Assembly (NCBI GenBank): GCA_951812955.1
Contig: OX638340.1
Span: 1,120,001-1,184,000, forward strand
Reading direction: 5' to 3'
From: an uncultured Gemmatimonadota bacterium
GTDB taxonomy: Bacteria > JAAXHH01
DNA: 64,000 bases
Part shown: positions 1 through 64,000 of the stretch, one piece after another
How positions within the stretch are numbered: the first letter of the stretch is position 1
Layout: every line of letters begins with the position of its first letter
Made by a program: the position numbers and the translations under genes
The notes under the pieces: generated by a model
Told to the model about the DNA's origin: nothing
The model's input: the letters and a program-made list of their open reading frames with translations, nothing else
Databases searched by the model: none

Positions 1-1015
1 CGTCCGTCGCTAGCACGTCTTTCCATGTAGGATCGTCGAAACGGTGGTATTCCAGTGCCAGGAAGTTCGGGACACTCGCGCAGACGTGGGCGTCCCCGAC
101 CGTGCTCAACGCGCTGGAGTTGTTGTGCGGAGCGAATGGCACGTAATACATCTCGGCCATGTTGGCGATCTTTCGGCATTCCGACAGGCCGCCGCATTTC
201 GAGATGTCCGGCATGATGATATCGGCGGCCTGCTGCTGCAGCAGGTCGCGGAAGCCATGGCGAAGATAGAGGTTTTCGCCGACGCAGATGGGCGTCCCCG
301 TGGCCTGCGTGATCTTGGCCAGGGCGTCGATGTTCTCGGGGGGAACCGGCTCTTCAAGCCACAGGAGATTCAGCGGTTCGAGTTCCTGGGCCATTTTCAT
401 CCCCGCGCTGGCGTCATACCTGCCATGCAAGTCGATGGCAAGATCAAGAGACGGTCCGATGCCCTCGCGGATCGCATACGCTTCATCCACCAGGGACTTG
501 AGTTCATCGGGCGTCACCGACCAGTTCCACGGATCCAGCTTGTGTGGGTTATCCGCGTCGTCCAGATCGAACTTGATCGCCGTGAAACCCTGTTCCCGCA
601 CCTCCGCGGCACGTTCGTTGTAGTCGGCGTGGGCACTGTCCACGTATAGACGAACCCGGTCACGGAACTTGCCGCCCAGAAGCCGGTAGACGGGGACGCC
701 CTGGGCCTTCCCCGCCAGGTCCCACAGGGCAACCTCGATGCCTGTGAGCGCGGAGATCGAAGCGCCGCCCGCACCGCCCATGAAGATGTACCTTCGACGG
801 ATGTACTCGAAACAGGCATCCACGTCCCTCGGGTCCATGCCGATAATCATCTTCGCCATGTGCCGGGTCGACTCCCGCCAGCCGCCGTCGACGTGACTGG
901 CTTCCCCCGTGCCGTATACCCCCTCGTCCGTGTATACGCGAACGTAATGGTACCGGTAGGTGGTATTCCCTGATTTAACCGGGACGTCAGCAGTTTTTAT
1001 TTCGGTGATCTTCAT
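1..1015 (-). CDS. Enolase-superfamily enzyme (mandelate racemase/muconate lactonizing family, sugar-acid dehydratase-like); C-terminus lies beyond the window edge
   Basis: Not in the ORF track because it is open at the window edge. Hand translation from ATG (1015..1013) gives MKITEIKTADVPV...GTGEASHVDGG...IEVALWDLAGKAQGVPVYRLLGGKFRDRVRLY...AIDLHGRY...LLWLEEPVPPEN...PICVGENL, with no stop down to position 2. Confidence 0.8.
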   Translation of the reverse strand, partial: MKITEIKTADVPVKSGNTTYRYHYVRVYTDEGVYGTGEASHVDGGWRESTRHMAKMIIGMDPRDVDACFEYIRRRYIFMGGAGGASISALTGIEVALWDLAGKAQGVPVYRLLGGKFRDRVRLYVDSAHADYNERAAEVREQGFTAIKFDLDDADNPHKLDPWNWSVTPDELKSLVDEAYAIREGIGPSLDLAIDLHGRYDASAGMKMAQELEPLNLLWLEEPVPPENIDALAKITQATGTPICVGENLYLRHGFRDLLQQQAADIIMPDISKCGGLSECRKIANMAEMYYVPFAPHNNSSALSTVGDAHVCASVPNFLALEYHRFDDPTWKDVLATD

Positions 1016-1158
1016 CCGTGCTCCTGTCTGATTTTAAATCGATCGCAACATCCCGTCCCAATCACGGATTGCCTACTTCAATGCTAATCTCGTATACGCA
1101 ACTACCGGAATACCTATCTCGCATGCGCAACTACTGGCACTCCTACTTCAATGCCTGC

Positions 1159-3279
1159 TCAGTCTCCGATCCGGACCGCCTTCAACCGGTTGTTGTAGTG
1201 GTCGCTGACGAGCAGCACGTCTTCGCCGAAGAAACACAGGCCATGGGGCTCGTTCAACGGCGCATCCAGTGCTGGCACCGACCGGTCGGTGTCGCCATAA
1301 TCCCCGCTGCCGGCGACGGTCTCAATCAGGCCGTTTCCGGGAAAGCGCCGCACGCGGTTGTTGCCCGAGTCGGAAAAGTATACACGTCCTTGTTTGTCCA
1401 AGGCCAGGCCTCGGGGAACAGATATCGCAGCGCTGGTAGCCTTTGTACCGTCCGGAGAAAATCCGGCTTCTCCGGTTCCGGCCAAAGTAGAAATAACCCC
1501 CGTATCTGCGTCCACCCGCCTGATGACATGATATCGGTCGTCCGCGAAGTAGAGGTGGCCGGAACCATCTACTCTAATGGCCGTAGGTGAGCCGACCCGC
1601 GCACGGGTCGCCGGACCGCCGTCGCCTGAATACCCCTGCAACCCGATGCCCGCGACCGTGGTGATGATACCCGTTCGTGCGTCTACTCGCCTGATGCGCC
1701 CGCAACCGGCATCGCCGATGTATATGTCGTCATCGGGACCGTGGGTCACGGCGAGGACGTGCATCAGGCACGCGCTCAGGGCCGGACCGCCGTCTCCCTT
1801 GTCCCACTGAAAGGCCGCGCCGGCGACGTTGCGGATAACGCCGTCTCGATCGATCCTACGCACGTGGCCGTGCCGCGTATCGGCGATGATCACGCGGCCG
1901 GCGCGATCCACCGACACGTCGTGGGGATTGCCAAGGTGGGCGTCGACGGCCGCACCGCCGTCGCCGCCGTAGGCCCGCGCACCGGTACCGGCAATGGTTC
2001 GAAAGATCCCGGTGTCCGGGTCGATGGACCGGATTCGCTGATTCCACACGTCGGCGATATGGATCGTGCCACCGGGGCCGACCGACAGGCCGCCCGGGCC
2101 GTTGAGAAACCCGGCCCTGGCGTTCTCGCCGTCGTGTACGCTGGTGCCGCCAAGGACGGTTGTAACGATCCCGGTACCGCCGTCGCACCTTCTGAGCCGG
2201 CCGGAGCAGTCGCCCCAGAAAACCGTGCCGTCCGGATCGGCGCAGATCCCCGCTTCCACGGAGTTGCACCGGGTGATGACGCCAGGCAGCCCTTCTTCGC
2301 CGAAACCCGGCTCGCCGGTCCCGACGAGTGTGCGGACGAGTCCGGTCTCCCGCTCCACCTTGCGGACCCGGAAGCCGTACTTCTCGCCGACGTAGAGGTT
2401 GTCGTGGACATCCAGGCAGATCGCGTCCGGCATGAGCGTGCTCGCCTCCGCGGCCGGACCGCCGTCCCCGTTGGAGGCGCGCTGTCCATTGCCCAGGACC
2501 GTGTCGATGATCCCGGACCGCATGTCGATCCTGCGTACCCGGTCGTTGGAATTGTCGCACACATATAGATCGCCCACTGAGTCGAAGGCAAGATGTTCCG
2601 GGTGGTTGAATCCGGCGTCCTTCGCCGGACCACCGTCGCCGTGGTATCCTCCCAGGCTCAGCCCCCTGCCCGAGTATGGCCGGCTGTCACCCCGTTCGGA
2701 TGGATAGTGCCGGGCATGATGGCCGAATACCGTATCGACGATCCCGGTCTGCGCGTCTATGCGACGGATGTTGTTGGTCCACTCGCTTGACAGGTACACG
2801 GTTCCATCGGGGTCCACGGCCACGCCGCAGGTACAGTCCAATTCGGCTTCCAGGGCCGGACCGCCGTCGCCGCCCCGGCCTATCCGCCCGTTACCGGCAA
2901 CGCGTGTGATGATGCCGGTCTCGTAATCGATTCGCCGGATGGTGAAGTTGCCCAGATCCGACAGATAGAGGTTGCCATGGCGGTCCTGGCATAGATCATG
3001 GGGGTGGCGGAACCGCGCTTCGGCGGCCGGACCGCCGTCGCCCGAATCGCCCGCGATGCCGTCCCCGGCAAAGGCGTGCAGCGTGCCATCGAGATCAATC
3101 CGCCAGATGCGATGCCACTGGTAGTCGATCACGATCAGGTCGCCGTCGGGCCGACGCACCACACCCATGGGCCACCCGGCGTCAGCTTCCCGCGCAGGGA
3201 TTCCCGCCCGCTGGCCCACACCCGCAATGATGGTAATCTCACCGGGAGGCAGGCTTTGTAGTTTTGTGATCATGCTCAT
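1159..3279 (-). CDS. NHL-repeat beta-propeller protein (706 aa)
   Basis: More than 10 iterations of the unit AG.G..G..GDGGPA..A.L..P.G...D..G.LY..D..N.R.RRID, typical of bacterial NHL repeat proteins. Confidence 0.85.
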   Translation of the reverse strand: MSMITKLQSLPPGEITIIAGVGQRAGIPAREADAGWPMGVVRRPDGDLIVIDYQWHRIWRIDLDGTLHAFAGDGIAGDSGDGGPAAEARFRHPHDLCQDRHGNLYLSDLGNFTIRRIDYETGIITRVAGNGRIGRGGDGGPALEAELDCTCGVAVDPDGTVYLSSEWTNNIRRIDAQTGIVDTVFGHHARHYPSERGDSRPYSGRGLSLGGYHGDGGPAKDAGFNHPEHLAFDSVGDLYVCDNSNDRVRRIDMRSGIIDTVLGNGQRASNGDGGPAAEASTLMPDAICLDVHDNLYVGEKYGFRVRKVERETGLVRTLVGTGEPGFGEEGLPGVITRCNSVEAGICADPDGTVFWGDCSGRLRRCDGGTGIVTTVLGGTSVHDGENARAGFLNGPGGLSVGPGGTIHIADVWNQRIRSIDPDTGIFRTIAGTGARAYGGDGGAAVDAHLGNPHDVSVDRAGRVIIADTRHGHVRRIDRDGVIRNVAGAAFQWDKGDGGPALSACLMHVLAVTHGPDDDIYIGDAGCGRIRRVDARTGIITTVAGIGLQGYSGDGGPATRARVGSPTAIRVDGSGHLYFADDRYHVIRRVDADTGVISTLAGTGEAGFSPDGTKATSAAISVPRGLALDKQGRVYFSDSGNNRVRRFPGNGLIETVAGSGDYGDTDRSVPALDAPLNEPHGLCFFGEDVLLVSDHYNNRLKAVRIGD

Positions 3280-3454
3280 GCGTAATGGGCGAGGACCGGC
3301 GCCGGTCCGATGTGCCCGTGACAGGCGATAAAGCCTCGCCGATCGCGTCTGATTCTTCGAGGTATCAGGGCGTACAGGGCGGCAGCTTCAATGGGAAGCC
3401 GCCAAGTCAAGATGGTACAGGATCCGCACATGGTTGGCAACCGTTAAATGCAAA

Positions 3455-3483
3455 TTGACACCGGCACCGGGACCGGTTAAAAT
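3455..3483 (+). promoter_or_regulatory. sigma70-like promoter candidate TTGACA-N17-TAAAAT
   Basis: TTGACA at 3455-3460, a 17-nt spacer, then TAAAAT at 3478-3483, about 65 nt upstream of the ATG at 3549. Confidence 0.4.
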
Positions 3484-3548
3484 ACGTCGCCGTCCGCACT
3501 TGTTCCAGTGCCTCCCCATATCCCCGTATTGATGGAGAATGCCTCCCC

Positions 3549-4766
3549 ATGAACTATGATTTCGACCGGATCATCAATCGCAACGGCACCAATTCCTACA
3601 AGTGGGACTATGTGAAACGGGACGGGGCCGTTGTCCCCTGGGACGAGACCGATTCAGGCAGGCACGAAAAACCCGTACTGCCGCTATGGGTCGCGGATAT
3701 GGACTTTCCGTGCCCGCAGCCGGTGGTCGACGCGGTGACTGATATCGCCCGCTTGGGCGTTTACGGGTACGCCTTCCCGCCGCCGTCCTATTATGACTCC
3801 GTGGTTCGGTGGATGAAGCGGCGTCATGGCTGGACCGTCGATCCCGACACCATATGTTTTACGCCTGGTATCGTACCCGCCCTGCACATGCTGGTTTCGG
3901 CCTACACGAACCCGGGTGACAAGGTGCTGGTCCAACCCCCGGTGTACTACCCATTCTTCAACGCCATCGAGAATCTTCAGACGGTCCCGGCGTTGAATCC
4001 ACTGACCTACCGGGACGGCCGGTATTACATGGACTTTGACGACTTGGCGGTCAAGTGTGCCGATCCGGACGTTAAACTGGCCATTCTGTGCAGCCCGCAC
4101 AATCCCGTCGGCCGGGTCTGGTCCGCGGATGAGCTGCGGCGCTTCGGCCGGATCTGCATGGATAACGACGTGCTGGTCGTTTCCGATGAAATCCACTGCG
4201 ACCTGATCCTCGGAGACCGGACCTTCACGGCCTATGCTACACTCGGCGAGGAATACGAGGAACGGTCGATTATCTGCACCTCGCCCAGCAAGACCTTCAA
4301 TCTCGCCGCCCTGCAGGCTTCGAACATGATGATTCCCGATCCGGGACTCAGGGAGACCTTTCAGTCCACCGTCCGCAACGCCGGCCTATTCACCCTCAAT
4401 CCTTTCGGCATCGCGGCCGTCCAAGCCGCCTATGACCACGGGGAGGAATGGCTGGACCAACTCCTCGCCTACCTGGAAGGGAATTTCCGGTTTCTCGACT
4501 CCTTCTTCCGCGAGCGCCTGCCCGGCATACCCGTCATCGAAACCGAGGGTACCTATCTCGTCTGGGTGGACTTCACGAGCCTGGGCCTGGACAAGGACGC
4601 CCTCCAGCGCCTCATGATGGAGGAGGCCCGCGTTTTCCTCGACGAGGGGTACATCTTCGGCCGCGAGGGCGAGGGCTTCGAGCGGATCAACATCGCCTGC
4701 CCCCGGTCGATCCTTGCGGAGGCATTGGAAAGGATCGAGGGGGCTGTGAAGGGGATCATGTCGTAA
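3549..4766 (+). CDS. PLP-dependent C-S lyase, MalY/PatB-type (aminotransferase class I/II fold)
   Basis: N-terminus MNYDFDRIINRNGTNSYKWD is the hallmark start of MalY/PatB cystathionine beta-lyases. Also has SDEIH and SPSKTFN (PLP lysine region). Confidence 0.85.
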   Translation: MNYDFDRIINRNGTNSYKWDYVKRDGAVVPWDETDSGRHEKPVLPLWVADMDFPCPQPVVDAVTDIARLGVYGYAFPPPSYYDSVVRWMKRRHGWTVDPDTICFTPGIVPALHMLVSAYTNPGDKVLVQPPVYYPFFNAIENLQTVPALNPLTYRDGRYYMDFDDLAVKCADPDVKLAILCSPHNPVGRVWSADELRRFGRICMDNDVLVVSDEIHCDLILGDRTFTAYATLGEEYEERSIICTSPSKTFNLAALQASNMMIPDPGLRETFQSTVRNAGLFTLNPFGIAAVQAAYDHGEEWLDQLLAYLEGNFRFLDSFFRERLPGIPVIETEGTYLVWVDFTSLGLDKDALQRLMMEEARVFLDEGYIFGREGEGFERINIACPRSILAEALERIEGAVKGIMS

Positions 4767-4851
4767 TGGTTTCTGTTAAATGGGCTTAAGACTTGAACGA
4801 TCGTCGAAATTCACGTTGTTGTTTCGAGCAGAAGCTGACAAGCGCTAACAC

Positions 4852-4890
4852 TGTAGCTTAACTACATGTCCCATTTTGGGGTGCACTACA
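4852..4890. repeat. Solo copy of the IS3-element terminal inverted repeat (IS remnant)
   Basis: TGTAGCTTAACTACATGTCCCATTTTGGGGTGCACTACA matches the reverse complement of 60264..60302 at 37 of 39 positions (hand comparison). It lies in a low-GC gap between convergent genes. The roughly 50 nt upstream weakly resemble the 3' end of the transposase gene. Confidence 0.65.
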
Positions 4891-4978
4891 AACTTAATCT
4901 AAGTCCCAGATCGGACGTGGCGAAGAAGAAACCAATATAACTCCGTCATGTCTTAACGAGATTTAGCAATCAAGCATT

Positions 4979-6481
4979 TCAGTATAATATAGTGATGTTT
5001 TTGTCAGTTGAGACTGTACCGGAACTTTTTTTTCCTTTCCGATCCTTACCCACACGGCTCACTACCACCCCCACGATCACGTTCAGCGCCAGGCCCAGCA
5101 CGCCGGCGTGCCATCCCCAGACCTTGCCCAGGCCCGCGAGGGTCAACCCTCCTGCCAGCAACGTGCCCGCGGCCATGCCGACGGCCGCGCCCGTCGCATT
5201 GAATCGCGGCCAGAGCACCCCCAGCACGAACAGCGGCGCCGTCTGGATCAGCACCTCCATTTTGAGCTCTATGAGTCCCCAGAGCGTGAGATCCGGGGAC
5301 AGAGCGATGAGCACCAGGATGGCCATGATCGCCCAGGATATGCGCTTGCCCCACGCGGTAAGACGTTCCTCCGGTAACGACCCTATCCGGAACCTGCCCA
5401 GCACATCCTTGACGAGCAGGGAGGAGAGGCTGAGCAGGACTGAATCGGCCGTCGACATGATGGCCGCGACGATGCCGGTGAGGACGAGCACGGTCATGAC
5501 GTACAGCCAGATGGATTCCGCCGCCCATACCCGGAGCAGGCGGGGCATGACCTGGTCGGTGTCTATGCCTTGCAGGCCCGCCAACTGCGGGATGGCCAGG
5601 ATCCCCACGAGCACGACCGCCGAGATGGTGACCAGGGGCATGAAGGCCATGAAGGTAAACGACCGTTTCAGGCTGCGGGTGCTCCGCGCCGCGAAGATTC
5701 GCTGAATGGCCTGGGGATATACGGCGGCGGCGAAACCCACCAGCAGGACCGTGCTGATCCATGTGCGGATCGTGTCTCCCTCCGGGAGCGCGGCTTTCTC
5801 AGGCTGGTTGGCGATGATCCATGCCGTCGCTTCCCCCAGGCGATCGCTGCCCGGCACCACGGCCGCCAGCATGCCGAGCAGACCCGCGAAGAGCAACAGT
5901 CCCTGGATGCAGTCGGTCCAGGCCACGGCCTGCATGCCGCCGATAGTCTCGTAGACCAGGATGATGACGCCCAGAACCACGACCCCAGCCCAGAACGGTA
6001 TGGTTCCGCCCGATAGACCTGAGACGATGTGCCCCACGGCGAGGAGCTGGGCGAGCAGGTAGTTGGAGATGGCGACCACGAAAAGGACGCCAGCGAAGAG
6101 TGTCAGTCCTTTCGATCCGAATCGATGGGTGATCCAGTCGCCCGGCGTCACGAAGTTCCACTGGCGGGAGGCGTTATAGAGCGGCGGCGCGAAGAGCAGA
6201 TAGGCCACCACGATGGCCATCATGAATCCGATGCTCATGATCCACGCGAAGCCCAGCCGGTAGGCCTCGCCAGGATAGCCGATGAGCGTATTGCCGCTGT
6301 ACTGCGTGGCGTAAAGTGTGAAGAAGAGGACCAGCGCGCCCAAGTTCTTGCCCGCCAGGTAGAAGGACGACATGGAGTTGTCCCGCCGACGGGACCGGGC
6401 CACGTATCCGAGGACAATCATGAAGACGAGGTACGCGACCAGGAACAGGAGTGCGCCGGGTCCGTAGGGCTGGTCCGCCAT
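4979..6481 (-). CDS. Sodium:solute symporter (SSS/SSF) family transporter
   Basis: 500-aa polytopic membrane protein with about 13 hydrophobic segments and SSS-like motifs (GKNLG, YTQYSGNTLIGYPG, AVAWTDCIQG). Confidence 0.85.
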   Translation of the reverse strand: MADQPYGPGALLFLVAYLVFMIVLGYVARSRRRDNSMSSFYLAGKNLGALVLFFTLYATQYSGNTLIGYPGEAYRLGFAWIMSIGFMMAIVVAYLLFAPPLYNASRQWNFVTPGDWITHRFGSKGLTLFAGVLFVVAISNYLLAQLLAVGHIVSGLSGGTIPFWAGVVVLGVIILVYETIGGMQAVAWTDCIQGLLLFAGLLGMLAAVVPGSDRLGEATAWIIANQPEKAALPEGDTIRTWISTVLLVGFAAAVYPQAIQRIFAARSTRSLKRSFTFMAFMPLVTISAVVLVGILAIPQLAGLQGIDTDQVMPRLLRVWAAESIWLYVMTVLVLTGIVAAIMSTADSVLLSLSSLLVKDVLGRFRIGSLPEERLTAWGKRISWAIMAILVLIALSPDLTLWGLIELKMEVLIQTAPLFVLGVLWPRFNATGAAVGMAAGTLLAGGLTLAGLGKVWGWHAGVLGLALNVIVGVVVSRVGKDRKGKKSSGTVSTDKNITILY

Positions 6482-6484
6482 GAG

Positions 6485-6703
6485 CTAACCGTCCTCCCGC
6501 CAGAATCTGTGGATCACGTAAGCCGTGAAGCACGCGATAGCCAGGCAGACGCCGAGGCAGATCACGACCCAGTACGGCAGGCCGAACCAAACCGGCATCG
6601 GGTCGATTTTCGGGATATACCATGGAATCGAGAGGGCGAACAGGACTGCGTACACTGCCCAGATCCATCGGGGAAACCGGAGGGCGGAATCGGGAGAAAC
6701 CAT
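6485..6703 (-). CDS. Small two-TM membrane protein coupled to the SSS transporter (DUF3311-like accessory subunit)
   Basis: Internal ATG at 6703 gives a 72-aa protein, MVSPDSALRFPRWIWAVYAVLFALSIPWY...GLPYWVVICLGVCLAIACF. Its stop is 3 nt before the symporter ATG. The longer track ORF overlaps the next gene. Confidence 0.6.
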   Translation of the reverse strand: MVSPDSALRFPRWIWAVYAVLFALSIPWYIPKIDPMPVWFGLPYWVVICLGVCLAIACFTAYVIHRFWREDG

Positions 6704-6744
6704 AAATGTACTCAAAAAGTAGTACCCGGGAAAAACCGTATCCG

Positions 6745-7593
6745 CTACACGCGAACGTACTTGTGCACGAGGTTCTCCACGCCCACTTCGCCCACGTAGA
6801 TATCGCCGTAGCGGTCGACCCAGACGCTGTGGGCGCCATGGGCGCGATCGACGGGTCCGCCCCGGACGACCCACTGGGCGATGAGCCTTCCGTCCATGTT
6901 CATGATGGTGACCCCGCCGCCCTCGCCCAGGAAGACCGTATCCTCGTCATCCACGAACAGGCCGCAGGGCGCGGGACGCCCGGGCCATTCCGCGAGAAAG
7001 CTGCCCTCGGAGTCGAAGACCTGAATCCGGTTGTTGGTCTCCCGGTCGGCCACGAGAAGGCGTCCGTCGGACGCGGGAAAAATGTTATGGGGTAAGGTGA
7101 ACCGGCCGGGCGCGCTGCCTTGACCGCCCCAGGTGTGGACCAGGTCTCCCGAGGGCGTCATCCGGTGCACGTAGCACTGCCCGTATCCATCGGCGACGTA
7201 CAGGTCGCCGGACGGTCCTTTCACCACGCGCGTCGGCATATTGAACGGTTTGCCCGGTTCTCCGGTCTGGTTTGGCACGCCCAGTGTCTGCAGCAAGGTG
7301 CCGTCGGTTGAAAATACCCGGACGGTATGGTCTCTGCAGTCCGGAATGAAAATCCTGTCCTCCCCGTCGATCCAGATCTCGTGGGGCAGGGACAAAATGT
7401 CGTGACCCCATTCGTCCAACAGGCGGCCGTCCCGGTCGTAGACCACCACGGCGGGATTCGGCTCCCGGTCGACAACATAGACCCGGTCCCGTGAATCAAC
7501 GGCCACGGCCGTGGCGATACCCAGCGTCCGTTCGGAACCCCATCCGGGCACTTTCTCGTAACAGTAATCACCCGATCCCCAGATCATTGGCAT
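6745..7593 (-). CDS. NHL-repeat six-bladed propeller, peptidyl-alpha-hydroxyglycine lyase-like
   Basis: Repeated units D..G.LYV.D..N.R.QVF...G; 282 aa, the size of one propeller. Confidence 0.7.
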   Translation of the reverse strand: MPMIWGSGDYCYEKVPGWGSERTLGIATAVAVDSRDRVYVVDREPNPAVVVYDRDGRLLDEWGHDILSLPHEIWIDGEDRIFIPDCRDHTVRVFSTDGTLLQTLGVPNQTGEPGKPFNMPTRVVKGPSGDLYVADGYGQCYVHRMTPSGDLVHTWGGQGSAPGRFTLPHNIFPASDGRLLVADRETNNRIQVFDSEGSFLAEWPGRPAPCGLFVDDEDTVFLGEGGGVTIMNMDGRLIAQWVVRGGPVDRAHGAHSVWVDRYGDIYVGEVGVENLVHKYVRV

Positions 7594-7853
7594 GTCCTCT
7601 CACGAATCGAATACGCGAATATGCGCTGAACTCCTGCCCCAGCCGGCAAATCCCCGGATGGACCCTATGGGCACAAAGGTTTTGTCGTGCTCATACCCGA
7701 AGTATATACTAAATTCGGTCCTGCGGTACCGGATATTTGCTGTATCAGGGACCTGGTTTCAGGTGCGCTGCGCTGCGGTGCGGTCCAGCTTCCGTATCCC
7801 TCACGTCGGCATCGATTCTCCGGTTTCAACTTACTTATGACAGGAGCCACCGC

Positions 7854-8636
7854 ATGGGTGTACTCGACAGCTTTGGTTTAAAAGGCCGCATCGCCGTGGT
7901 AACGGGCGGCGCGGGACCGCAGTTTGGCAGCAGCATCTCCGAGGCCCTGGCCGAAGCGGGCGCGACCGTGGTCGTCGCCTCCAGGAACATGGAGAACAAC
8001 CACCGGTTCGTTGCCGGATTGAACGAACGGGGATACGATGCGCATCCCGAAGAGCTCGACATCACGAACACCGAATCGATCGGCAGTCTGAAACAACGGG
8101 TAATGGACCGATTCGACCGCGTGGATATACTCGTCAACAGCGCGGTGGTCGGACGCGGCGGCGGGTTCGACGAACAGACCCCCGACTACTGGGCGGCAAG
8201 CGCTCAGGGAAACATGGTAGGCCTTTTCGCGCTGTGCAAGGCCTTCGTTCCGGTCATGGCCAAGCGGGGCGGCGGCAGTGTAATCAACGTTTCCAGTATC
8301 TACGGTGTCGTGGCCAACGACCCGGGCCTCTATGAAGAAACCGGGATGAAGCAGCCTCCCGACTACACCTTCGTCAAGGGCGGCATGATCAATTTCACCC
8401 GGTACATCGCAACCTACTTCGGGAAACAGGGCGTTCGGGCCAACTGCATCTGTCCGGGCGGTTACTTCAACGAACAGCCCGGTCCCTTTGTGCGCCGGTA
8501 CGAGCGCCGCGTTCCCCTCGGACGCATGCTGAACAACGAGGATCTCAAAGGTGCCGTAGTCTTCCTGGCCTCCGACGCATCCAGGTACGTCACCGGCGTC
8601 TCGTTGATGGTCGACGGCGGCTGGACGGCCCTCTAG
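7854..8636 (+). CDS. Short-chain dehydrogenase/reductase (SDR)
   Basis: Start moved to the ATG at 7854, preceded by AGGAG. Motifs LKGRIAVVTGGAG (TGxxxG), NSAV, SSIYG...Y..K-type core, and C-terminal GVSLMVDGGW. Confidence 0.85.
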   Translation: MGVLDSFGLKGRIAVVTGGAGPQFGSSISEALAEAGATVVVASRNMENNHRFVAGLNERGYDAHPEELDITNTESIGSLKQRVMDRFDRVDILVNSAVVGRGGGFDEQTPDYWAASAQGNMVGLFALCKAFVPVMAKRGGGSVINVSSIYGVVANDPGLYEETGMKQPPDYTFVKGGMINFTRYIATYFGKQGVRANCICPGGYFNEQPGPFVRRYERRVPLGRMLNNEDLKGAVVFLASDASRYVTGVSLMVDGGWTAL

Positions 8637-8670
8637 CAGGACCTCTCCGCTCGACGGTACAGTCTCTGCC

Positions 8671-8767
8671 GGGCCTGTGGTTCCAACCGTTCAACGTGCC
8701 GCGCCTGTTATTCCAGCAGTTCAACGTGACGCGCCTGTTGTTCCAACCGGTCAACGCGTTGCGACAG
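8671..8767. repeat. 30-bp tandem repeat, about 3 copies, in a convergent intergenic region
   Basis: 8681-8710 TTCCAACCGTTCAACGTGCCGCGCCTGTTA; 8711-8740 TTCCAGCAGTTCAACGTGACGCGCCTGTTG; 8741-8767 TTCCAACCGGTCAACGCGTTGCGACAG. Confidence 0.75.
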
Positions 8768-8786
8768 AATTCATGGACCAGTAGGC

Positions 8787-9491
8787 TCACGACTCCGGAT
8801 CGACGATCGATTTGTCCTGGGGATGATAGTCGATCGCTCGTCGGCCGTGGTCCAGGTCGTACATCCGCCCGGTACTGTCGGACACGCCGAATACGACCTC
8901 GAATCGAATGCCGGGGTGGATGACCGCCCGTTCGAACACCCGGACCGCGTCGCCGTGACTCAGGTGATGGGGATGTCCCGGCAGGTCCCGCTGTTTCTGG
9001 AAATTGCCTATGCGCACGCACACGACCTCCATGTCGGACCGCACCGCGTACATGTAACCCAGGCTTTCCCCGAAAACCTTGCTGATGGAATAGTAGCTTT
9101 CCGGCCTCGGAGTCATGTCGATCGTGCGGAAGACGTCCTGCGGATACGGCGCCAGGAGGCCCGCGCGGCTCGCGAAAGCAACCCGGCGCACACCGTTGCG
9201 GCTCGCCGCTTCGAAAAGCGTGTAGGTACCGATGAAGTTGGCATGCAGGATTTCGTCCCACGACGCGCCGCCCGATGGGTTGCCGGCCAGGTGGATCACT
9301 GCGTCCATGCCTTCCGTGGCCTGCATGACCGCGTCCATGTCGGTGATGTCGCCCACGACTTCGTCTTCCAGTCCCGTGGTCGGCACCCGGTCGAAACCGC
9401 GGAGGGGATATCTATCCTTAAGTCCGTTAACGATGATCGAGCCGATGACGCCGGCCGATCCGGTGACGAGTATACGAGGTGTTTCGTTCAT
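8787..9491 (-). CDS. NAD-dependent epimerase/dehydratase family protein (short, uronate-dehydrogenase-like size)
   Basis: ILVTGSAGVIGS Rossmann motif and a YSISK catalytic Y..K. Its start overlaps the stop of the upstream enolase gene by 4 nt. Confidence 0.8.
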   Translation of the reverse strand: MNETPRILVTGSAGVIGSIIVNGLKDRYPLRGFDRVPTTGLEDEVVGDITDMDAVMQATEGMDAVIHLAGNPSGGASWDEILHANFIGTYTLFEAASRNGVRRVAFASRAGLLAPYPQDVFRTIDMTPRPESYYSISKVFGESLGYMYAVRSDMEVVCVRIGNFQKQRDLPGHPHHLSHGDAVRVFERAVIHPGIRFEVVFGVSDSTGRMYDLDHGRRAIDYHPQDKSIVDPES

Positions 9492-10714
9492 TCCGACTCC
9501 TTGCGCATGAATGGTCCGTGCCGTTCAATCCAGTCGTAGGTCTCCTGCCACGGCGCGCTGCCGTCCTCTTCCCAGATCTCCAGCCTTACGCCGCGAATAT
9601 TGCCCTCGGGAAACCCGGTCAGGCGGCTGACCGAAGGATAGCCAATGGTATGGTATACGTTGCCGCTCGGTAGCATCAACTTTCCGATATGACGTGGAAT
9701 CTCGGTCTTCGGGTTCCCCGCGATACGCACCAGTTCCGCCTCGTCCACTTCCACACCCAGTCCGGGTCCTTCCGGCACCGGTGAGCTTCCGTCAGCCACC
9801 TCGATCCGGCCGCCGGTGACGTCCTCGCCGTACTGGTCGTCCAGGTTGACCGTGTGCATCACATTGGGGATCACCGCGCCGAGGTGGAGCGCCATGGCTT
9901 TGCTAAGCGTCCCCCCGGTCAGCTGGATCACGGTGGACACATTCGCCTCGGCACAGGCGAAGCCCCGTTTCAGACTCATGCCGATACCGTGCTCGCCGAC
10001 CATGTAGGCGTCGGCGCATCCGAGCGTGATCTCCGGTCCGCCGCCGAGTTGCGGTACGTGCATGAGCAGGGGGATCGTCGTCTTTTCCCGCAGGCGGCGC
10101 CATCCGTCCACGTCGCGCCAGACCAGGGGATCTTCGATCACGCCGACGACAGGAGACTTCTCCAGGTGTTCGACTATTCTCGCCACGTCGGCGCCCGACC
10201 GGTTGTGGTTGAAATCGTAGTGCATCTTGAATCCGGGAGGCGCGACCTCCTCCACCGCGCGGTTGTGCTCGTAGACATCGAAGAACGCGCATGTGTGCAT
10301 CTTGAACGCCATGTACCCCTCGTCCGCCGCGCGCACGACCTCGGCGGCCAGGTCTTCGGGAGATGTCGAGCGTGTCCACGCCGCGACCGGCACCCGGTCG
10401 CGAACCTTCTGACCCATGAGCTTGTAGGCCGGTATTTCGAGGTGTTTCCCCATGAGATCGTACAGGGCGCCCATGAGCGCTACCGGTAGTTTGGCGTTTA
10501 TGTGGTCGAAGGGATGGCTGCCGGTCAACCGGTCCACTTCCCTGATGTCCATCGTCACATGTCCCCGGCTTTCGCCGTAACCCACCACGCCGTTGTCCGC
10601 GGTCACCTTGAATACCGTCTGCGTATCGATTCCATTGAACAGGACCTTACGGCCCTCGTTGCGGTCGGCCAACCTGGGATTGATGTGTGTAATCGCGATA
10701 TCGGTGATTTTCAT
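9488..10714 (-). CDS. Enolase-superfamily enzyme (mandelate racemase/muconate lactonizing family) with a roughly 60-aa C-terminal extension
   Basis: True start is the ATG at 10714 (MKITDIAITHINPR...); the 580-aa track ORF has an Arg/Gly-rich spurious N-terminus. Motifs LEIPAYKLMGQKVRDRVPV, MHYDFNHN, GVIEDP, PGLGVEVDEAEL. Confidence 0.85.
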   Translation of the reverse strand: MKITDIAITHINPRLADRNEGRKVLFNGIDTQTVFKVTADNGVVGYGESRGHVTMDIREVDRLTGSHPFDHINAKLPVALMGALYDLMGKHLEIPAYKLMGQKVRDRVPVAAWTRSTSPEDLAAEVVRAADEGYMAFKMHTCAFFDVYEHNRAVEEVAPPGFKMHYDFNHNRSGADVARIVEHLEKSPVVGVIEDPLVWRDVDGWRRLREKTTIPLLMHVPQLGGGPEITLGCADAYMVGEHGIGMSLKRGFACAEANVSTVIQLTGGTLSKAMALHLGAVIPNVMHTVNLDDQYGEDVTGGRIEVADGSSPVPEGPGLGVEVDEAELVRIAGNPKTEIPRHIGKLMLPSGNVYHTIGYPSVSRLTGFPEGNIRGVRLEIWEEDGSAPWQETYDWIERHGPFMRKESE

Positions 10715-10752
10715 GGCCTGTCTCGTTTCCTTCCTGTTCTGCCGGGCATTTC

Positions 10753-11625
10753 CTATGAGTTCGCCAGCGACTTCGGCGTCCCCGCCTGATTCACCCCGTC
10801 CCGCACGGTGAGGGCGATCGGCCAGTTCTGCCCGCCCCGCTTTACGTACTCGTCCTCCGCACCGCATAGCCAGGTGAACATCTGTGCGGCGGCGAGCGCG
10901 CCCTGGAACTGTTCGAATACGCCGGCCGGGGGATTGAAGTCGATCGTATTGAAATCGATATCGTCCTGTTTTACCCAGTCCCGCACGGGCGGCGTGGTCC
11001 GCCAGTAGTTGTATTTGAGCAGGTTGCGATAGGCGCTCCTGCCCCGGGGGCCCGAGGTGGCTCGCGACCGGCGGTGCCAGATGCCGTAGACCGTAAGGAA
11101 GATCGTCCCCGCCGGGGCGGCCGTAGAAACCGTGCCGCGGATGGAACCCAGGTGGGCCATCATGGGCGCCTTGTTGCGCATGAAGTGCGAACCGGGCAGC
11201 ACGACGGTCGGCCCCATGTCCCCGGTGCATTCCTCCGGATAATAGAATACCTGAAGATACTCCAGCGCCGGGGTATAGATCGTACCGCCATCCCGGTGCC
11301 AGTTCTGCGGCTTGTCATATGGCAGCGGCCCCCGGTGATTGCTGATGATGAGCGGCAGCGTGAAATCGCGCCCCAGGAGCGACCGGACGGCGCCAGCCGC
11401 CTCCGGGTTCATGAGCACGCCGTCTACGAAGAACGACTCGCCCACGATTGGCGTGGGTTCGTAAGTGCTGTCACTGCGTTCCAGATAATCGACGACCTGT
11501 TCGTTGATCTCTTTAGGAACGACTTCCGGCAGCATCAGGAAGCCGTTGCGGCAGAAATCGACCACTTCGCGGTCCGTCATGGTCGCAGCGCAATCCATTT
11601 TCTTGCCGTAGGGCACCTTTGCCAT
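10753..11625 (-). CDS. Phytanoyl-CoA dioxygenase (PhyH) family Fe(II)/2-oxoglutarate oxygenase
   Basis: Start ATG at 11625 is preceded by AGGTGGAG. Has NWHRDG (H-x-D), VVLPGSH and a distal IWHRRS histidine. Confidence 0.8.
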   Translation of the reverse strand: MAKVPYGKKMDCAATMTDREVVDFCRNGFLMLPEVVPKEINEQVVDYLERSDSTYEPTPIVGESFFVDGVLMNPEAAGAVRSLLGRDFTLPLIISNHRGPLPYDKPQNWHRDGGTIYTPALEYLQVFYYPEECTGDMGPTVVLPGSHFMRNKAPMMAHLGSIRGTVSTAAPAGTIFLTVYGIWHRRSRATSGPRGRSAYRNLLKYNYWRTTPPVRDWVKQDDIDFNTIDFNPPAGVFEQFQGALAAAQMFTWLCGAEDEYVKRGGQNWPIALTVRDGVNQAGTPKSLANS

Positions 11626-11627
11626 GC

Positions 11628-12095
11628 CTATCTCCACCTTTCCAGGACGAACTCGTATCCCAGGCCGTAGTTGTCCTGTTCGTTCATGGCCAGGGATGCC
11701 TCCGGAAACTTGATGATGCGCCATCCGTCGTCCAGCGCTTCCTTGATCGACCGGTACCTGAAATCGCCGTTTTCGTCGAGGCCGTCGGAGTCCGCTCCAT
11801 CTTCGTAGATGCTGATACCGACCACGGCCGAGTGGGGGTTGGTCGAGGGTGCGTGCAAGTAGAGCAGACTCTGTTTAGACCCGGTCGAAGACTCCTGCGG
11901 CTGCAGCTGCGGTTGCGTCTGCTTCTGTGCCTGCGGTTGCTTCTGCGCCTGCGCCTGCTTCTGTGCCTGCGGTTGCTCCCGCACCTTTAACTGCCCCTGT
12001 GCCTGAGCCAGGGCCCGGTCAATGTCCTTGATATCAAGTTTTCCGTTTTTGAAACGCTTCCTGATTCGTTTCAATATCGCGGTCATTTTATCCAT
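11628..12095 (-). CDS. Hypothetical protein with a Gln-rich QAQKQ repeat linker
   Basis: ATG at 12095 with GAGG upstream. Sequence MDKMTAILKRIRKRFKNGKL..., then QPQAQKQAQAQKQPQAQKQTQPQLQPQ, then a roughly 80-aa C-terminal domain. Its stop lies inside the SD of the PhyH gene, 2 nt before its ATG. Confidence 0.5.
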   Translation of the reverse strand: MDKMTAILKRIRKRFKNGKLDIKDIDRALAQAQGQLKVREQPQAQKQAQAQKQPQAQKQTQPQLQPQESSTGSKQSLLYLHAPSTNPHSAVVGISIYEDGADSDGLDENGDFRYRSIKEALDDGWRIIKFPEASLAMNEQDNYGLGYEFVLERWR

Positions 12096-12277
12096 TCGTT
12101 CATCTACCTCATTACACACGCACACAATACACGCGCAGGCACGTGGCGGCCGGTCGTCCCCATGGCGGGAATGCCGGGCCTGGTCATTTAAGCTGGCTGT
12201 TGTCCGTTACGCGATTTCACGGAGAAATATGACCAACATAATCGGACGCCCGGCATGTGAAAAGAAGAAACGCTCAC

Positions 12278-13213
12278 CTATCGGCCCGCCAATCTTGCCA
12301 TGAGTATCAGGCTGCATTCTCCACAGACCAGCAGGGTGGCCAGGGTGAGGTGCATTACTTGCGCGGGTCGCGGCAGATCTCCGTAAGCAAGGGTGATGCC
12401 GATCAGGATTTGCAACATGATGCCGGCCAGGATGAGGCGGGCGACCGGAACCAGCCGGCTTCCGTGTGCGTGCCGCACGACGAATCGGTATACCAGGACG
12501 CCGGCAAGCAGGACTAGCCAGGAAGACAGCCGGTGTACGTGATCCACGAATCCCACCCGGGCCAGCCATTCGCCGCGGGGGAGGCCGCCGTCGTCTTTGA
12601 TGAAGGGATCGATGCCCTCACGGACCTGCGTGCCAAGGAGCAGTTGGATCGTCGTGACCGCCAGGAGTGCATACGCCAGCCGCAGGAGGACAGCGCGGGC
12701 TTCGGGCGCCATATTGACGCGGAACCGGGGTCCTGTGGACTGAAAGGTCACGTAGAGCAGGGCGCACAGCAGGATTACGGCGAGGAACATGTGCAGGGTA
12801 ATGATCCCGGGCTGGAGACCGGATCTGACCACCTGCCCACCCAGCCAGCCCTGGAAGCCGACCAGCACGAAACACAGGCCGGCGCCGTAGCAGACCGCGG
12901 GCTGTGTGCTTCGATATCGTAACGAACGCAGGAAGGTGACGAACACGAGTATTCCGATCACCACGCCCACGAGCCGGTTCGCGTATTCGATCCACATTTT
13001 GACGGGATTGAACGCGGCGATGTCGTAGCCCTTATCCAGTAGATAATCCCGGTCCAGGTCCTCGACGCTCGACGGCGGCAGCCAGGAACCCCAGCACCTT
13101 GGCCAGTCGGGACAGCCCAGGCCGGCCCCGGTGATCCGCACCAGGCTGCCGACGGATATCAGCAGAATCGTGGCTGCCAGCGTCGCCACGGCCGTTTTTT
13201 GAAAGGCGTTCAT
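12278..13213 (-). CDS. ctaA: COX15/CtaA family heme A synthase
   Basis: N-terminal VGSLVRITGAGLGCPDWPRCWG motif, 8 TM segments, and conserved His residues in the TM helices. Confidence 0.8.
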   Translation of the reverse strand: MNAFQKTAVATLAATILLISVGSLVRITGAGLGCPDWPRCWGSWLPPSSVEDLDRDYLLDKGYDIAAFNPVKMWIEYANRLVGVVIGILVFVTFLRSLRYRSTQPAVCYGAGLCFVLVGFQGWLGGQVVRSGLQPGIITLHMFLAVILLCALLYVTFQSTGPRFRVNMAPEARAVLLRLAYALLAVTTIQLLLGTQVREGIDPFIKDDGGLPRGEWLARVGFVDHVHRLSSWLVLLAGVLVYRFVVRHAHGSRLVPVARLILAGIMLQILIGITLAYGDLPRPAQVMHLTLATLLVCGECSLILMARLAGR

Positions 13214-13296
13214 GATAGGCCATCATAGACCGGCAGGCCACTTTCGGCAAGGAATATTGGACCGGTTGGCGCATGTACGGGAAGTCTGATTTGTAG

Positions 13297-13325
13297 TTGC
13301 CAATCAGGCCGTCCAATTGTATTTT
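13297..13325 (+). promoter_or_regulatory. Possible promoter of tRNA-Trp (TTGCCA-N17-TATTTT)
   Basis: Hexamers at 13297-13302 and 13320-13325; the tRNA starts 28 nt downstream. Confidence 0.3.
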
Positions 13326-13353
13326 ATGCGAAGCGGTACCGCGTGGTTATCGT

Positions 13354-13426
<73 letters not shown>

Positions 13427-13478
13427 TTCCCTTTAACATGCCGGGTGTTTCCCGGCGCTAAGCCGGAACGGACGGACC

Positions 13479-13844
13479 ATGTCATTCTACGAAGTGGAAA
13501 CCTGGGTTCCTAAGCCTGGCCGGAAGGTCGACCACGATGAAATGATCCGGACCTGGTTCGCCTTCGTCGAAGCCCACAAGGACGAACTGTTCCCCGAATG
13601 GCGGTCAGCCCGGTACTACCGCGAAGTGACGCGCGATACGGCCCGTGCCACCGGGCGATATGTCATGGTATTCGAGTACGTATCCCACGAAGGATTCCTC
13701 GCATACAAGGCGCGGCGCAAGGACTGGTCGGGACCCTATGCGGAATACAAGAAGGTGGATCCCTACCAGTTCTTCGACTTGGACACCGTCACCGAAACCT
13801 GCTGGATGCCCGAGGAACGGGACCGCTGGCTCGACTTCACCTGA
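13479..13844 (+). CDS. Hypothetical small cytoplasmic protein (121 aa)
   Basis: Protein-like composition (MSFYEVETWVPKPGRKVDHDEMIRTWFAFVEAHKDELFPEW...). No motif recognised. Confidence 0.55.
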   Translation: MSFYEVETWVPKPGRKVDHDEMIRTWFAFVEAHKDELFPEWRSARYYREVTRDTARATGRYVMVFEYVSHEGFLAYKARRKDWSGPYAEYKKVDPYQFFDLDTVTETCWMPEERDRWLDFT

Positions 13845-13863
13845 GGACAGATGGATACCGCAA

Positions 13864-14637
13864 ATGGATACCATGGAAAACAGGTTCATCCTCACACCGT
13901 ACTTCCTGGACCGGCACGACCCTGCGCTCCTTGAGCTTGCACAGGACGACTGGGTCGTGAACGCGCCCGCTCTGCACGGCGACGACGAGATGTCCCGGAC
14001 CCTGTGCGTGCATCGTCCGCTCGCCGACCGGGTGGCCGAAGCCGCCGAGGCCGGCAGGCGGCCTGTCAGCGTCGCGGGGGACTGCTGCGCGACCATTCCG
14101 GTCATGGCCGGGCTCCAGCGCGCCGGCATCCACCCGATATTCCTCTGGCTCGACGCCCACGGCGACTTCAACACCTGGGAGACCACCCCGAGCGGTTTCC
14201 TGGGCGGCATGCCGCTGGCCATGATGGTCGGCCTGGGGGAACAGACGATGGTCGAAAATGTGCGCATGGATCCGATTCCCGACGCGGACGTCATCATGTC
14301 GGACGGGAGAGACCTGGACCCCGGTGAACGAAAACTGGTCGATGGTTCCCGCTTGAGGCACCTGCCCGACCCACTGGACCTGCTCGACTGCGGCCTGCCG
14401 GACCGGCCGGTCTACATCCATTTCGACACGGATCTCCTCGACCCGGCGGAAGCGCCGGCCATGGGGTACCCGGCGCCGGGCGGACCAACGTCAGGCGACC
14501 TCGAAAAAGTCTTCCGCCACCTTGCGGAGCATTGCGAAATTGCCGCCCTCTCCATATCCACCTGGCGATCCAATATGGACGAAGACGGCAGGAGCAGAGC
14601 GGTATGCATGGGGCTCTTCGATATCCTGACCGGCTGA
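13864..14637 (+). CDS. Arginase/agmatinase/formiminoglutamase (ureohydrolase) family protein, variant metal site
   Basis: Start moved to the in-frame ATG at 13864. Has LDAHGDFNT (DAHxD) and HFDTDLLDP (DxDxxDP), but AGDCC where the family has GGDHS. Confidence 0.75.
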   Translation: MDTMENRFILTPYFLDRHDPALLELAQDDWVVNAPALHGDDEMSRTLCVHRPLADRVAEAAEAGRRPVSVAGDCCATIPVMAGLQRAGIHPIFLWLDAHGDFNTWETTPSGFLGGMPLAMMVGLGEQTMVENVRMDPIPDADVIMSDGRDLDPGERKLVDGSRLRHLPDPLDLLDCGLPDRPVYIHFDTDLLDPAEAPAMGYPAPGGPTSGDLEKVFRHLAEHCEIAALSISTWRSNMDEDGRSRAVCMGLFDILTG

Positions 14638-14652
14638 TCGGCACCTCCCGCC

Positions 14653-15864
14653 ATGTCCTCCACTGATGCCATCTTCAAAGATCTGGTCGTCATCGAGGCC
14701 GCGAACGTCCTGGCCGGTCCCGCCGTGGGCATGTTCTTCGCGGAACTCGGCGCGACGGTAATCAAGGCGGAGAACCCGAAGACCGGCGGCGACACGACCC
14801 GCCACTGGAAACTGCCGACGGAACGGCGGGATGGGGACGTATCCGCCTACTTCTCGTCGGTGAACTGGGGAAAGCGATCCATCGGGATTGATTATTCGAT
14901 ACCGGAAGGATTCGCCGTCCTCTGCGACCTGCTGGTGCGCGCCGACGTGTTCCTGCAGAGTTTCAAACCGGGCGACGCCAGGAAATTCAGGCTCGATTAT
15001 CCCACCTTGCGCCGGCTCAACGACCGGCTCATCTACGCCGATATCACAGCCTTCGGCCACGAGGACGAGCGGCCTGGGTTCGATGCCGTATTGCAGGCGG
15101 AGACCGGCTTCACCGGTATGAATGGCACCGATGAGAGTGGTCCGGTGAAAATGCCAGTGGCCCTGATCGACCTGCTCCTGGCCCACCAACTGAAAGAAGC
15201 CCTGCTCATCGCACTCATCGAGCGGATGCAGTCCGGGCGGGGGTCATACAATACCGTGTCGCTGTTCCACGCCGGCGTCGCCTCGCTCGCGAACCAGGCG
15301 GCAAACTTCCTGGTGGCCGGAACCGTGCCGGGCCGCGCGGGATCGGACCACCCGAATATCGCTCCCTATGGTACCATATACGAGACCCGTAACGGCGAGT
15401 CCGTCGTGCTGGCCGTAGGCACGGACAGCCAGTTCCGGGCGTTGTGTGATGTCCTGGGTGTACCCGAAGCGGCAGAAGACGAGCGGTTCAGGACGAACCC
15501 TCAGCGAGTGGTTCATCGCGGCGCGCTGAACCGGCTGCTGGAGGATCGGATAGGCCGGCAGGAGAGGACCTCCCTGCTGGCTGCCCTGCAGTCCCGGAAG
15601 GTGCCGGCCGGCGCGGTCCGGCCGCTGGACGAAGTGCTTGCGCGGGAGTCCGTGGCGCCGTTGCGACTGCGCGGGAGGCAATCGGACGGCACCTCGATCA
15701 ACGGGCTGCGCTCGATCGCCTTTGAAAGTGACGCCGTTTCGCCGCCGGAATGCCTGAACGCCCCGCCGGGATTCGACCAGGACCGTCAGTTTGTGCTCGC
15801 GGAAGTCCTGGGCTATACCGAGGACCGCATCGAAGGGTTAAAGAAGGCTGGTGCGATCCTGTAG
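14653..15864 (+). CDS. CoA-transferase family III (CaiB/BaiF)
   Basis: LVVIEAANVLAGPAVGMFFAELGATVIKAENPKTGGDTTR is the canonical N-terminus, and there is an internal catalytic Asp region (VALIDLL). Confidence 0.85.
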   Translation: MSSTDAIFKDLVVIEAANVLAGPAVGMFFAELGATVIKAENPKTGGDTTRHWKLPTERRDGDVSAYFSSVNWGKRSIGIDYSIPEGFAVLCDLLVRADVFLQSFKPGDARKFRLDYPTLRRLNDRLIYADITAFGHEDERPGFDAVLQAETGFTGMNGTDESGPVKMPVALIDLLLAHQLKEALLIALIERMQSGRGSYNTVSLFHAGVASLANQAANFLVAGTVPGRAGSDHPNIAPYGTIYETRNGESVVLAVGTDSQFRALCDVLGVPEAAEDERFRTNPQRVVHRGALNRLLEDRIGRQERTSLLAALQSRKVPAGAVRPLDEVLARESVAPLRLRGRQSDGTSINGLRSIAFESDAVSPPECLNAPPGFDQDRQFVLAEVLGYTEDRIEGLKKAGAIL

Positions 15865-16048
15865 TACAGCCGCTTACGGGATGCTTGGAGTAACGGATCC
15901 GGCGCCCCGCCCCGTATTCGATCCACGCGTTTCCAGGCAGCGGCAACCACCGTTGAAATGACCGGATTTTGGTTGCCAGTACAAGGCGAATCGTCGTATA
16001 TTAACACGGGTTTAGGAGGTGAGTGCCCGGAGCACACGGTGCACTGTT

Positions 16049-16885
16049 ATGTTAGAGTTCACTGCACCACGAAATACCCGGGGAACCTTGTTGGACATTG
16101 ATATCGCAGCCTACAGCGCGCGCATCGGCGTCGACGGACCATTGCCGCCGACGGCGGCAACGCTGCGCCGCCTGCACTATGCACATATGCTGGCCGTGCC
16201 CTTCGAGAACCTTGACATCCATTGGGGCCGCCCGATTGTGCTGGAGGAAAGGCGTCTATTCGAGAAGCTCGTGACGCAGCGCCGCGGCGGATTCTGTTAT
16301 GAGCATAATGGCCTGTTTGCAGCGGTACTGCGCGAACTCGGCTTTGCGGTCGACCTGCTGGAGGCGCGCGTGGGCGCGAAAGGCTGGGACGACGGCCTCC
16401 CCTGGGACCACCTGACGCTGCTGGTCGCACTGAAGGAACGCTGGCTGGTGGACGTGGGCTTTGGCGACGGATTCCGCGAGCCGCTGTTACTTGACGATGC
16501 GGTGCCACAGACGCGCGCGGAGGGCATCTGGCGTGTGCAACACGACGGCTGCGAGGGCCGGCATTCAAGCCGCACGCCGGCAGGTGACTGGAAACCCGAG
16601 TATCGCTTTCGGCTGCGGCCATGTCAGCTGGCGGACTTCAAGCCCGGTTGCGATTATCATCAGAACTCGACGGAGTCTCATTTTACGCAGCAGCGCATGT
16701 GTTCGCTTGCCACGAAGACGGGGCGTATTACGCTGAGCGACCGGCGCCTGATCGTGACGGAGGGGTTTTCGTCACGGGCCACCGCCAGCGACAATTCGGG
16801 AGACGCCAGGCGCCAGGAACGGGATTTTGCGGATGAAGCGGAGTTTCAGCAGGTGTTGCGGGAGCGCTTCGGGATCGTACCCTGA
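16049..16885 (+). CDS. Arylamine N-acetyltransferase (NAT) family
   Basis: AYSARIGVDGP...LRRLHYAHMLAVPFENLDI...RRGGFCYEHNGLF (catalytic Cys) ...WDHL...VDVGFGD. Start is uncertain (GTG 16019 or ATG 16049). Confidence 0.8.
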   Translation: MLEFTAPRNTRGTLLDIDIAAYSARIGVDGPLPPTAATLRRLHYAHMLAVPFENLDIHWGRPIVLEERRLFEKLVTQRRGGFCYEHNGLFAAVLRELGFAVDLLEARVGAKGWDDGLPWDHLTLLVALKERWLVDVGFGDGFREPLLLDDAVPQTRAEGIWRVQHDGCEGRHSSRTPAGDWKPEYRFRLRPCQLADFKPGCDYHQNSTESHFTQQRMCSLATKTGRITLSDRRLIVTEGFSSRATASDNSGDARRQERDFADEAEFQQVLRERFGIVP

Positions 16886-17046
16886 TCCAGGATCTGGCGA
16901 GCCGCCGGCTGCTGATCGGCCGGACGCGTTCGTGTTCTAAGTTTTCATGGTCATCTCTCGGGCAACTGCGCTACTTGCAAGGTCCACAGAGCAACTGAAC
17001 TACTTGCCGAAGCGCCGGGATTCGACAATCACGCGTACCTAACCAA

Positions 17047-17448
17047 ATGCGAAGGAATATGAGCGAATTAATCATTGTTGGCGACCGCGTACTGGTGGAG
17101 CAGCACGACGGCGAGCAGCTCACCCATTCGGGACTTTACCTGCCCGCCACGGTTACGGAAAAGGAAAAGGTGGGAACCGGAAGGGTTGTCCGCGTGGGAC
17201 CGGGGCACCTGATGCCCAATCCCGATTACACCGAGGGAGACCCGGTTACGAAACCGGCCGAATCAGTGCGTTACCTGCCCCTGCAGGCCGAGACCGGAGA
17301 TTTCGCTTTCTACCTGCGCAAGGAGTCCATCGAGATCAATTACCAGGAGAAAACTTACATAATCGTACCTCACAACGCCATTCTGGCCTTGGTGCGATCC
17401 GACGGGAACGTGCTGCAGGACCTCGAGGACCTGCTCGGTGAATCGTAG
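17047..17448 (+). CDS. GroES/Cpn10-like co-chaperonin family protein (stand-alone, with an insertion)
   Basis: IIVGDRVLVEQ...SGLYLP......GRVVRVGPG pattern. No groEL nearby. Start could be ATG 17047 or 17059. Confidence 0.6.
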   Translation: MRRNMSELIIVGDRVLVEQHDGEQLTHSGLYLPATVTEKEKVGTGRVVRVGPGHLMPNPDYTEGDPVTKPAESVRYLPLQAETGDFAFYLRKESIEINYQEKTYIIVPHNAILALVRSDGNVLQDLEDLLGES

Positions 17449-17579
17449 CCGGACCGCGTGAACGGGAAGCGGCCTTCGCGGGAGCCCTCGGTCCTACGGC
17501 GCAGGCCCACGACAGGGCGGCGCAGGCCCTGAGCCCATCGAATAACATTTGATAAACCCGAGAGAAGGAGCGTGAAACA

Positions 17580-18287
17580 ATGAACAGGACGGCGGCCTAC
17601 ACGGTCCAGCGTGGCATACCCGTCTCGCAACTGGGCGTCGACGCGAGAGGGGCGTTTATCACGCGAACCTACACCCATCTTCTCGGGGCGATCCTGGCAT
17701 TCGCCCTGATTGAGATCTACCTGTTTCAGACCGGCATGGCGGAGTCGATCGCCCGCGTGCTGCTCAGCGGGTCCTGGCTCATCGTACTGGGCGGTTTCAT
17801 GATCCTGAGCTGGATTGCGACCCATCTCGCGCACAATGCGCAGACCAAGGGGGGTCAATACGGCGCGTTGGGGCTGTTCGTCGTGGGCGAAGCCATTATC
17901 TTCACGCCGCTGCTCTACCTTGCGGATTCCATGGCGCCCGGCGTGATCAACAGCGCCGCCACGGTTACGCTCATCGGGTTTCTCGGGCTGACGATCGTGG
18001 CCTTTCATACCCGCAAGGACTTTTCCTTCCTCGGCGGGCTGCTGCGGTGGGGGTTCATCTGCGCCCTCGTGCTGATCGTAGCCAGCGTGCTATTCGGATT
18101 TCATCTGGGAACGATCTTCACCGTGGCCATGATCGTACTGGCGGGCGGCGCGATCCTCTACGACACGTCGAACGTCCTGCATCACTATCCCGAAGACCGG
18201 CACGTGGGCGCGGCGCTTCAACTCTTCGCCTCCGTGGCGCTGTTGTTCTGGTACGTCCTGCAGTTCTTTCTGTCGTCGAGAGACTGA
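17580..18287 (+). CDS. Bax inhibitor-1/YccA family membrane protein
   Basis: [20 protein letters not shown] start, 7 TM segments, and a C-terminal DTSNVLH...[12 protein letters not shown] pattern. Confidence 0.85.
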
Positions 18288-18334
18288 AACATCTCGACGG
18301 GGCGCGTCAGTTAACCAATCGGAGAGGTACCGTT

Positions 18335-19042
18335 ATGTTCAACCGAAAGAGTCTACACGCTGCGGTGTCCATCGGCCTGATGGCCCTGGTGCCGTCGCTG
18401 TTCACACTGGCCTGCGAGGGACCGGTTGGACCGACTGGACCGGCAGGAGCTCAGGGTCCGGCTGGACCGCAAGGCGCTGCCGGATCACAGGGACCGGTGG
18501 GCACGGACGGAAGTACTGGACTACAGGGGCCGGAAGGACCGCCTGGACCGCCTGGACCGCCTGGCGAGGTAAGAGTCATCGATCTGGACCTGGTCGGTTC
18601 GTGGCGATTCGAGAGCACGGATATCGTGCAGACCCTTGCGGAGAATCTCAAGGACTACCTGATCAACGAAGCCGGCCTCGATGCGGCTACCGTGGAACTC
18701 TTACTCGCCGAGTTCTTCAGGGAGATGACGGAGGATCTCAAGAACTCGCCGATTGCGACGGTTAACCTCGCCGCGGACGCCACCTTCCTGGACGGTGACG
18801 GCGCCTCGGGGACCTGGTCGGCCAACGGTTCGACGCTGCTTGTGAAACAGGACGAGACCGTTTTTTTCCTGGGAAGCTATCGCGTGGATGGCGACGATCT
18901 GACGCTGACGCTTTCCAAGGCCCAGATGCTGCAAATGATCACCAGCGCGTCGGAGGAACCACTCGCCGAAGACGAAATCATGCTGCTTGATATCCTGTTC
19001 GGCGAAAACGGTACGGCCAACTACTTCTTCAAGCGGGTTTGA
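18335..19042 (+). CDS. Lipoprotein with a collagen-like G-X-Y stalk and a lipocalin-like head domain
   Basis: ATG at 18335 (GGAGAGG upstream). Signal peptide and lipobox ...LFTLAC, followed at once by about 16 G-X-Y triplets ([19 protein letters not shown]...[11 protein letters not shown]), then LVGSWRF... (lipocalin_4-like GTWK start). Confidence 0.8.
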
Positions 19043-19051
19043 GAGGCACAG

Positions 19052-19651
19052 ATGCACGCCAAGTTGAAGACCATCGGCAGGGAAGCCATTTCTTTCGGAC
19101 TCATCGCGCTGGTTTTGCTGGCGGCCCGGTCGACCCTGGCCGATCACTATACCGTTCCGTCCGGTTCCATGGAATACACGCTACTGCCGGGCGACCGGAT
19201 CTTCGTGGCCAAGTACACCTTTGGTTTCCGCGTTCCTTTCACGGGATGGAAACTCACCGAGGGGCGCGGAGTGGAACGCGGTGAGGTGGTGGTGTTCGAT
19301 TCACCCGTGGAAGACATCCGCCTGGTGAAACGGATCGTCGCCGTGGGAGGCGACACCGTTTCCATCCGCAGCGGCCAGGTTTCCATCAACGGCGCTCCGA
19401 TGGGATCCGTTACGGATATGCGGGAGGAGTTCTACGGCGAACGCCGGGTCCGCCTGAACCTGAGCTACAGCGGGGGGGAGGACTACGGTCCGGAGATCAT
19501 TCCCCCTGGGTTTCTCCTGGCCATAGGAGACGCCAGGGGGAACAGCAAGGACGGACGGGCCTTCGGATTCATCGCGGAGGACTCGGTCTACGGCAGGGCC
19601 GTGGCCGTCTACTACCGCAGCGGCGAAGGCCTCTGCTGGCTCAAACTTTAG
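19052..19651 (+). CDS. lepB: Signal peptidase I
   Basis: VPSGSMEYTLLPGDRIFV (catalytic Ser box), VVVFDSP, LVKRIVAVGGDTV (Lys box), GDARGNSKDGR. Confidence 0.85.
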   Translation: MHAKLKTIGREAISFGLIALVLLAARSTLADHYTVPSGSMEYTLLPGDRIFVAKYTFGFRVPFTGWKLTEGRGVERGEVVVFDSPVEDIRLVKRIVAVGGDTVSIRSGQVSINGAPMGSVTDMREEFYGERRVRLNLSYSGGEDYGPEIIPPGFLLAIGDARGNSKDGRAFGFIAEDSVYGRAVAVYYRSGEGLCWLKL

Positions 19652-19676
19652 GGAAACGCGGACCTACCGCGTTTCC
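19652..19676. terminator. Hairpin between convergent genes (possible bidirectional terminator)
   Basis: GGAAACGCG-gacctac-CGCGTTTCC directly after the lepB stop. It overlaps the last codons of the M1 peptidase gene and has no clear U-tract. Confidence 0.3.
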
Positions 19677-22027
19677 GTCTTCGTATCCTGCGCTTCCTTT
19701 TCCTTTTCCTCCGCCCTATTCTGACGCTGCATAGGGTTCTCCGGCGCCTGGCGGCGCTGCTTGAACAGCTGGAAGCGCGTGGGCTTAGACTGCGGTGGCC
19801 ACACGTTGTTGCTCAGGTCCGTGTCCGCGGTCTCCAGGAAGGGATCGAGGGTGATCCTTTCCACCGGCTGATCCATGGCGAACACCTTGGTTACGCGGTC
19901 GTCGCGTAGCCGCCAGATCTCCGCGGGGATCCGCTGTACCTCCCTGGTACCGTCCTCGAATTCAAACTCCAGGATCACCGGCATGACCAGGCCGCCTACA
20001 TTCTCGAAGGTCAGTTCGTAGAAGTGCTTGCCGCTTTCGAGCAGGGCCAGGTCCTCGGCATCCAGGTTCTTCACGTAGTTTTCATACTCTTCCTGGTCGA
20101 GGATCGATACTTCGAAGGGATCGTACCTGTTATAGAAATCGACCAGGGTCGAATCCTGCCGGACCATGGGATTCGGAATATCGCCCTGGTTGCGCGTGTA
20201 GCTGATGCCCCGGTTTTCTTCCCCTCTGTTCGCCCTGGCGATCTCTTTCTCCACTTCCGGATCCCGCGTGTTGATCTGGAACCACTTCACCTCGCCCAAT
20301 CCGAGATCCACGTGGTCCGTGCTGTAAAACCAGCCGCGCCAGTACCAGTCCAGGTCCACGGCGGACGCGTCTTCCATGCTGCGGAAGAAATCTTCGGGCG
20401 AAGGATGCTTGAACATCCAGCGCTGGGAATAGCTGCGGAAGGCATGGTCGAATAGCTCCCGCCCCATGACCGTTTCCCGGAGGATGTTCAGCGCGGTGGC
20501 GGGTTTACCGTATGCATTGGGGCCGAGTTGAAATACGGATTCCGAATTCGTCATGATGGGCGAGATCCGCGCCACGTCACCCTTCATGTAATCCACGATC
20601 CGGTGGGCCGCGCCGCGGCGGGATGGATACTCGGTATCCCATTCCTGTTCGGCCAGGTACTGGAGAAAGGTGTTCAGTCCCTCGTCCATCCACGTCCACT
20701 GCCGTTCGTCCGAATTGACGATCATGGGGAAATAGTTGTGCCCGACTTCGTGAATGATCACGCTGATCATGCCGTACTTGGTCCGTTCGCTGTAGGTGCC
20801 GTCCTTTTCCGGCCGGCCGCCGTTGAAGCAGATCATCGGGTATTCCATGCCGATGCGGTTCGTGTGCACGGAGATGGCCGTGGGATAGGGATAGTAAAAG
20901 GTATATTTCGAATAGACGTCTATCGTATGGGCCACCACCTTGGTGGAATAGCGCTCCCAAAGGGGGTTGCCTTCCTTGGGATAGAAGGACATGGCCATCA
21001 CCTTCTGCAGACCTGACTGGACCTCCATGGCGTCCCAGATGAACTTGCGCGAACTGGCGAATGCGAAGTCCCGGACGTTGTCCCCGTGGAAGACCCAGGT
21101 CTTCTTCTCCGTGGCCCGTCCCTTTTCCGCCTCGACCGCTTCCGCCTCGGTGACGATCATGACGGGCTCGGCGGCGGTCCGCGACCGTTCAAACCGGGAC
21201 TGCTGCTCGGCCGTAAGCACGTCCTTCGGATTCTGAAGTACGCCCGTGGCCGTTACGATATGGTCGGCCGGTGCGGTTATGCTGACCTTGTAGTCACCAA
21301 AGGGCAGTGTGAATTCACCACGGCCGAGGAACTGCTTGTGCTGCCAGCCCTCCACCTCGTTGTAAACCGCCATGCGGGGAAAGAACTGGGCGATGGCGTA
21401 CAGGTAATTGTCATCTTCCTCGAAGTACTCGTAGCCCGAGCGACCGCCGATCTTCATCCGGTCGTTGATGTTGTACCACCACTTGACCTTGAAGGTGTAG
21501 GACTTGCCGGGCTGAAGCGGCTCGGGGATATCCACCCGCATCATCGTCTTGTTGATGGTGTGGGACAGCGGATTGTCCCGCCGATCCCGCACCCACTCGA
21601 TCTTGAAGCCGCCGTCGAAGTCGTTCAGCAGGCGCTGCAACTGGGCAAAACTCATCCGCCCCGAAACCCGGCTGCCCGCGATCTTCCGCGTGTCCGAATC
21701 CCGGGCGCGCACGTTCTGGTCGAGTTGCACCCAGAGGTAGGCCAGTTCGTCGGGCGAGTTGTTGTGGTAGGTGATGGTCTCGGTGCCATGCAGCCGCTGC
21801 GTCTCGTCGTCCAGCTCGATCCGCATCTCGTAGTCTGCCTCGTTCTGCCAGTACTGATGGCCCGGCGCGCCGGATGCGGTCCGGTATACGTTCGGCGTCG
21901 GGGCTTCCTGCTTGATCTGGCGGAACTTGCTTCGGTTGATCGTCTCGGGACCCTTCTGGGCGGTAGCGGTGGTGGTAGCGCACGCGACGGTCAACGCGCA
22001 TATAAAGTAAAATAGGCGCTTAGCCAT
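19664..22027 (-). CDS. Secreted M1-family zinc metallopeptidase (aminopeptidase N-like)
   Basis: Signal peptide MAKRLFYFICALTVACATT, GMEYP (GxMEN-like), and HEVGHNYFP...WMDEG (HExxH plus a distal Glu). Confidence 0.85.
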   Translation of the reverse strand: MAKRLFYFICALTVACATTTATAQKGPETINRSKFRQIKQEAPTPNVYRTASGAPGHQYWQNEADYEMRIELDDETQRLHGTETITYHNNSPDELAYLWVQLDQNVRARDSDTRKIAGSRVSGRMSFAQLQRLLNDFDGGFKIEWVRDRRDNPLSHTINKTMMRVDIPEPLQPGKSYTFKVKWWYNINDRMKIGGRSGYEYFEEDDNYLYAIAQFFPRMAVYNEVEGWQHKQFLGRGEFTLPFGDYKVSITAPADHIVTATGVLQNPKDVLTAEQQSRFERSRTAAEPVMIVTEAEAVEAEKGRATEKKTWVFHGDNVRDFAFASSRKFIWDAMEVQSGLQKVMAMSFYPKEGNPLWERYSTKVVAHTIDVYSKYTFYYPYPTAISVHTNRIGMEYPMICFNGGRPEKDGTYSERTKYGMISVIIHEVGHNYFPMIVNSDERQWTWMDEGLNTFLQYLAEQEWDTEYPSRRGAAHRIVDYMKGDVARISPIMTNSESVFQLGPNAYGKPATALNILRETVMGRELFDHAFRSYSQRWMFKHPSPEDFFRSMEDASAVDLDWYWRGWFYSTDHVDLGLGEVKWFQINTRDPEVEKEIARANRGEENRGISYTRNQGDIPNPMVRQDSTLVDFYNRYDPFEVSILDQEEYENYVKNLDAEDLALLESGKHFYELTFENVGGLVMPVILEFEFEDGTREVQRIPAEIWRLRDDRVTKVFAMDQPVERITLDPFLETADTDLSNNVWPPQSKPTRFQLFKQRRQAPENPMQRQNRAEEKEKEAQDTKTETR

Positions 22028-22295
22028 GGATCGGTCTCCTGGTTTTCTTTAGTAGTGGTCAGCGGTCAATGCTGTACGATTCGAATTTTGGAATATATGA
22101 CGCGGGCGGCCCCGTGTAAAGGATCATACGAGGCGACGTGTGTTGCGTGCAGGGCGGCACAAGGCCAACACGGGTGGGCGGTGCCGTTCCAACACGGGCG
22201 GGCGGCGAAAATTCTAAGTGCTGGTGAGCGACGCAGTCCCCATGGATTTCAAGGAAAGCGCCAGGTTTGCGGTGGCCTGCTGAACTAAAAGCTAC

Positions 22296-22832
22296 TTACC
22301 TCGAAAAATACATGATCATGACCTCTATGTCCTTCAGCATGATCCTCAACAGTTCCGCTTCCTCTTCGTCCTCCGCATCAAGACCCACGGTTGCCAGTAG
22401 CGAGGCTACTGCAAATTGCAGGGAAAGCGTAGTATCCGTAACGGTGTATCCCACGGAAAAAGTCTCACCATCTGAAGTCGTGACGGTTATTCGATTCCCA
22501 GACACCTGGTATCGGTCAGGCTGTTCGCCGTCGACAATCACCGTTCCGTCAGACCTGAAATCAAGGGTAAGGGCGAACGTCACGTTGGATTCTCCAAGCA
22601 TGTCAGATACCACCATGTCGGCCTGGCTCGCAGTCAGGCCCTCCCCGATCAGGTACTCCCGCAGGTTGGCGGCCAGTTTGGTATCGAAATCGTTTCCCGT
22701 ATATTTCCACGTGCCGATCAGCTTCTCTGCAGGGTCCGGGTCCGGTTCCGGTGTGGGAGTCGGGGCCATCGGATTATCGTCATCTCCGCAGGCTAGCGCC
22801 ACCAGGACGGTCATCATAAGTAGAATCCGCAT
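22296..22832 (-). CDS. Lipoprotein, lipocalin-like domain; paralog of the head domain of 18335..19042
   Basis: Lipobox LVALAC, Pro/Asp linker, then LIGTWKY...LAANLREYLIGEGL...YTVTDTTLSL...EDEEEAELLRIML, collinear with LVGSWRF...[15 protein letters not shown]...[12 protein letters not shown]...[18 protein letters not shown] is lower than the flanks. Confidence 0.7.
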   Translation of the reverse strand: MRILLMMTVLVALACGDDDNPMAPTPTPEPDPDPAEKLIGTWKYTGNDFDTKLAANLREYLIGEGLTASQADMVVSDMLGESNVTFALTLDFRSDGTVIVDGEQPDRYQVSGNRITVTTSDGETFSVGYTVTDTTLSLQFAVASLLATVGLDAEDEEEAELLRIMLKDIEVMIMYFSR

Positions 22833-22937
22833 ATCATGCCTCCTGCCGAGTAGGCTCGGCTATACGTGTCTTCAAGAATGGATCGGAGATGTTAACGGTG
22901 AGCTCTCCGTTTCGTCTATCAATACTTCGCTTGTGGT

Positions 22938-23246
22938 TCAAATAGATACCCTGATCGTGATGGTCTCCCTTATTGTCTCGTCGTACAGCAGGCTTTTTAT
23001 TCTGCCCTTCACCACATATCGCCCCAAATCGTTGAAACCGTGATTGAGTGACAACAGGGCCAACTTGTTGTGCTGGGCCGTTGCGACTACTCTTTGGGTT
23101 GGTTCACCAGTTGTCTGAACGATGGGGTTACTTTCCGAACAGGACGCAATCGCGAACAACATTGTAATCAGTAGGATAGACTGGAATGCACGCAAGTACA
23201 ATATACACACCCTTTCTGAAGAAGTTAGGGGCACCATTTGACCCAA
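22938..23246 (-). CDS. Hypothetical small lipoprotein
   Basis: Possible signal and lipobox ...LLITMLFAIASCSE. Low GC, no recognisable domain, weak call. Confidence 0.35.
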   Translation of the reverse strand: MGQMVPLTSSERVCILYLRAFQSILLITMLFAIASCSESNPIVQTTGEPTQRVVATAQHNKLALLSLNHGFNDLGRYVVKGRIKSLLYDETIRETITIRVSI

Positions 23247-23747
23247 TGCCTATGGTACCTGCCAGTGTTGTACGCTCGCGCTATAATTCGGTGAGTGTTA
23301 TACGATTCACCGGGGGTTGGGATCTAACTCGAAGCCCTAAAAATCGGCCACTGAATTGAGCAAACTACCCCGACCAATGTAGCACGAACAATCGACAATA
23401 GCGAGTGTCATGGTTTCAAATTGAAAATATGATCTATATTTGATTTTCCAACTGAAAACCAACTTGAAAATATAAACATCGGCTTCCAAGCTGATATTTT
23501 ATGATCAAAAAGTGATTTTTATAGTATTTAATGTGACTAAATCGCATACAACCGGATGGGTCGCCTGTGCCCTTACTTGAGGATACAAAGTCGCACAGAA
23601 GTCGGTGAAGCGGGACTCGTGGCATTTTCGGGCTATTCATCGGATATTGACAGGGACAATCCGCGGATGTACCCTGAATCGACCGCCGGTCCGGCACGGC
23701 CCGGCTCTTTCGCGGAAGAACCGCGGGAACCGTTCTCGGAAGAAACC

Positions 23748-24272
23748 ATGAAATCGCAGGGCTTCTGGCTTACCTTCGCAGGCCTCCTACTGGTGTGCGT
23801 AGCATCGGACGCGGTTGCGGTGCGAATATCGGCCCACCCGTTCTACATCAGCGTCTGCCAGGTCGATCACAACCCCGATTCCGACGCGCTGGAGCTGGCT
23901 TTTCGCATCTTTACGGACGACCTGGAACAGGCCCTCGAGGCGATGGGAACGGACCGGCTGCGCCTGGGGACGGAGCGCGAAGCCGAGAAAGCCGATCTTT
24001 ACATCGGCCGTTATCTCGCGCGCCACGTCGAAATCGAAATTAACGACCAACGCGTCAGCGCCGTCTTTCTTGGAAAGGAAGTGGATACGGACGCAATCTG
24101 GTGTTATCTGGAGGTTGAGAATATCCCGCTCTTAAACACGATGACCATGACGAACACCCTGCTCCTTGAAACTTTTGAAGACCAGGTCAATCTCGTGCAC
24201 GTCAACGCCAACGGTCAGAAGATGAGCCTGGTGTTCAACGGACAGCACGTCAAGCAGACGCTGGACTTCTGA
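23748..24272 (+). CDS. Conserved secreted hypothetical protein (resembles the H-P-F-Y-x-S family annotated as DUF6702)
   Basis: ATG at 23748 gives a signal peptide MKSQGFWLTFAGLLLVCVASDA, then SAHPFYISVCQVDHNPDSDALE. The upstream part of the track ORF has no protein-like features. Confidence 0.55.
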   Translation: MKSQGFWLTFAGLLLVCVASDAVAVRISAHPFYISVCQVDHNPDSDALELAFRIFTDDLEQALEAMGTDRLRLGTEREAEKADLYIGRYLARHVEIEINDQRVSAVFLGKEVDTDAIWCYLEVENIPLLNTMTMTNTLLLETFEDQVNLVHVNANGQKMSLVFNGQHVKQTLDF

Positions 24273-24317
24273 CCCGTTATCCAGCCCCCAGTCACAACCA
24301 TAGATGATTCCCGGATC

Positions 24318-24830
24318 ATGCCCCGAAACACACGAAATGCAGCCCGCATAGTAGACCTGAAGGCGTTTGCGGACTTGAGATCCGGCCTGGGTACCATCGT
24401 CGCCACTTCCGGCGGATATGATCCGCTCCATCCCGGGCACGTCTCCTGCCTGTTGGAATCATCCGCCTATGGCGATACCCTGGTCGTGATCGTCAACGGC
24501 GACGGTTTTCTTCGCCTTAAAAAGGGCAAGCCCTTCATGGATATCACGGCCCGCTGCCAGGTCGTCTCCGGTATTCGAGCCGTGGATTTTGTCATTCCCT
24601 TTGAGGTGGAAGACGACGACACGGTATGCGAGGCCCTGAGGATGATCCGGCCCCACGTGTTCACCAAGGGTGGAGACCGGACCGACATGTCCAATATCCC
24701 CGAGTGGGGGGTGTGTACGGAACTCGGAATCGAAGTGATATCTGGGGTGGGGATGGACAAGGCCTGGAGCAGTTCCGACTACCTGGAATCCTGGGGACGA
24801 TTCTGGGCCGATCGTGCAGGCCGCGGCTAG
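24318..24830 (+). CDS. Cytidylyl/adenylyltransferase family protein (HxGH nucleotidyltransferase, RfaE domain II/TagD-like)
   Basis: ATSGGYDPLHPGHVSCL (HxGH), VIVNGD, and RPHVFTKGGDR near the C-terminus. Confidence 0.75.
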   Translation: MPRNTRNAARIVDLKAFADLRSGLGTIVATSGGYDPLHPGHVSCLLESSAYGDTLVVIVNGDGFLRLKKGKPFMDITARCQVVSGIRAVDFVIPFEVEDDDTVCEALRMIRPHVFTKGGDRTDMSNIPEWGVCTELGIEVISGVGMDKAWSSSDYLESWGRFWADRAGRG

Positions 24831-24983
24831 TTAAACAGTGTTGTATTTGTTTCTTGTCCCGCGTCCCTTGCCGTCATAATTTACCGGTACAGGAAATCCA
24901 AACGCCCACGCGACAATCTCGCAGGAAATACACCGTTCAGGACGAGAAACCATCCGGTCTCTCCCGGATGACCCGGAGGAGAA

Positions 24984-26087
24984 ATGTCCAGTAGATACCG
25001 CGCCGCCGTAATCGGTCTCGGCCGCATGGGGAGCACCTTCGACGACGAGATCGATCAGGGCGGGTCCATTTTCCTGCCTTACTGCCACGCACCTTCCTAT
25101 TACGCCGCGCCGGATGTGGACCTGGTCGCGGGAGCGGATCCCCACGACGAACAGCGTTCCATCTTCGGGGTGCGCTGGGGCATCGAAGACGGCCACCTGT
25201 ACACCGACTACCGAGATTTGCTCGAAAAGGAAAAACCCGATCTGCTCAGCGTCTGTACCACCGCCCGGATCCGGTCGCAGATCGTGGAGGACGCCGCCCG
25301 GGCAGGCGTGAAGGCGATCTGGGCCGAAAAGCCCATTGCCCTGACCCTGGCCGAGGCGGACGCCATGGTGAAAACCTGCGATGACCACGGCGTAGCCCTG
25401 GCCTTAAACTGCGCCCGGCGCTGGCATCCATTCTTCTCCCAGGCGCGGACCATGATCGAGGAAGACGAACTCGGCGACATCGTCCAGGTGACGGGCTACG
25501 GCCAGTGCGGACTTTCCCACAACGGCAGCCACCTGATCGATATCGTCCGGTACATGGCGGGCGGAAGGGTGGAATGGGTGTACGGCGAGATGGAATCCGA
25601 CGAGGCTGCGGAGGGCGAAAAGGATCTGATGGGCAACGGATACCTGGCCTTCGAGAACGGAGTCAGGGCCTATGTCCGGGGCATGCCCTGCGGGATCGCG
25701 AACTGGGAAATCGACGTACTGGGCACGAAGGGCCGCTTCCGCTCGATCGCCAACGGCCAGGACGCCGAACTGATCAAACTGCACCCGGGAGGGCCGCGCG
25801 GGCGGGGCGTGCCGGCCCGCATGCCCTTCCCCTGGCCCGCCCATTACCCCGGGATGGGACTGACGATCGTGGCGGACCTGGTTTCGGCTATCGAAAACGG
25901 TCATCAGCCCAAGTGTTCCGGGGTTGACGGGCGCGAGGCGCTGGAAGTGGCCGTCGCCCTCCGCGAATCGCACCGCGGCGGCGGGCGGAAGATCCATCTG
26001 CCCCTGGAGGACCGCGGCCTGGGTATACTGTCTTCCGAGATTCACGGGGACGACATCCCGGCCAGAGTCCGGCGCCTCCAAAGTTGA
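24984..26087 (+). CDS. Gfo/Idh/MocA family oxidoreductase
   Basis: YRAAVIGLGRMG Rossmann start, EKPDLLSVCT, AIWAEKPIALTLAEAD (EKP motif). Confidence 0.85.
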   Translation: MSSRYRAAVIGLGRMGSTFDDEIDQGGSIFLPYCHAPSYYAAPDVDLVAGADPHDEQRSIFGVRWGIEDGHLYTDYRDLLEKEKPDLLSVCTTARIRSQIVEDAARAGVKAIWAEKPIALTLAEADAMVKTCDDHGVALALNCARRWHPFFSQARTMIEEDELGDIVQVTGYGQCGLSHNGSHLIDIVRYMAGGRVEWVYGEMESDEAAEGEKDLMGNGYLAFENGVRAYVRGMPCGIANWEIDVLGTKGRFRSIANGQDAELIKLHPGGPRGRGVPARMPFPWPAHYPGMGLTIVADLVSAIENGHQPKCSGVDGREALEVAVALRESHRGGGRKIHLPLEDRGLGILSSEIHGDDIPARVRRLQS

Positions 26088-26160
26088 CGTCCGCACGAAT
26101 GACGTCCGCACAAATGAAGTCCACTAAGTTGCGGTCCCCAGGATTGTATAGGGAGATGGC

Positions 26161-26925
26161 ATGAAGCTCGGGTTCGTAACCTACCAGATCGGCAAAGACT
26201 GGGATGTGCCGACCATCATCGACATGTGCGGCCGAACGGGTTTCACCGGAGTCGAACTCCGCACGACCCACGCCCACGGCGTGGAAGCATCGCTCAGTCC
26301 AGGTGAACGCGGCGAGGTCAGGCGGCTGTTCGAGGACGGCGGCGTGGATCTCGTGGGACTCGGAACGGCCTTTGAGTACCACTCGGTCGATCCCGACGAG
26401 GTCCAGGCGAATATTAAAGGAACTGTGGAGTATGCCAGACTGGCGGCCGACCTGGGCTGTCCAGGTATCAAGGTGCGGCCTAACGGTCTGCAGACGGAAG
26501 CGGGCATACCGGAAGAAGCGACTCTCGAACAGATCGGAATGGCCATCGGGCAGTGCGCGGAAGCGGCCGGCGGTCTCGGCGTGCAAATCCGGGTCGAGGT
26601 ACACGGGAAGGACACCCAGGAGCCGCGCCGGATGCGCGCCATTATGGATCATGCGGACCATCCCAATGCGTATATCTGCTGGAATTCCAATTTCGGCGAA
26701 GTGGTGGAAGGATCGATCGAGAGCAACTACCGGCTGCTGAGTCACAAGATCGGCCTGGTGCATATCACCGAAATCTACCGCGCCGAGTATCCCTGGCGGG
26801 AACTGTTCAGGCTGCTCAAGGCCGACGGTTACGAAGGTTACACGCTCGCGGAAATCGCGCACAGCCCCGAACCCGAACGGCTGATGGGCTATTACAAGGC
26901 ACTCTGGGAAGCCTACCAGGTCTGA
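26161..26925 (+). CDS. Sugar phosphate isomerase/epimerase (xylose isomerase-like TIM barrel)
   Basis: MKLGFVTYQ..., GFTGVELR, IRVEVHG, VHITE pattern typical of AP_endonuc_2/TIM-barrel proteins. Confidence 0.8.
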   Translation: MKLGFVTYQIGKDWDVPTIIDMCGRTGFTGVELRTTHAHGVEASLSPGERGEVRRLFEDGGVDLVGLGTAFEYHSVDPDEVQANIKGTVEYARLAADLGCPGIKVRPNGLQTEAGIPEEATLEQIGMAIGQCAEAAGGLGVQIRVEVHGKDTQEPRRMRAIMDHADHPNAYICWNSNFGEVVEGSIESNYRLLSHKIGLVHITEIYRAEYPWRELFRLLKADGYEGYTLAEIAHSPEPERLMGYYKALWEAYQV

Positions 26926-26942
26926 GCGCGCACCGCGCGACA

Positions 26943-27046
26943 TTAAGCGACATCCGGCGCGGCATTATGCGCGTATCCGGCGCGGCATCAAGCGCGTATC
27001 TGGTACGACATTAAGCGCGTATCCGGCGCGGCATTTATCGACATTA
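26943..27046. repeat. 23-bp tandem repeat, about 4.5 copies, intergenic
   Basis: Units at 26943, 26966, 26989 and 27012 (consensus NNAGCGCGTATCCGGCGCGGCAT) plus a partial fifth. Lies between the TIM-barrel stop (26925) and the aminotransferase ATG (27098). Confidence 0.75.
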
Positions 27047-27097
27047 AATCGAACCGCCGATTATCTGCATGGGCAATCTGAAAGGATCGATTGATTT

Positions 27098-28435
27098 ATG
27101 ACCACGACGGCGGCAACCTCGCAGGAGGCCATTTACCGGGAACGGACGCCGGGTTCCTACGAAGCGTTCAAACGCTCCCGTGAAGTCATGCCCGGCGTCG
27201 CAAAGGGCGCATACTTCTACGCCCCTTATCCCGTCACCATCGAACGGGCCGAGGGATGCTATCTGATTGACGTGGACGGGAACCGGTACGTGGACTTCGC
27301 CAACCACCATACCACCCAGATCCTTGGACACAACCATCCGGCCATAATCCGGGCGGTGGAACGGCAGATCGAACGGGGCATCGCCGTAGCCGCACCCATG
27401 GGAAGTGAAACGGCCCTCGCCGAGGAACTGTGCCGGCGGGTCGAATCCCTGGACAAGGTCCGATTCTGCAATTCGGGGACCGAAGCCACGCTGCACGCCA
27501 TCCGGCTGGCTCGGGAATACACGGGACGGCACCTCATCGCCAAGTTCGAGGGCGGGTACCACGGCAGTCACGACGCCGTCGAAATCAGCGTCGCACCAGA
27601 CCCGGCGAAGGCCGGTCCCCGGGAGCGGCCGGTACCGGTGCGGGGTGCAGGTGGCATGCCGCCCAACACCACCGAGAACGTCATTATCCTCCCCCAGGAT
27701 GACGAAGCCGCCGTGGAGACCCTCATCGAGGAACACCGGGACGAACTGGCGGCCGTGATTTTCGATCCCCGGACCGGTGTCATTCCCCAGCGACCCGCAT
27801 TCATCCGAGCGGTGCGGGAAATCACGCGCAGGCACGGCGTTCTGCTCATCTTCGATGAAATCGTGGGTTTTCGCGCATCGCCGGGCGGCGTCCAGGCGCA
27901 GTGCGGCATTCTGCCCGACCTGACCGCCTATGGCAAGATCGTGGGCGGCGGCTTTCCCGTGGGCGCCTTCGGCGGTCGGAAGGACCTGATGGATGTGCTG
28001 GATCCGACCCTGGGCAGACCGAGGCTGTCGCAAAGCGGATCTTTCAGCGGGCATCCGGTGGCCATGGCCGCCGGTCTTGCCATGCTTGAAGTGCTGACTC
28101 CCGACGTTTATGACCGTCTGGACCAACTGACCGAGCGCCTGATGGACGGTTTCCGGAATGTATTCGAACGGACCGGAACTGTGGCAACAGCTGTCGCATC
28201 AGGTTCCACCTTCAGTATTTACTTCACGGAGGGCCCGGTCAGGGTCTATCGGGCCGCCGCCGCGGCGGATAAGCGTCCCGTATCCGCGGTTTTTCTCGGC
28301 CTGCTCAACCGCGGTTACTATCTGTCGAACGGCCTGGCCATGAACTGTCTTTCGGCGGCCATGGACGAATCGCATATCGATGGCCTTGTTGCGGCCCTGG
28401 CCGAGACTTTGGCCGAGGCCCTGGAAGAAAACTGA
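27098..28435 (+). CDS. Class-III PLP aminotransferase (glutamate-1-semialdehyde 2,1-aminomutase-like)
   Basis: FCNSGTEATLHAIRLAR, LLIFDEIVGFR, YGKIVGGGFPVGAFGG (PLP Lys region). Confidence 0.85.
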   Translation: MTTTAATSQEAIYRERTPGSYEAFKRSREVMPGVAKGAYFYAPYPVTIERAEGCYLIDVDGNRYVDFANHHTTQILGHNHPAIIRAVERQIERGIAVAAPMGSETALAEELCRRVESLDKVRFCNSGTEATLHAIRLAREYTGRHLIAKFEGGYHGSHDAVEISVAPDPAKAGPRERPVPVRGAGGMPPNTTENVIILPQDDEAAVETLIEEHRDELAAVIFDPRTGVIPQRPAFIRAVREITRRHGVLLIFDEIVGFRASPGGVQAQCGILPDLTAYGKIVGGGFPVGAFGGRKDLMDVLDPTLGRPRLSQSGSFSGHPVAMAAGLAMLEVLTPDVYDRLDQLTERLMDGFRNVFERTGTVATAVASGSTFSIYFTEGPVRVYRAAAAADKRPVSAVFLGLLNRGYYLSNGLAMNCLSAAMDESHIDGLVAALAETLAEALEEN

Positions 28436-28500
28436 CGTCCTTGGCCGGGATTCGCCGGCCGGTCTTTGTCCATTCGAACCACCCATACAGGAACGGAACC

Positions 28501-30162
28501 ATGTCTCAATCATTCAAGTGGGCTGTCATCGTAATCGGCGCAATGGCCGGCTTCTACCTGATCCCCCTGTTGATTTCGGCGCAGGGCGGCAGATCCGAGG
28601 AGTCGGCCGCCCGTCCCCTGCCCCCGGACGCCTCGCCGCGTGATCAGCAGGTCTTCAGGTTCATGAGCCCGGAACCCCGCACGCTCGACTCCGCCATAAA
28701 CGATTATGACACCGAAGACACCATCATCCCCTTCGAACCTCTGCTCCGGCGCGATCCGAACTGGAATCCGGAACCCGCTGCCGCCGACCGTTACGAATCT
28801 TCGCCGGACGGCAAAACGTGGACCTTCCATCTCCGGGAAGGCGCGAGATGGAGCGACGGCCGTCCCGTCACGGCCCATGACTTTGTATACTCATTTCGCC
28901 GCATGCTGGACCCGCAGGAGGCCAATCCCTACGGGTTCTTCTACCACGATTTCAAAAACGGACGCGCCATCAACCGCGGTGAAATCAAGGACCTGACCCA
29001 ACTGGGCGTCCGAGCGGCCGACGATCTCACCCTTGTCATCGAGACGGAGAAATCGGCCCCCTACCTGCCATACATCGTATCCTACGGGAACGCGCTGCCC
29101 GTGCCCCCGTGGCAGGTGGAAAAATACGATCGCAAGTGGACCCGGCTGGAGAACATCGTCTCGAATTCAGGGTTCAAACTGTCGGAGTGGATCACGGGCA
29201 GCCACATGACCCTGGTCCCGGACCCCATGTACAACGGTCCCCACAAGCCCTACCTGGAGAAGGTCATCCATCCCTTCCGCAACGCGGCGGTGGCCACGGT
29301 CCTCGCCTACGAGAACAACGAAGTGGACCGTGAACTCGTCGACGTGACCGACATGCCCCGCATCATGGCCGATCCCGAACTCGCGCCGGACCTGGTCAAG
29401 GTGGCCGCGAGGGCATCATGGTATCTCTTCTACCGCACGCGCCAGCCGCCCTTCGACGACGTACGGGTCCGGGAAGCCTTCACCCGGGCGATCGACCGGG
29501 AGGTCATCACAAATATCCTGCTGGGTGGAACGGCCGTACCCGCCTATTCCATGATTCCGCCCGAATTCGCCGAATACAACGGACCGGCCATGAAGGACTA
29601 CCAGTCCTATGACCCGGCAAAGGGCAGGGAGCTGATTCGGGAGGCCGGCTATCCCCGCGGGAGGGGATTCCCCCGACAGGAAATGTGGCTTCGGGCGCCC
29701 AATCCCACCATCAAGCGGATCAGCGAGGCAATCATGGCCATGTTGAAGGAGAACATCGGGGTCGATGTCACCATACGTGCCGCAGACCGCACCATGTATA
29801 TGAACAACATGTACAACTGGCGCATGAACCTGGGGCTGATCGTGTTCTACGCCGATTACCTCGACCCGCGCAACATGCTCGACATGATCTGGCACTCGCA
29901 GCCGCAGGGCTACGGCAGGTCGGACTGGACCAACGCCGAATTCGACCGGATGGTGGAACGGGCGGCCTCTGAACTGGATAGGGAGAAGCGACGCGCGCTT
30001 TACGCGGAGGCGGAGGAAATCATGGTTTCCGACTACGCCGGTTCCTTTCTGTTCCACCCGGTGAACCTTGAACTCAGGAAACCCTGGGTGAAAGGGATTA
30101 CGGAAAACCCGGACGGCACGGTCGGCGCAATGGACTATACGAGGGTCTACATCTCCCGGTAA
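28501..30162 (+). CDS. ABC-transporter substrate-binding protein, family 5 (peptide/nickel/opine type), orphan
   Basis: ATG at 28501 gives the signal MSQSFKWAVIVIGAMAGFYL. Has WSDGRPVTAHDFVYSFRRMLDP, a family-5 SBP signature region. No permease or ATPase genes are adjacent. Confidence 0.85.
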   Translation: MSQSFKWAVIVIGAMAGFYLIPLLISAQGGRSEESAARPLPPDASPRDQQVFRFMSPEPRTLDSAINDYDTEDTIIPFEPLLRRDPNWNPEPAAADRYESSPDGKTWTFHLREGARWSDGRPVTAHDFVYSFRRMLDPQEANPYGFFYHDFKNGRAINRGEIKDLTQLGVRAADDLTLVIETEKSAPYLPYIVSYGNALPVPPWQVEKYDRKWTRLENIVSNSGFKLSEWITGSHMTLVPDPMYNGPHKPYLEKVIHPFRNAAVATVLAYENNEVDRELVDVTDMPRIMADPELAPDLVKVAARASWYLFYRTRQPPFDDVRVREAFTRAIDREVITNILLGGTAVPAYSMIPPEFAEYNGPAMKDYQSYDPAKGRELIREAGYPRGRGFPRQEMWLRAPNPTIKRISEAIMAMLKENIGVDVTIRAADRTMYMNNMYNWRMNLGLIVFYADYLDPRNMLDMIWHSQPQGYGRSDWTNAEFDRMVERAASELDREKRRALYAEAEEIMVSDYAGSFLFHPVNLELRKPWVKGITENPDGTVGAMDYTRVYISR

Positions 30163-30212
30163 AATAACCGCGTGGGGAGACCGCGACACAACGACACTAC
30201 GTTAGTACATGC

Positions 30213-30259
30213 AAAAAAAGCCTCCGCGGCGATACATTCACGCGGAGGCTTTTGGGTTT
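30213..30259. terminator. Bidirectional rho-independent terminator
   Basis: AAAAAAA-GCCTCCGCG-gcgatacattca-CGCGGAGGC-TTTTGGGTTT, between convergent genes ending at 30162 (+) and 30305 (-). Confidence 0.75.
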
Positions 30260-30304
30260 CTACAAATTGTCTGAACGTCGTAACCGTGTCGTTCCCAACG
30301 TCGA

Positions 30305-30898
30305 TTACCGGATCGCGTCCTTCATCTGAGCGACGATGTTGCGCAGCGACGCGGCGTTACGGGCTCGAGGCGCCAGTTTCAGGTAGCTCTCATAGGACTT
30401 GATCGCGTTCGGATAGTCCTCGCGGGTCTGGTACAGGATACCCAGGTTGTAGTGCCAGTTCGCCTTCTTGCCGTTGATGCGGATCGCGGCCCTGTAGGAA
30501 CTGATCGCGCTGCTGCTATTCTTGATTTTCTGATAAGCGCTGCCCAATGCGCCGTGTGCGTCCGCATATGCGGCATCGATCTGCGTCGCCTGCTTGAACG
30601 ACTTGATCGCGTTGGAGGTCTGGCCCGCCTTCTGCTGGGAAAGGCCGAGGTTGTAGTGCGCTTCCTTGTAATCCGCCTTCAATTCAACGGCTTTCTGGAA
30701 AGCGCCGATAGCATTCGTATACTGTCCTGCCTTGAAATAGGCGATGCCGAGATTGTAATGACGGGGGGGATCGTCCGGCATGGCATCCACTTTCGTCTTC
30801 GCATCCGCGACCGTCTGGGCTTGTATCGCAGGCGCTGCGACCAGCGCGGCCAGAACCATGAAGACGGCAAGGCAATTCAGTTTCTTGATGCGTGTCAT
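30305..30898 (-). CDS. Secreted TPR-repeat protein
   Basis: ATG at 30898 (GGAGGAACGAGG upstream). Signal MTRIKKLNCLAVFMVLAALVAAPAIQA, then 4-5 TPR units (HYNLGIAYFKAGQY..AI..F.KA...). Confidence 0.8.
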   Translation of the reverse strand: MTRIKKLNCLAVFMVLAALVAAPAIQAQTVADAKTKVDAMPDDPPRHYNLGIAYFKAGQYTNAIGAFQKAVELKADYKEAHYNLGLSQQKAGQTSNAIKSFKQATQIDAAYADAHGALGSAYQKIKNSSSAISSYRAAIRINGKKANWHYNLGILYQTREDYPNAIKSYESYLKLAPRARNAASLRNIVAQMKDAIR

Positions 30899-31078
30899 CC
30901 TCGTTCCTCCGTTGGATAACTGAGCGTTACAGGACATTGAGTATTTATGGACAAATCGTGTTTTTGAGCGTATATTGAATCCAAGATGACTATAATATAG
31001 CATTTTGTCGAAATTTGCAAGTGAAATTCTCTACTTTCTTGTGGACGAAACGGTATCCTGGCATCAGGGAGGCCATCG

Positions 31079-31627
31079 ATGAAAAGTTATACTGTCGATG
31101 ATTTTCTGGGCGACGCACGGCGAATCGTGCGAGAACACGGGGTCAGGGACGGACTGGAATCGATCAGGAAGAACACCGAGCGCCTGCTCGGTCAGCCCGA
31201 CCTGCTGGAAACCTATGTCAACATGGACGAATACAAGGGCCATACGGTGATCGGCCAAGATCCCGAGACGGACATTTACGTCATCGTTCACGGCGGACGC
31301 AAAGGCGGTACTTCCCCGCCCCACGATCACGGTCCGTGCAGCGTGATTTACGGCAATTTTACGGGGCACACCCTGATGCGGCGCTGGAACCGGCTGGACG
31401 ATGGAGGGTCGGAGGGTCCGGCCAGTCTCAAGATGGCCCGGGAATACACAGTCGGCGCCGGGGAGGCGACCGCCTTCGCCGAGGGGGACATCCACTCCAT
31501 CGACTATCCCGACGGCGCCTTCTTCGTCCGCGTGACCGTGGGCGACGTGGAAAATCAGAAAACGCGCCGCTTCGATCTCGAACGGGGTATCGTGGAGATC
31601 GACGACCGCGCGGCTCGACCGGGATAG
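31079..31627 (+). CDS. Cupin-fold metalloprotein (cysteine-dioxygenase-like / COG5553-like)
   Basis: PPHDHGPCSVIYG...GDIHSI His-rich cupin motifs; 182 aa. Confidence 0.5.
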   Translation: MKSYTVDDFLGDARRIVREHGVRDGLESIRKNTERLLGQPDLLETYVNMDEYKGHTVIGQDPETDIYVIVHGGRKGGTSPPHDHGPCSVIYGNFTGHTLMRRWNRLDDGGSEGPASLKMAREYTVGAGEATAFAEGDIHSIDYPDGAFFVRVTVGDVENQKTRRFDLERGIVEIDDRAARPG

Positions 31628-31732
31628 CCGGGCGTAACATACTGGCCGTGCCCGGACCATGCAGTTATTCCATTTCCGTCCGCCTGTTTCACCAGATCCA
31701 CCCGATCCACCCGATCAAACCGCTCTCGACCC

Positions 31733-32686
31733 ATGTCCGCCCCTGAACCTGAAGCGAAGCAACCTCCAATAAAACCCACCGAATTCGTGACGCCGGACCG
31801 GCTGAGCGAGCTCCTGCGGCGCCGCAACCTGCCGGGCTTCATCTTCCTCGCCGGGCATCTGGCGGCCACTTTGCTCACTGGATACCTGGTGTCGCTTGCC
31901 ATGGGTATGTGGTGGTCGGTTCCGGCCCTGCTCATTCATGGCGCTATTGTGGTGCACTGGTTCGCGCCTTTCCACGAATGCTCCCACGGCACGGCCTTTC
32001 GAAGCGCGGCGATGAACCGGACCGTCGGATGGATAACCGGCACGGGGCTGTTTCTCATTCCCGCGTATTTCCGTTACGAGCACCTGGCCCACCATTCCCA
32101 CACGCAGATCACCGGAGACGATCCCGAAATGATCCCCATGGCGGAACGCCTGGGCGGCTATTTCTGGTATGCGACGGGCATTCCATACTTCTACAGCAAC
32201 CTGACGACCCTGGTAAGGATGCTGTTCTGGAGGTTCAACGCGGCCGAACGCAAGTTCCTGCCCCGGCGGGAACGGGGCAACGTGGTGATGGAAGCCTGGA
32301 GCATGGTCCTGGCATACGGGGCGCTGGCGGCCGTATCTATCTGGATCGATACGGCGGCCGTAGTCCTGTACTGGCTGGCCCCTCGCCTCGTGGGCGAACC
32401 CGTCATGCGCCTCATACGCATGTCCGAACACACGGGCTGCCCCCGCGTGCGCCATATCCTGCTCAACACCCGCACCGTGCTGACCATTCCGCTGATCCGG
32501 TGGCTGAACTGGAACAACGCGTATCACGCCGAACACCATGCCATTCCTACCGTACCCTTCCACGCCCTGGGCGACCTGCACCGGGTCATGGGGCCCCATT
32601 TCGAGGAAGTGCGGCCGGGATACGTGAACACGCAGTTGCACCTGATGTCAAACGGGATGAAAAACAGTACGGCACAGGATGGCTGA
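31733..32686 (+). CDS. Membrane fatty-acid desaturase/hydroxylase family protein
   Basis: Three His boxes, HECSH, HLAHHSH and HAEHH, with hydrophobic segments between them. Confidence 0.8.
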   Translation: MSAPEPEAKQPPIKPTEFVTPDRLSELLRRRNLPGFIFLAGHLAATLLTGYLVSLAMGMWWSVPALLIHGAIVVHWFAPFHECSHGTAFRSAAMNRTVGWITGTGLFLIPAYFRYEHLAHHSHTQITGDDPEMIPMAERLGGYFWYATGIPYFYSNLTTLVRMLFWRFNAAERKFLPRRERGNVVMEAWSMVLAYGALAAVSIWIDTAAVVLYWLAPRLVGEPVMRLIRMSEHTGCPRVRHILLNTRTVLTIPLIRWLNWNNAYHAEHHAIPTVPFHALGDLHRVMGPHFEEVRPGYVNTQLHLMSNGMKNSTAQDG

Positions 32687-32694
32687 CCGGCAGG

Positions 32695-33090
32695 TCAGTC
32701 TTTCGTGGATTCCGGTGGGGAGTCCTTGGGGGGTACGACACACAGGAACCCGAGGGGATCCTTTCCGACACTCTCGAACTGGTGCTGTTCGTTCGGCGCG
32801 ATATACACCACGTCGCCCGGGGACACGTCGTGCACGTCCCAGCCGATGAGCACTTTCGCCCTGCCCCGAAGTATGTAGATGCCGTGGTCGTGGTCGTGGC
32901 GGTCGAAGGAGGACTGCCCGCCCGGCTCGATTTCGAAATAGCGCACGGAGAAATTGTTCGCTCCGTCTTCGGGACCGATGACCACCCGCACCGACCCGCC
33001 GACCGCGCCGCCCCCGGTGTAGGGGACCATCTCCACGCCCGCCCAGTCGTTCGCTCCGTTCTGCCCCCGATGTTTGTGCACAACGCCCAT
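32695..33090 (-). CDS. Cupin domain protein
   Basis: 131 aa; FDRHDHDHGIYILRGRA...GDVVYI pattern of a single cupin barrel. Confidence 0.7.
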   Translation of the reverse strand: MGVVHKHRGQNGANDWAGVEMVPYTGGGAVGGSVRVVIGPEDGANNFSVRYFEIEPGGQSSFDRHDHDHGIYILRGRAKVLIGWDVHDVSPGDVVYIAPNEQHQFESVGKDPLGFLCVVPPKDSPPESTKD

Positions 33091-33132
33091 GAGAAGCTGG
33101 TCCGCCTGATAGACACTGCCTGGGGCAGTGAA

Positions 33133-34188
33133 TTACATGAAGTTACGCACGCCGCTTCCGTGCAGTTCCGATATGCGTTCGGCGTCCGCCCGGTCGAAGC
33201 CGATGGCCACGAGCTCGCGAATGCGCTTCCGGTGCATCTCTTCGTATAGTCCCACTACCGCGTCCCGCCCCCGGGCCAGTTGCTCCGGGTGCGATCCACC
33301 GCCGGCCAGCGTCATCATGGCCTTGAGCACGAAGGGACTGGAACCCGACGCCTGCTGGAGGAACAGGGTGCGTTCCTCGGCAGCCCGCATCAGGTCATCC
33401 TTTATCGATGGGTCCTGTTCGATGTGGTAGGCGAAATGGGAGATCCCGTACCCGACGTGCCGGCCCTCGTCCTGGCGCGCGAGTTTGAAGGTCCGCGCGG
33501 TGACCGGATCCGGCGCGACCTGCTCCAGGAACATCAGCAGTTCCATGAATGTCCCCTCGCCCAGGACGTGCATCAGGAAGGATCCGTTGGAATAGTCGTC
33601 CTGGGCCAGCAGGCTGCGCAGGGACCATTCCGTCGCGGCCGAGACGTACTGCAGTCCGCCGCCGTTTGCGAGTGCCCGCTTGGTGAAAACCTCCGCGTGC
33701 CTGGCCTCGTCCATGACCTGCGTGGCGAGGAAAAGGACGACCTCGGAATACTGGGGATCGATCCTGTTCATGAACTTGGCCGGCATGTACATGGCCAGGT
33801 ATTCGTTCTGTATCAGGAAGGTCATGACCTGGCAGACCGCCTGCTCCAGATCGTCCGGCAACTCGGGTAGCTCGTGCCAGGGGATATCGGTCGTCGCGTC
33901 CCACTGCCCCGCCTTGCCCTGTTCGTACAGTTCCGCGATGTTATCGGCCCATACCAGCTTCTTCTCTCGAATGGTAAACTCGAAATCCGGCGTTCCGGGG
34001 TCGACCACCGATCCGCGCTGCGCCAGTCCCTGGCCTTGGGGCGCAACGTCCGGCACTTCGCCCGCCCTGCCGACCTGGCAGTCCCGCATCAGGATGCCGC
34101 GGCCATCCGCGGGTTTCACCCTGATTCCCCGGTCTGGCTCGCCCCAGTCGGACGTATCGGGCAATGGAATGCTGAAATCCTCGCTCAT
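33133..34188 (-). CDS. Ferritin-like diiron-carboxylate protein (oxygenase/oxidase-like)
   Basis: Two E-x-x-H motifs in helical context (QVMDEARHAEVF and ARQDEGRHVGYG) plus upstream Glu residues (IQNEY, GEGTFMELL). Confidence 0.6.
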   Translation of the reverse strand: MSEDFSIPLPDTSDWGEPDRGIRVKPADGRGILMRDCQVGRAGEVPDVAPQGQGLAQRGSVVDPGTPDFEFTIREKKLVWADNIAELYEQGKAGQWDATTDIPWHELPELPDDLEQAVCQVMTFLIQNEYLAMYMPAKFMNRIDPQYSEVVLFLATQVMDEARHAEVFTKRALANGGGLQYVSAATEWSLRSLLAQDDYSNGSFLMHVLGEGTFMELLMFLEQVAPDPVTARTFKLARQDEGRHVGYGISHFAYHIEQDPSIKDDLMRAAEERTLFLQQASGSSPFVLKAMMTLAGGGSHPEQLARGRDAVVGLYEEMHRKRIRELVAIGFDRADAERISELHGSGVRNFM

Positions 34189-34321
34189 TTACGGCTCATT
34201 TCCTGGTAATTCGTTTACGATTTGTTCCCTGGCACGGATTGACTTGGCCGTTCTCGCCAGGTAGTATGTATGATACTGCGTTTTGCGGTAGTTGACAAGA
34301 TGAAGGTGAACCGGGAGTCCC

Positions 34322-36388
34322 ATGAATCTGTCGCGGTTGAGGGTGTTTCGTCTCTGGCGCGTAATGGCGCGTCGCTTCAGGCAGCGCCTGCACGCCAATA
34401 TCGAACGCATGCGGACGACCGACCAGGTCTTCATGATCAGCGCCGCGGCGATCATCGGGGTACTCGGAAGCGTTGGCGCCATTGCCTTCCGCTGGCTGAT
34501 CGATACCATAGAATTCCTCGCCTGGGGGGGCGGTATACCCAGTGTCTCGTCGGCCGATACCCTGCTGATCGTGGGCGTCCCCGCGGCCGGCGGGCTGATC
34601 GTGGGCGTTCTCATCTATTTCAGTACACGCGAAGCACGCGGACTGCCCGATGTCATGGAAGCCGTAGCGCTCCGCGGCGGCCGTGTCCGACCCCGCGTCG
34701 CGGTTGAGACCTCGATGGCCACGGCCATCAGTATCGGTACCGGTCTTTCGGTGGGACGGGAAGGACCCATCGCCCAGATCGGCGCGGCGCTCGGATCCAC
34801 TTTCGGGCAACTGACGAGGGTGAACATGCACCGCATGCGTACCTTCGTGGGCTGCGGCGCGGCGGCCGGTATAGCCGCTACCTTCAACACGCCCATCGCC
34901 GGAGCGCTTTTCTCCCTGGAAGTGATCCTGGGAAACTTCTCCTTCAGCCGGTTCAGTCCCATCGTGATCTCATCCGTGGTGGCCACGGCCATATCCCGTC
35001 ACTACCTCGGCAACCAGCCCGCGATCATCGTTCCACCCCACAGCCTGAATCATCCGCTGGAACTCGCGTTCTACGCCGTGCTGGGCATATTGGCAGCCAT
35101 CGTGGGAACGTTTTTCGTCCGGGCGCTTTACGGCGTGGAAGACCTGTACCGGAAAATACCGATCCCCGAATACCTGAAACCCATGACAGGCGGCCTGCTC
35201 GTCGGCCTCATTGCCCTCCTGTATCCACAGATCCTCGGCGTGGGTTATGAAACCATGGACCGTGCGCTTTTTTCTGATCTGGAATGGAAGCTCCTGGTCA
35301 TCCTCGTTTTCATGAAAATCGCGGCTACTTCCTTCACGCTGGGGTCGGGCGCATCGGGCGGCGTAATCGCCCCGTCCATGTTCGTGGGCTGCATGCTGGG
35401 GGGCGCTTTCGGCGTGCTGGTGAATCTGCTCTTCCCCGGCATGAGCGAAGCCCACGGCGCCTATGCACTTGTGGCAATGGGGGCCCTGGTCTCGTCGACC
35501 ATCCGTACGCCGCTCACAGCGATTCTCATGATTTTTGAAATGACCGGCGACTACACGCTCATTCTGCCGCTAATGATCTCAATCATCATAAGTACGGCGT
35601 TATCCGCCTATCTGCTGAAGCCCTCGGTGTATTCTCTGCGCCTGTTGAGAAGGAACATCGACCTGGAAAAGGGTCAGGAAACGAACATACTGAGGTCGCT
35701 TACCGTCTCGGAGGTCCGCGTTCCGTTTTTCGAAACGATACCGCCCGAGGCCCCGCTTGAGGACCTGATGTCGCGCCTGGCTGAGAGTTCCTTTACCGAG
35801 TTCTACATCACCGACGGCGAAGGGCGGTACAGGGGAGCGGTCACATTCGATCGCATCCGCAGCCTCGTCGCATACGGCGAGGACCTCGAGGGGGTCATCG
35901 TGGCCCATGACATCGCCCAGTTCGACCTGCCGACGGTTACGGACACAGACACCCTGGACCGGGTCATGCTGCTGTTCGGCCGGCATCAAGTCAACGCCTT
36001 CCCCGTAGTGGAACCGGGCACGGACCGCCTCGTCGGCGTGATCAGCAGGGAGCATGTCATGGACGCGTACAACCGCGAGACCGCCAGAAGGGACCTGGCC
36101 GGTGAATTCGGCAGCATGGTGAATACGCTGACCGGAGGACAGGTCGTTCGACTGGGGGTAGATTACGCGATGGTCGAAATCAATGCGCCCGGTCGGTTCA
36201 CGGGCCGCAGTATCCGGAGCCTGCAGATCCGCAGCCGGCAGGGGGTACAGATCCTGCTCATCAGGAAACGGGAGCACCGTGCCGGCCAGGCCCATTTCGT
36301 TCCTACGCCCGATTATGTGATCCAGGAGGATGATGTATTGCTCGTCGCCGGAGAGCGCGACAGTATAGAACGCATCGTTAACCTTTAA
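34322..36388 (+). CDS. ClC-family chloride channel/antiporter with CBS pair and TrkA-C (RCK_C) domain
   Basis: GLSVGREGPIAQIG, GVIAPSMFVG and GALVSSTIRTPLTAILMIFEMTGDY ClC motifs. C-terminal CBS-like segments and a ...VQILLIRKRE...VIQEDDVLLVAGE RCK_C pattern. Confidence 0.85.
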   Translation: MNLSRLRVFRLWRVMARRFRQRLHANIERMRTTDQVFMISAAAIIGVLGSVGAIAFRWLIDTIEFLAWGGGIPSVSSADTLLIVGVPAAGGLIVGVLIYFSTREARGLPDVMEAVALRGGRVRPRVAVETSMATAISIGTGLSVGREGPIAQIGAALGSTFGQLTRVNMHRMRTFVGCGAAAGIAATFNTPIAGALFSLEVILGNFSFSRFSPIVISSVVATAISRHYLGNQPAIIVPPHSLNHPLELAFYAVLGILAAIVGTFFVRALYGVEDLYRKIPIPEYLKPMTGGLLVGLIALLYPQILGVGYETMDRALFSDLEWKLLVILVFMKIAATSFTLGSGASGGVIAPSMFVGCMLGGAFGVLVNLLFPGMSEAHGAYALVAMGALVSSTIRTPLTAILMIFEMTGDYTLILPLMISIIISTALSAYLLKPSVYSLRLLRRNIDLEKGQETNILRSLTVSEVRVPFFETIPPEAPLEDLMSRLAESSFTEFYITDGEGRYRGAVTFDRIRSLVAYGEDLEGVIVAHDIAQFDLPTVTDTDTLDRVMLLFGRHQVNAFPVVEPGTDRLVGVISREHVMDAYNRETARRDLAGEFGSMVNTLTGGQVVRLGVDYAMVEINAPGRFTGRSIRSLQIRSRQGVQILLIRKREHRAGQAHFVPTPDYVIQEDDVLLVAGERDSIERIVNL

Positions 36389-36487
36389 TGTTCAGTTGAC
36401 AGCATGCTATTTCGCCCTATTATATCGATCAGTCTTTAGCATCGAGGGGGTTCCTTTTCCATCACTTCACTTTATGGAGGCGCGAAA

Positions 36488-37591
36488 ATGGGTACCTTTT
36501 GGCTTCAACGGATCACCACTTTGCTACCGGTCCTGCTCCTGTCGGCCATGCCGGCAATCGCACAGGAGAATAAGGGGGACGGCGGGGAGACCGGTGGAGG
36601 CGAAGGCCTGTCGAACCTTGTCGAAATCTCAGGGTTCGTAGACGCCAGTTATACCTACAGTAACCTGGATGATGCAAATACCTTCGGCCTCGATCAGGTG
36701 GAGATCGACCTGTCGAAAAACCTGGGGGGAATCGGGACGCTGAGGGCCGACCTGGAATGGGTGAGCGACGGAGAGGGCGGCTTTACCCTGGACGCGGAGC
36801 AGGGGTACGTGACCCTGGATCTCGGCCTGGGCCGCGGGAAGGGGAACTATCCGACTCTTACTTTCGGCAAATTCAACGCGCCCATCGGGTTCGAACTCCT
36901 TGACGCCCCGGACATGTACCAGTACTCCCACGCGCTGGTCTTCGACATGGGACTTCCGACCAACCTGACCGGCGCCATGCTGTCCATGGACCTGGGCGGC
37001 GGTGTCGACGTGGTGGTCCACTTGTCGAACGGGTGGGACCAGAACGTGGATGGGAATACCGATAAGATGATCGGCGGCAGACTCGGTTATAGCCACGAGG
37101 AGAAGGGCGGTATCGGCTTTTCGGCCATGCGCGGCGACGAGTCGGGCTTCACGGGCAACCTGACGGTTTACGACATCGACCTGACCCTGACGCCGCGCCC
37201 AGACCTGATCATCGGCGGCGAGTACAACAACGGACGTACGGACCTGGACGAGGTCCTCGAACAAGATTCCAGCTGGAACGGCTACATGGTGATGGCCCAC
37301 TTCGATTTCAACGACGTCGTAGGAATTACGGGACGGTACGACTATTTCACCAGAGAGGTCGAGTCCAATTTCCCCAGCCTGCAAACCGGAAGTACCGGAC
37401 CGAAGTTCAATCTGAAAGAAACACGCCAGGCCCTTACCATCGCTCCGACGTTCGCGCTGGCCGACGGCCTGGGCTTCCTGATGGAACTACGGCGGGATTT
37501 CTCGGACGATGAGATCTTCGGGAACCCGGAAACCGGCGATGCGGAGAAGGCGATGGTCAATTTCGCCTTCGAGATGACCTACTCATTCTGA
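36488..37591 (+). CDS. Outer-membrane beta-barrel porin (putative)
   Basis: Signal peptide ending AIAQE, alternating beta-strand pattern, and C-terminal ...FAFEMTYSF (terminal Phe). Confidence 0.6.
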   Translation: MGTFWLQRITTLLPVLLLSAMPAIAQENKGDGGETGGGEGLSNLVEISGFVDASYTYSNLDDANTFGLDQVEIDLSKNLGGIGTLRADLEWVSDGEGGFTLDAEQGYVTLDLGLGRGKGNYPTLTFGKFNAPIGFELLDAPDMYQYSHALVFDMGLPTNLTGAMLSMDLGGGVDVVVHLSNGWDQNVDGNTDKMIGGRLGYSHEEKGGIGFSAMRGDESGFTGNLTVYDIDLTLTPRPDLIIGGEYNNGRTDLDEVLEQDSSWNGYMVMAHFDFNDVVGITGRYDYFTREVESNFPSLQTGSTGPKFNLKETRQALTIAPTFALADGLGFLMELRRDFSDDEIFGNPETGDAEKAMVNFAFEMTYSF

Positions 37592-37630
37592 TTCGTCTAT
37601 GGAATGACCTGCTCGTTCAGTCCAGCGCGG

Positions 37631-37774
37631 GACGCGGTCCGGGCAATTTGGTCTGGCGGGGCCAGTTCAGTACAGATCGGCCGCGGCCGCACCGGCTCGC
37701 AGGACGCGGTCCGGGCAATTTGGTCTGGCGGGGCCAGTTCAGTACAGATCGGCCGCGGCCGCACCGGCTCGCAG
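37631..37774. repeat. Perfect 72-bp tandem duplication (2 copies) spanning the tsaC stop codon
   Basis: 37631-37702 and 37703-37774 are identical by hand comparison. Each holds the last 11 codons plus the stop of the minus-strand gene and 36 nt downstream of it. A degenerate partial copy may lie at about 37611-37630. Confidence 0.9.
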
Positions 37775-38356
37775 GATGTCGGGCTCGTCGCCCGTCAGAT
37801 CGACTACTGTGGACGGCTCCGAAACACCTGCGCCGCCGTCCACGATAACATCCACGGCCTTGCCGTACCGGGACGCTATGGATTCGATGTCGTTTATCGC
37901 GAAACCGTCCGCCGCCGACGCGATGCTGGTACTCAGCACGGGTCGTCCTAGGGCCTGTACGATCTCGAGGCATATGCGGTTGTCCGGCACCCGGATTCCT
38001 ACCGTCCGCCGCTTGCCGATCATGAACTTCGGCACGTCTCGCGAAGCTTCCAGAATGAAGGTATAAGGCCCGGGGAGAAGGCGTTTCATCATGCGGTAGG
38101 CCGCATTGGAAATGTTCTTCGCATACCGGGCGAGATCACTTAAATCCGAACAAACGAAACTGAGCGGCTTCCCGGCGGGAGCCTGCTTGATCTGGTAGAT
38201 CCGGTTGATGGCCTTGCGGTTGAATATATCGCAACCCAGTCCATAGACCGTGTCGGTCGGATAGACGATTACGCCGCCCCGGTGCAGTGCTTCGACGACC
38301 CGGTCGACATGCCGTTTCTGGGGGTGTTCGGGGTGTAGTTGTAGGATATCGGCCAT
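37739..38356 (-). CDS. tsaC: L-threonylcarbamoyladenylate synthase, YrdC/TsaC type
   Basis: GGVIVYPTDTVYGLGCD, KPLSFVCSD and ILRAG-type C-terminus; 205 aa, single YrdC domain. Confidence 0.85.
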   Translation of the reverse strand: MADILQLHPEHPQKRHVDRVVEALHRGGVIVYPTDTVYGLGCDIFNRKAINRIYQIKQAPAGKPLSFVCSDLSDLARYAKNISNAAYRMMKRLLPGPYTFILEASRDVPKFMIGKRRTVGIRVPDNRICLEIVQALGRPVLSTSIASAADGFAINDIESIASRYGKAVDVIVDGGAGVSEPSTVVDLTGDEPDILRAGAAAADLY

Positions 38357-38362
38357 GGCTGC

Positions 38363-39403
38363 TCAGGAAACGTGATTCAGCACTTTCCGGCATACGTCGA
38401 TGGCCCGGTCGATCTGTTCGCCGCTCACGTCCAGATGGGTTACGGCGCGGATGACGCCCGGCTTCATGGCCAGCATCCGGACGCCTTCTTCCGACAGACG
38501 CTCGACGGCCTCGAAGGGATCAAGACCATCCCGCAGGCTGAAGAAGATCATGTTGCTGTGTATCTCGTCTAGGTCGACCTCGACGGTATCAAGATCGGCG
38601 AGCGCTTCCGCCAGCCGATGGGCGTGGGCGTGATCCTCCGCGAGCCGGGAGATATTGTGCTCCATGGCATAGAGACCGGCCGCCGCAAGGACGCCCGCTT
38701 GCCGCAAGCCGCCGCCCAGCATCTTGCGGTAGTACCTGGCCGTGTCTATCGTAGCCCGGTCCCCCGCCAGGACGCTGCCGACCGGGGCGCCCAGGCCCTT
38801 TGAAAGGCATACGGAAACCGTGTCGACGTGCTGGGTATAGGTCTGGGCCGTGAGACCCTTCGCCACGCAGGCGTTGAACAGCCTCGCGCCGTCCATGTGG
38901 ATACACAAGTTGTTTGACCGCGCGCACGCGCTGACCCTGGAAAGGGCATCCACGGGCCAGGGATAACCCGCGGACTTGTTGTGGGTGTTCTCCACGGCGA
39001 CCAGCGCGGTCCTGCCGTAATGCACGTTGTCGCCCCGCTGTATCACTTCCTCCATCTGCGCCGGCGTGAAAACGCCCCGTTCACCCGTCAGCAGCCGGAC
39101 CTGCACCCCTGACAGCGCGCCGAGGGCGCCGGCTTCCGCGTTGAACACGTGGCTGTACTTTTCCGCAATGATGTCATTGCCGTGACGGGTCTGCGACCGG
39201 ACCGCCACCTGGTTGCCCTGCGTTCCGCTGGTAACGAACAGGCCGGCCTCCTTACCGAGCAGGGCGGCCATGGCCTCTTCCAGCCGATTGACCGAGGGAT
39301 CCTCACCGAAACAGTCGTCGCCGACTTCGGCGTTCGCCATGGCGCGACGCATGGATGGAGTCGGCCTGGTCATGGTGTCGCTGCGAAGTTCGACGATCTC
39401 CAT
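38363..39403 (-). CDS. ltaE: Low-specificity L-threonine aldolase
   Basis: LRSDTMTRPTPSMRRAMANAEVGDDCFGEDPSVNRLE start, FVTSGTQGNQ, DGARLFNA, CLSKGLGAPVGS (PLP Lys). Confidence 0.85.
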   Translation of the reverse strand: MEIVELRSDTMTRPTPSMRRAMANAEVGDDCFGEDPSVNRLEEAMAALLGKEAGLFVTSGTQGNQVAVRSQTRHGNDIIAEKYSHVFNAEAGALGALSGVQVRLLTGERGVFTPAQMEEVIQRGDNVHYGRTALVAVENTHNKSAGYPWPVDALSRVSACARSNNLCIHMDGARLFNACVAKGLTAQTYTQHVDTVSVCLSKGLGAPVGSVLAGDRATIDTARYYRKMLGGGLRQAGVLAAAGLYAMEHNISRLAEDHAHAHRLAEALADLDTVEVDLDEIHSNMIFFSLRDGLDPFEAVERLSEEGVRMLAMKPGVIRAVTHLDVSGEQIDRAIDVCRKVLNHVS

Positions 39404-39412
39404 GGAATCTCC

Positions 39413-39853
39413 TCAGTGTCCGTACTTGATTAAGGTCACGCTGGTGCCGTTTTCCGTGATATCGAACTCTACTTCGTCCATGAGGGCCTTGATCATCAGG
39501 ATGCCTCGGCCATTTTCCTTGAGCAGGTTGTCCGGGTTTCGCGGGTCAGGAAGGGTGTCGGGATCGAAACCCCGTCCGCAGTCGCAGATGTGGATCCGGA
39601 ACACCGCCGAACTGCAATTGCAGGTGATAATGACCTGCTTGGACTCGTCGCACTGGTTTCCATGAAGAATCGCGTTCTTTACCGCTTCGTTCACGGCGAT
39701 CATGATGTCGCCGCGCGATCCCTTGTCGAAGCCGGTCCGGACCGTCAGGTCCTCTATGCGGCGATCTACCTCCGCCGTCAGATCGGGATTGCTTGGAATC
39801 GACAGTTCCAGCGTCACGCCGCTTCCAGCCTCGCCGTGCTCACATTCGCCCAT
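39413..39853 (-). CDS. Anti-sigma-factor-type Ser/Thr kinase (HATPase_c_2, RsbW/SpoIIAB-like)
   Basis: AVNEAVKNAILHGN (N-box), CDCGRGFD (G1), ENGRGILMIKALMDEV (G2). Start uncertain (ATG 39853 chosen). No STAS partner nearby. Confidence 0.7.
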   Translation of the reverse strand: MGECEHGEAGSGVTLELSIPSNPDLTAEVDRRIEDLTVRTGFDKGSRGDIMIAVNEAVKNAILHGNQCDESKQVIITCNCSSAVFRIHICDCGRGFDPDTLPDPRNPDNLLKENGRGILMIKALMDEVEFDITENGTSVTLIKYGH

Positions 39854-40009
39854 GTAAGACGCTCCATGTGGCCTGCGCGCGAATAGCCCGCGCCCGGCCT
39901 GAATCTCACCGGGATCATCCCCGTCCCGGAACACGGTATCTGCCTTTCGGACAAAACCAAAGTACCGAGTGGGTGGTGCCGTGTCAAGTTCGGGGAGGCG
40001 GGTTGCGGC

Positions 40010-41815
40010 CTACTGCGGTTTTTTGAATCTGCGATCGATCTCCTCGAGCGGCATGCGTACCACAATGGGCCGTCCGCCGGGCGTCACGTAGGGCATTTCC
40101 GTGGCGAACAGGTCGTTGACGAGCCCGTTCATTTCCTGCTGGGACAGCGCGTCGCCCTTACGGATTCCGGCATGGGAGGAGAAGGTAAGGGCGATTCGTT
40201 CTTCCGCCTTCAGGGCCTTCTCCGGTTGTTCCTGCAGGTTCTCAATCATTCTGTGAAACAGCGTATCCACGCCCTGGTTGCTGGCCATACAGGGTACGGC
40301 GTCGACGACCACGGTCTGCTCGCCGAACAGTTTCAAACTGAATCCCAACTTGCCGAAATGATCGAAGTGTTCCTGGACGAGCGCGATCTGGGGAACCATG
40401 AGATCCAGGGTCACCGGGAACAGCAATTGCTGGGAGGGGGCGGATTCATGGGCCATCGTATTCAGAGCCCGTTCGAACAGCACTCGCTCGTGGGCGGCGT
40501 GCTGGTCGATCAGCATGAATCCGTCTTTAACCTGGGCCAGGATATAGGCGTTGTGCAACTGCCAGAGCGATACCGTTTCGCCATCGTTACTCTCCCTGAC
40601 CGCTCCCTGCCCCTCTTCGTCACGCTCCCCTTGCTCCGCCGCCGCCGGGGTATAGGTCCACTCGCCCGAATGGTTCCCGTCGCGGTTTGTGGCGCCGAAC
40701 AGGTCGATCTGGGTCCTTCGATTCACGGCCGATCCCGGATCCGGCGCGGTCGCGCTACCGGGCGCCGCGGCCGGCGTCATCTCGGAAACGTCCGGCGTAT
40801 CCGTCTCGAAAACAGGAACCACGTCCGAGTTCTGAAGCGCCAGCCGAATGGCCCGCAACAGCCGCTCATATACCCTGGATTCGTCGGAGAACCGGACCTC
40901 GCGCTTCGCGGGATGTACATTGACGTCCACCTGGTCGAGGTCGATGTTCAGGAAAATGATGGATACGGGATACCGGTCCCGGGGAAGGATGGAACCGTAC
41001 CCTTCGTACACGGCGTGGTTCAAGGCGCGACTGGACACCGGCCTGAGGTTGATGAACAGATACTGGTGGGTACGGGAAACCCTGGCGGCGTCCGGTCGAC
41101 TGATGAACCCGTGTATCTTGACGAGTTCGTCTTCGAAAGTGACCGGTATCATCTGGTTCATGAGCGTGTTGCCCATGACGGCCTGCGCGCGGGTATAGGC
41201 GTTGGACACGGCGGGCAGGGAAAGGGTATCCCGTCCGTCTACCGTCAGCGTGAAAGCGATATCGGGATAGGCCATCGCCGTCGTGGATACCACGGAGACA
41301 ATATGGCGCGTCTCCGTAGCCGTCGTCCGCAGGAACTTCCGGCGGACGGGTACGTTGTAGAACAACTGCGACACGGCGACCGTCGTGCCCCGGGCCCGTC
41401 CGGCGTCGGTTACCCGCGGAGGCGCCCCCCCGTCGATGCGAACCCGGGTCCCCGCCGTCTCCTCTTCCGCTCGGGACGTCAGGTCCACCCTGGCCACGGA
41501 GGCGATGCTGGCCAGCGCTTCGCCGCGGAAGCCGAAAGTTCCGATGCGATAAAGATCGTCTTCACTGTCGATTTTGCTGGTCGCATGACGCTCGAAGGCC
41601 AGCACCGCGTCCTCGCGGGACATGCCCCTACCGTTGTCCATTACGCGAATGAGTTGCTTCCCGCCCGACCTGACCTCCACGGAAACACGCTGGCCGTCGG
41701 CGTCGATGGCGTTCTCTAACAGCTCCTTTACGACCGAGGCCGGCCGCTCGATCACCTCGCCCGCGGCGATCATGTTCGCCAGCTTCCCGGGGAGCACCTT
41801 GATTTTATCGGCCAT
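40010..41815 (-). CDS. mutL: DNA mismatch repair protein MutL (endonuclease-type)
   Basis: LANMIAAGEVIERPASVVKELLENAIDA N-terminus, GFRGEAL, and C-terminal DQHAAHERVLFE endonuclease motif. Confidence 0.9.
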   Translation of the reverse strand: MADKIKVLPGKLANMIAAGEVIERPASVVKELLENAIDADGQRVSVEVRSGGKQLIRVMDNGRGMSREDAVLAFERHATSKIDSEDDLYRIGTFGFRGEALASIASVARVDLTSRAEEETAGTRVRIDGGAPPRVTDAGRARGTTVAVSQLFYNVPVRRKFLRTTATETRHIVSVVSTTAMAYPDIAFTLTVDGRDTLSLPAVSNAYTRAQAVMGNTLMNQMIPVTFEDELVKIHGFISRPDAARVSRTHQYLFINLRPVSSRALNHAVYEGYGSILPRDRYPVSIIFLNIDLDQVDVNVHPAKREVRFSDESRVYERLLRAIRLALQNSDVVPVFETDTPDVSEMTPAAAPGSATAPDPGSAVNRRTQIDLFGATNRDGNHSGEWTYTPAAAEQGERDEEGQGAVRESNDGETVSLWQLHNAYILAQVKDGFMLIDQHAAHERVLFERALNTMAHESAPSQQLLFPVTLDLMVPQIALVQEHFDHFGKLGFSLKLFGEQTVVVDAVPCMASNQGVDTLFHRMIENLQEQPEKALKAEERIALTFSSHAGIRKGDALSQQEMNGLVNDLFATEMPYVTPGGRPIVVRMPLEEIDRRFKKPQ

Positions 41816-41837
41816 GTAGCACGCGCGTCCCTGTGGC

Positions 41838-42980
41838 TCAGTTGTCGTGAGTGATCCGGTAAATCATTCCGGCGTAATCGTCTGATACGAGCAGGGATCC
41901 GTCCGGCATGACCTCCACGTCGGCCGGACGCCCGTATACCTCCTCGTCCTCGAGCCAGCCCGCGGCGAAGTCTTCGTACCCCACGGCCTCGTTGCCATCC
42001 AGGCGCACGAGGGTGATCCGGTACCCGATCTTGCTGTCCCGGTTCCAGGATCCGTGCTCTGCAATAAACACCTGGTGTCGATACTCGGACGGGAACATGC
42101 CGCCGGTGTAGAAACGCATACCCACCGCCGCGACGTGCGGGCCGAGTTCCTGCGCGGGCGCCACCATGGAATCAAGTGGACGTTTGCCGCCGAATTCGGG
42201 ATCCGGAACGCCGATGCCGTGGTGATAGGGGAAGCCGAAATGCTGACCTGATTCGGTCACGCGGTTCAACTCGTCCGCCGGAATTTCGTTCCCCATGAGG
42301 TCCCGCCCATTGTCGGTAAACCAGAGTTCGCCGGTCGCCGGATGCCAGTCGAAGCCCACGGTATTTCGCACGCCGCTCACATAGACTTCCAGGTCCGATC
42401 CGTCCGGGTTCATGCGCATGATGGTCGCATAACGCGGATCAGAGCGCTCGCAGACGTTGCACGGTGCGCCCACGGGAACGTACAGCTTGCCGTCGGGGCC
42501 GAAGCGGATGAACTTCCACCCGTGATGACGGTCGGACGGAAAACCCCCGTTGACCACGACGGGTTCCGGTGGATCTTCCAGGCGGTTTTCGATGTCGTCG
42601 TACCTTAGAACCCGGCTGACCTCGGCGACGTAGAGCGCTCCGTCACGGAACGCGACGCCGCTCGGCATCCTGAGCCCGCGGTCCAGGACGATCACCTCGT
42701 CGGCGGCGAAGTCCCCGTCCCGGTCCCGAACGGCGTAGACGTTCCCTGCGCGGCGGGAACCGACGAAGAGGGTGCCGCCGGGTCCCATGGCCATCGCCCG
42801 CGCATTTTGAACGCCCTGGGCGTAAACGGCGATCCTGAAGCCTTCGGGCAACCGGATACGGGACAGGAGCGGATCGGTTTCCGGGTTACCGGCTCCAGGC
42901 GCGGGCGTAGTTCCACACGCGGCGGCCATCAGGAAGACCGGCAGGAAGAGGCATGTTAAACAAAGGCGGATTGGGGTCAT
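41838..42980 (-). CDS. PQQ-dependent sugar (glucose/sorbosone) dehydrogenase family lipoprotein
   Basis: ATG at 42980 gives the lipobox signal ...FLMAAACG. Has HHGWKFIRFGPDGKLYV and NTVGFDWHPATGELWFTDNGRD propeller motifs. Confidence 0.8.
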   Translation of the reverse strand: MTPIRLCLTCLFLPVFLMAAACGTTPAPGAGNPETDPLLSRIRLPEGFRIAVYAQGVQNARAMAMGPGGTLFVGSRRAGNVYAVRDRDGDFAADEVIVLDRGLRMPSGVAFRDGALYVAEVSRVLRYDDIENRLEDPPEPVVVNGGFPSDRHHGWKFIRFGPDGKLYVPVGAPCNVCERSDPRYATIMRMNPDGSDLEVYVSGVRNTVGFDWHPATGELWFTDNGRDLMGNEIPADELNRVTESGQHFGFPYHHGIGVPDPEFGGKRPLDSMVAPAQELGPHVAAVGMRFYTGGMFPSEYRHQVFIAEHGSWNRDSKIGYRITLVRLDGNEAVGYEDFAAGWLEDEEVYGRPADVEVMPDGSLLVSDDYAGMIYRITHDN

Positions 42981-43188
42981 TGAAACGGGTCGGCGGTGAT
43001 CGTTGCAGGCATGTAGTTCGGCCGGAGACGCGGCAGTTTTCGACAGGGTGCTGAATTCAGATTCTGCTCCATCCATGATATAGATTCAAGCCGCACAAAT
43101 CAAGGGCAAACTGATGCTTGCTTTTGTCCGTATCGACCGTTAACGTTTACCACGAGTTCGCCAGAATCCGTCGCATCGAGAACCGGTC

Positions 43189-44526
43189 ATGTCGCGTATC
43201 GAACGTCTGCACACAAATGGTATGGAACCGTATCCCGCCCGGGCCAACAGGTCGCACACGGTGCGGCAGGTCCGGGAATCCGGCGCTGTACTGAGTCAAT
43301 GCGTGATTTCCGGCAGGCTGGTCCAGCTGGATCCGCAGGCCCGGAGCGGCGTGCTGAAAGACTGGACGGGCACGGTCGACCTCGCCCTGGACGAACCGGC
43401 CCTCACCCACGTCCTTCCAGTGCTTTCCAAGGGCGACCTCGTGGAATGTGCAGGTACGTGGAAGAACGGCGTACATACCGTTTCCGCACTGAGGCTCCTG
43501 GCGCCCTGCCTGCGTGAAGCGCCTGAACCGGCAGCGGCCGATGCCGTGCGCATCCGGGAGCGTCTCATGGCCGGAACCCGTTCCTTCTTCGAGTCTCGCG
43601 GTTTTGTCGCCGTAGACACCCCCGCCTTCATGACAGTACCGGACCTGACACCGGCGCTGCGTTCCTTTCGAACGGAATACGTGGACGGCGAAGGCGGAGC
43701 CCGTCCTTTCTATCTGCAGACTTCGCCCGAACATTACATGAAACGCCTACTGGCGGCTGGATGCGAACGGATCTATCAGATTTGCCGGTTTTACCGAAAC
43801 GGGGAACGTTTCGACACCCACCATCCCGAATTCACCGGTTTGGAGTGGTACGAGGCCTATGCAGATTACAATACGGTCATGGACACCACCGAGGACTACG
43901 TGACTTCACTGGCCGAGATGCTCGGTCACTCCGGCAAACTGACCTACCAGGGGACCGAGATCGACCTCCACACCCCCTGGCCGCGATACCGGTTGCGGGA
44001 CATCTTCCTGGACAGGACGGGTATCGATCTGGATGATTGCGATTCGGTGGACGCCTTCGCTTCCATGGCCCGAAGCAGGAAGTTCGAGGTGCGGGGCGAC
44101 GATGACTGGGACGACCTATTCCATCGCGTCTTTCTTTCGGCGGTGGAACCTGCCCTGCCCGCCGGCAGGCCGGTCTTTCTGACGGAATATCCCGCCCGGT
44201 TGCCGTCGCTTGCGCGGTGCGTTCCCGGCAACGCCAGGTACGTGGAACGCTTTGAACTCTACATGGGCGGACTGGAACTGGCCAATGCCTTCACGGAGTT
44301 GAACGATCCGGAGGAACAACGTGCCAGATTCGAGGCTGACCTGGAGATTAAGCGATCCCGGGATGGGCGGGAACGTTACGACGGCAACGTGGACGAGGCG
44401 CTGTTGGCGGCCCTCGAATACGGAATACCCCCGTCGGGCGGTATCGCCTTGGGGTTGGACCGCCTGGCCATGCTTTTTGCCGACGCGCGCACAATCGATC
44501 CCGTGATCATGTTCAGGGATTACTGA
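43189..44526 (+). CDS. Class-II aminoacyl-tRNA-synthetase paralog: EpmA/GenX-like core with a LysRS-like N-terminal OB domain
   Basis: Core TSPEHYMKRLLAAGCERIYQICRFYRNGE...HHPEFTGLEWY and ERFELYMGGLELANAFTELNDPEEQRARF...GIALGLDRL. The N-terminal roughly 120 aa have a PYP motif and an OB-like segment. Confidence 0.7.
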   Translation: MSRIERLHTNGMEPYPARANRSHTVRQVRESGAVLSQCVISGRLVQLDPQARSGVLKDWTGTVDLALDEPALTHVLPVLSKGDLVECAGTWKNGVHTVSALRLLAPCLREAPEPAAADAVRIRERLMAGTRSFFESRGFVAVDTPAFMTVPDLTPALRSFRTEYVDGEGGARPFYLQTSPEHYMKRLLAAGCERIYQICRFYRNGERFDTHHPEFTGLEWYEAYADYNTVMDTTEDYVTSLAEMLGHSGKLTYQGTEIDLHTPWPRYRLRDIFLDRTGIDLDDCDSVDAFASMARSRKFEVRGDDDWDDLFHRVFLSAVEPALPAGRPVFLTEYPARLPSLARCVPGNARYVERFELYMGGLELANAFTELNDPEEQRARFEADLEIKRSRDGRERYDGNVDEALLAALEYGIPPSGGIALGLDRLAMLFADARTIDPVIMFRDY

Positions 44527-44602
44527 CCGACGATTACTGACCGACAATTACTGACCGACTATTACTGGCCGACTATTATCGACCGACGATTATTGATCGA
44601 CT
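44519..44602. repeat. 14-bp tandem repeat, 6 copies, starting on the stop codon of the upstream gene
   Basis: ATTACTGACCGACG / ATTACTGACCGACA / ATTACTGACCGACT / ATTACTGGCCGACT / ATTATCGACCGACG / ATTATTGATCGACT, with divergence increasing 5' to 3'. Confidence 0.9.
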
Positions 44603-44644
44603 TTAGATTGTCCCAAACCCAATTAACGTACAGAGGAGCGTGGC

Positions 44645-45670
44645 ATGAGGGCACTGATGTATCTGGGAACGCGCAAGATGGAAATGCAGGAGGTTGAAGA
44701 ACCCCGGGTTTCGCCTGGTCACGTCGTGCTGAAGGTAGGCGCGGCGAGCATCTGCGGTTCGGACCTGCACGGCTTTCTGGGAAAGAGCGCAAAGCGCGTA
44801 CCGCCCCTGGTGATGGGTCACGAATTCACCGGTGAGGTCGTGGCCCCGGATCGGGGCGCGGAGGGGCTGTCAGTAGGAGACCGGGTCACGATCAACCCGA
44901 TCCTGTCCTGCGGCCGGTGCGAGGAATGCCTTCGGGGACGCACCAGTATCTGTCCCCGCAGAACGGTCATCGGCATCGAGCATCCGGGCGCCTTCGCCGG
45001 CTACGTCTCCGTTCCGGCGGAATCGTGCTTCAAGCTGCCGGACCACGTGGGCGATCTCGAAGGCAGCATGGTCGAATCCCTCTCGAATGCGCTGCACATC
45101 TTCGACCGGAGCCTCCATGGATTCATCCGGAGCGTGGCCGTCATCGGCGCGGGGACACAGGGGCTTCTGGCCCTTCAGGTGGCCCGGCATATCGGGGCGA
45201 CCCGCATCGCGGTGACGGACATGGTGCCTTCCCGCCTGGAGCTGGCCTCCAGGTTGGGCGCTACCCACGTCATCGACGTGCGCGCGGAAGATCCCGTGGA
45301 AGCGGTGATCGAAATGACGGATGGACAAGGGGTGGATCTGTCGGTCGAAGCCGTGGGGCACACCGCGACGCAGGAACAGGCCGTGCGGATGCTGCGGCAG
45401 GGCGGCGAAGCCGTGCTGCTGGGCCTGGGGGCCGAGGCGCCCATGAGCATCGACGGCGTAGCCATGGTCAACCGGGAACTCGTCGTCCGCGGCTCCTACG
45501 CCTACACAAGTCTGGACTTCGCCTATTCACTGGAACTGATTTCCACGGGCAGGATCGACGTTGCGTCCATGGTCGTCGCACGGGACCTGGAGGAGGGGCC
45601 GGGTATTTTCACGAAGCTGGTGGACGACCCGGGGGATTTGATCAAGGTTTCGCTGGTGCCGAATCCCTGA
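44645..45670 (+). CDS. Zinc-dependent medium-chain alcohol/polyol dehydrogenase (threonine/sorbitol dehydrogenase-like)
   Basis: ASICGSDLHGF, GHEFTGEVV, structural-zinc CGRCEECLRGRTSIC, and VIGAGTQG Rossmann motif. Confidence 0.85.
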   Translation: MRALMYLGTRKMEMQEVEEPRVSPGHVVLKVGAASICGSDLHGFLGKSAKRVPPLVMGHEFTGEVVAPDRGAEGLSVGDRVTINPILSCGRCEECLRGRTSICPRRTVIGIEHPGAFAGYVSVPAESCFKLPDHVGDLEGSMVESLSNALHIFDRSLHGFIRSVAVIGAGTQGLLALQVARHIGATRIAVTDMVPSRLELASRLGATHVIDVRAEDPVEAVIEMTDGQGVDLSVEAVGHTATQEQAVRMLRQGGEAVLLGLGAEAPMSIDGVAMVNRELVVRGSYAYTSLDFAYSLELISTGRIDVASMVVARDLEEGPGIFTKLVDDPGDLIKVSLVPNP

Positions 45671-45763
45671 TACAGCCCGAATGCGGGTTGGCAGATCGAA
45701 GCCGATCCATCAACCGCAAGCAGCATGGTTGTCGGGGAAGCGGCCCGGCGGCCCGGTAACGGA

Positions 45764-48700
45764 TCAGCGGCCGGAGCCGTGCAGGCGCATGGCTTCTCTG
45801 AAACCCTCCTGAGAGACCCACCGCGTATTGTAGGTGTCCCGGTATTTCTGATGATCAACACTGTTCGGGTAATGGGCTTCGAGACCGTAAGGGTATCGGT
45901 CCATGCCGCGGAAGGGCAGGGGTTCGATCGTCGCCGCTGTCGCCGTGTTCAGGTCGCCTTCCTTGAGCCACCCATCGGTATGCAGAACGAAGTCCCTTTT
46001 CCAGCCCGGCGGTGGTTCGGGAAGGTCATTCGCTTCGAAGGTCACTGCGATTTCCTCTCCCGAACTGTAGACGACGTAACGGCTGTCCGATTTCCGCAAC
46101 AGGGCCGTGACATCACCGTACCGCGTCCTGTATCCCTCGAACGGCAGCCACTGCGGTTCGGCGCTCAGCGTCTGGTAGTCTCTGACGAAAGGACCGAGGG
46201 GCGCCGTCCGGTATTCCCGTGAGTAGCCGCGGTAGTGAAGATCGGCGGACAACGGTTGCAACCGGGTGATCGTTCTTTCGACCCGTTCCGGCTCGTCCAC
46301 GGTGAAAAAGGCCTCGCTCCAGTACAACTCCAGGTTGGTGGTGAGCCTGACGCGGTAGTCATCGGCGGGGAAATGGCCCGTCAGATCGACGAATATGGTC
46401 TTGTGTTCCCCCGAAGGAAAACCGGTGTATGGAATAACGGTACGCCATTGCCCTGCGCGGTCCGGCGTTTCCAGGTACGGCGGTATCACGGCGGTGTTAT
46501 TTCGCTGGGACAGGGCCAGGTTGGAGCTGGGCTCCACGGGCATGATCCAGCCGCAAAGGTACAGGTGGATCCGTTCGGCCCCGCTCAGATCTCCCAAATC
46601 CAGCGTGATCGAATGCGTCTCGGGAACGCCCTGGAATTCCCCGAGTTCGAAGTCACCCACGTACAGGCTGTCCCGTGCCGCGAGACGGGGCAGGATGTCG
46701 TTTCCATTGTGGTCTCGGGCGGCCAAGGGCGGGCGCGGGTCGGTCACGGTGTGGATCTCCAGTCCCGGATAGGGCGGCGGGAGGTACTTTTCATCTACGT
46801 AGATGTCTGTCTCCGCCGGGTGATCGACGACCAGCAATTCCATTTTATCCATGTACACCGCGTCCCATAACTCTTCTACGACACGGACTTCGAACTTTCC
46901 GTCCCGCTCCCGCAGTTGGTCACCCCGGATCTTCACGTAGTCGTTGGCCGCATCCGGATAGGCCGGTGCGCCGGTTTCCGTCAGGGCGCCGATTGCACTG
47001 CGTGTCATCAAGTGCGTGACGAACTCGTACCGCGCGCCGTTCCAAGTGTACAGCGACGGACAGGAGCCCTTAAGCCGCTGGGGTTCTACGATCAGCATGC
47101 GGGACTCCGGATCGATCCGGTTCTGGGGTACGCCGTTGCTCCAGATGACCCGGATAACGTCCGCCTTTTCGCGGCTGCCGAGACCTGCGTGGGAAATGGG
47201 CCCGTCGACCAGCAATGCCTGATAATGTGCGCCGGCGTTGACTTCGATGGTGGATCCAATGCCGTAGAAATTGTTCTTCCCGCTTCCTTCCAACGCCGCG
47301 GCGAGCCGTATGTTGAGCCACCCGTTCGCATTGCCGCCGTCATTGCGGAGCGCGATGATCCGGCCTTCGGACAGCAGCACGAGATCGAGATCGCCGTCGC
47401 CGTCCAGGTCGCTCTTTTCTACGGCTTCGACGTTGCCGGGCAGTTCCGGCAACAAGGCCGCCTGTTCCTCGAACCGGCCGTTCCCCAGGTTTCTGACCAG
47501 CCGGAGTCCGGAGCGTTCCGGGACCGACGTCCCGGCAAGGACCAGGTCGATGAACCCGTCGTTGTCGAAGTCGACAGGCCGAACAACGGCGGGATCAAGG
47601 CCTTCGCAGGCTCCGCCCAGTATCGCGGGTGTGTCCTGCCCGGCGAACCGTACGCCGCCTTCATTCCAGAACAACCTGCATCCATCGATTCCGGATCCCG
47701 CCATGAACAGATCCAGCGCGCCGTCGTTGTTGAAATCGGCGGCCGCGACCATATGCGCCTTGCCCCACCCGATGTCGCCGAACCGGTCCGTCCAGTCCAA
47801 CCACCTGCCCTGCCGTACGTTTCGGTAGAGCCGGTGCGATTCATCTTCAAACAGCGCGACCACGTCCACGGCTCCGTCCCGGTCGAAGTCTCCCCAGGCG
47901 AGCGCCTGACCGGCCGAAGGGAGAAAATCGCCTTCTGCCGCCCCGGCGGGAACGCCGCCTGCCGCCTCTTCGAAACCCGTGGAGGCCGTGGCTTCTTCAA
48001 ACAGTCCGTCCTCCGTATGACGGTAGAACCGGAGCGTCCTCATGTCGGACACCAGGATGTCCAGGTCGCCGTCGTGGTCGAAATCCACTCGCGCAACGGA
48101 TACCGGTGAAGTCGATCCGGTCCATTCAAAGGACTGCGCGAGGACGTAGGTTCCGTCTCCTGCATTATGAAACACCCGCGACTGCCCCGATCCGGCGGCG
48201 AACAGGTCGGCGTCGCCGTCGTTGTCGAAGTCGCCCGTTGCCAGCCTGAAGTCGCCCGTTGCCGGCCCGATATCCGCATCCTCCCCTCCCCTGGCCCAGG
48301 GGATCGAAACCGATTCCCAACCTTCTACTCGGTTGCGCAGCACGACCAGCGCACCTGTACCCGCCAGCACCAGATCCGGGCGGCCGTCCCCGTCCACGTC
48401 CGGCAGCGCCAGGTCTGTCCACGTCCCCGGCGCTTGAAGCGATGCCCCGATCAACGCGTCACCCGCGTCCACGAACCGCATGTCGACGAGGGAGTCCGCG
48501 TCCATGACGGCGAGGCCGGGCGGTGCCGAACGGAAATTGTAGAGCGGTGGCGACTGCTGCGTTGGATCTCCCAGTCGATCCCGAGACCGGCGGTAGGACG
48601 GATCCACGACGAGCAGGTTGCCCAGGATCCCCGCGTTGAATTCGGCTTCGTCAGCGTCCCTACGTTTCAGCGCGTCAAGTGTCCTGTCGAGCCAGGTCCG

Positions 48701-49330
48701 TACATCGTCCGAAAGGGGGACGAGCAACGAGGCCATCCGATCATACCCTTCGACGGCCTCGACGATCCTGCCCATACGGACCAGGGTCTGGTTCAGCTCG
48801 ACGAGTAAGGCCAGGTTGTCCGGTTCGTACGCGAGCATCGCCCGCAACTCGTCCAGTGCATCTTCATCCCGGTGGGCCGGTCCCCGCTGCCTTCTCATTT
48901 CAGTTAGATACTTGTACCTGAGCACCACGTTGGACTCGTTGTGTCCGACCGCGTGCGCAAGCATGTCAAGGGCGCGTTCGCGGTCTCCCCTCGCAGCCGC
49001 GATATCGGACCGGATGGAAAGGACTTCCCCATCCTGCGGGGCGAGATCCGAGGCCCGGTCTATGGCCGCTTCGGCGTTCTCTAAATCCTGCAGTTTCAGC
49101 AGCGCAATGGCCATGTTCGCGTGACCGAGGGGTTCTCGGGGCACCAGCCGGACCAGCGTCTGGAAGGAACCTGCCGCGCCTTCCGGATCATTCCGGTAAA
49201 GATAGGCCAGGCCGGTGTTCTTCTCGGACAGGGCTTCCACCCATACGTCGCGGGAAGGGGATGTATCACCGCATCCCGCGAGCAGGAAAGCGGCCAGTGA
49301 GAACCCGAAAATGGCGGTTGATGTCCGCAT
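45764..49330 (-). CDS. Large lipoprotein with N-terminal TPR, FG-GAP/VCBS repeats and an ASPIC/UnbV domain (CRTAC1-like)
   Basis: ATG at 49330 (GAGGGA SD) gives MRTSTAIFGFSLAAFLLAGCG. Repeated D.D.DGD.D units (GDFDNDGDADLF, VDFDHDGDLDIL, ADFNNDGALDLF, DLDGDGDLDLV). ASPIC-like IGSTIEVNAGAHYQ...VIRVIWSNG. Confidence 0.8.
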   Translation of the reverse strand: MRTSTAIFGFSLAAFLLAGCGDTSPSRDVWVEALSEKNTGLAYLYRNDPEGAAGSFQTLVRLVPREPLGHANMAIALLKLQDLENAEAAIDRASDLAPQDGEVLSIRSDIAAARGDRERALDMLAHAVGHNESNVVLRYKYLTEMRRQRGPAHRDEDALDELRAMLAYEPDNLALLVELNQTLVRMGRIVEAVEGYDRMASLLVPLSDDVRTWLDRTLDALKRRDADEAEFNAGILGNLLVVDPSYRRSRDRLGDPTQQSPPLYNFRSAPPGLAVMDADSLVDMRFVDAGDALIGASLQAPGTWTDLALPDVDGDGRPDLVLAGTGALVVLRNRVEGWESVSIPWARGGEDADIGPATGDFRLATGDFDNDGDADLFAAGSGQSRVFHNAGDGTYVLAQSFEWTGSTSPVSVARVDFDHDGDLDILVSDMRTLRFYRHTEDGLFEEATASTGFEEAAGGVPAGAAEGDFLPSAGQALAWGDFDRDGAVDVVALFEDESHRLYRNVRQGRWLDWTDRFGDIGWGKAHMVAAADFNNDGALDLFMAGSGIDGCRLFWNEGGVRFAGQDTPAILGGACEGLDPAVVRPVDFDNDGFIDLVLAGTSVPERSGLRLVRNLGNGRFEEQAALLPELPGNVEAVEKSDLDGDGDLDLVLLSEGRIIALRNDGGNANGWLNIRLAAALEGSGKNNFYGIGSTIEVNAGAHYQALLVDGPISHAGLGSREKADVIRVIWSNGVPQNRIDPESRMLIVEPQRLKGSCPSLYTWNGARYEFVTHLMTRSAIGALTETGAPAYPDAANDYVKIRGDQLRERDGKFEVRVVEELWDAVYMDKMELLVVDHPAETDIYVDEKYLPPPYPGLEIHTVTDPRPPLAARDHNGNDILPRLAARDSLYVGDFELGEFQGVPETHSITLDLGDLSGAERIHLYLCGWIMPVEPSSNLALSQRNNTAVIPPYLETPDRAGQWRTVIPYTGFPSGEHKTIFVDLTGHFPADDYRVRLTTNLELYWSEAFFTVDEPERVERTITRLQPLSADLHYRGYSREYRTAPLGPFVRDYQTLSAEPQWLPFEGYRTRYGDVTALLRKSDSRYVVYSSGEEIAVTFEANDLPEPPPGWKRDFVLHTDGWLKEGDLNTATAATIEPLPFRGMDRYPYGLEAHYPNSVDHQKYRDTYNTRWVSQEGFREAMRLHGSGR

Positions 49331-49355
49331 CTTGCGTCCCTCTGATCTCAAAGGA

Positions 49356-50102
49356 TCAAAACCGGTTGATGACCATCAGTTCGCTGCCGCCGCCACGCGC
49401 CACGCGCTTCACGGCTATGGCGATCCTGTTTTCCCTGTCAAGGGCGTTCCAGTACGTCCCCATGACCTCTTCCGCTCCGCCTCGCAAGGGCATGACCAGG
49501 GGATCGCCCGTAAACCCCGGCAACGGATCGCCGTCGCCCATGTAGGTCGTCAGGCACAGTCCCAGTCCTGCCGGAGGTGGCGTCGGAGCGTAGGTCGCGC
49601 GGTCGGTGTGGGCGGGATCGACGGGATTTGCTCTGAGCACGCTCAAGGAAACGGCGGGCGTCCCGGTCAGGTCCAGCATGCCGCTGATACGGGGCGTGTA
49701 GTTCGGCGCGTCCGGCTCCCGTTCCCTCGTGGCCAGGGCGGCGTCGAAGGTGCCGCCCCTGGTCAATGCATCTCGGATCGTCAGAGACTGGTCGCCGTTG
49801 GCGACGATATAAAGACCCGGCAGCTCGAGCATGGCCGGATAGATGATCAGATCGGGATTGTCCAGCCTGGATGGATCGGCCGGCATGGTCCGAAGTTCGG
49901 CCCCGTCGACGATGAACCGACGGTTACGGCTGCGCTCGCTCCGGCCCATGATCCAGTAGACTACGAGCCAGGCATCGTCTTCGGCCGTACGGCCGATGAT
50001 CAGGCCCCGCCCAGGGTAGCGGTTACCGTCGATATGCCGAGAAAAGTTCTGATCCGGGCTCAGCCTGGCGTGCATGGGGCGTTCGTTAACCGGTCCTGTC
50101 AT
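49356..50102 (-). CDS. PurO-like protein (archaeal-type IMP cyclohydrolase family fold)
   Basis: YPGRGLIIGR...VYWIMGRSERSRNRRF...IVANGDQS...EPDAPNYTPRISG matches my recollection of the PurO pattern (YLGRI.AVG...YRVSSRSFPNR...SNG.HT...NTPRIA). The ATG overlaps the stop of the ATPase gene (ATGA). Confidence 0.6.
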   Translation of the reverse strand: MTGPVNERPMHARLSPDQNFSRHIDGNRYPGRGLIIGRTAEDDAWLVVYWIMGRSERSRNRRFIVDGAELRTMPADPSRLDNPDLIIYPAMLELPGLYIVANGDQSLTIRDALTRGGTFDAALATREREPDAPNYTPRISGMLDLTGTPAVSLSVLRANPVDPAHTDRATYAPTPPPAGLGLCLTTYMGDGDPLPGFTGDPLVMPLRGGAEEVMGTYWNALDRENRIAIAVKRVARGGGSELMVINRF

Positions 50103-51253
50103 TTGAAAAGGCTCAATTGATCGGGGCTGATGTCGAGGGTTCTCTCCGAAGGTGCCCGGTCCGGTGCGATATCGCGTTCCAGGAGCAACAAGGCGTCCCT
50201 CACGTCTTCAGCCATCTCCGCATCCGAACCTTCGTGGACGGGTTTCAACAGCAGGACTTCCTCCCGTTCGATACCGGGGTCGGATAGCAGGGCCGCGCTG
50301 TGCGTGCTGATCAACACCTGCCTGCCGGCGTTCCGCTGCATGCGGAGAATCAATACGGCGAGTCGGTTGACGATGCCCGAATGGAGACAGAGCTCGGGTT
50401 CCTCCAGCAACAGCAGTGAATCCCCTTCGAGGAGTGCCCACAACATGCCGATAAGGCGCAGCGTTCCGTCGGAAAACTGGTCTTCCCGCTGTATACCCGC
50501 CCGAGGCCGCCAGTGGGCGTATAGCGCCTGGAGATGGGGACGTCCGGTCTCCCGGTCTCGTACGAATTCGAGTTGTTCGAGCCGAGGCACGGCCAACTTG
50601 AGCACCTCCTCGATCCGGGACAGGCGGGCCTTGCGGGTCCGGTCATGCTCCCGTGCGATTCTGTCCAGGAAATCCTGGCCGTATGGATCGCCTTCGAGTG
50701 TTTGACCACCGATCAGATCCGTGTGGCGTAGAAGCGACGGTACCAGGTGATGGTAGGTGATGGCTTGAAAGAACCGGGCTATGTCCCGGAAATCACGGTT
50801 GGCGGTGATCTGTTCGAGGTAGGTCTGGGTAAGCCGCACGATGTCTTCCCGGTCGTCCTCGTTCGGCCTTTCGAGAATGACGGCCTCGTCCCTGATCACC
50901 CGTTCGAGCGTGATCAGCGTATGCCGGTTCCCCCGGGCCTGCTGCTTGAGCCCGAGTTCGTAGCGCCAGGTCTCATGCCCGTCTGCCGGATCGGAAAATC
51001 GGACCTCGATGGCGATATCGGGATCCCTGCGCGCGGCGAGATTCCGGATCTTGGTCATTCCGCCCCGGTCCGCGACCGCCTTCTGCAGTCCGCCGCCCTC
51101 GATCTTGGCGATATCCCGGAGGAACCGGAATACGTCCATCAGGTTGGACTTCCCGGACGCGTTGGGTCCGACGACGAACTGTCTTTCTCTCAGATCGGCG
51201 TCGATCCGCGGGAAATTTCGCCAGTTTCTGACTTTAATGTGACTCACGTACAT
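50099..51253 (-). CDS. ABC/SMC-type AAA ATPase (AAA_15/AAA_21-like)
   Basis: ATG at 51253 with GGAG 6 nt upstream. MYVSHIKVRNWRNF..., Walker A GPNASGKSN, signature-like FSDGTLR, Walker B LLLLEEPE, H-loop LISTHS. Confidence 0.8.
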   Translation of the reverse strand: MYVSHIKVRNWRNFPRIDADLRERQFVVGPNASGKSNLMDVFRFLRDIAKIEGGGLQKAVADRGGMTKIRNLAARRDPDIAIEVRFSDPADGHETWRYELGLKQQARGNRHTLITLERVIRDEAVILERPNEDDREDIVRLTQTYLEQITANRDFRDIARFFQAITYHHLVPSLLRHTDLIGGQTLEGDPYGQDFLDRIAREHDRTRKARLSRIEEVLKLAVPRLEQLEFVRDRETGRPHLQALYAHWRPRAGIQREDQFSDGTLRLIGMLWALLEGDSLLLLEEPELCLHSGIVNRLAVLILRMQRNAGRQVLISTHSAALLSDPGIEREEVLLLKPVHEGSDAEMAEDVRDALLLLERDIAPDRAPSERTLDISPDQLSLFK

Positions 51254-51277
51254 GTGCCGCTCCGGCAATCCGGTGTA

Positions 51278-52468
51278 TTAGTCGAAGAATCCCTGGTCGT
51301 CCTCCTTCAGGTAGGGCAGCGTCTTGTCCGGTACCAGGTCGACCCCCAGGCCGGGTCTGTCCCACACATCGATGTAACCGTCCTTCACGATCGGGTCCGG
51401 CAGGCCCTCCACGATGTCGTACCACCAGGCGGGGTTGCCGACGGGATATTCGAAGGCGATGTAGTTGGGCGGCATGGCGGCCGATGCGTGCACCAGCGCC
51501 GCCAGGCCGATCAGGCCGTCGATGACGCCGTGGGGCGCCATTAGCACGCCGTGGAGATCAGCGTATTCGGCGATCCACTTGAGCTCGGCGATCCCGCCCA
51601 CGTCGGCGGGATCGGGACCCACCACGTCCACGGCGCGTTTCTCGATGAGGTCGACGAAGTTTTCCCTGAGATAGATCTGTTCCCCCGTGTGGATGGGCGT
51701 GGACGTCTTCGAATTCACCTCCCGGTACAGGTCGGCCAGGACATAGGGCGTATAGTCTCCGGTGATCATGTCTTCCAGCCACATTATATGCAGATGTTCC
51801 ACGGCTTTTGCGAGGCGCATGGCGTCTGGAACAAGCATGCCCGGCCCGCAATCGAGCGCCAGTCCCACTTCGTCGCCGAGGACCGCTTTCATAGCCTCGA
51901 TGCAGGCCACCAGGTGCTTCAGGCCCTTTTCGGTGAGCGGGCCGCGATTGCCGTGAAATCCGTGACGCTGCAGGTCGCCGTAGAAGAAGTCGGGGACCTG
52001 GGACGGCATCTGGCTATGGAAACTGATGCCCTGTTTGATGATGGTGAATCCTTCAGGCGCCGCCTTCATCCTGGCCATGTCCTCGGCGTAGTCATCCACG
52101 GTTGATCCCTTCATGGGAAACCGTACGGCCCCGTTGTAGACCCGGACCCGGTCCCGCATCTTGCCGCCGAGCAACTTGTACACCGGCAGGCCCGCCGCCT
52201 TGCCGGCGATGTCCCACAGGGCCATCTCGATTGCGCTTACCGAGCTGCCCCACGGCTTGAAACTGCCCAGCCGTCGTATACTCGCGATGACTCTGTTTAC
52301 GTCCGTGGGATCCTGGCCGATGATGAAATCCCGATAGAAGAGGACATGGGGTTTCAGGTAGTGCTTGGAGTTCTCTATCTGTCCAAGCCCGTGGATCCCC
52401 TCGTCCGTGGTGATCCGTACCACGGGGTTCTGGCCGATCACGGCGCATTTCAGGTCGGTGATTCTCAT
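51278..52468 (-). CDS. Enolase-superfamily enzyme (mannonate/galactonate dehydratase-like subgroup)
   Basis: ATG at 52468 (MRITDLKCAVIG...). IEMALWDIAGKAAGLPVYKLLGGKMRDRVRVY, LALDCGPG, MWLEDM, IHTGEQ. Confidence 0.85.
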   Translation of the reverse strand: MRITDLKCAVIGQNPVVRITTDEGIHGLGQIENSKHYLKPHVLFYRDFIIGQDPTDVNRVIASIRRLGSFKPWGSSVSAIEMALWDIAGKAAGLPVYKLLGGKMRDRVRVYNGAVRFPMKGSTVDDYAEDMARMKAAPEGFTIIKQGISFHSQMPSQVPDFFYGDLQRHGFHGNRGPLTEKGLKHLVACIEAMKAVLGDEVGLALDCGPGMLVPDAMRLAKAVEHLHIMWLEDMITGDYTPYVLADLYREVNSKTSTPIHTGEQIYLRENFVDLIEKRAVDVVGPDPADVGGIAELKWIAEYADLHGVLMAPHGVIDGLIGLAALVHASAAMPPNYIAFEYPVGNPAWWYDIVEGLPDPIVKDGYIDVWDRPGLGVDLVPDKTLPYLKEDDQGFFD

Positions 52469-53343
52469 GCTGGATTCCCTTTCGACTGCAACCGTTTCTC
52501 CCATCCTGCCGGTTTGCCCGCTTCATCCCATGCCTTCATTTCGTCCAACAGGCGTTCAACGACTTTCTTTGGCCCCTGGAATCCTCCCTGGCGTTTCATT
52601 TCGCAGACCCCTTCCGACAACTGATCCTCGTATTCCGCTATGGGACCGGCACCGGGTGTCCAGGACGCGTAGGACGTGCAGTACCGCTGGAACATCGTGC
52701 GACGCGGCGGATCGTGCAGGGGCCAGGGGAGCGCGCCGTGACAAAGCGCTTCGGTGAAAATGACGGCGTCCCCGGCGTTGACGGGAACATTGACCACTGC
52801 AGGCGGACCGGAGCGGATGTTAATGTGCTCCGGCCGTTCGAAATAGGTCTTGTGGCTACCCGGTATGCAGACGAATCCGGCCCCGTCGGGAACGTCCACG
52901 AGGGAAATGGCCGCGTTGATGAAGGTGGCGAACACTTCGCCATCCGCCGCCTGGTAATCGTTGGCCGGGTTTCTCCACGCCCCGGAGACACCGTTGTGCA
53001 GCGTGATCTCGTCGCTGTCCGGCAGATTCACGGTGAGTGCGGACAGGAGGTGCTGGGGTCGCTGCCGGGTCAGTGCGAGCACGACGCGCATGATCGGCAG
53101 GTTAAGGACCAACCGGTCGAAAACCGGGTCGGCGTACTCGGCGTGGAGAATGGCCCGCGCGGCCGTCGATTTTTTCCTGGGATCCTCATAGGAACAGAGC
53201 GGCGGCGGCAGTTCGTCTTCGTCCATGCCGTGCCACGCGTCGCACCGGGCGATCATGTGTTCCAGATCCTCCTGGGGAACAACCCGGCGGAGAACCAGGT
53301 AACCATGCAAGTCGAACAGCCACTTTTCTTTGTCTGTGAGCAT
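52465..53343 (-). CDS. PhyH-family Fe(II)/2OG oxygenase homolog with an H-x-G variant of the iron-binding motif
   Basis: GYLVLRRVV start, ITLHNG at the position where the family has H-x-D/E, VDVPDGAGFVCIPGSHK, and distal VIFTEALCHGALP. Its stop overlaps the start of the enolase gene (ATGA). Confidence 0.75.
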   Translation of the reverse strand: MLTDKEKWLFDLHGYLVLRRVVPQEDLEHMIARCDAWHGMDEDELPPPLCSYEDPRKKSTAARAILHAEYADPVFDRLVLNLPIMRVVLALTRQRPQHLLSALTVNLPDSDEITLHNGVSGAWRNPANDYQAADGEVFATFINAAISLVDVPDGAGFVCIPGSHKTYFERPEHINIRSGPPAVVNVPVNAGDAVIFTEALCHGALPWPLHDPPRRTMFQRYCTSYASWTPGAGPIAEYEDQLSEGVCEMKRQGGFQGPKKVVERLLDEMKAWDEAGKPAGWEKRLQSKGNPA

Positions 53344-53439
53344 CGGGTGAAATTCGTTTGATGTGAACCGGGTGCCGGAATCCGTCGCGGGCGAGGCTCC
53401 ACGCTGGTCTACGCTAATTTACCAGTTTGCGGGCGCTCG

Positions 53440-54888
53440 TCAATTCACATACGCGTTGTGGAACTCGATCCACTTCGGAAGGACTTCCTCGATTACTTCC
53501 CTGGGCGGCAGGAACGCGATCCTCAGGTGACTGGTGCCCGGTTGCTGTCCGAATCCTGCCCCGTTGACCGTGACCAGCCCGGTCCGATCCAGAAGTCCCA
53601 TACAATAATCGAAATCGTCCGTTCCGTCCGGCAGTCCGTCCAGCCGGGGGAACAGGTACATCGCCCCGGTCCGCCCGAAACAGGAAACGCCGTCCATATG
53701 ATCGAATCCCGCCCTTATCATGACCGCCTTGTCGTGGAGGTCTTCGAGGATCTTCCGCCGCTCATGCGTGAAACGGCGGTAGGGCGCCGTGTTCTCCGGC
53801 GGGGGATTGACCAGCAGGTACATCATCAACTGCCCGACCGTGTTCGAGCAGATATTCACCGAAGCCTGTTTAAGCACGAGGTCCGTGAATGACAGATCGG
53901 TGTTCCGAATGCGCGGAGCGTTTCTGATCTCGAGGTATCCGCCCCGGTGGCCGCACTCGCCGTAGAATCCCTTCGAGGTGCTGTGGACGCTGAAGAGCGG
54001 TACGTCGCCCCGGCCCAGCACCCGGGCGAAGGATACGAATCCCGCGTCCGCGTCGTAGACGTTTTCCTGGTAGACCTCGTCGGCGATGATGGCCAGGTCG
54101 TTGTCCCCTGCGAAAGCGATGACCTCCCTGACGGTCTCTTCGTCCAGTACGGCGCCCGTCGGGTTTCCCGGATTGATGACCACCATGGCCTTGACGGTCA
54201 CGCCGCGCTTCCGCGCGCCTTCCAAAGACGAATCCAGCAGATTCCGGTCCATGGCCCAGCCCGATTCCTCGTCGAGGAAATAGTCGACCTGCGTGCCGCC
54301 GCAACGCTTGATGGCGGCGGAATACAGCGGATACTGAGGTATGGGAATCATGACGCCGTCGGATTCGTCGTCAATCAACAGGTCGATGACGTAACGCACC
54401 GCTTCGCTGGCGCCGTTGGTGATGAATATCTGTTCCGGATCGGAACGGGGAACAGAGCCACTGACCGCTCCGTCTCTCCGGTCGATAAATCCCGCCACGG
54501 CTTCCCGGATGAACCGCGGTCCGCTGCTGTCCGAGTAGGCGCCCATGCCGGTTTCCAACTGCGACAGGTAGTTTTCGCTGAGTTCGAGCACGTAATCGGA
54601 GTGGAAGTCGTCCCTTTCCAGTCCGTGCAGGTCAGCACCGTTGAACAGTGTTTTAAGTCGCCGTTCACGCTCGATTCGAATGGGGTGTTCGACCAGGCTC
54701 AGCACCTCCCGGTAGAAGGAGACGGGCTGCTGCCCAAGCGCCTGGGGATTGCCGAGGTTGCACGGAATGATGCGTCTGCCTTGTTGCTTCAGTTCGGCTG
54801 CCCGACTGGGAATCGGTCCCCGCACGGCGTACTCCATTTCGAGTATCCTTCGGTTGACCGTCATGTCCCGGGGCTTTATCGAACCCAT
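53440..54888 (-). CDS. Alanine aminotransferase-like PLP aminotransferase (class I/II, long eukaryote-like subtype)
   Basis: EYAVRGPI...LGNPQALGQQP start, VINPGNPTG, ADEVYQENVY, STSKGFYGECGHRGGY (PLP Lys). Confidence 0.85.
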   Translation of the reverse strand: MGSIKPRDMTVNRRILEMEYAVRGPIPSRAAELKQQGRRIIPCNLGNPQALGQQPVSFYREVLSLVEHPIRIERERRLKTLFNGADLHGLERDDFHSDYVLELSENYLSQLETGMGAYSDSSGPRFIREAVAGFIDRRDGAVSGSVPRSDPEQIFITNGASEAVRYVIDLLIDDESDGVMIPIPQYPLYSAAIKRCGGTQVDYFLDEESGWAMDRNLLDSSLEGARKRGVTVKAMVVINPGNPTGAVLDEETVREVIAFAGDNDLAIIADEVYQENVYDADAGFVSFARVLGRGDVPLFSVHSTSKGFYGECGHRGGYLEIRNAPRIRNTDLSFTDLVLKQASVNICSNTVGQLMMYLLVNPPPENTAPYRRFTHERRKILEDLHDKAVMIRAGFDHMDGVSCFGRTGAMYLFPRLDGLPDGTDDFDYCMGLLDRTGLVTVNGAGFGQQPGTSHLRIAFLPPREVIEEVLPKWIEFHNAYVN

Positions 54889-55057
54889 CCCGCAAACTCC
54901 ATTGCCAGATTCTACGTGGTCATACTGCGAACGCTACAATTTCAATCTATAGCGATCGGCAGGGAAATACAATAGGAGCGCTGTGTCAGAGGATCAATTA
55001 TAGAATAAGGTAGGTATGGGCGCTAAGTCCGCATCGTTCTTCCATGTGATCGAACTA

Positions 55058-57418
55058 TTACGCAAGATCGGGACCGGCCAGTCGGTAACCGACCCGAGGC
55101 TCGTTAGAGATGTACGTCGGGCTTCCCGCATCATCACCCAGTTTGGAGCGGAGTTTCTTCACGAAAGCATGCACAACCCGGTTGTCTTCGGAACTTCCGG
55201 ACCGCCATACGTTGCGCAACAAATAGTCGTAAGTCACGACGCGGCCGGCGTTGGTCGCAAGCACGCGTAGTAAATCGTATTCGGTTGCGGTCAGTTTCAA
55301 AGGTTCGTCCGCCAGGGTCACCCGTCGTTGCTCGAAGTCGATGACGAGATCAATCACCCGGTAGGGCTCGGGTGGACCGGCATGCCTGCGAAGCGCCGAC
55401 TGGATTCTGGCCACCAGTTCCGTAGGCGAATACGGCTTGACCACATAATCGGCTGCTCCGATCTCCAGAGCTTTGGCAATTGTCTCGTCTCTGCCATACG
55501 CGGACAGGAAGATAACCGGCTGATCAGCCATGGCCGGCACGCTTTGCATCAGTTCGATACCGTCCGCATCCGGGAGCAGCAAATCCAGTAGTACCAGATC
55601 CGGTTGACGTGATTTAATCAGACCGGGTACGTCATTGGGATTGCCGGTCACCAGCGCCTCGAAACTCGCGTCCTCGAGTATACCCCGTATCTGTTCCAAC
55701 ACCTGTGGGTCGTCATCCACCACAAGGACCAGCGGCTTCTGCCGATTTCCCGTGTCCGGGAGTCTTTGCCTCATGAAGGAGGGCAATTCGATCATGGCCG
55801 GCGCTTCATCCGCCACAGGTATCGTAAATGTAAAACGTGTGCCTAGACCGTTACCTTCGCTCTCGACCCAGATACGGCCGCCATGCGCCTCGACAAGTCC
55901 CTTGCAGATGGCCAGTCCGAGGCCCTCCCCAACCCCGCGTCCGCGATCTTCCCGTCCGCTTCGGGCAAACTTGCTAAAAATGTGCGGCAGACGCTCTGCG
56001 GGAATCCCTCGCCCTTCATCGACTACCGAAACCGCTACGAACAACCCCTCGCGTTGCGCAAGTACCTGTATGACTGACGATTCTGGCGCGTGGCGGGTAG
56101 CGTTGGACAACAGGTTGATCAGGACCTGAACTATGCGCTGCCGGTCCACCCGCACCCGAGGCAGATCAGTAGGCAGGTCAATACTGATCTGGATACGGCT
56201 CTCACTACTGAGAAACATATTCCGAGCCTGGTCCACAATGGCAGCCAGATCCGAGTACTCGGGGGATACCGACAGCGATCCCGTCTCGATATGAGCCGCG
56301 TCCAGCAGGTCGCTGATCAACTGTCTCATGTGATCGGCCTGGTCGTTGATTATGCGGAAAAGCTGCCGGGTCTCGGCCGGGTCCAGCACCGACGGGGTCT
56401 CTAGCACGGTGGCGGCACAGCCCTTTACAGAAGTCAAGGGAGCCCTGAGCTCGTGACTCACCAAGCTTAAAAACTCGGCCCGCATTCTTTCAAGTTCTTC
56501 TATCGGCGTCATATCCTGTAAGGTAACAACCAAGGACTCGACTTCTTCCTGCGGTGAACGTATAGGCGTTGCGTTGACCAGTATCGTGACCTTCCGGCCG
56601 TCCGGAACCTCAAGTACGATCTCTTCGGCGCGAACCGGTGTGGCCTCGTTCAACGCCTCAACCAATGCGGACTTCTCCAGGGCAATCGCACGCCCGTCGG
56701 TTCGCCGCGCACTCATCACGTCCAACAAATCCTCGGCGGTGTTTCCCGGTGTCATGAGATTGCCGACAATGCGTCGCGTCTCCTGGTTAAGGGATACCAA
56801 CTTGCCACTTTGGGCGTCAATTACCACTACACCAACCGGAGACGTGTCTATCAGGGCTTCCAGGTCGGCCCTGACCCGTCGCTCATCGCCGTGCCTGCGG
56901 GCGTTTGCGATCGCCGCCCCGGCCTGCGAAGCGAACAGCGACAGCATCCCTTCATCCTCACCCGTAAACCCCTGATCGGACACTTTTCCAACGAGACTGA
57001 ATATGCCAACATGCACGCCTTGATGCCGCATGGGCATGCCCAGGTAACAACCAGCCAGTACAGGGTCCGCCGGGAACCCTAACGAGGCAAGGTGAGTCGC
57101 TAGTTCCTTGAGCCTTAGTGGACGTTGGACCTGTCGAAAAAACTCCCACAGATCGTACCCAAAAGGTAGATCTGTCAGCCGCCTGTATTCTTCGGGGCTC
57201 ACGCCATATGTGACAAAATCCTGCAGGCTGCCCGTTGCATCCATTGTACAGATTGCGCCGTATTCCGCATTGGTCAACAAGCATGCGTTTTCCACGACCT
57301 CGTGCAAGACGGTTTTGATATCAAGGCTTTCGCTGATACGCACACTTGCCTGACTTAGACCTAAGAATCGCTCCTTGAGCGATTGTATCTCCGCTTGCAA
57401 CTCTTCGATTTTGGACAT
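55058..57418 (-). CDS. Cytoplasmic hybrid: GAF-PAS-HisKA-HATPase sensor kinase fused to a complete OmpR-type response regulator (REC plus winged helix)
   Basis: H-box FLSLVSHELRAPLTSV; G-boxes DEGRGIP and GLGLAICKGLVEAHGG; REC VLVVDDD...DLVLLDLLLPDADG...KP; C-terminal LTATEYDLLRVLATNAGRVVTYDYLL...VHAFVKKLRSKL...GYRL. No TM segment. Confidence 0.85.
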   Translation of the reverse strand: MSKIEELQAEIQSLKERFLGLSQASVRISESLDIKTVLHEVVENACLLTNAEYGAICTMDATGSLQDFVTYGVSPEEYRRLTDLPFGYDLWEFFRQVQRPLRLKELATHLASLGFPADPVLAGCYLGMPMRHQGVHVGIFSLVGKVSDQGFTGEDEGMLSLFASQAGAAIANARRHGDERRVRADLEALIDTSPVGVVVIDAQSGKLVSLNQETRRIVGNLMTPGNTAEDLLDVMSARRTDGRAIALEKSALVEALNEATPVRAEEIVLEVPDGRKVTILVNATPIRSPQEEVESLVVTLQDMTPIEELERMRAEFLSLVSHELRAPLTSVKGCAATVLETPSVLDPAETRQLFRIINDQADHMRQLISDLLDAAHIETGSLSVSPEYSDLAAIVDQARNMFLSSESRIQISIDLPTDLPRVRVDRQRIVQVLINLLSNATRHAPESSVIQVLAQREGLFVAVSVVDEGRGIPAERLPHIFSKFARSGREDRGRGVGEGLGLAICKGLVEAHGGRIWVESEGNGLGTRFTFTIPVADEAPAMIELPSFMRQRLPDTGNRQKPLVLVVDDDPQVLEQIRGILEDASFEALVTGNPNDVPGLIKSRQPDLVLLDLLLPDADGIELMQSVPAMADQPVIFLSAYGRDETIAKALEIGAADYVVKPYSPTELVARIQSALRRHAGPPEPYRVIDLVIDFEQRRVTLADEPLKLTATEYDLLRVLATNAGRVVTYDYLLRNVWRSGSSEDNRVVHAFVKKLRSKLGDDAGSPTYISNEPRVGYRLAGPDLA

Positions 57419-57688
57419 GTTTCCCCTCAGGGTTTTTGCAACTACGGACTATCAGTCAGATTGGTCGATTTCGCATGATTCAAATAGGCTGGGTTGACCG
57501 GGATCGTGTCACTTAAAAACACCTATTCATGAATGTTCAGCGTAAAATCACAATCATTAACCAAAATATCATTACCATGTCAGAAAAACCAGGAATAAAT
57601 GCCGTGTAATACACATTTTGGTCAGTTATACTATTGACAGTTTTCCGCCCTCCCTTGAGATCGACCCGATTTTGTTGGTGAATTAAGC

Positions 57689-57994
57689 ATGCGAAAGGAT
57701 CCCGCATTGCTGTACGCCATAGTCTTAATGAGTGATGATAACCACACCCTGACAGACTTGGATCGCATTGTCAATGCTTCCAACGTCGTACCTGCTGAAG
57801 TTCCATTCCTGAAGTTCCCCCACGTACACTTCGTGATGTATGATGGGACCTCAAAAGCTCTAAGTACCCACCTTGGTCTGGCACGAAGGAAGATCCCGGC
57901 AATCGTGTTTGAGATAACCAGGAACAGCTATGCCGGCTATGGACCTGCTGTTTTCGATACCTGGATCAGAAAAAACTCGGAAGAGATTCGTTGA
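57689..57994 (+). CDS. Hypothetical protein (101 aa), low GC
   Basis: ORF only. Divergent from the kinase gene across an AT-rich 270-bp spacer. No motif recognised. Confidence 0.35.
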   Translation: MRKDPALLYAIVLMSDDNHTLTDLDRIVNASNVVPAEVPFLKFPHVHFVMYDGTSKALSTHLGLARRKIPAIVFEITRNSYAGYGPAVFDTWIRKNSEEIR

Positions 57995-58091
57995 GAACCC
58001 TGGTCAAGTGCTCTCACATTCACATGCGAGTTTTTGCCAGTACACGAATACGTTGCTGAAGCAGCAGTCAAACTTTCGCTAAGGTGAGAAC

Positions 58092-59147
58092 ATGAATCGT
58101 GTTCTAGTCGTGCATGCGCTGTCGTTGGTGATCGGTTGTGCGGGTGACCAGGGACCGATTGGCCCCGGGGGGGAACAAGGTCCATAGAGCCTTCAATGTT
58201 CAGAGGGACCGGTAGGGCCGCAGGGCACGCGGGGCGAGCAAGGGCCGCAGGGAATAGCCGGGCCGACCGACCCACAGGGCTCACAGGGTCCACAGGGGAC
58301 TGGCGCGCCGCTGAATTGGGCAGACGTGATCGAGGAGGGGAACCTCTACGACGCGGTCTATGTGGTCGGTGTCTAGACTGAGAGTTACTGGACCATTATC
58401 GGCACGGCTTTTGCAGCCTACTACGACGACAAGATGTGGACCAACGCCCACGTCGTAAAGCGTGCTATGGAGGAAGCGCAGAATAAGATTGGCGAAGTGC
58501 GAACATTCGTGGCGCGAGCAGGAGAGCGGTTTGTGGATGAAGGGCAAGGTCCGGGATTTATCTACTGGAACGGCGCTATCATCCACGAAGACTATGATGC
58601 TGAGCAGTATCCCCATGACAGCCCCGACGTCGCCCTGCTCCGCCTGGAGGAGAATGTTACTGGACCACTGCCCGAGCTCTTGCCGCGTGAATTCAGCCAG
58701 GACCTGCGCATAGGCCAGCCGCAGGGAATATTGGGATATCCAGGCGGGCTGGGACATTAAACCCTCGAGCTCGTATTGCTGACGTTCAAAGAAGGCACGC
58801 TGTCTGCGCTGCGGCCCTTCCTGAACGAGAGCTTTGACGGAACCAATACGGGGATGTTGCTGCACTACAATTTCCTTACAGAAGGCGGGACACGCGGGAG
58901 CCCCGTCTTCGATCACAACGGTTACATCGTAGGCATCAATTTCGCCGGTCTTGATAAAGAAATCGAGTTCGGAGAGGAACTCGTCACGATTGAAACGTCG
59001 CACCAATTCGGCATACACGTGGAGGCTCTTTGGCAAATGATCGACCAGGTTGGCGGAGCGCCGGCCGTCGCCGCGCGCGTTACGGTACCGGAAGGATCTT
59101 ACGAGCCATTTCCGGCCGGCTGGATTGGTGAGACTATCGCGCCCTAG
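58092..59147 (+). pseudogene. Decayed gene: lipoprotein signal, collagen-like stalk and trypsin-like serine protease domain
   Basis: A single reading frame from ATG 58092 is interrupted by in-frame TAG (58185), TAG (58374) and TAA (58758). MNRVLVVHALSLVIGCAGDQGPIGPGGEQGP*...[20 protein letters not shown]...; protease motifs WTNAHVV (His), DVALLRL (Asp), and GGTRGSPVF where GGxSGSPVF is expected (catalytic Ser to Arg). Confidence 0.7.
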
Positions 59148-59210
59148 GAATTACAATCCGGAATTGTCCCGAGTTTTTTCAACCAATTATCCACACGAAA
59201 GGAATGAACC

Positions 59211-59762
59211 ATGAGATCCGTCCTATTTATCGTTGCCATGCTGGTTTTCACAGCCTGCGAGGGCAAGGTAGGACCGGCTGGACCGGCTGGACCGGCTGGA
59301 TCAGCCGGTCCACAGGGTGTAAAGGGCGATACCGGGTCGCTGGGACCGAAGGGTGACAGTGGTGATCCTGGACCGGCAGGGCCGGCAGGGCCGGCAGGAC
59401 CGCAGGGGCCGGCAGGACCGCAGGGGCCGACAGGGCCGGCAGGACCGGAAGGCGGTGGTACCACGGAGCCGCCACCACCACCGCCGGAGCCGCCACCACC
59501 ACCGCCGCCACCGCCGCCACCGCCGCCACCGCCGGCCGGCGACGGAGCCTGCGTAGCCGGGTTGGTCGTGAATCCGGGTGAGAGTTGCGTTTACAATGGC
59601 TACGACTTTTCCGTTAGTTCCGAAGGCAGAGGGCGCATTGCCTTTTTCTCCGCGGGAAGCGGTATAGATGCAAGGGGTACCACGATCAACGGCGTACTTT
59701 GGAACTTCCATGCAACCCGAAACAGTGGCAGTAGCAGTTGGACCATTCATTCTGCTGATTGA
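59211..59762 (+). CDS. Lipoprotein with a collagen-like stalk, poly-proline linker and small Cys-containing C-terminal domain
   Basis: [16 protein letters not shown] lipobox, then about 21 G-X-Y triplets, [27 protein letters not shown], and a roughly 70-aa C-terminal domain with 2 Cys. Confidence 0.75.
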
Positions 59763-60263
59763 ATGGTTTCACCAGGTACGCTTCATCTCAATGGTTTCCT
59801 CTTCATATGGTGTCAACCAAATCTGTGTGCGAAACACCGCTGTCGGTAACCTGGCTGGAACGGAGTAACAATCGTGGTCGGTGAATTGTATCGGTTAATA
59901 AGTTGCATTGCGGCTTTCTGGTTTTGGGCGGATCCTTACCGTGCAACAACGATAGCGGGGTCGAGTCGTTATCTGTTCGTGCGATGGTTCTGTTCGTCTT
60001 GACTCCCAGACCGGCGAAGGCAAGGGAAGCGGGAGTTCGCGCGACGAAGCCTTGTTGTCCGCTTTTCCGATTGTTTGTTCTAAACTCAGTATCGACAGCA
60101 AAACACTCAGTCGATGTGAACAGAACTGGATTTCGAGAACGCCAGACTTTCGGGAACGTGACCATTGTAATCCCTGCTGAGAAGATTGTCACATGCTTTG
60201 AGTCTTCTTGAGGATGAAGTTTATCAATGAACGAAATTCCAATGCAAATGGAGGTTGATAAGC

Positions 60264-61333
60264 TGTAGTGCACTCCAAAATGGGACAAGTAGTTAAGCTA
60301 CAGGTTTAAACAGGTGGTTTCATTTGCTCGAACTCGACCGAAGGCGTGTAGCTTAAGGCGGGGTGCAAGCGTTTACGATTGTAGAGCTTGTAGATGAAGT
60401 AACCGATGCGTGATCGGGCTTCTTCGAGGGATTCGTACTCGTAGAGATAGCCCTCCTCGTATTTGAGCGTCCTGATGAAGCGCTCTGCTTTGGCGTTGTC
60501 ATAGGGGTTATCGCGCCGGCTCATGCTGATTCTAATACCGGCCTTTTTGTGGGTTTCGACATAGGCTTTGGAGGCGTACTACACGTCCCGGTCGGAGTGA
60601 TGTACCAAGCCCTTTGGTACCGATCTGGATGCCAGGGCGCTGTCCAAGGCATGAAGGGCAAGACCTGCATCGAGGGTTCGATTCAAAGCCCAGCCGATGC
60701 ATTTTCTGCTGCAGGCGTCAAGGACCACGGCCAGATAGATCCATTCGCCGGCCAGGCGGATGTAGGTGATTTCGGTCCCCCAGAGTTGATTGACTCCGAT
60801 TGTGTTCAGTTCCGGAACCAATTGGCGTAGAAGGCACGATCAGGGTTCGAGTCGGTGGTCGTTACGAAGACCTTGAGTCGCAGGGCAATCCGGTTGTCTT
60901 CGTACATGAGGCGCAGGACGCGCTTATGGTTTCAACAGGTAGAAAAGGCGTCTGAGTGTCCTAGTCAAAGAACGGTAGCCTTAGGAAGACCAGGTAAGGG
61001 AGAGCTTGTGTATCATGTCCCGCAGTTCAAGGGCCGGATCCATACGGCCTCAGAGACCGAGGTAGTAGCTGGATCGACCGATCGAGAGCGTCCTGCGAAT
61101 CCGGGTGACCACGAGACCGTCTACTGAGGGCGTAATTGGTGGCGCCACCTGTGAATCCGCTTGGGATGAACCTAGTGTTCCGCGGCTGACTGAATGATAG
61201 ATTTACCCGAATCGGCTTCCTAAAGGACTTGGAGCTTGAACTCACGGGTGAACAGACGGCGTTTCAGAGTCATGAAGCGCCTCCTCGATCGGTAGGAAGC
61301 TTAACTCTGTCTCCCAGTCAAGGGTGCGGTACG
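60264..61333 (-). mobile_element. Degenerate IS3-family insertion sequence with imperfect terminal inverted repeats of about 40 bp
   Basis: One end is 60264..60302, TGTAGTGCACTCCAAAATGGGACAAGTAGTTAAGCTACA. The other end, about 61293..61333 (...AGCTTAACTCTGTCTCCCAGTCAAGGGTGCGGTACGA), is its imperfect inverted copy. Transposase fragments lie between. At about 1.07 kb it is shorter than typical IS3 elements. Confidence 0.75.
60306..61273 (-). pseudogene. IS3-family transposase (orfA/orfB) inactivated by stops, a frameshift and a likely deletion
   Basis: orfA-like MTLKRRLFTREFKLQVL*EADSGKS... The DDE core NQLWGTEITYI...LDACSRKCIGW...HHSDRDV*YAS...MSRRDNPYDNAKAERF has an in-frame TAG at 60579-60581 where Q is expected, and a 1-nt frameshift near 60822. 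Confidence 0.8.
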
Positions 61334-61388
61334 ATTTAACGTAAACTGACAGATGAGCCTGCAACAATCAACAAGAGGCAAGGAAACC

Positions 61389-64000
61389 ATGCCCTTGATT
61401 TACATTCGTGCCATACCCGTGTTCATATGTCTTGTATTGTTCACTCTGACCACCTGCGGCAAGGACAGCCCCACCAGACCGAAGCCGCCAGATCCACCGC
61501 CGCCAGTAGTGCCCGTAGCCACCCGCATTGACATCACTCCGCCTTCTGCCACGTTGAACTCGGTTGGCCAGACTATTCAACTCAACGCAAGAGTCCTGGA
61601 TCAGAACAACGCGCCAATTAGTGGCGCAGCCGTGACATGGACCAGCAGCGACAACGGCGTGGCTACCGTCACCGTCCAGGGGTTGGTAACTGCGGTAAAG
61701 AACGGCACGGCACGGATCACAGCCCGATCAGGTAATATCTCTGCAAATGCGAATGTCACTGTGTTACAGACAGCCGGTAGTATCGTTATCGAATCGGCTA
61801 TGACGACGCTAACAGCCATCGGTCAGACCGTCCAGCTGACGGCGAATGTACTGGATCGTAATGACAAGCCGGTAGCCGGTGCTGTCGTGACCTGGACGAG
61901 CAGCGATGCGTCCGTAGCAACGGTCAACGAACAGGGGTTGGTGACGGCCGTCAAGAGTGGCGGCACACGGATCACGGCACGGTCAGGCAGCGCCTCAGCA
62001 GGCATCACTGTTACGGTAATGCAGTCGGTAGCAAGTATCGTGATAGAGCCTGAGATGGCGACGCTCATGTCGATCGGCGAGACCGTGCAACTCACCGCCA
62101 CCGTTCTAGATCAGAACCGGCAACCAGTAGATGATGCCGTCGTCACCTGGCAGAGCAGCGATGAGGAAGTGGCCACCGTAAGCGCTGCAGGACTCGTTAC
62201 CGCCATCGGCAACGGCATGGCAACTGTCACCGCCAGATCAGGCAACGCCTCGCAGACGGCAACCTTGACTGTGACGATCCTTGATACACGACGCGACCGA
62301 GAAGCCCTTGCCGCACTGTATCATAGTACGGATGGACCGAATTGGACCAACAACACGAACTGGCTGAGCGATGCGCCTCTAGACTCATGGCATGGCATAG
62401 GAACTACCACACTTGGAGAGGTTCAGTATCTGAATTTGGGGGAGAACAATCTCCACGGCATCATCCCACCTGAAATAGGCAAACTTCAAAAACTGACAGT
62501 ACTGGCGCTCTACGGCAATAGTTTGACCGGCAACATCCCGCCCGAAATCGGACAGTTACAGAACCTGACAGATCTTAATCTCGGCGACAACGAGTTGAGC
62601 GGCCCTATCCCCACTGAAATAGGGCAACTTCAAAAACTGACAGGTCTTACTCTCGCCGGCAACCAGTTGAGCGGTCCAATCCCCCCTAATATAGTGCAAT
62701 TGCTGGAACTAAAATTCCTGTGGCTCGGCGGCAACCAGTTGAGCGGTCCTATCCCCACTGAAATAGGGCAACTTCAAAAACTGACAACTCTATGGCTAGG
62801 CGCTAATCAACTGACCGGCAACATCCCGCCCGAAATCGGACAGTTGCGAAACCTTACTGACCTAAATCTTGATTTTAACCAGTTGTCTGGATCCATACCC
62901 CCCTTAATCGGACAACTACAGCATCTGAAATTCCTGCGGCTGAATGGCAACCAGTTGACTGGATCCATTCCGCCCGAAATCGGACAGCTTAGCATGCTTA
63001 GGTTCTTGAACATGGCCTTCAATCCCAATCTTTCGGGGCCATTACCGGTAACAATCACCTCTCTTTCCAACATGGAATCCCTGAGTTTGCACTACACTCA
63101 AGTATGTATTCCTCCTACCGCCCAATTCCAGTCATGGTTAGACGGGATAGAAAACATAAGAGGCGATATTTCTAGCTGTCCAGGGCCAGAGGGACCAGTG
63201 GAACCGGAAGAACCGGAAGAACCGGAAATGCCGCCTCCTGTCGGAGAGCGTCTGGACGTGAGGATTGTTTATTTTGTTCCTGCAAATCATACTGGATACC
63301 CGAACATAGATGCCAAGATAGATTCGTTGGTCAACATCGTCAAATTGACTTATGCGGAGATATTTGAATTTCATGGCTTCGGCGATAGAACCTTTCAGCA
63401 CGAGCAAAATGCGGATGGCACGGCCAGGGTATATCATGTGAAGGGCCAATACGATGGCGAATACTATTCCAGCGAAACATTTTTTAAGGTTATACATACC
63501 GAATTGGAACAGATATTCGATTTAGAATCGAATATTTACTGGGTCGTATTGGATGCTATCGATGCAACTGTAGATGGTTATTGCGGGCAAGGGTATGGTG
63601 ATCTTCCTGAGGGCGGCGCGTTTTTAATACCCGGACCAAACGACTACTGGTTGGAGGATCGCGGGTGGAGTTGTTTCAACCCATCAGTTGCATCCCACGA
63701 AATCGGACATTCCTTTGGTCTAACCCATGACCTGCTCAGAGACGAAGTGCGTGTCGAGTCCTCATATCAAGATGACTGGATGATTACTTCGTATTGTGCC
63801 GCCGAATGGATGTCGGTACATCCATTCTTCACCGGCGAACCAACCACGGGGAATGACAATGAGGGTGAAATAAGTCTAAGGTCGATTTCTGATGCTTCAT
63901 CCGAGACTATCCGCCTGGTTTTCGATGTGAGCGACCCCGATATGCTGCACCAGGCTCAACTTCTTGATAGAAACGGAGAAACGATAGCCTACCGTGGATT
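61389..64000 (+). CDS. Large lipoprotein with 3 Big_2 Ig-like domains, about 9 plant-specific-type LRRs and a metzincin (HExxHxxGxxHD) protease domain; 3' end beyond the window
   Basis: Not in the ORF track (open at the window edge). Hand translation from ATG 61389 shows no stop to 64000. MPLIYIRAIPVFICLVLFTLTTCGKD lipobox; three repeats of ...SIGQTVQLTA.VLD.N...V....VTW.SSD..VATV...GLVTA...G.A.ITARSG; LRRNT-like DREALAALYHSTDGPNWTNNTNWLSDAPLDSWHG; 24-aa LRRs L..L.L..N.LSGPIP.EIGQLQ.L; HEIGHSFGLTHD. Confidence 0.85.
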   Translation, partial: MPLIYIRAIPVFICLVLFTLTTCGKDSPTRPKPPDPPPPVVPVATRIDITPPSATLNSVGQTIQLNARVLDQNNAPISGAAVTWTSSDNGVATVTVQGLVTAVKNGTARITARSGNISANANVTVLQTAGSIVIESAMTTLTAIGQTVQLTANVLDRNDKPVAGAVVTWTSSDASVATVNEQGLVTAVKSGGTRITARSGSASAGITVTVMQSVASIVIEPEMATLMSIGETVQLTATVLDQNRQPVDDAVVTWQSSDEEVATVSAAGLVTAIGNGMATVTARSGNASQTATLTVTILDTRRDREALAALYHSTDGPNWTNNTNWLSDAPLDSWHGIGTTTLGEVQYLNLGENNLHGIIPPEIGKLQKLTVLALYGNSLTGNIPPEIGQLQNLTDLNLGDNELSGPIPTEIGQLQKLTGLTLAGNQLSGPIPPNIVQLLELKFLWLGGNQLSGPIPTEIGQLQKLTTLWLGANQLTGNIPPEIGQLRNLTDLNLDFNQLSGSIPPLIGQLQHLKFLRLNGNQLTGSIPPEIGQLSMLRFLNMAFNPNLSGPLPVTITSLSNMESLSLHYTQVCIPPTAQFQSWLDGIENIRGDISSCPGPEGPVEPEEPEEPEMPPPVGERLDVRIVYFVPANHTGYPNIDAKIDSLVNIVKLTYAEIFEFHGFGDRTFQHEQNADGTARVYHVKGQYDGEYYSSETFFKVIHTELEQIFDLESNIYWVVLDAIDATVDGYCGQGYGDLPEGGAFLIPGPNDYWLEDRGWSCFNPSVASHEIGHSFGLTHDLLRDEVRVESSYQDDWMITSYCAAEWMSVHPFFTGEPTTGNDNEGEISLRSISDASSETIRLVFDVSDPDMLHQAQLLDRNGETIAYRG

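Follow-up and report, generated by a model that had tools for sequence, protein, structure and literature searches.

Predicted lipoproteins with a collagen-like stalk directly after the lipobox cysteine in a Gemmatimonadota genome, and the same design before unrelated head domains in other bacteria

The window analysed here (the whole stretch of DNA under study, 64 kb from an uncultured Gemmatimonadota bacterium) contains 3 genes, A, B, and C, that share an N-terminal design in which a lipobox is followed by a cysteine and then directly by a collagen-like tract of G-X-Y triplets leading into a head domain (Table 1). This common design had been pointed out in a preliminary description of the locus, and it was borne out. 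The 3 findings on which it had been made to depend (G-X-Y tracts kept in orthologues, signal peptides suited to signal peptidase II (SPase II), and further family members or a shuffling signal) did not go against it, and only the triplet numbers needed correction: The tracts are present, but their lengths of about 16 (A) and about 21 (C) triplets become 17 and 22. In a six-frame scan of the window for runs of at least 5 G-X-Y triplets, we recovered the tracts of A, B, and C together with their shadows on the reverse strand; the only other run was short and rich in Ser (63179..63232). The Pfam Collagen model (PF01391) scores A at 34.3 bits and C at 33.9 bits against a gathering threshold of 27.2. 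Judged by this profile, the stalk belongs to the collagen-repeat class in A and C and is an interrupted version of it in B, and chance falls far short of explaining 17 and 22 triplets in a row with conservation in orthologues. Lipoprotein-type signals composed of a charged n-region, an uncharged h-region, and a lipobox with its Cys at position 15 to 35 are found in A (Cys27), B (Cys16), C (Cys16), and D (Cys15), and a lipobox pattern in the PROSITE style matches 3 further plausible lipoproteins of the window besides A, C, D, and the M1 peptidase. Other lipoproteins of the window (e.g., D and the products of 41838..42980 and 45764..49330) carry ordinary Pro/Thr/Asp tethers without periodicity.

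Table 1. Coordinates of the stalk lipoprotein genes, their parts, and their neighbours in the window.
Feature	Coordinates	Strand	Description
Bax1-I/YccA-type membrane protein	17580..18287	+	Pfam 1e-27; stop 47 nt upstream of gene A; conserved neighbour
Gene A	18335..19042	+	235 aa; lipobox, Cys-Glu, (GXY)17, 156-aa head
Gene A signal peptide	18335..18412	+	26 aa; R4/K5 n-region, uncharged h-region, lipobox F-T-L-A; PROSITE PS51257-type pattern
Gene A Cys27 (predicted lipidated +1) and Glu28	18413..18418	+	Cys-Glu-Gly in 27/27 family members with N-terminus
Gene A collagen-like stalk	18419..18571	+	17 unbroken G-X-Y triplets = 51 residues; Pfam Collagen 2e-8
Gene A head	18572..19042	+	lipocalin-like beta-barrel with inserted helices; stop codon included
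Signal peptidase I (S26)	19052..19651	+	Pfam 7e-36; start 9 nt past gene A stop; conserved neighbour
M1 aminopeptidase	19664..22027	-	between A and D; own lipobox-like N-terminus LTVA before Cys
Gene D	22296..22832	-	lipobox VALA before Cys15, linker GDDDNPMAPTPTPEPDPDPAEK, stalkless paralogue of A head
Gene B	58092..59147	+	pseudogene of lipobox-collagen-trypsin-like lipoprotein; one frame throughout, no frameshift
Gene C	59211..59762	+	183 aa; lipobox, Cys-Glu, (GXY)22, Pro-rich linker, head
Gene C signal peptide, Cys16 and Glu17	59211..59261	+	15-aa signal peptide, lipobox V-F-T-A
Gene C collagen-like stalk	59262..59459	+	22 triplets; partly 9-bp and 27-bp tandem repeats
Gene C Pro-rich linker	59460..59534	+	25 residues, poly-Pro
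Gene C head	59535..59762	+	75-aa head with a 72-aa all-beta domain, two Cys; widespread elsewhere, not in Pfam

Homologues of gene A were sought with its head alone as the query, so that the G-X-Y repeat could not drive the result, and nearly all of the 20 homologues obtained down to 50% identity have a Collagen domain. Every full-length sequence in the orthologue alignment, down to this limit of head identity, keeps the lipobox, the Cys-Glu-Gly, and a stalk with whole-triplet gaps only, as the preliminary description would have it. Stalk lengths across the 27 sequences of the gene A family are 36, 39, 42, 45, 48, or 51 residues, all of them multiples of three, and Gly occupies every third stalk residue with zero exceptions, with X and Y varying freely. 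The +1 Cys is conserved in every family sequence that has its N-terminus, and the signal peptides fit the lipobox rule, which points to SPase II substrates as previously supposed. The start codon of gene A is called identically in its closest relative (L001, 94.5% DNA identity) and is common to all orthologues in the alignment. At the DNA level, the 153-bp stalk contains only two repeats of ~30 bp, and parts of it consist of 9-bp tandem repeat units. No exact-sequence match to gene A was found in the public assemblies searched, and the sole annotation of a named family member is "collagen-like protein [Gemmatimonadota bacterium]". The gene order around A runs Cpn10, Bax1-I, A, signal peptidase I (LepB), M1 aminopeptidase (-), D (-). 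It recurs in L001, L121, and the Tara scaffold L002, and this neighbourhood is kept at 94.5% DNA identity in L001 and at about 78-88% in the other two. Scans for promoters and terminators in the regions of A and of B/C stayed at chance level, and the only indication of where an operon might begin or end is given by the 47-nt and 9-nt gaps on either side of gene A. On the strength of these alignments, gene A is a conserved syntenic core gene whose stalk is under constraint.

Gene D had been described as a lipocalin-like head without a stalk behind a Pro/Asp linker, and this fits what we see: Its lipobox is followed by a non-periodic linker rich in Pro, Asp, and Thr, and 25% identity (E 7e-8) links its head to the head of A. 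None of its 39 orthologues (172-183 aa) has a Collagen domain, and the gene is syntenic in L001 and L002. Since stalked A and stalkless D are both conserved, both versions of the head family have coexisted stably. An AF2 monomer model computed with the orthologue alignment reaches a pLDDT of about 80-90 in the head of A and stays below 50 in the signal peptide and stalk. The heads of A and D have the eight-stranded antiparallel beta-barrel of a lipocalin-like fold, with scores for Pfam Lipocalin_4 (PF13648) of 17.3 bits for A, 17.1 for D, and 20.8 for the related protein L025 that are all below the gathering threshold of 22.4. L025 was considered as a D orthologue and rejected, because it represents a third paralogue group that is 26-30% identical to A and D and lies in another genomic context. 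Bacteroidota lipocalin-like lipoproteins and the Tannerella potempins (PotE, 8ehd) are only 11-18% identical to the A/D-type head and lack a collagen stalk, and it would be speculation to assign A or D a role as inhibitor.

Gene B is a pseudogene, as its earlier description as decayed had implied. Its frame is closed by stop codons at 58185-58187 (TAG), 58374-58376 (TAG), and 58758-58760 (TAA), and its G-X-Y run is interrupted and has lost its phase. The N-terminus reads MNRVLVVHALSLVIG followed by Cys16, an Ala instead of the Glu, and GDQGPIGPGGEQGP (from the Cys onward, CAGDQGPIGPGGEQGP). Both halves of the product match Pfam Trypsin_2, and gene B aligns at 37-41% identity with 5 intact lipobox-CEG-collagen-trypsin proteins (L017, L087, L106, L048, and L050) from Gemmatimonadota/Longimicrobiales and unclassified MAGs. 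The CEG stalks of these relatives comprise 11-19 triplets, are in phase in 5/5 cases, and differ in length by whole triplets only. The catalytic Ser, which all five keep, is replaced by Arg in B alone among the 6 aligned sequences (GGTSGS to GGTRGS) with His and Asp retained, and gene B thus lacks both the intact frame and the complete His-Asp-Ser triad of an S1/Trypsin_2 peptidase. Recoding or readthrough of the stop codons was considered and rejected given the missing Ser, the broken G-X-Y phase, and IS remnants nearby. The trimerised protease that had been predicted for this genome therefore cannot be made, because gene B is a pseudogene that has lost its catalytic Ser as well.

The head of gene C might have passed for an orphan, since a word-index search gave no candidate, but this was rejected when an exhaustive search found 263 carriers that are up to 80% identical. 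In other proteins, this head is mostly a C-terminal module, sometimes in tandem, that follows CARDB, YWTD, PD40, PPC, or LRR regions, and 13 of the carriers are lipoproteins. Gene C is the only collagen-bearing protein among the best 150 of the 263 carriers. Gene C thus represents a fusion, specific to its lineage, that joined this promiscuous domain to the cassette of lipobox and collagen stalk. The gene sits in a decaying stretch adjoining IS remnants and, with gene B dead, this leaves gene A as the only one of the three in this genome that is clearly under long-term selection.

It had further been proposed that heads are shuffled onto a common stalk in this organism, and within the window we find no sign that this happened recently. 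In a 5' DNA alignment of A, B, C, an A orthologue, and L025, the conserved columns are confined to the start codon, the Cys codon, the GGN/CCN positions, and a few scattered places in the signal peptide. The stalks of A, B, and C resemble one another in DNA only as far as a GGN-CCN code makes inevitable, their signal peptides are mutually unrelated, and no recent recombination or shuffling between stalks of the window was seen in this alignment. The stalks of C and L025 also resemble each other in amino acids, a likeness that is not repeated in their DNA. As far as such comparisons can tell, the modularity of the cassette is real but old or convergent.

The same design occurs far beyond this genome. 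We scanned GTDB, taking one genome per species, for a DNA pattern encoding C-E-G-x-[V/A]-G-P-x-G-P-x-G and obtained at least 119 loci compared to about 9 expected by chance (our own estimate, based on uniform base composition); since this pattern fixes Cys and Glu, its breadth says nothing on collagen stalks without a lipobox. Among the matches listed, 111 ORFs have a start codon 13-40 codons upstream, and in 96 of these the Cys comes straight after the lipobox of a hydrophobic signal peptide. The residue at -1 is A, S, or G in 94 of these 96 cases and positions -3/-4 are rich in L/V/I/F, and several of the remaining ORFs among the matches listed missed the lipobox rule solely through a Gln at -2. 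These at least 96 lipobox-CE-(GXY)n proteins have stalks of 4-49 triplets with a median of 9 among the matches listed, and many have just 4-8. They are spread over about 11 phyla, chiefly Bacteroidota (at least 35), Myxococcota (at least 21), Gemmatimonadota (at least 11), and Chloroflexota (at least 7), and further carriers among the matches listed come from Ignavibacteriota, Rhodothermota/Balneolota, Spirochaetota, Zixibacteria, Fibrobacterota, Latescibacterota, Actinomycetota, and one Bacillota genome. In the 96 listed stalks, counted past the first four triplets that the pattern constrains, Pro makes up 31% of X compared to 12% of Y positions, and Y positions often hold Q, T, or D. Such an enrichment of Pro at X and of Q/T/D at Y is the pattern reported for bacterial collagens.

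What follows the stalk differs widely. The 73 complete heads among the matches listed fall into at least 27 BLAST-unrelated clusters, and those assigned by Pfam include MtrC/MtrF-like decahaem and other multihaem cytochromes, cytochrome c, di-haem oxidoreductase (DHOR), EB_dh/DOMON, Trypsin_2, SBP_bac_5, SBP_bac_8, LRR, metallo-beta-lactamase (Lactamase_B), and CHRD, and many small heads on CEG stalks match no Pfam family. In L020 and L007, an extra flexible Pro/Thr linker comes after the stalk. One member, L077, is a CEGK-collagen lipoprotein with an unrelated head that shares its 3.84-Mb contig with a D orthologue (P0190), and a genome of the window's own lineage thus bears yet another head on such a stalk. 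The further family members anticipated by the preliminary description are therefore numerous and have unrelated heads. Its idea of a generic display scaffold holds in that unrelated heads sit on one cassette, but not as a speciality of this organism.

A second scan, of a metagenome sample, used the pattern C-x-GPxGPxGPxG that leaves the +2 position unconstrained. It gave 127 in-frame matches of which 27 come after a lipobox, and Glu is found at +2 in 16 of these 27 lipobox cases compared to 5 of the 100 others (p = 2e-9), which are mostly Cys-rich "CPGPxGP" collagens.

Several known systems resemble parts of this architecture. The streptococcal collagen-like adhesins Scl1/Scl2 (SclA/SclB) also show a globular domain on the bacterial surface by means of a hydroxyproline-free G-X-Y stalk, and they account for the only NCBIfam matches, which concern the stalk region. 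Unlike the present family with its N-terminal lipid anchor, C-terminal head, and 4-22 triplets, Scl proteins have a C-terminal LPXTG/sortase anchor, an N-terminal V-domain head, and about 50-80 or more triplets. The products of A and C end in ...NYFFKRV and ...WTIHSAD, respectively, without an LPXTG sorting signal, and they fall outside the LPXTG-anchored Scl1/Scl2 family (NF038329, NF038330); NCBIfam searches with A and C gave sub-threshold Scl/Lcl matches on the repeats only, at 28-46 bits against cut-offs of 325-400. In PDB sequence searches, only the G-X-Y parts matched, including a weak match of the gene C stalk to BclA (1wck) of the Bacillus anthracis exosporium. BclA likewise has a short stalk that varies by whole triplets and precedes a C-terminal globular head, but its N-terminus is a targeting peptide to the exosporium basal layer without a lipid, and its C1q/TNF-like trimer head is unrelated to the heads described here.

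The sole described case that we found of a predicted lipoprotein with a collagen-like region is Burkholderia Bucl8, an OprM-like outer-membrane efflux channel in which a (GAS)n region lies far from the lipidated Cys at the extracellular C-terminal end (PMC4565658, PMC7682875). In contrast, the stalk described here starts at +3, and no Pfam match to an OEP domain is found in A, B, C, or D. Only as an analogy, Braun's lipoprotein Lpp works in a similar way, since it is lipidated at its N-terminus and assembles as a trimer into a rigid rod spacing the envelope; it is, however, an alpha-helical coiled coil, headless and linked to peptidoglycan, and has no sequence or fold relation to the stalk lipoproteins. 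Collectins, ficolins, C1q, and collagen-tailed enzymes share the succession of an N-terminal junction, a short collagen stalk, and C-terminal recognition or enzyme heads that are held as trimers, but the animal defence collagens are eukaryotic, hydroxylated, N-terminally disulfide-linked, and secreted without a lipid anchor. We found no description of the lipobox-collagen architecture in the full-text literature, a search that left most subscription-journal papers outside its coverage and whose silence is not proof. We class the lipobox Cys with an immediate G-X-Y stalk as a new form of bacterial collagen-like protein.

From these sequences, we infer lipidation of the Cys, formation of a triple helix by the stalk, and trimerisation. 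The reading that we favour, and that we consider reasonably probable, is that these proteins are SPase II-processed lipoproteins whose lipid-anchored collagen triple helix spaces and trimerises their heads. A, C, and formerly B would be exported via Sec and processed by Lgt and Lsp to a mature chain consisting of the lipidated Cys, Glu, and then the G-X-Y tract. Three such chains lying side by side in one leaflet would be held parallel and in register by their lipid anchors and could wind into a short collagen triple helix, which would act as a rigid spacer and as a trimeriser for whichever globular head comes next, i.e., the lipocalin-like barrel of A, the small two-Cys beta domain of C, or the trypsin-like peptidase of the intact B relatives. 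At 0.286 nm per residue, the helix would reach about 14.6 nm in A; in C, it would reach about 18.9 nm, with a polyproline rod added beyond it. We read the cassette, whose consensus is lipobox-C-E-G-P-x-G-P-x-G, as an ancient and widely reused module. It is found, among others, in Bacteroidota, Myxococcota, Gemmatimonadota, Chloroflexota, and Ignavibacteriota, where the domains behind it range from cytochromes and solute-binding proteins to peptidases and many of unknown kind. Some observations count against this model: Many members have only 4-8 triplets, and such short collagen tracts without hydroxyproline would be marginally stable on their own. Solute-binding proteins, trypsin-like peptidases, and metallo-beta-lactamases are usually monomers. 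The pLDDT below 50 of the gene A stalk also counts against a triple helix, though it comes from a monomer model that cannot judge the stalk.

Some of these points also feed the explanation that we rank as the main rival to a triple helix. Here each chain would stay monomeric and its G-X-Y tract would be an extended tether resembling polyproline II, to be grouped with the disordered linkers rich in Pro and Gly that are usual after a lipid anchor, and the Gly periodicity would be a by-product of 9-bp repeat expansion. Short stalks are common and typically monomeric heads such as solute-binding proteins are found on them, some members continue past the stalk with a flexible Pro/Thr linker (L020 and L007), and the non-periodic Pro/Thr/Asp tethers of D and of the products of 41838..42980 and 45764..49330 seemingly do the same job. 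Tandem repeats of 9 bp and 27 bp are found within the stalks of A and C, and slippage at the 9-bp repeats could bias length changes to whole triplets without selection. However, the gene A stalk is mostly not simple-sequence DNA, and its family combines an exceptionless Gly phase in 27 sequences with 6 lengths that are all multiples of three. The periodicity is also held in at least 96 proteins of about 11 phyla with very different X/Y composition, and a flexible tether has no need of it, as the linker of D illustrates. We therefore regard a monomeric tether as rather unlikely.

Far less probable still is that the likeness of A, B, and C is convergent and trivial, i.e., that a common lipobox happens to lie beside a common collagen tract without functional meaning. 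The lack of DNA similarity between the three cassettes beyond the G-X-Y code, their unrelated signal peptides, the pseudogene status of B, and the position of C as sole collagen carrier among the best 150 of 263 head relatives would all agree with coincidence, but the fixed spacing, with the first Gly exactly one residue past the position flanking the Cys, and the preference for Glu at +2 make it a poor explanation, as do the invariant C-E-G of the gene A family and the at least 96 cases compared to about 9 expected pattern matches. Finally, we give hardly any credence to a Cys that is not lipidated but, after cleavage behind Ala/Gly by signal peptidase I (whose gene is directly downstream of A and which could also tolerate the -3/-1 residues of T-L-A, F-T-A, and V-I-G), staples a secreted collagen trimer by disulfides in the manner of collectins and C1q. 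Collagen trimers elsewhere are often disulfide-knotted, but the hydrophobic region reaches the Cys without a polar c-region and with A/S/G at -1 in 94/96 listed cases, and three chains that contribute only one Cys each cannot be knotted together. Ordinary lipoboxes also precede the same heads in D and its 39 orthologues and in 13 lipoproteins that carry the C head, and both MtrC-type cytochromes and solute-binding proteins count among the classical lipoproteins.

Most of what is known about bacterial collagen-like proteins concerns adhesins of pathogens that are anchored by LPXTG or belong to the exosporium, and lipoprotein tethers are usually treated as disordered spacers. If a collagen rod does follow directly after the acylated Cys, envelope proteins would be anchored and oligomerised in a new way. 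A triple-helical stalk would set the distance between head and membrane in steps of about 0.86 nm per triplet and bring together three lipid anchors and three heads, and it would revise how we picture the positioning of extracellular electron-transfer cytochromes in Myxococcota, of solute-binding proteins in Dehalococcoidia, and of surface proteins in marine Flavobacteriaceae. As a broader and more tentative proposal, which we put forward as possible rather than probable, lipobox-Cys-Glu-(G-X-Y)n may constitute an unrecognised, phylum-spanning envelope module whose lipid-anchored triple helix trimerises enzymes, cytochromes (including MtrC-like decahaem proteins), solute-binding proteins, and binders at about 3-19 nm off the membrane, a collagen counterpart of Braun's lipoprotein and of collectins in which the +2 Glu would be a determinant of sorting or helix nucleation. 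The strong preference for this Glu offers a concrete and testable signal of either kind, and short self-assembling collagen stalks free of hydroxyproline would be of interest to protein engineering. Experiments are feasible because members are found in cultured strains, for example in Eudoraea adriatica DSM 19308, Rhabdobacter roseus DSM 105074, Flagellimonas marina, Lutimonas halocynthiae, Sediminicola luteus, and Namhaeicola litoreus.

Beyond the window, lipobox-CEG-collagen stalks carry heads of quite different kinds. One head group of about 680 to 790 aa comprises 10 loci from Myxococcota and other MAGs (L018, L038, L053, L067, L069, L075, L103, L114, L119, and L120), of which L018 was scanned as the representative and is an MtrC/MtrF-like decahaem cytochrome (Pfam 2.8e-50). 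All 10 heads are preceded by a lipobox-CEG collagen stalk of 6 to 17 triplets, which would fix the reach of extracellular electron transfer if the proteins are exposed on the cell surface. Three loci from Dehalococcoidia (L007, L020, and L029) are ABC-transporter solute-binding proteins (SBP_bac_5, SBP_bac_8) in which a collagen stalk of 12 to 15 triplets and then a Pro/Thr-rich linker precede the head. A stalk is odd here, since solute-binding proteins have to dock onto a membrane permease.

The head of gene C, the collagen-stalked lipoprotein with a Pro-rich linker, is an uncharacterised 72-aa beta domain with two Cys, also carried by the listed proteins P0028-P0177, and the final part of its consensus reads F.SAG..I..R..TINGV.WNF.A.K. 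We found no family for it in Pfam and no fold neighbour in the PDB. The domain is present in at least 263 cluster representatives; it frequently comes last in very large multidomain proteins, with as many as 5 copies.

Gene B, the collagen-stalk pseudogene with a trypsin-like head, contains 3 nonsense codons (TAG, TAG, and TAA), all in one frame and without an indel, and its catalytic serine is additionally replaced by arginine. Judged from the sequence, its decay looks like an early stage reached by point mutation only. Genes B and C are closely followed downstream by IS3-type integrase-core fragments split over separate ORFs, in a stretch of lower G+C content (0.50 to 0.58 versus about 0.61).

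Features in and around the lipoprotein genes
Feature	Position	Strand	Match
M1 aminopeptidase	19664..22027	-	
Low-GC segment, about 1 kb	22868..23830		
Small lipoprotein-like ORF in this segment	22938..23195	-	
Sensor kinase and response regulator in a single chain, 786 aa	55058..57418	-	
Gene B	58092..59147	+	
Gene C head	59535..59759	+	
IS3-type transposase integrase core, 2 adjacent fragments	60306..60830	-	rve 1.8e-15; rve_3 1.9e-10
Big_2/LRR-like remnants	61451..62272		
Antisense ORFs opposite collagen-coding DNA	18451..18651; 59144..59464	-	

The top structural neighbour of the lipocalin-like head of gene A is potempin E, a peptidase-inhibitor lipoprotein, and the M1 aminopeptidase flanked by the lipocalin-like lipoproteins A and D may be part of a cognate-inhibitor relationship. 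The N-terminus of this aminopeptidase has a lipobox-like signal (MAKRLFYFICALTVA, then C). The low-GC segment corresponds to about 6 kb in the close relative L001 (14564..20552) coding for a 1640-aa Big_2/LRR protein, to whose gene the Big_2/LRR-like remnants of the window show 68% to 70% identity.

The fused signalling protein combines GAF, PAS, HisKA/HATPase, receiver, and OmpR-type DNA-binding domains. Peptides read from the antisense of collagen-coding DNA are themselves G-X-Y/Pro-rich, and this open antisense strand is a pitfall for motif scans and gene callers.

Follow-up and report, generated by a model that had tools for sequence, protein, structure and literature searches.

Two overlapping genes, one encoding an ABC/SMC-type ATPase and the other a PurO-like protein, were studied in a DNA stretch of 64 kb (the window). 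On the same strand, separated by short spacers, the flanking genes encode a PhyH protein, an enolase-superfamily enzyme and a lipoprotein with TPR and FG-GAP repeats. The following features were recorded, all of them on the minus strand:

51278..52468, minus strand: 396-aa enolase-superfamily (MR_MLE) enzyme, upstream operon neighbour outside any defence module (Pfam MR_MLE_C 1.9e-41, MR_MLE_N 2.7e-13; no PADLOC match)
50099..51253, minus strand: 384-aa ABC/SMC-type ATPase, orthologue of the PADLOC candidate HEC-01A, without a Toprim partner (Pfam AAA_21, AAA_15; PADLOC PDLC04180)
51143..51169, minus strand: Walker A (P-loop) GPNASGKSN, residues 29-37, read in the sequence; alignment A1 shows no variation at G29, N31, A32, G34, K35, S36 and N37
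50456..50476, minus strand: ABC signature-like FSDGTLR, residues 260-266, read in the sequence; A1 shows no variation from S261 to R266
50393..50416, minus strand: Walker B and D-loop region LLLLEEPE, residues 280-287, read in the sequence; A1 shows no variation at L281 and L283-E287
50297..50308, minus strand: H-loop STHS, residues 316-319, read in the sequence; A1 shows no variation at S316, T317 and H318
50099..50102, minus strand: ATGA stop/start overlap (ATPase stop TGA 50099-50101, ATG 50100-50102)
49356..50102, minus strand: PurO-type IMP cyclohydrolase homolog, with a length of 248 aa when counted from the overlapping ATG and 239 aa when counted from Met10 (PF07826; AF2 and Foldseek)
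50073..50075, minus strand: alternative start codon, Met10, of the PurO-like gene, at the position where most family members have their start Met
45764..49330, minus strand: TPR and FG-GAP repeat lipoprotein, downstream operon neighbour (Pfam FG-GAP_3 1.1e-45, TPR families; no PADLOC match)

The four ATPase motifs named by the first-pass annotation were all found at the coordinates given for the gene, and the AAA_15/AAA_21 architecture that it had proposed was confirmed by both Pfam profiles, each of which scored above its cut-off (AAA_21: 3.7e-35, 122.9 bits, cut-off 27; AAA_15: 2.5e-14, 54.1 bits, cut-off 32.1). Its placement of the protein among the ATPases of two-gene ATPase and nuclease defence candidates also proved right, as the PADLOC model for HEC-01A (PDLC04180) matched residues 1-373 of 384 with 1.6e-144 and 479.8 bits. 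Homologs of exactly 384 aa with approximately 61% identity exist in many phyla, and the start ATG at 51253 is common to all homologs of this length. The GC content of the gene (0.61) is the same as that of its surroundings. The AF2 model of the ATPase, based on a 16-sequence alignment, reached a pLDDT of 48, too low for the fold to be confirmed, and PDB profile matches to GajA, OLD and AriA were at the motif level only.

The second protein carries the motifs YPGRGLIIGR, GRSERSRNRRF, ANGDQS and NYTPRISG, which had led to its assignment to the PurO/IMP-cyclohydrolase family. This assignment was verified by a profile search, in which PF07826 (IMP_cyclohyd) matched over profile positions 1-187 of 192 (8.3e-36, 123.8 bits, cut-off 28.1), and by the predicted structure. 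The AF2 model (pLDDT 85.9) has the four-layer Ntn-hydrolase-like fold of PurO; its top Foldseek matches were structures of M. thermautotrophicus PurO (2ntm_D, 7.6e-12; 2ntk_A, 1.0e-11; 1kuu, 2.9e-11) with target-normalised TM values of 0.72-0.77, followed by proteasome beta subunits. A search of the PDB with the single sequence gave no match, so that a profile was required for the alignment to mthPurO. In this alignment the motifs YxGR, RS..NR, NG..T and TPRI, motif blocks of the catalytic half, correspond to those of the archaeal enzyme, for which 14 active-site residues are given by Kang et al. 2007, as cited in PMC6486802. All columns that are invariant in alignment A2 (20 sequences including the window protein) were retained, and 75 positions, motif residues among them, are common to the window protein and purV-linked bacterial PurOs. 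The scores stayed below the NCBIfam equivalog cut-offs (NF003167, 31 bits, cut-off 150; TIGR01922, 26.9 bits, cut-off 158). Judged by its sequence, the protein is to be placed in a distinct bacterial subfamily relative to the characterised archaeal PurO. Each contig of the clade described below was represented once among the 120 best matches, which suggests that the gene is present in a single copy per clade genome.

The pairing of the ATPase gene with a following PurO-like gene was detected in only one Gemmatimonadota clade (L009-L024, L169/L170). The first-pass annotation had regarded the two genes as translationally coupled. The 4-bp overlap on which this claim was based exists in the window, but it is not conserved within the clade. 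At the clade junctions the conserved ATG is the downstream one, at the position of Met10, and not the overlapping ATG; Met10 is probably the ancestral start of the gene. At several loci (L003, L004/L023, L011, L016, L018, L022 and L169) a stop or a frameshift interrupts the frame that begins at the overlapping ATG, or the ATPase gene ends in TAA, and coupling by means of the overlap is thus not a conserved property. At the clade junctions examined, the spacing between the ATPase and PurO-like genes ranged from about -4 to +33 nt. An ATGA junction leading into the gene for the nuclease partner HEC-01B was found at 31 of the 64 canonical loci, and comparison of the junctions indicates that the overlap in the window is inherited from this HEC-01A/HEC-01B junction. 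The nine codons 5′ of Met10 were inspected as a possible vestige of the HEC-01B 5′-end. Only L024 scored (p = 0.006), while the window and the other loci gave p values of 0.1-0.5; the vestige was rejected and represents a weak lead only. A scan for promoters and terminators between the genes yielded nothing above the shuffled expectation.

[quoted passage not shown] In other phyla, the partner of the ATPase was a DUF4276/Toprim protein of about 200 aa, HEC-01B, at 62 of 64 loci, and a PurO-like gene was located near the ATPase at none of the 64. The canonical downstream partners matched the HEC-01B models with 1e-56 to 1e-63 and DUF4276 only weakly. Tblastn searches with 11 HEC-01B proteins, which recovered the partner at the same 62 of 64 canonical loci, detected HEC-01B at none of 23 clade loci, each 7-13 kb long (E ≤ 1e-3), and in the 64-kb window the best E value was 0.013, from short matches at chance level. 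The clade loci have the PurO-like gene in the HEC-01B slot; in the window this gene 3′ of the ATPase (PF07826) gave no PADLOC match. The two loci of the canonical family without HEC-01B, L039 and L073, were considered as cases of an alternative partner and turned out to be degraded copies only.

Within the clade, the dN/dS ratio of the ATPase gene was 0.145 at a median dS of about 0.6, the neighbours ranging from 0.07 to 0.26. The orphan ATPase is under purifying selection at divergences down to 68% identity. Clade-specific substitutions at canonically conserved positions numbered only six, most of them conservative, and the sole relaxed region is the C-terminal tail (residues ~361-380) with a fixed G361D change. 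An intact ATPase of this kind might belong to a working HEC-01 whose Toprim partner (HEC-01B/DUF4276) lies elsewhere in the genome, PurO being an irrelevant neighbour. The low number of substitutions and the dN/dS value would fit this arrangement, which we nevertheless consider unlikely: the partner is encoded in cis, usually with an overlap, at almost all canonical loci, neither the window nor the 23 clade loci disclosed a HEC-01B-like sequence, and the other orphans, L039 and L073, appear degraded and not split.

The same data bear on the possibility that the ATPase is a decaying, functionless leftover of a dead defence module. The effector has been lost, and HEC-01 itself (Hma-embedded candidate 01) did not confer protection when tested in E. 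coli (bioRxiv 10.1101/2024.01.29.577857); both points speak for such a remnant. However, the gene encodes 384 aa without interruption at every clade locus examined, all catalytic motifs are invariant, the ratio given above was obtained at a median dS of about 0.6, and the ATPase is better conserved than the adjoining PurO-like and FG-GAP genes. Given the selection data, this explanation is close to refuted and has very little probability left. Intact motifs together with purifying selection imply that the ATPase retains a role for which no nuclease encoded in cis is required.

The neighbourhood of the pair was compared among the clade loci. They have the gene order AT-PhyH-enolase-ATPase-PurO-FG-GAP-ADH-aaRS-like in common, a syntenic stretch of eight genes comprising about 11.7 kb in the window; the TPR/FG-GAP lipoprotein gene is syntenic at all of them. 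Even the deepest member of the clade, L024, whose ATPase is 68% identical, retains the adjacency. As the whole stretch of eight genes is syntenic, the conserved adjacency is uninformative beyond vertical inheritance. According to Pfam the context is metabolic and housekeeping, and coordinates and profiles agree with the original description of the pair as set with tight spacers into a same-strand metabolic string (PhyH-like, enolase, lipoprotein). The expected placement beside known defence genes was not observed; none of the 10 neighbouring proteins had a PADLOC match at a cut-off of 1e-5. Homologs of the enolase-superfamily enzyme, 396 aa long and 75-78% identical, exist across phyla. We searched for a pre-insertion state in which the enolase gene is directly followed by purO and did not find one, as no PurO locus outside the clade has a flanking gene in common with it. 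P0249 and P0250, the closest enolase homologs outside the clade, lie in unrelated sugar-acid contexts, and P0244 proved to be a further clade member.

The reciprocal census was made at 80 PurO-like loci outside the clade, where neither the ATPase nor HEC-01B was encountered (0/80). Together with the result for the ATPase loci (0/64), this runs counter to the expectation that the pairing would recur across genomes. A gene for an AICARFT-only PurV was located directly 3′ of the PurO-like gene at 54 of the 80 loci, a gene order known for housekeeping purO, and the homologs lying immediately 5′ of purV are 39-43% identical to the window protein. Closer relatives (L089-L100, 52-65% identity) are like the window gene in having no adjoining pur genes. 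Bacterial purO is known to anticorrelate with purH and to co-occur with purV (Cruz et al. 2019, PMC6486802). A tblastn search with an E. coli PurH query found no PurH-like sequence in the window or in the flanks of the clade loci; the probe works, since it gave clean AICARFT-only matches beside PurOs of gut metagenomes. We found no literature linking IMP cyclohydrolase to anti-phage defence.

The first-pass annotation had combined the two genes into a functional, undescribed two-gene system that arose by module swap. In the form considered here, after loss of HEC-01B the ATPase would have recruited the PurO-like enzyme as its output, yielding a lineage-specific defence or stress module. Several observations are compatible with it. 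The PurO-like gene occupies the exact slot of HEC-01B with the close junction spacing reported above, selection on the ATPase persists without a nuclease, the adjacency is kept down to L024, and the relaxed ATPase tail with G361D could reflect an altered partner interface. Furthermore, a mirror-tree analysis (partial Mantel test) revealed a correlation between ATPase and PurO distances after removal of the shared signal (partial r 0.48, p = 0.0002). The same test, however, gave a partial r of 0.50 for the ATPase and ADH, and the coevolution signal was rejected as non-specific. The adjacency goes back to one evolutionary origin within a fully syntenic block and for this reason does not constitute independent evidence. 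Both censuses were negative, a defence context is missing, and the overlap dates back to HEC-01 itself and is not maintained across the clade. The PurO-like protein fits without peculiarity into a large bacterial PurO family, relatives of which are encoded directly 5′ of purV; it has kept all family-invariant residues, is apparently the only copy and does not exhibit signs of neofunctionalisation. Cyclisation of FAICAR to IMP is a biosynthetic step, and we know of no obvious abortive-infection logic for it. We therefore do not uphold the two-gene system and regard a swap of this kind as improbable, and so is an output such as purine nucleotide chemistry switched upon infection.

A related scenario is that the HEC-01A ATPase was rewired after the loss of the Toprim protein and now acts on or through the PurO-like enzyme, so that an ABC-ATPase sensor would be coupled to the last step of purine synthesis. 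We give this scenario low odds and retain it because purifying selection has acted on the orphan ATPase over a long time and because the PurO-like gene replaces HEC-01B at exactly the same position. It might take two forms, either a module for defence or stress restricted to the lineage or a regulator that gates IMP formation by ATP, and to these, too, we give little weight.

The data are best explained by two unrelated genes of known kinds that were joined by a single event in the ancestor of a Gemmatimonadota lineage, a reading to which we assign a probability of about 0.7. The downstream gene would be the lineage's ordinary bacterial PurO, an enzyme of the Ntn-hydrolase fold that completes de novo purine synthesis by cyclising FAICAR to IMP. 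Its presumed partner is an AICARFT-only PurV whose gene would lie at another site in the genome. Canonical HEC-01 is a mobile two-gene module in which the ATPase gene overlaps the DUF4276/Toprim nuclease gene HEC-01B by ATGA. This module, or the ATPase gene alone, would have been inserted between the enolase-superfamily gene and purO; subsequently HEC-01B would have been lost, leaving the ATGA end of the ATPase gene abutting the purO leader. Since then the ATPase gene has been passed on vertically as part of a long housekeeping operon, in the orientation of its neighbours and closely spaced with them. As the pre-insertion state was not found, we infer this order of events. The adjacency of the ATPase gene and purO then reflects an insertion site and not a functional partnership. 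Besides the missing pre-insertion state, further points speak against the insertion account: an orphan ATPase with a dN/dS ratio of 0.145 needs a function, which the account does not supply, the PurO-like gene is situated exactly in the partner slot, and the ATPase and PurO distances co-vary, albeit non-specifically.

If a purine enzyme had indeed been swapped as effector into an ATPase-nuclease module, immune outputs would gain a new class; our evidence speaks against this. The locus calls for caution in defence discovery by guilt of adjacency, since a single insertion in a syntenic block can yield a 4-bp overlap and a conserved pairing. On the other hand, an orphan ATPase that has long been kept by selection hints that ATPases of the HEC-01A type can be domesticated or act independently of a nuclease. 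As HEC-01 is without a demonstrated phenotype, a nuclease-independent role of HEC-01A is worth a look, albeit with low priority.

Comparison with known systems placed the ATPase closest to HEC-01. To the ATPases of the OLD/Gabija class it is only distantly similar (GajA/Old, ~1e-14) and, unlike these ATPase-Toprim proteins, it does not contain a fused Toprim domain. The ATPase of the Mad3/Mad4 pair of MADS (ATPase and DUF4276) was matched with 2.5e-19 (mad3), the NCBIfam MAD3 score of 69.6 being far below the cut-off of 420. PARIS, composed of the ABC ATPase AriA and the DUF4435-Toprim protein AriB, belongs to the same AAA_15/AAA_21 superfamily, but the match to AriA (PDLC02980, 1.5e-32) is far weaker than that to HEC-01A (1.6e-144), and the pair in the window is without an adjacent Toprim gene. 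HEC-01A was matched over the full length, with the same 384 aa, the same motifs and the same 3′ end (...QLxLFE-ATGA). In contrast to HEC-01, no HEC-01B was found in the window or at any clade locus, defence genes neither surround nor adjoin the ATPase gene, and it is inherited vertically in a housekeeping operon and is not mobile. The second protein shares PF07826, the predicted fold and the motif blocks with archaeal PurO (M. thermautotrophicus MTH1020; PDB 2NTK/2NTL/2NTM/1KUU), from which it differs by an identity of only ~20%, a length exceeding that of the archaeal enzyme by ~40 aa and scores below the equivalog cut-offs. Compared with the bacterial purO/purV route (PMC6486802), the window gene and its relatives L089-L100 do not lie beside pur genes, whereas its homologs of 39-43% identity are directly followed by purV, as in that route.

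The two minus-strand ORFs reported in the first-pass annotation were present as described:

50099..51253, minus strand, ORF of 384 aa, ATPase gene
49356..50102, minus strand, ORF of 248 aa, PurO-like gene

In the translated ATPase, Walker A (GPNASGKSN), a signature-like FSDGTLR, Walker B (LLLLEEPE) and the H-loop STHS were read, and Pfam confirmed the proposed architecture (AAA_21, 3.7e-35; AAA_15, 2.5e-14). A single specific PADLOC model was hit over the full length, HEC-01A (PDLC04180, 1.6e-144); matches to the AriA, mad3, GajA and Old models were far weaker. [quoted passage not shown] DUF4276, a nuclease domain, belongs to the Toprim superfamily, and its pairs with AAA15/21 ATPases form a recognised OLD/PARIS-like branch (PMC12065111, PMC11464382). 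The ATPase homologues are unusually uniform, nearly all being exactly 384 aa long with ~61% identity between phyla (among them Binatia, Myxococcota, Poribacteria, Cyanobacteria, Bacteroidota and Planctomycetota).

A scan of species-representative genomes with the ATPase alignment returned 80 loci, 64 of them from outside the window's lineage. At these 64 canonical loci the ATPase is followed by the gene of a ~200-aa protein, whose start usually overlaps or abuts. Three such proteins matched the PADLOC models of HEC-01B, the Toprim/DUF4276 partner (1e-56 to 1e-63), and weakly Pfam DUF4276. By tblastn HEC-01B was found in 62/64 loci; an alternative partner in the other two (L039 and L073) was ruled out, both being degraded copies. 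No PurO-like gene lay within 6 kb of the ATPase at any of the 64 loci of other phyla. For a defence candidate, the module in L025-L088 is remarkably uniform (384 aa, ~61% identity, >10 phyla). It occurs often in MAGs that are labelled Latescibacterota or typical sponge-symbiont groups (Poribacteria, Entotheonella), and its HEC-01B exhibits Toprim-like AVED and (L/A)TDxD motifs.

The assignment of the second protein to the PurO/IMP-cyclohydrolase family was borne out by profile and structural searches. It matched IMP_cyclohyd (PF07826, 8.3e-36), and the best structural matches of its AlphaFold2 model (pLDDT 85.9) were three Methanothermobacter PurO structures, 2ntm, 2ntk and 1kuu (E ~1e-11, target-normalised TM 0.72-0.77). 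The family profile also detects 2ntk by sequence (2e-4), the YxGR, RS..NR, NG..T and TPRI blocks being aligned. This bacterial family is very large and tightly conserved (>8000 matches, 60-65% identity, many phyla); 20 aligned sequences including the window protein share 77 invariant columns. By NCBIfam thresholds, the window protein is no equivalog of archaeal PurO (31 vs 150 bits). A metagenome scan seeded with PurO-like proteins from outside the clade, i.e., the single lineage with the ATPase-PurO pairing, returned 80 loci, at none of which the ATPase or HEC-01B occurred. At 54 of them, a gene 20-120 nt downstream matched only PurH residues ~214-529 and thus represents an AICARFT-only purV. 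That the E. coli PurH probe worked is shown by these clean, domain-limited matches. The window protein shares its motif residues with the purV-linked PurOs. One PurO-like gene, from an 8-Mb genome, is solitary. Bacterial purO homologues anticorrelate with purH, co-occur with purV in 19/22 genomes and in 7/22 cases do not adjoin pur genes; they have been inferred to be the housekeeping IMP cyclohydrolase (Cruz et al. 2019, PMC6486802). Neither purH nor purV was found in the 64-kb window or the clade flanks. Each clade contig occurred once among the best 120 matches, which weakly suggests one PurO-like copy per clade genome.

A PurO-like gene downstream of the ATPase is confined to L009-L024 (ATPase 68-90% identical to that of the window), L001-L005, L007, L008, L169 and L170, in MAGs labelled Gemmatimonadota or Latescibacterota. 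All paired loci show the same synteny (aminotransferase, PhyH, enolase, ATPase, PurO-like, FG-GAP, ADH, class-II aaRS-like). Given this clade-only synteny and the reciprocal censuses (0/64 ATPase loci, 0/80 PurO-like loci), which did not disclose the pairing in other genomes, we concluded that it has a single origin and that the conserved adjacency tells no more than that a syntenic block was inherited vertically. HEC-01B was absent from all paired loci and from the whole window; that it is encoded in trans is improbable.

The claimed overlap of the ATPase stop with the ATG of the PurO-like ORF is real in the window (4 bp), but not conserved within the clade. The ATPase 3′-end (...QL(S/N)LFE, then a TGA overlapped by an ATG) is that of the canonical HEC-01A/HEC-01B junction. 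As the same ATGA leads into HEC-01B in 31/64 canonical loci, the window's copy goes back to the HEC-01 module and did not arise as an adaptation to PurO. The start of most PurO-like proteins aligns with Met10 of the window protein, whose ATG is the conserved one within the clade. In L003, L004/L023, L011, L016, L018, L022 and L169 the overlapping ATG opens a broken frame, or TAA serves as the stop; in L012 and L024 this ATG is the only usable start. At the junctions examined the spacing is ~-4 to +33 nt; tight packing was kept, the overlap was not. The nine extra codons were supported as a vestige of HEC-01B for L024 alone (p = 0.006), and the same test gave no support for the window.

The orphan ATPase is not decaying. 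It is uninterrupted (384 aa) in all clade loci examined, its motifs are invariant in the alignment, its GC equals that of the surroundings, and its median pairwise dN/dS is 0.145 (neighbours 0.072-0.257, the PurO-like gene being highest). Clade-specific fixed changes, most of them conservative, affect only six canonically conserved positions. These selection data nearly exclude pure decay. Conservation is relaxed solely in the C-terminal tail (~361-380, including fixed G361D), for which a lost partner interface may be the reason. A coevolution signal between ATPase and PurO (mirror-tree partial r 0.48) was dismissed as non-specific, because ATPase-ADH gave 0.50. Nothing specifically supports a module swap, in which the PurO-like enzyme became the new partner of the ATPase, and we regard it as quite unlikely.

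The metabolic character of the same-strand neighbourhood was affirmed by Pfam (aminotransferase, PhyH-family protein, enolase-superfamily enzyme, TPR/FG-GAP lipoprotein). Wider surroundings encode a ClC channel, porin, Sua5/YrdC, threonine aldolase, MutL, GSDH/NHL protein, class-II aaRS-like protein, ADH and a hybrid histidine kinase/response regulator. None of ten neighbouring proteins matched a PADLOC model (1e-5); the locus is no defence island. Terminators or promoters above shuffled expectation were not detected between the genes.

Several further features were recorded. The PhyH-family gene and the enolase-superfamily gene downstream of it (51278-53343, minus strand) overlap by 4 bp and show the strongest residual rate correlation of the block (r = 0.62); the enolase-superfamily protein (396 aa) is 75-78% identical between distant phyla. 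They probably form a functional dioxygenase/enolase-superfamily pair. Adjoining the operon, 43189-44526 (plus strand) encodes a 445-aa class-II tRNA-synthetase-like protein with the tRNA-synt_2 core only, which by size and domain content could be an EpmA/PoxA-type LysRS paralog and no true synthetase. The region 57000-64000 has few long ORFs and a GC of 0.47-0.57 (0.60-0.64 upstream), and may be variable or foreign. It contains a 251-aa ORF without Pfam match (58281-59036) and a collagen-triple-helix repeat ORF (59211-59762). A long ORF (~61900-64000, plus strand), continuing past the window end, combines Big_2-like Ig repeats with leucine-rich repeats of the plant type (24 aa; 72-nt tandem repeat LSGPIPTEIGQLQKLT at 62465-62869) and a C-terminal zincin motif, HEIGHSFGLTHD; it encodes a eukaryote-like repeat protein of a kind common in sponge symbionts. 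The sole Rfam/ARAGORN match in the 64 kb was tRNA-Trp (CCA) at 13353-13427 (plus strand).

Most likely, the HEC-01 module, or the ATPase alone, was inserted in front of purO, a housekeeping gene of the lineage; loss of the Toprim partner would have followed, and the ATPase may have been kept under selection for a role needing no cis-encoded nuclease. We infer the insertion and loss steps, since a pre-insertion arrangement was searched for and not found. The proposed undescribed two-gene system was thus not substantiated, the pairing being single-origin, syntenic and outside a defence context. On present evidence, both genes belong to known families and their pairing is no new system.

Follow-up and report, generated by a model that had tools for sequence, protein, structure and literature searches.

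Bacterial pseudogenes that arose by nonsense and missense mutation have been catalogued in host-associated bacteria (PMC6054270, PMC2916853). The gene described here resembles the members of these sets: it is a full-length relic with premature stops and a lost catalytic residue, it shows an excess of nonsynonymous changes and a drift from GC to AT, and a degraded insertion sequence (IS) adjoins it. It differs from them with respect to indels, which are common in the catalogued sets, whereas this copy has no frameshifting indel; the difference is within chance.

The fold of the protease family concerned is that of the HtrA/DegP proteases (S1C) and the V8/Esp glutamyl-endopeptidases (S1B), with which an intact homolog shares the chymotrypsin fold according to its structure model. 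Unlike these proteases, members of the family also have a lipobox and a collagen stalk, and the copy studied here has lost the Ser. HtrA proteases are trimeric, and a trimeric state is also expected of a collagen stalk. The second likeness is to the collagen-like surface proteins Scl1/Scl2, BclA and Lcl, in which a G-X-Y stalk bears a globular head at the cell surface. Here the anchor is a lipobox instead of an LPXTG or exosporium attachment, and the head is a protease instead of an adhesin domain. NCBIfam collagen-adhesin models and a PDB BclA chain match the repeat region weakly, with scores far under the family cut-offs.

We analysed a stretch of 64,000 nt from an uncultured Gemmatimonadota bacterium (GCA_951812955.1 OX638340.1:1120001-1184000), called the window in the following. 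One frame in it is, with high confidence, a non-functional pseudogene; the gene would have encoded a serine protease exported and anchored by a lipid, and point mutations probably disabled it (Table 1). A previous sequence-only reading had described an unbroken frame with in-frame TAG, TAG and TAA codons, intact His and Asp motifs and a Ser motif with CGC, and the translation confirmed all of these. Pfam recognises Trypsin_2 (PF13365) in residues 104-282 with 57.4 bits (cut-off 27.6). The stalk reaches 21.0 bits with the Collagen model (PF01391), which is under the cut-off of 27.2, and its repeats are interrupted. Two residues of the His/Asp/Ser triad are present, and the third is replaced.

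Table 1. Features of the protease locus and its surroundings in the window (positions counted from the first nucleotide of the window).
Feature	Position	Strand	Remarks
ORF of 101 aa	57689..57994	+	Same length in L020; tblastn 92.7%, aligned identity 0.94
Shine-Dalgarno-like AAGGTGAG	58081..58088	+	3 nt 5′ of the protease-frame ATG, retained; read from the sequence
Very probable pseudogene, lipoprotein with collagen stalk and Trypsin_2 serine protease	58092..59147	+	351 codons and terminal TAG, single unbroken frame; translation, Pfam, homologs
Lipoprotein signal peptide	58092..58139	+	Lipobox VIGC at its end; Cys16 aligned with the family's near-invariant Cys
Degraded collagen G-X-Y stalk	58140..58307	+	Holds stop 1 and three Gly-to-X breaks
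Stop 1, TAG, codon 32	58185..58187	+	Gln (CAA/CAG) in homologs
Gly break S33, AGC	58188-58190	+	
Gly break C36, TGT	58197-58199	+	
Gly break D60, GAC	58269-58271	+	
Stop 2, TAG, codon 95	58374..58376	+	Glu in closest homologs (L017 GAG)
Catalytic His120, TNAHVV	58449..58451	+	Kept
Catalytic Asp179, SPDVALL / DVALLRL	58626..58628	+	Kept
Stop 3, TAA, codon 223	58758..58760	+	Glu (GAA) in L017 and 5/6 outgroups
Arg268, CGC	58893..58895	+	At the nucleophile Ser position of GGTSGSP; frame reads GGTRGSPVF
In-frame two-codon gap, GLDKEIE--FGE	58962..58973	+	Near 58967/58968; from the alignment
Partner gene, collagen-stalk lipoprotein	59211..59762	+	Appears intact; Pro-rich (poly-Pro) linker of ~24 residues and 72-aa C-terminal module
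IS3-family remnant	60306..61264	-	HTH_Tnp_1 (3e-7) and rve (1.6e-21)
Intact ORF of at least 870 aa with lipoprotein signal	61389-64000, past window end	+	Three Big_2, leucine-rich-repeat region, HExxH (reprolysin-like) motif

Relatives of the frame were searched for among 5.8 billion proteins, which returned 642 of them. The best full-frame matches are intact genes with 58-68% identity and E-values to 8e-153 at 100% coverage, and one relative that matches over the protease head only reaches 78%. Because of these full-length homologs and the Trypsin_2 score the frame is not a chance match. No relative above 68% (78% over the protease head) was detected in the protein search or in the scans of genome and metagenome contigs, and among the genomes found with them none is near enough to share the lesions or to give a date for them. 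Almost all full-length matches pair PF01391 with PF13365. The few named ones are annotated as "trypsin-like peptidase domain-containing protein" and belong to Gemmatimonadota or Latescibacterota MAGs. The loci from species-representative genomes bear isolate names of sponge and coral studies (IRC1_bin_16, SB0665_bin_8, APA_bin_41, Plut_88884), and every retrieved locus with a stated source is from Gemmatimonadota or Latescibacterota associated with sponges or corals. We found no description of this protease architecture in sponge symbionts in the literature, which does not prove that there is none.

The intact relatives begin with a lipoprotein signal peptide, followed by a G-X-Y stalk that varies in length and by a Trypsin_2 head with the His/Asp/Ser triad. 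In an alignment of 86 family members the triad is invariant and the lipobox Cys near-invariant. The gene is uninterrupted, open from the stalk to the C-terminal tail (...W.GET..P), at L001-L006, L009, L010, L012, L014-L017 and L019-L023, where the contigs cover L012 and L015 in part, and for L017 the statement applies to the sequence after the N-terminal collagen part. Another locus, L007, was left out of this list; the translated match region has no internal stop, and neither of the catalytic motifs matched the search patterns. P0012 and P0021 had been candidates for N-terminally truncated copies and were rejected as an effect of gene calling or a scaffold gap, L001 being intact and L017 containing a run of N inside the collagen repeats. 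The family is multi-copy: three collagen-stalk copies (L002, L009, L014) are located on OZ241920.1, a genome of 3.9 Mb. A Trypsin_2 lipoprotein without a stalk, which has the NWADVIE...GGTSGSP framework in common with the family, is encoded 1.5 kb downstream of one of them (L002:8637-9743). In one uninterrupted homolog (P0016), the catalytic His is exchanged for Tyr (WTTAYVA) and the nucleophile Ser for Asn (GGTNGSP); this protein may be a "pseudoprotease" without catalytic activity whose open frame has been kept.

For the intact homolog P0001, AlphaFold gives a model with a mean pLDDT of 86.4. Foldseek finds HtrA/DegP and V8/Esp proteases as its best matches (E ~5e-11, probability 1.0, 16-21% identity), and sequence-level matches to solved structures are marginal (E ~2e-3). 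No PDZ domain was found in the window frame with Pfam or in the precomputed Pfam annotation of the homologs. The family is therefore not part of the HtrA family, and the likeness exists at the level of the fold only. The intact protein is most likely a trimeric, membrane-tethered extracytoplasmic endopeptidase that is held off the membrane on its collagen stalk.

Alignment of the window frame with 19 homologs places its three stops opposite Gln, Glu and Glu and Arg268 opposite the Ser of GGTSGSP. At the latter position 18 of the 19 homologs have Ser, and the codon in L017 is AGC. The three stalk positions S33, C36 and D60 are GGC or GGT in the homologs. For the two breaks next to the first stop this agrees with the sequence-only reading, which had derived the stop itself from a Glu codon (GAG). 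Its ancestor is instead likely to have been Gln, with a C-to-T change from CAG to TAG, because L019 and L017 have CAA and L020 has Q at this position. The second and third stops would each go back to a G-to-T change, and Ser268Arg to an A-to-C change. The same reading had attributed the inactivation to the stops and the Ser-to-Arg change only. This is too narrow, since the three Gly breaks and six changes at positions conserved in 7/7 homologs are also present. Its statement that indels are absent applies to frameshifts, of which there are none, and does not extend to the two-codon gap in the alignment. At this site 16/19 homologs have both residues and three (P0013, P0016, P0017) have one; since it is a variable loop, the gap may predate the inactivation. 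Taken as it stands, the window copy would be incapable of the predicted protease role: the stalk is broken, two stops split the head, and the nucleophile is lost.

A positional match, L020 (LXNJ01003730.1), was found in the metagenome scan. Its upstream flank runs parallel to that of the window for 5.8 kb, with 86.5% nucleotide identity, and its protease gene (L020:6001-7089) is intact, encodes the triad and shares the unusual N-terminus of the window copy (CAGDQGP.GPGG). On OZ241920.1 (L002) a gene for a sensor kinase/response regulator is likewise located upstream of an intact protease gene. Because of these two loci the positional homolog looks functional elsewhere. Comparison with orthologs had been proposed as a check in the sequence-only reading, and at the related loci inspected, including the syntenic L020, the gene is uninterrupted. 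About 173 bp that L020 has 3′ of the small ORF and 5′ of the protease leader (L020:5740-5912) are missing in the window at about 57998/57999, and about 70 nt directly 5′ of the protease start are conserved in both. Gene remnants were searched for in 57400-58095 and 59760-60310; this revealed only the conserved 101-aa ORF, which matches no Pfam or NCBIfam model, and nothing in 59763-60305.

Comparison of window 52465-57994 with L020:197-5735 showed that the locus is a mosaic. The synonymous divergence (dS) is 0.92 for 52465-53343 and 1.04 for 53440-54888, drops to 0.144 for the sensor kinase/response-regulator hybrid (55058-57418) and to 0.059 for the 101-aa ORF, and is 0.59 for the protease. 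The sequence comparison suggests that the kinase segment was exchanged recently between lineages. The neighbouring sensor kinase has a length of 786 aa. L017, which is not syntenic, is a nearer relative of the window's protease domain than the syntenic L020 is, so the locus has recombined, which complicates the branch estimates that follow.

Rates were compared with L017, the closest relative at the DNA level (81% identity over 942 nt), as sister and with six outgroups. Three-taxon Nei-Gojobori estimates gave a branch dN of 0.072-0.090 for the window and of 0.037-0.055 for L017. Branch dS was 0.15-0.30 for the window and 0.19-0.34 for L017; which of them is larger varies by outgroup, and there is no consistent difference. 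With L019 as outgroup, the Tajima relative-rate test counted 30 amino-acid changes in the window against 13 in L017 (p=0.014), 43 against 23 changes at nonsynonymous sites (p=0.019), and 29 against 22 at synonymous sites (p=0.40). All three of the nearest outgroups give a significant signal, and the more distant L004, L003 and L006 a weaker one in the same direction (p 0.065-0.12). Where L017 agrees with at least 4/6 outgroups, the window has 22 changes versus 9 (p=0.029). At positions conserved in 6/6 outgroups there are seven versus none (p=0.016), namely P138T, a P-to-Q change in EGPGPG, L211Q, T213I, P230L, S268R and an A-to-T change near the C-terminus. The polarised nucleotide changes on the window branch comprise 31 from GC to AT and 11 from AT to GC, with G-to-A (12), C-to-T (9), C-to-A (7), A-to-G (6), T-to-A (5) and others. 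The GC-to-AT direction is the one expected of unselected bacterial mutation. Selective constraint on the window copy is relaxed.

We propose that the window copy first lost selective constraint in this genome, and that unselected point mutations, mostly from G/C to A/T, would then have built up. Those accumulated would include the three nonsense codons, the replacement of the nucleophile Ser by Arg, the three Gly breaks in the stalk and the replacements at several conserved positions. No product would be expected from the gene today. Decay by point substitution had already been put forward in the sequence-only reading; the intact relatives, the excess of nonsynonymous without an excess of synonymous changes and the ordinary use of stop codons bear it out. 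The label "young" does not hold, as an unselected divergence of ~3% indicates that the pseudogene is not especially young.

Alternatively, the organism might carry an intact gene, with the stops and unusual residues introduced by consensus errors or by a chimera of strains or paralogs. The multi-copy family, with its three loci on OZ241920.1, and the mosaic structure relative to L020 make a mis-assembly of paralogs conceivable. A chimera of intact paralogs would, however, yield neither stops nor a Ser-to-Arg change nor Gly breaks. About 27 excess changes would need to be errors crowded into 0.8 kb (~3%), whereas ~57 kb upstream (1-57.4 kb) and the region 61.4-64 kb, with the gene of at least 870 aa, read as uninterrupted long ORFs. 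Moreover, the changes carry a biological GC-to-AT bias (31:11), and the three stops do not have a sequence context in common that would suggest a systematic base-calling error. An artefact is thus very unlikely, and the mutations appear to be real.

The partner gene downstream of the pseudogene was suspected of being truncated, since its C-terminus is unlike the CARDB heads found in related proteins. The suspicion was dismissed: the 72 C-terminal residues are 81% identical to those of P0122 and stop at the same residue, and in P0122 this module comes after a CARDB-like region. Protease genes of the family usually have a collagen-stalk lipoprotein gene behind them; this order is conserved in L003, L004, L017, L019 and L020, and in L003, L004, L017 and L019 the collagen-stalk lipoproteins 3′ of the protease gene carry interchangeable heads.

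The adjoining IS remnant mentioned in the sequence-only reading was found and probably derives from the IS3 family, with which it shares HTH_Tnp_1 and rve; in contrast to that family it is heavily degraded and has no detectable terminal inverted repeats. Its OrfB is 44% identical to an IS3-family transposase of a Rhizobium tropici plasmid over 272 aligned residues (~55% over the rve core). OrfB contains at least four in-frame stops and two frame changes and OrfA is shortened, so that the element is more decayed than the protease pseudogene. There is no evidence that the IS3 remnant caused the inactivation of the protease gene, from which it lies 1.1 kb downstream, past an apparently intact gene.

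About 27 excess unselected changes fall in the head (834 nt, 3.2% per site), which corresponds to ~34 over the whole gene. With a chance of 3.8-5.1% that a substitution creates a stop, ~34 unselected substitutions are expected to yield 1.3-1.7 stops, and the probability of three or more is 0.14-0.25. The expected number of indels is 1.7-5.1, and the probability of no frameshift is 0.03-0.30 (~0.09 at ~0.1 indels per substitution). The IS3 remnant serves as an internal control here, as its ratio of at least four stops to two frame changes gives P ~0.30 for zero frameshifts among three lesions. Zero frameshifts in ~1 kb are thus at most mildly unusual, as the sequence-only reading had also judged. 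A targeted or episodic hypermutation, by a deaminase, a burst of oxidative damage or a diversity-generating retroelement (DGR), would produce substitutions without indels, and indeed all lesions are substitutions, several of them G-to-T or G-to-A on the coding strand, and the probability of zero frameshifts falls to 0.03 at a high indel rate. However, the value of ~0.30 from the IS3 control requires no such process, and the spectrum is mixed, neither A-specific as in DGRs nor with a single deaminase signature; on this ground the DGR and deaminase types were rejected. A mixed spectrum of this kind resembles the general GC-to-AT bias expected in bacteria. Hypermutation is therefore even less likely than an artefact. 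Programmed recoding, in which the in-frame TAG and TAA would be read through or reassigned and a full-length protein made, is practically negligible: it would suit a frame preserved over 1 kb behind a retained Shine-Dalgarno-like site, but two kinds of stop codon are involved, neither of them TGA, the residues aligned with the stops in homologs are plain Gln or Glu, TAG, TAA and TGA all end long ORFs in the window (at least 200 aa; TGA 24, TAG 9, TAA 6), the gene's own TAG is located at the conserved ...ETIAP terminus of the family, the window encodes a single tRNA, an ordinary tRNA-Trp(CCA), and no suppressor tRNA, a scan of 57300-61400 revealed no Rfam element, and a read-through product would still have a broken stalk and no nucleophile Ser, with relaxed constraint throughout, all of which speaks against the read-through raised in the sequence-only reading.

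The window copy is thus an ordinary pseudogene of a widely distributed protease family that is, as far as we could find, so far uncharacterised. In itself this carries little weight, as it adds one more bacterial pseudogene. It is of modest use as a marker: sponge-associated Gemmatimonadota and Latescibacterota otherwise conserve this surface protease family, in several copies, and the present lineage is losing one of them. The relic also shows, on a small scale, how unselected mutations fall in this organism, with a bias from GC to AT and few indels. The intact family and the locus might constitute a host-interaction module at a recombination-prone site, where alleles are exchanged and copies are lost lineage by lineage, the window copy being one such loss. 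We regard this as a tentative and rather unlikely reading; its part on recombination is based on the range of dS to L020, from 0.06 to 1.0 across neighbouring genes. Much less likely, the preserved frame would reflect residual expression. The protease family may merit study apart from the window locus, and the family and the mosaic locus are the sole aspects that are perhaps worth more work.

Annotations of the window should give 58092-59147 as a pseudogene, and neither its 108-aa and 123-aa fragments nor an antisense ORF of 251 aa that overlaps it (58281-59036, minus strand) should be annotated as genes. This antisense ORF, which has a counterpart over the intact gene in L002 (5899-6879, minus strand), most likely arises as a side effect of the high G+C content of the coding sequence. 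A further collagen-repeat protein in the window (18047-19042, plus strand, 331 aa, Pfam Collagen 1.4e-8) came to light because the protease stalk matches it weakly in tblastn. A metallopeptidase is encoded near the L002 protease as well (9903-11369). The G+C content is 0.50-0.58 at window positions 56001-64000 and ~0.61 in most of the remaining window; this low-G+C stretch coincides with the pseudogene, the IS remnant and the genes for surface proteins.
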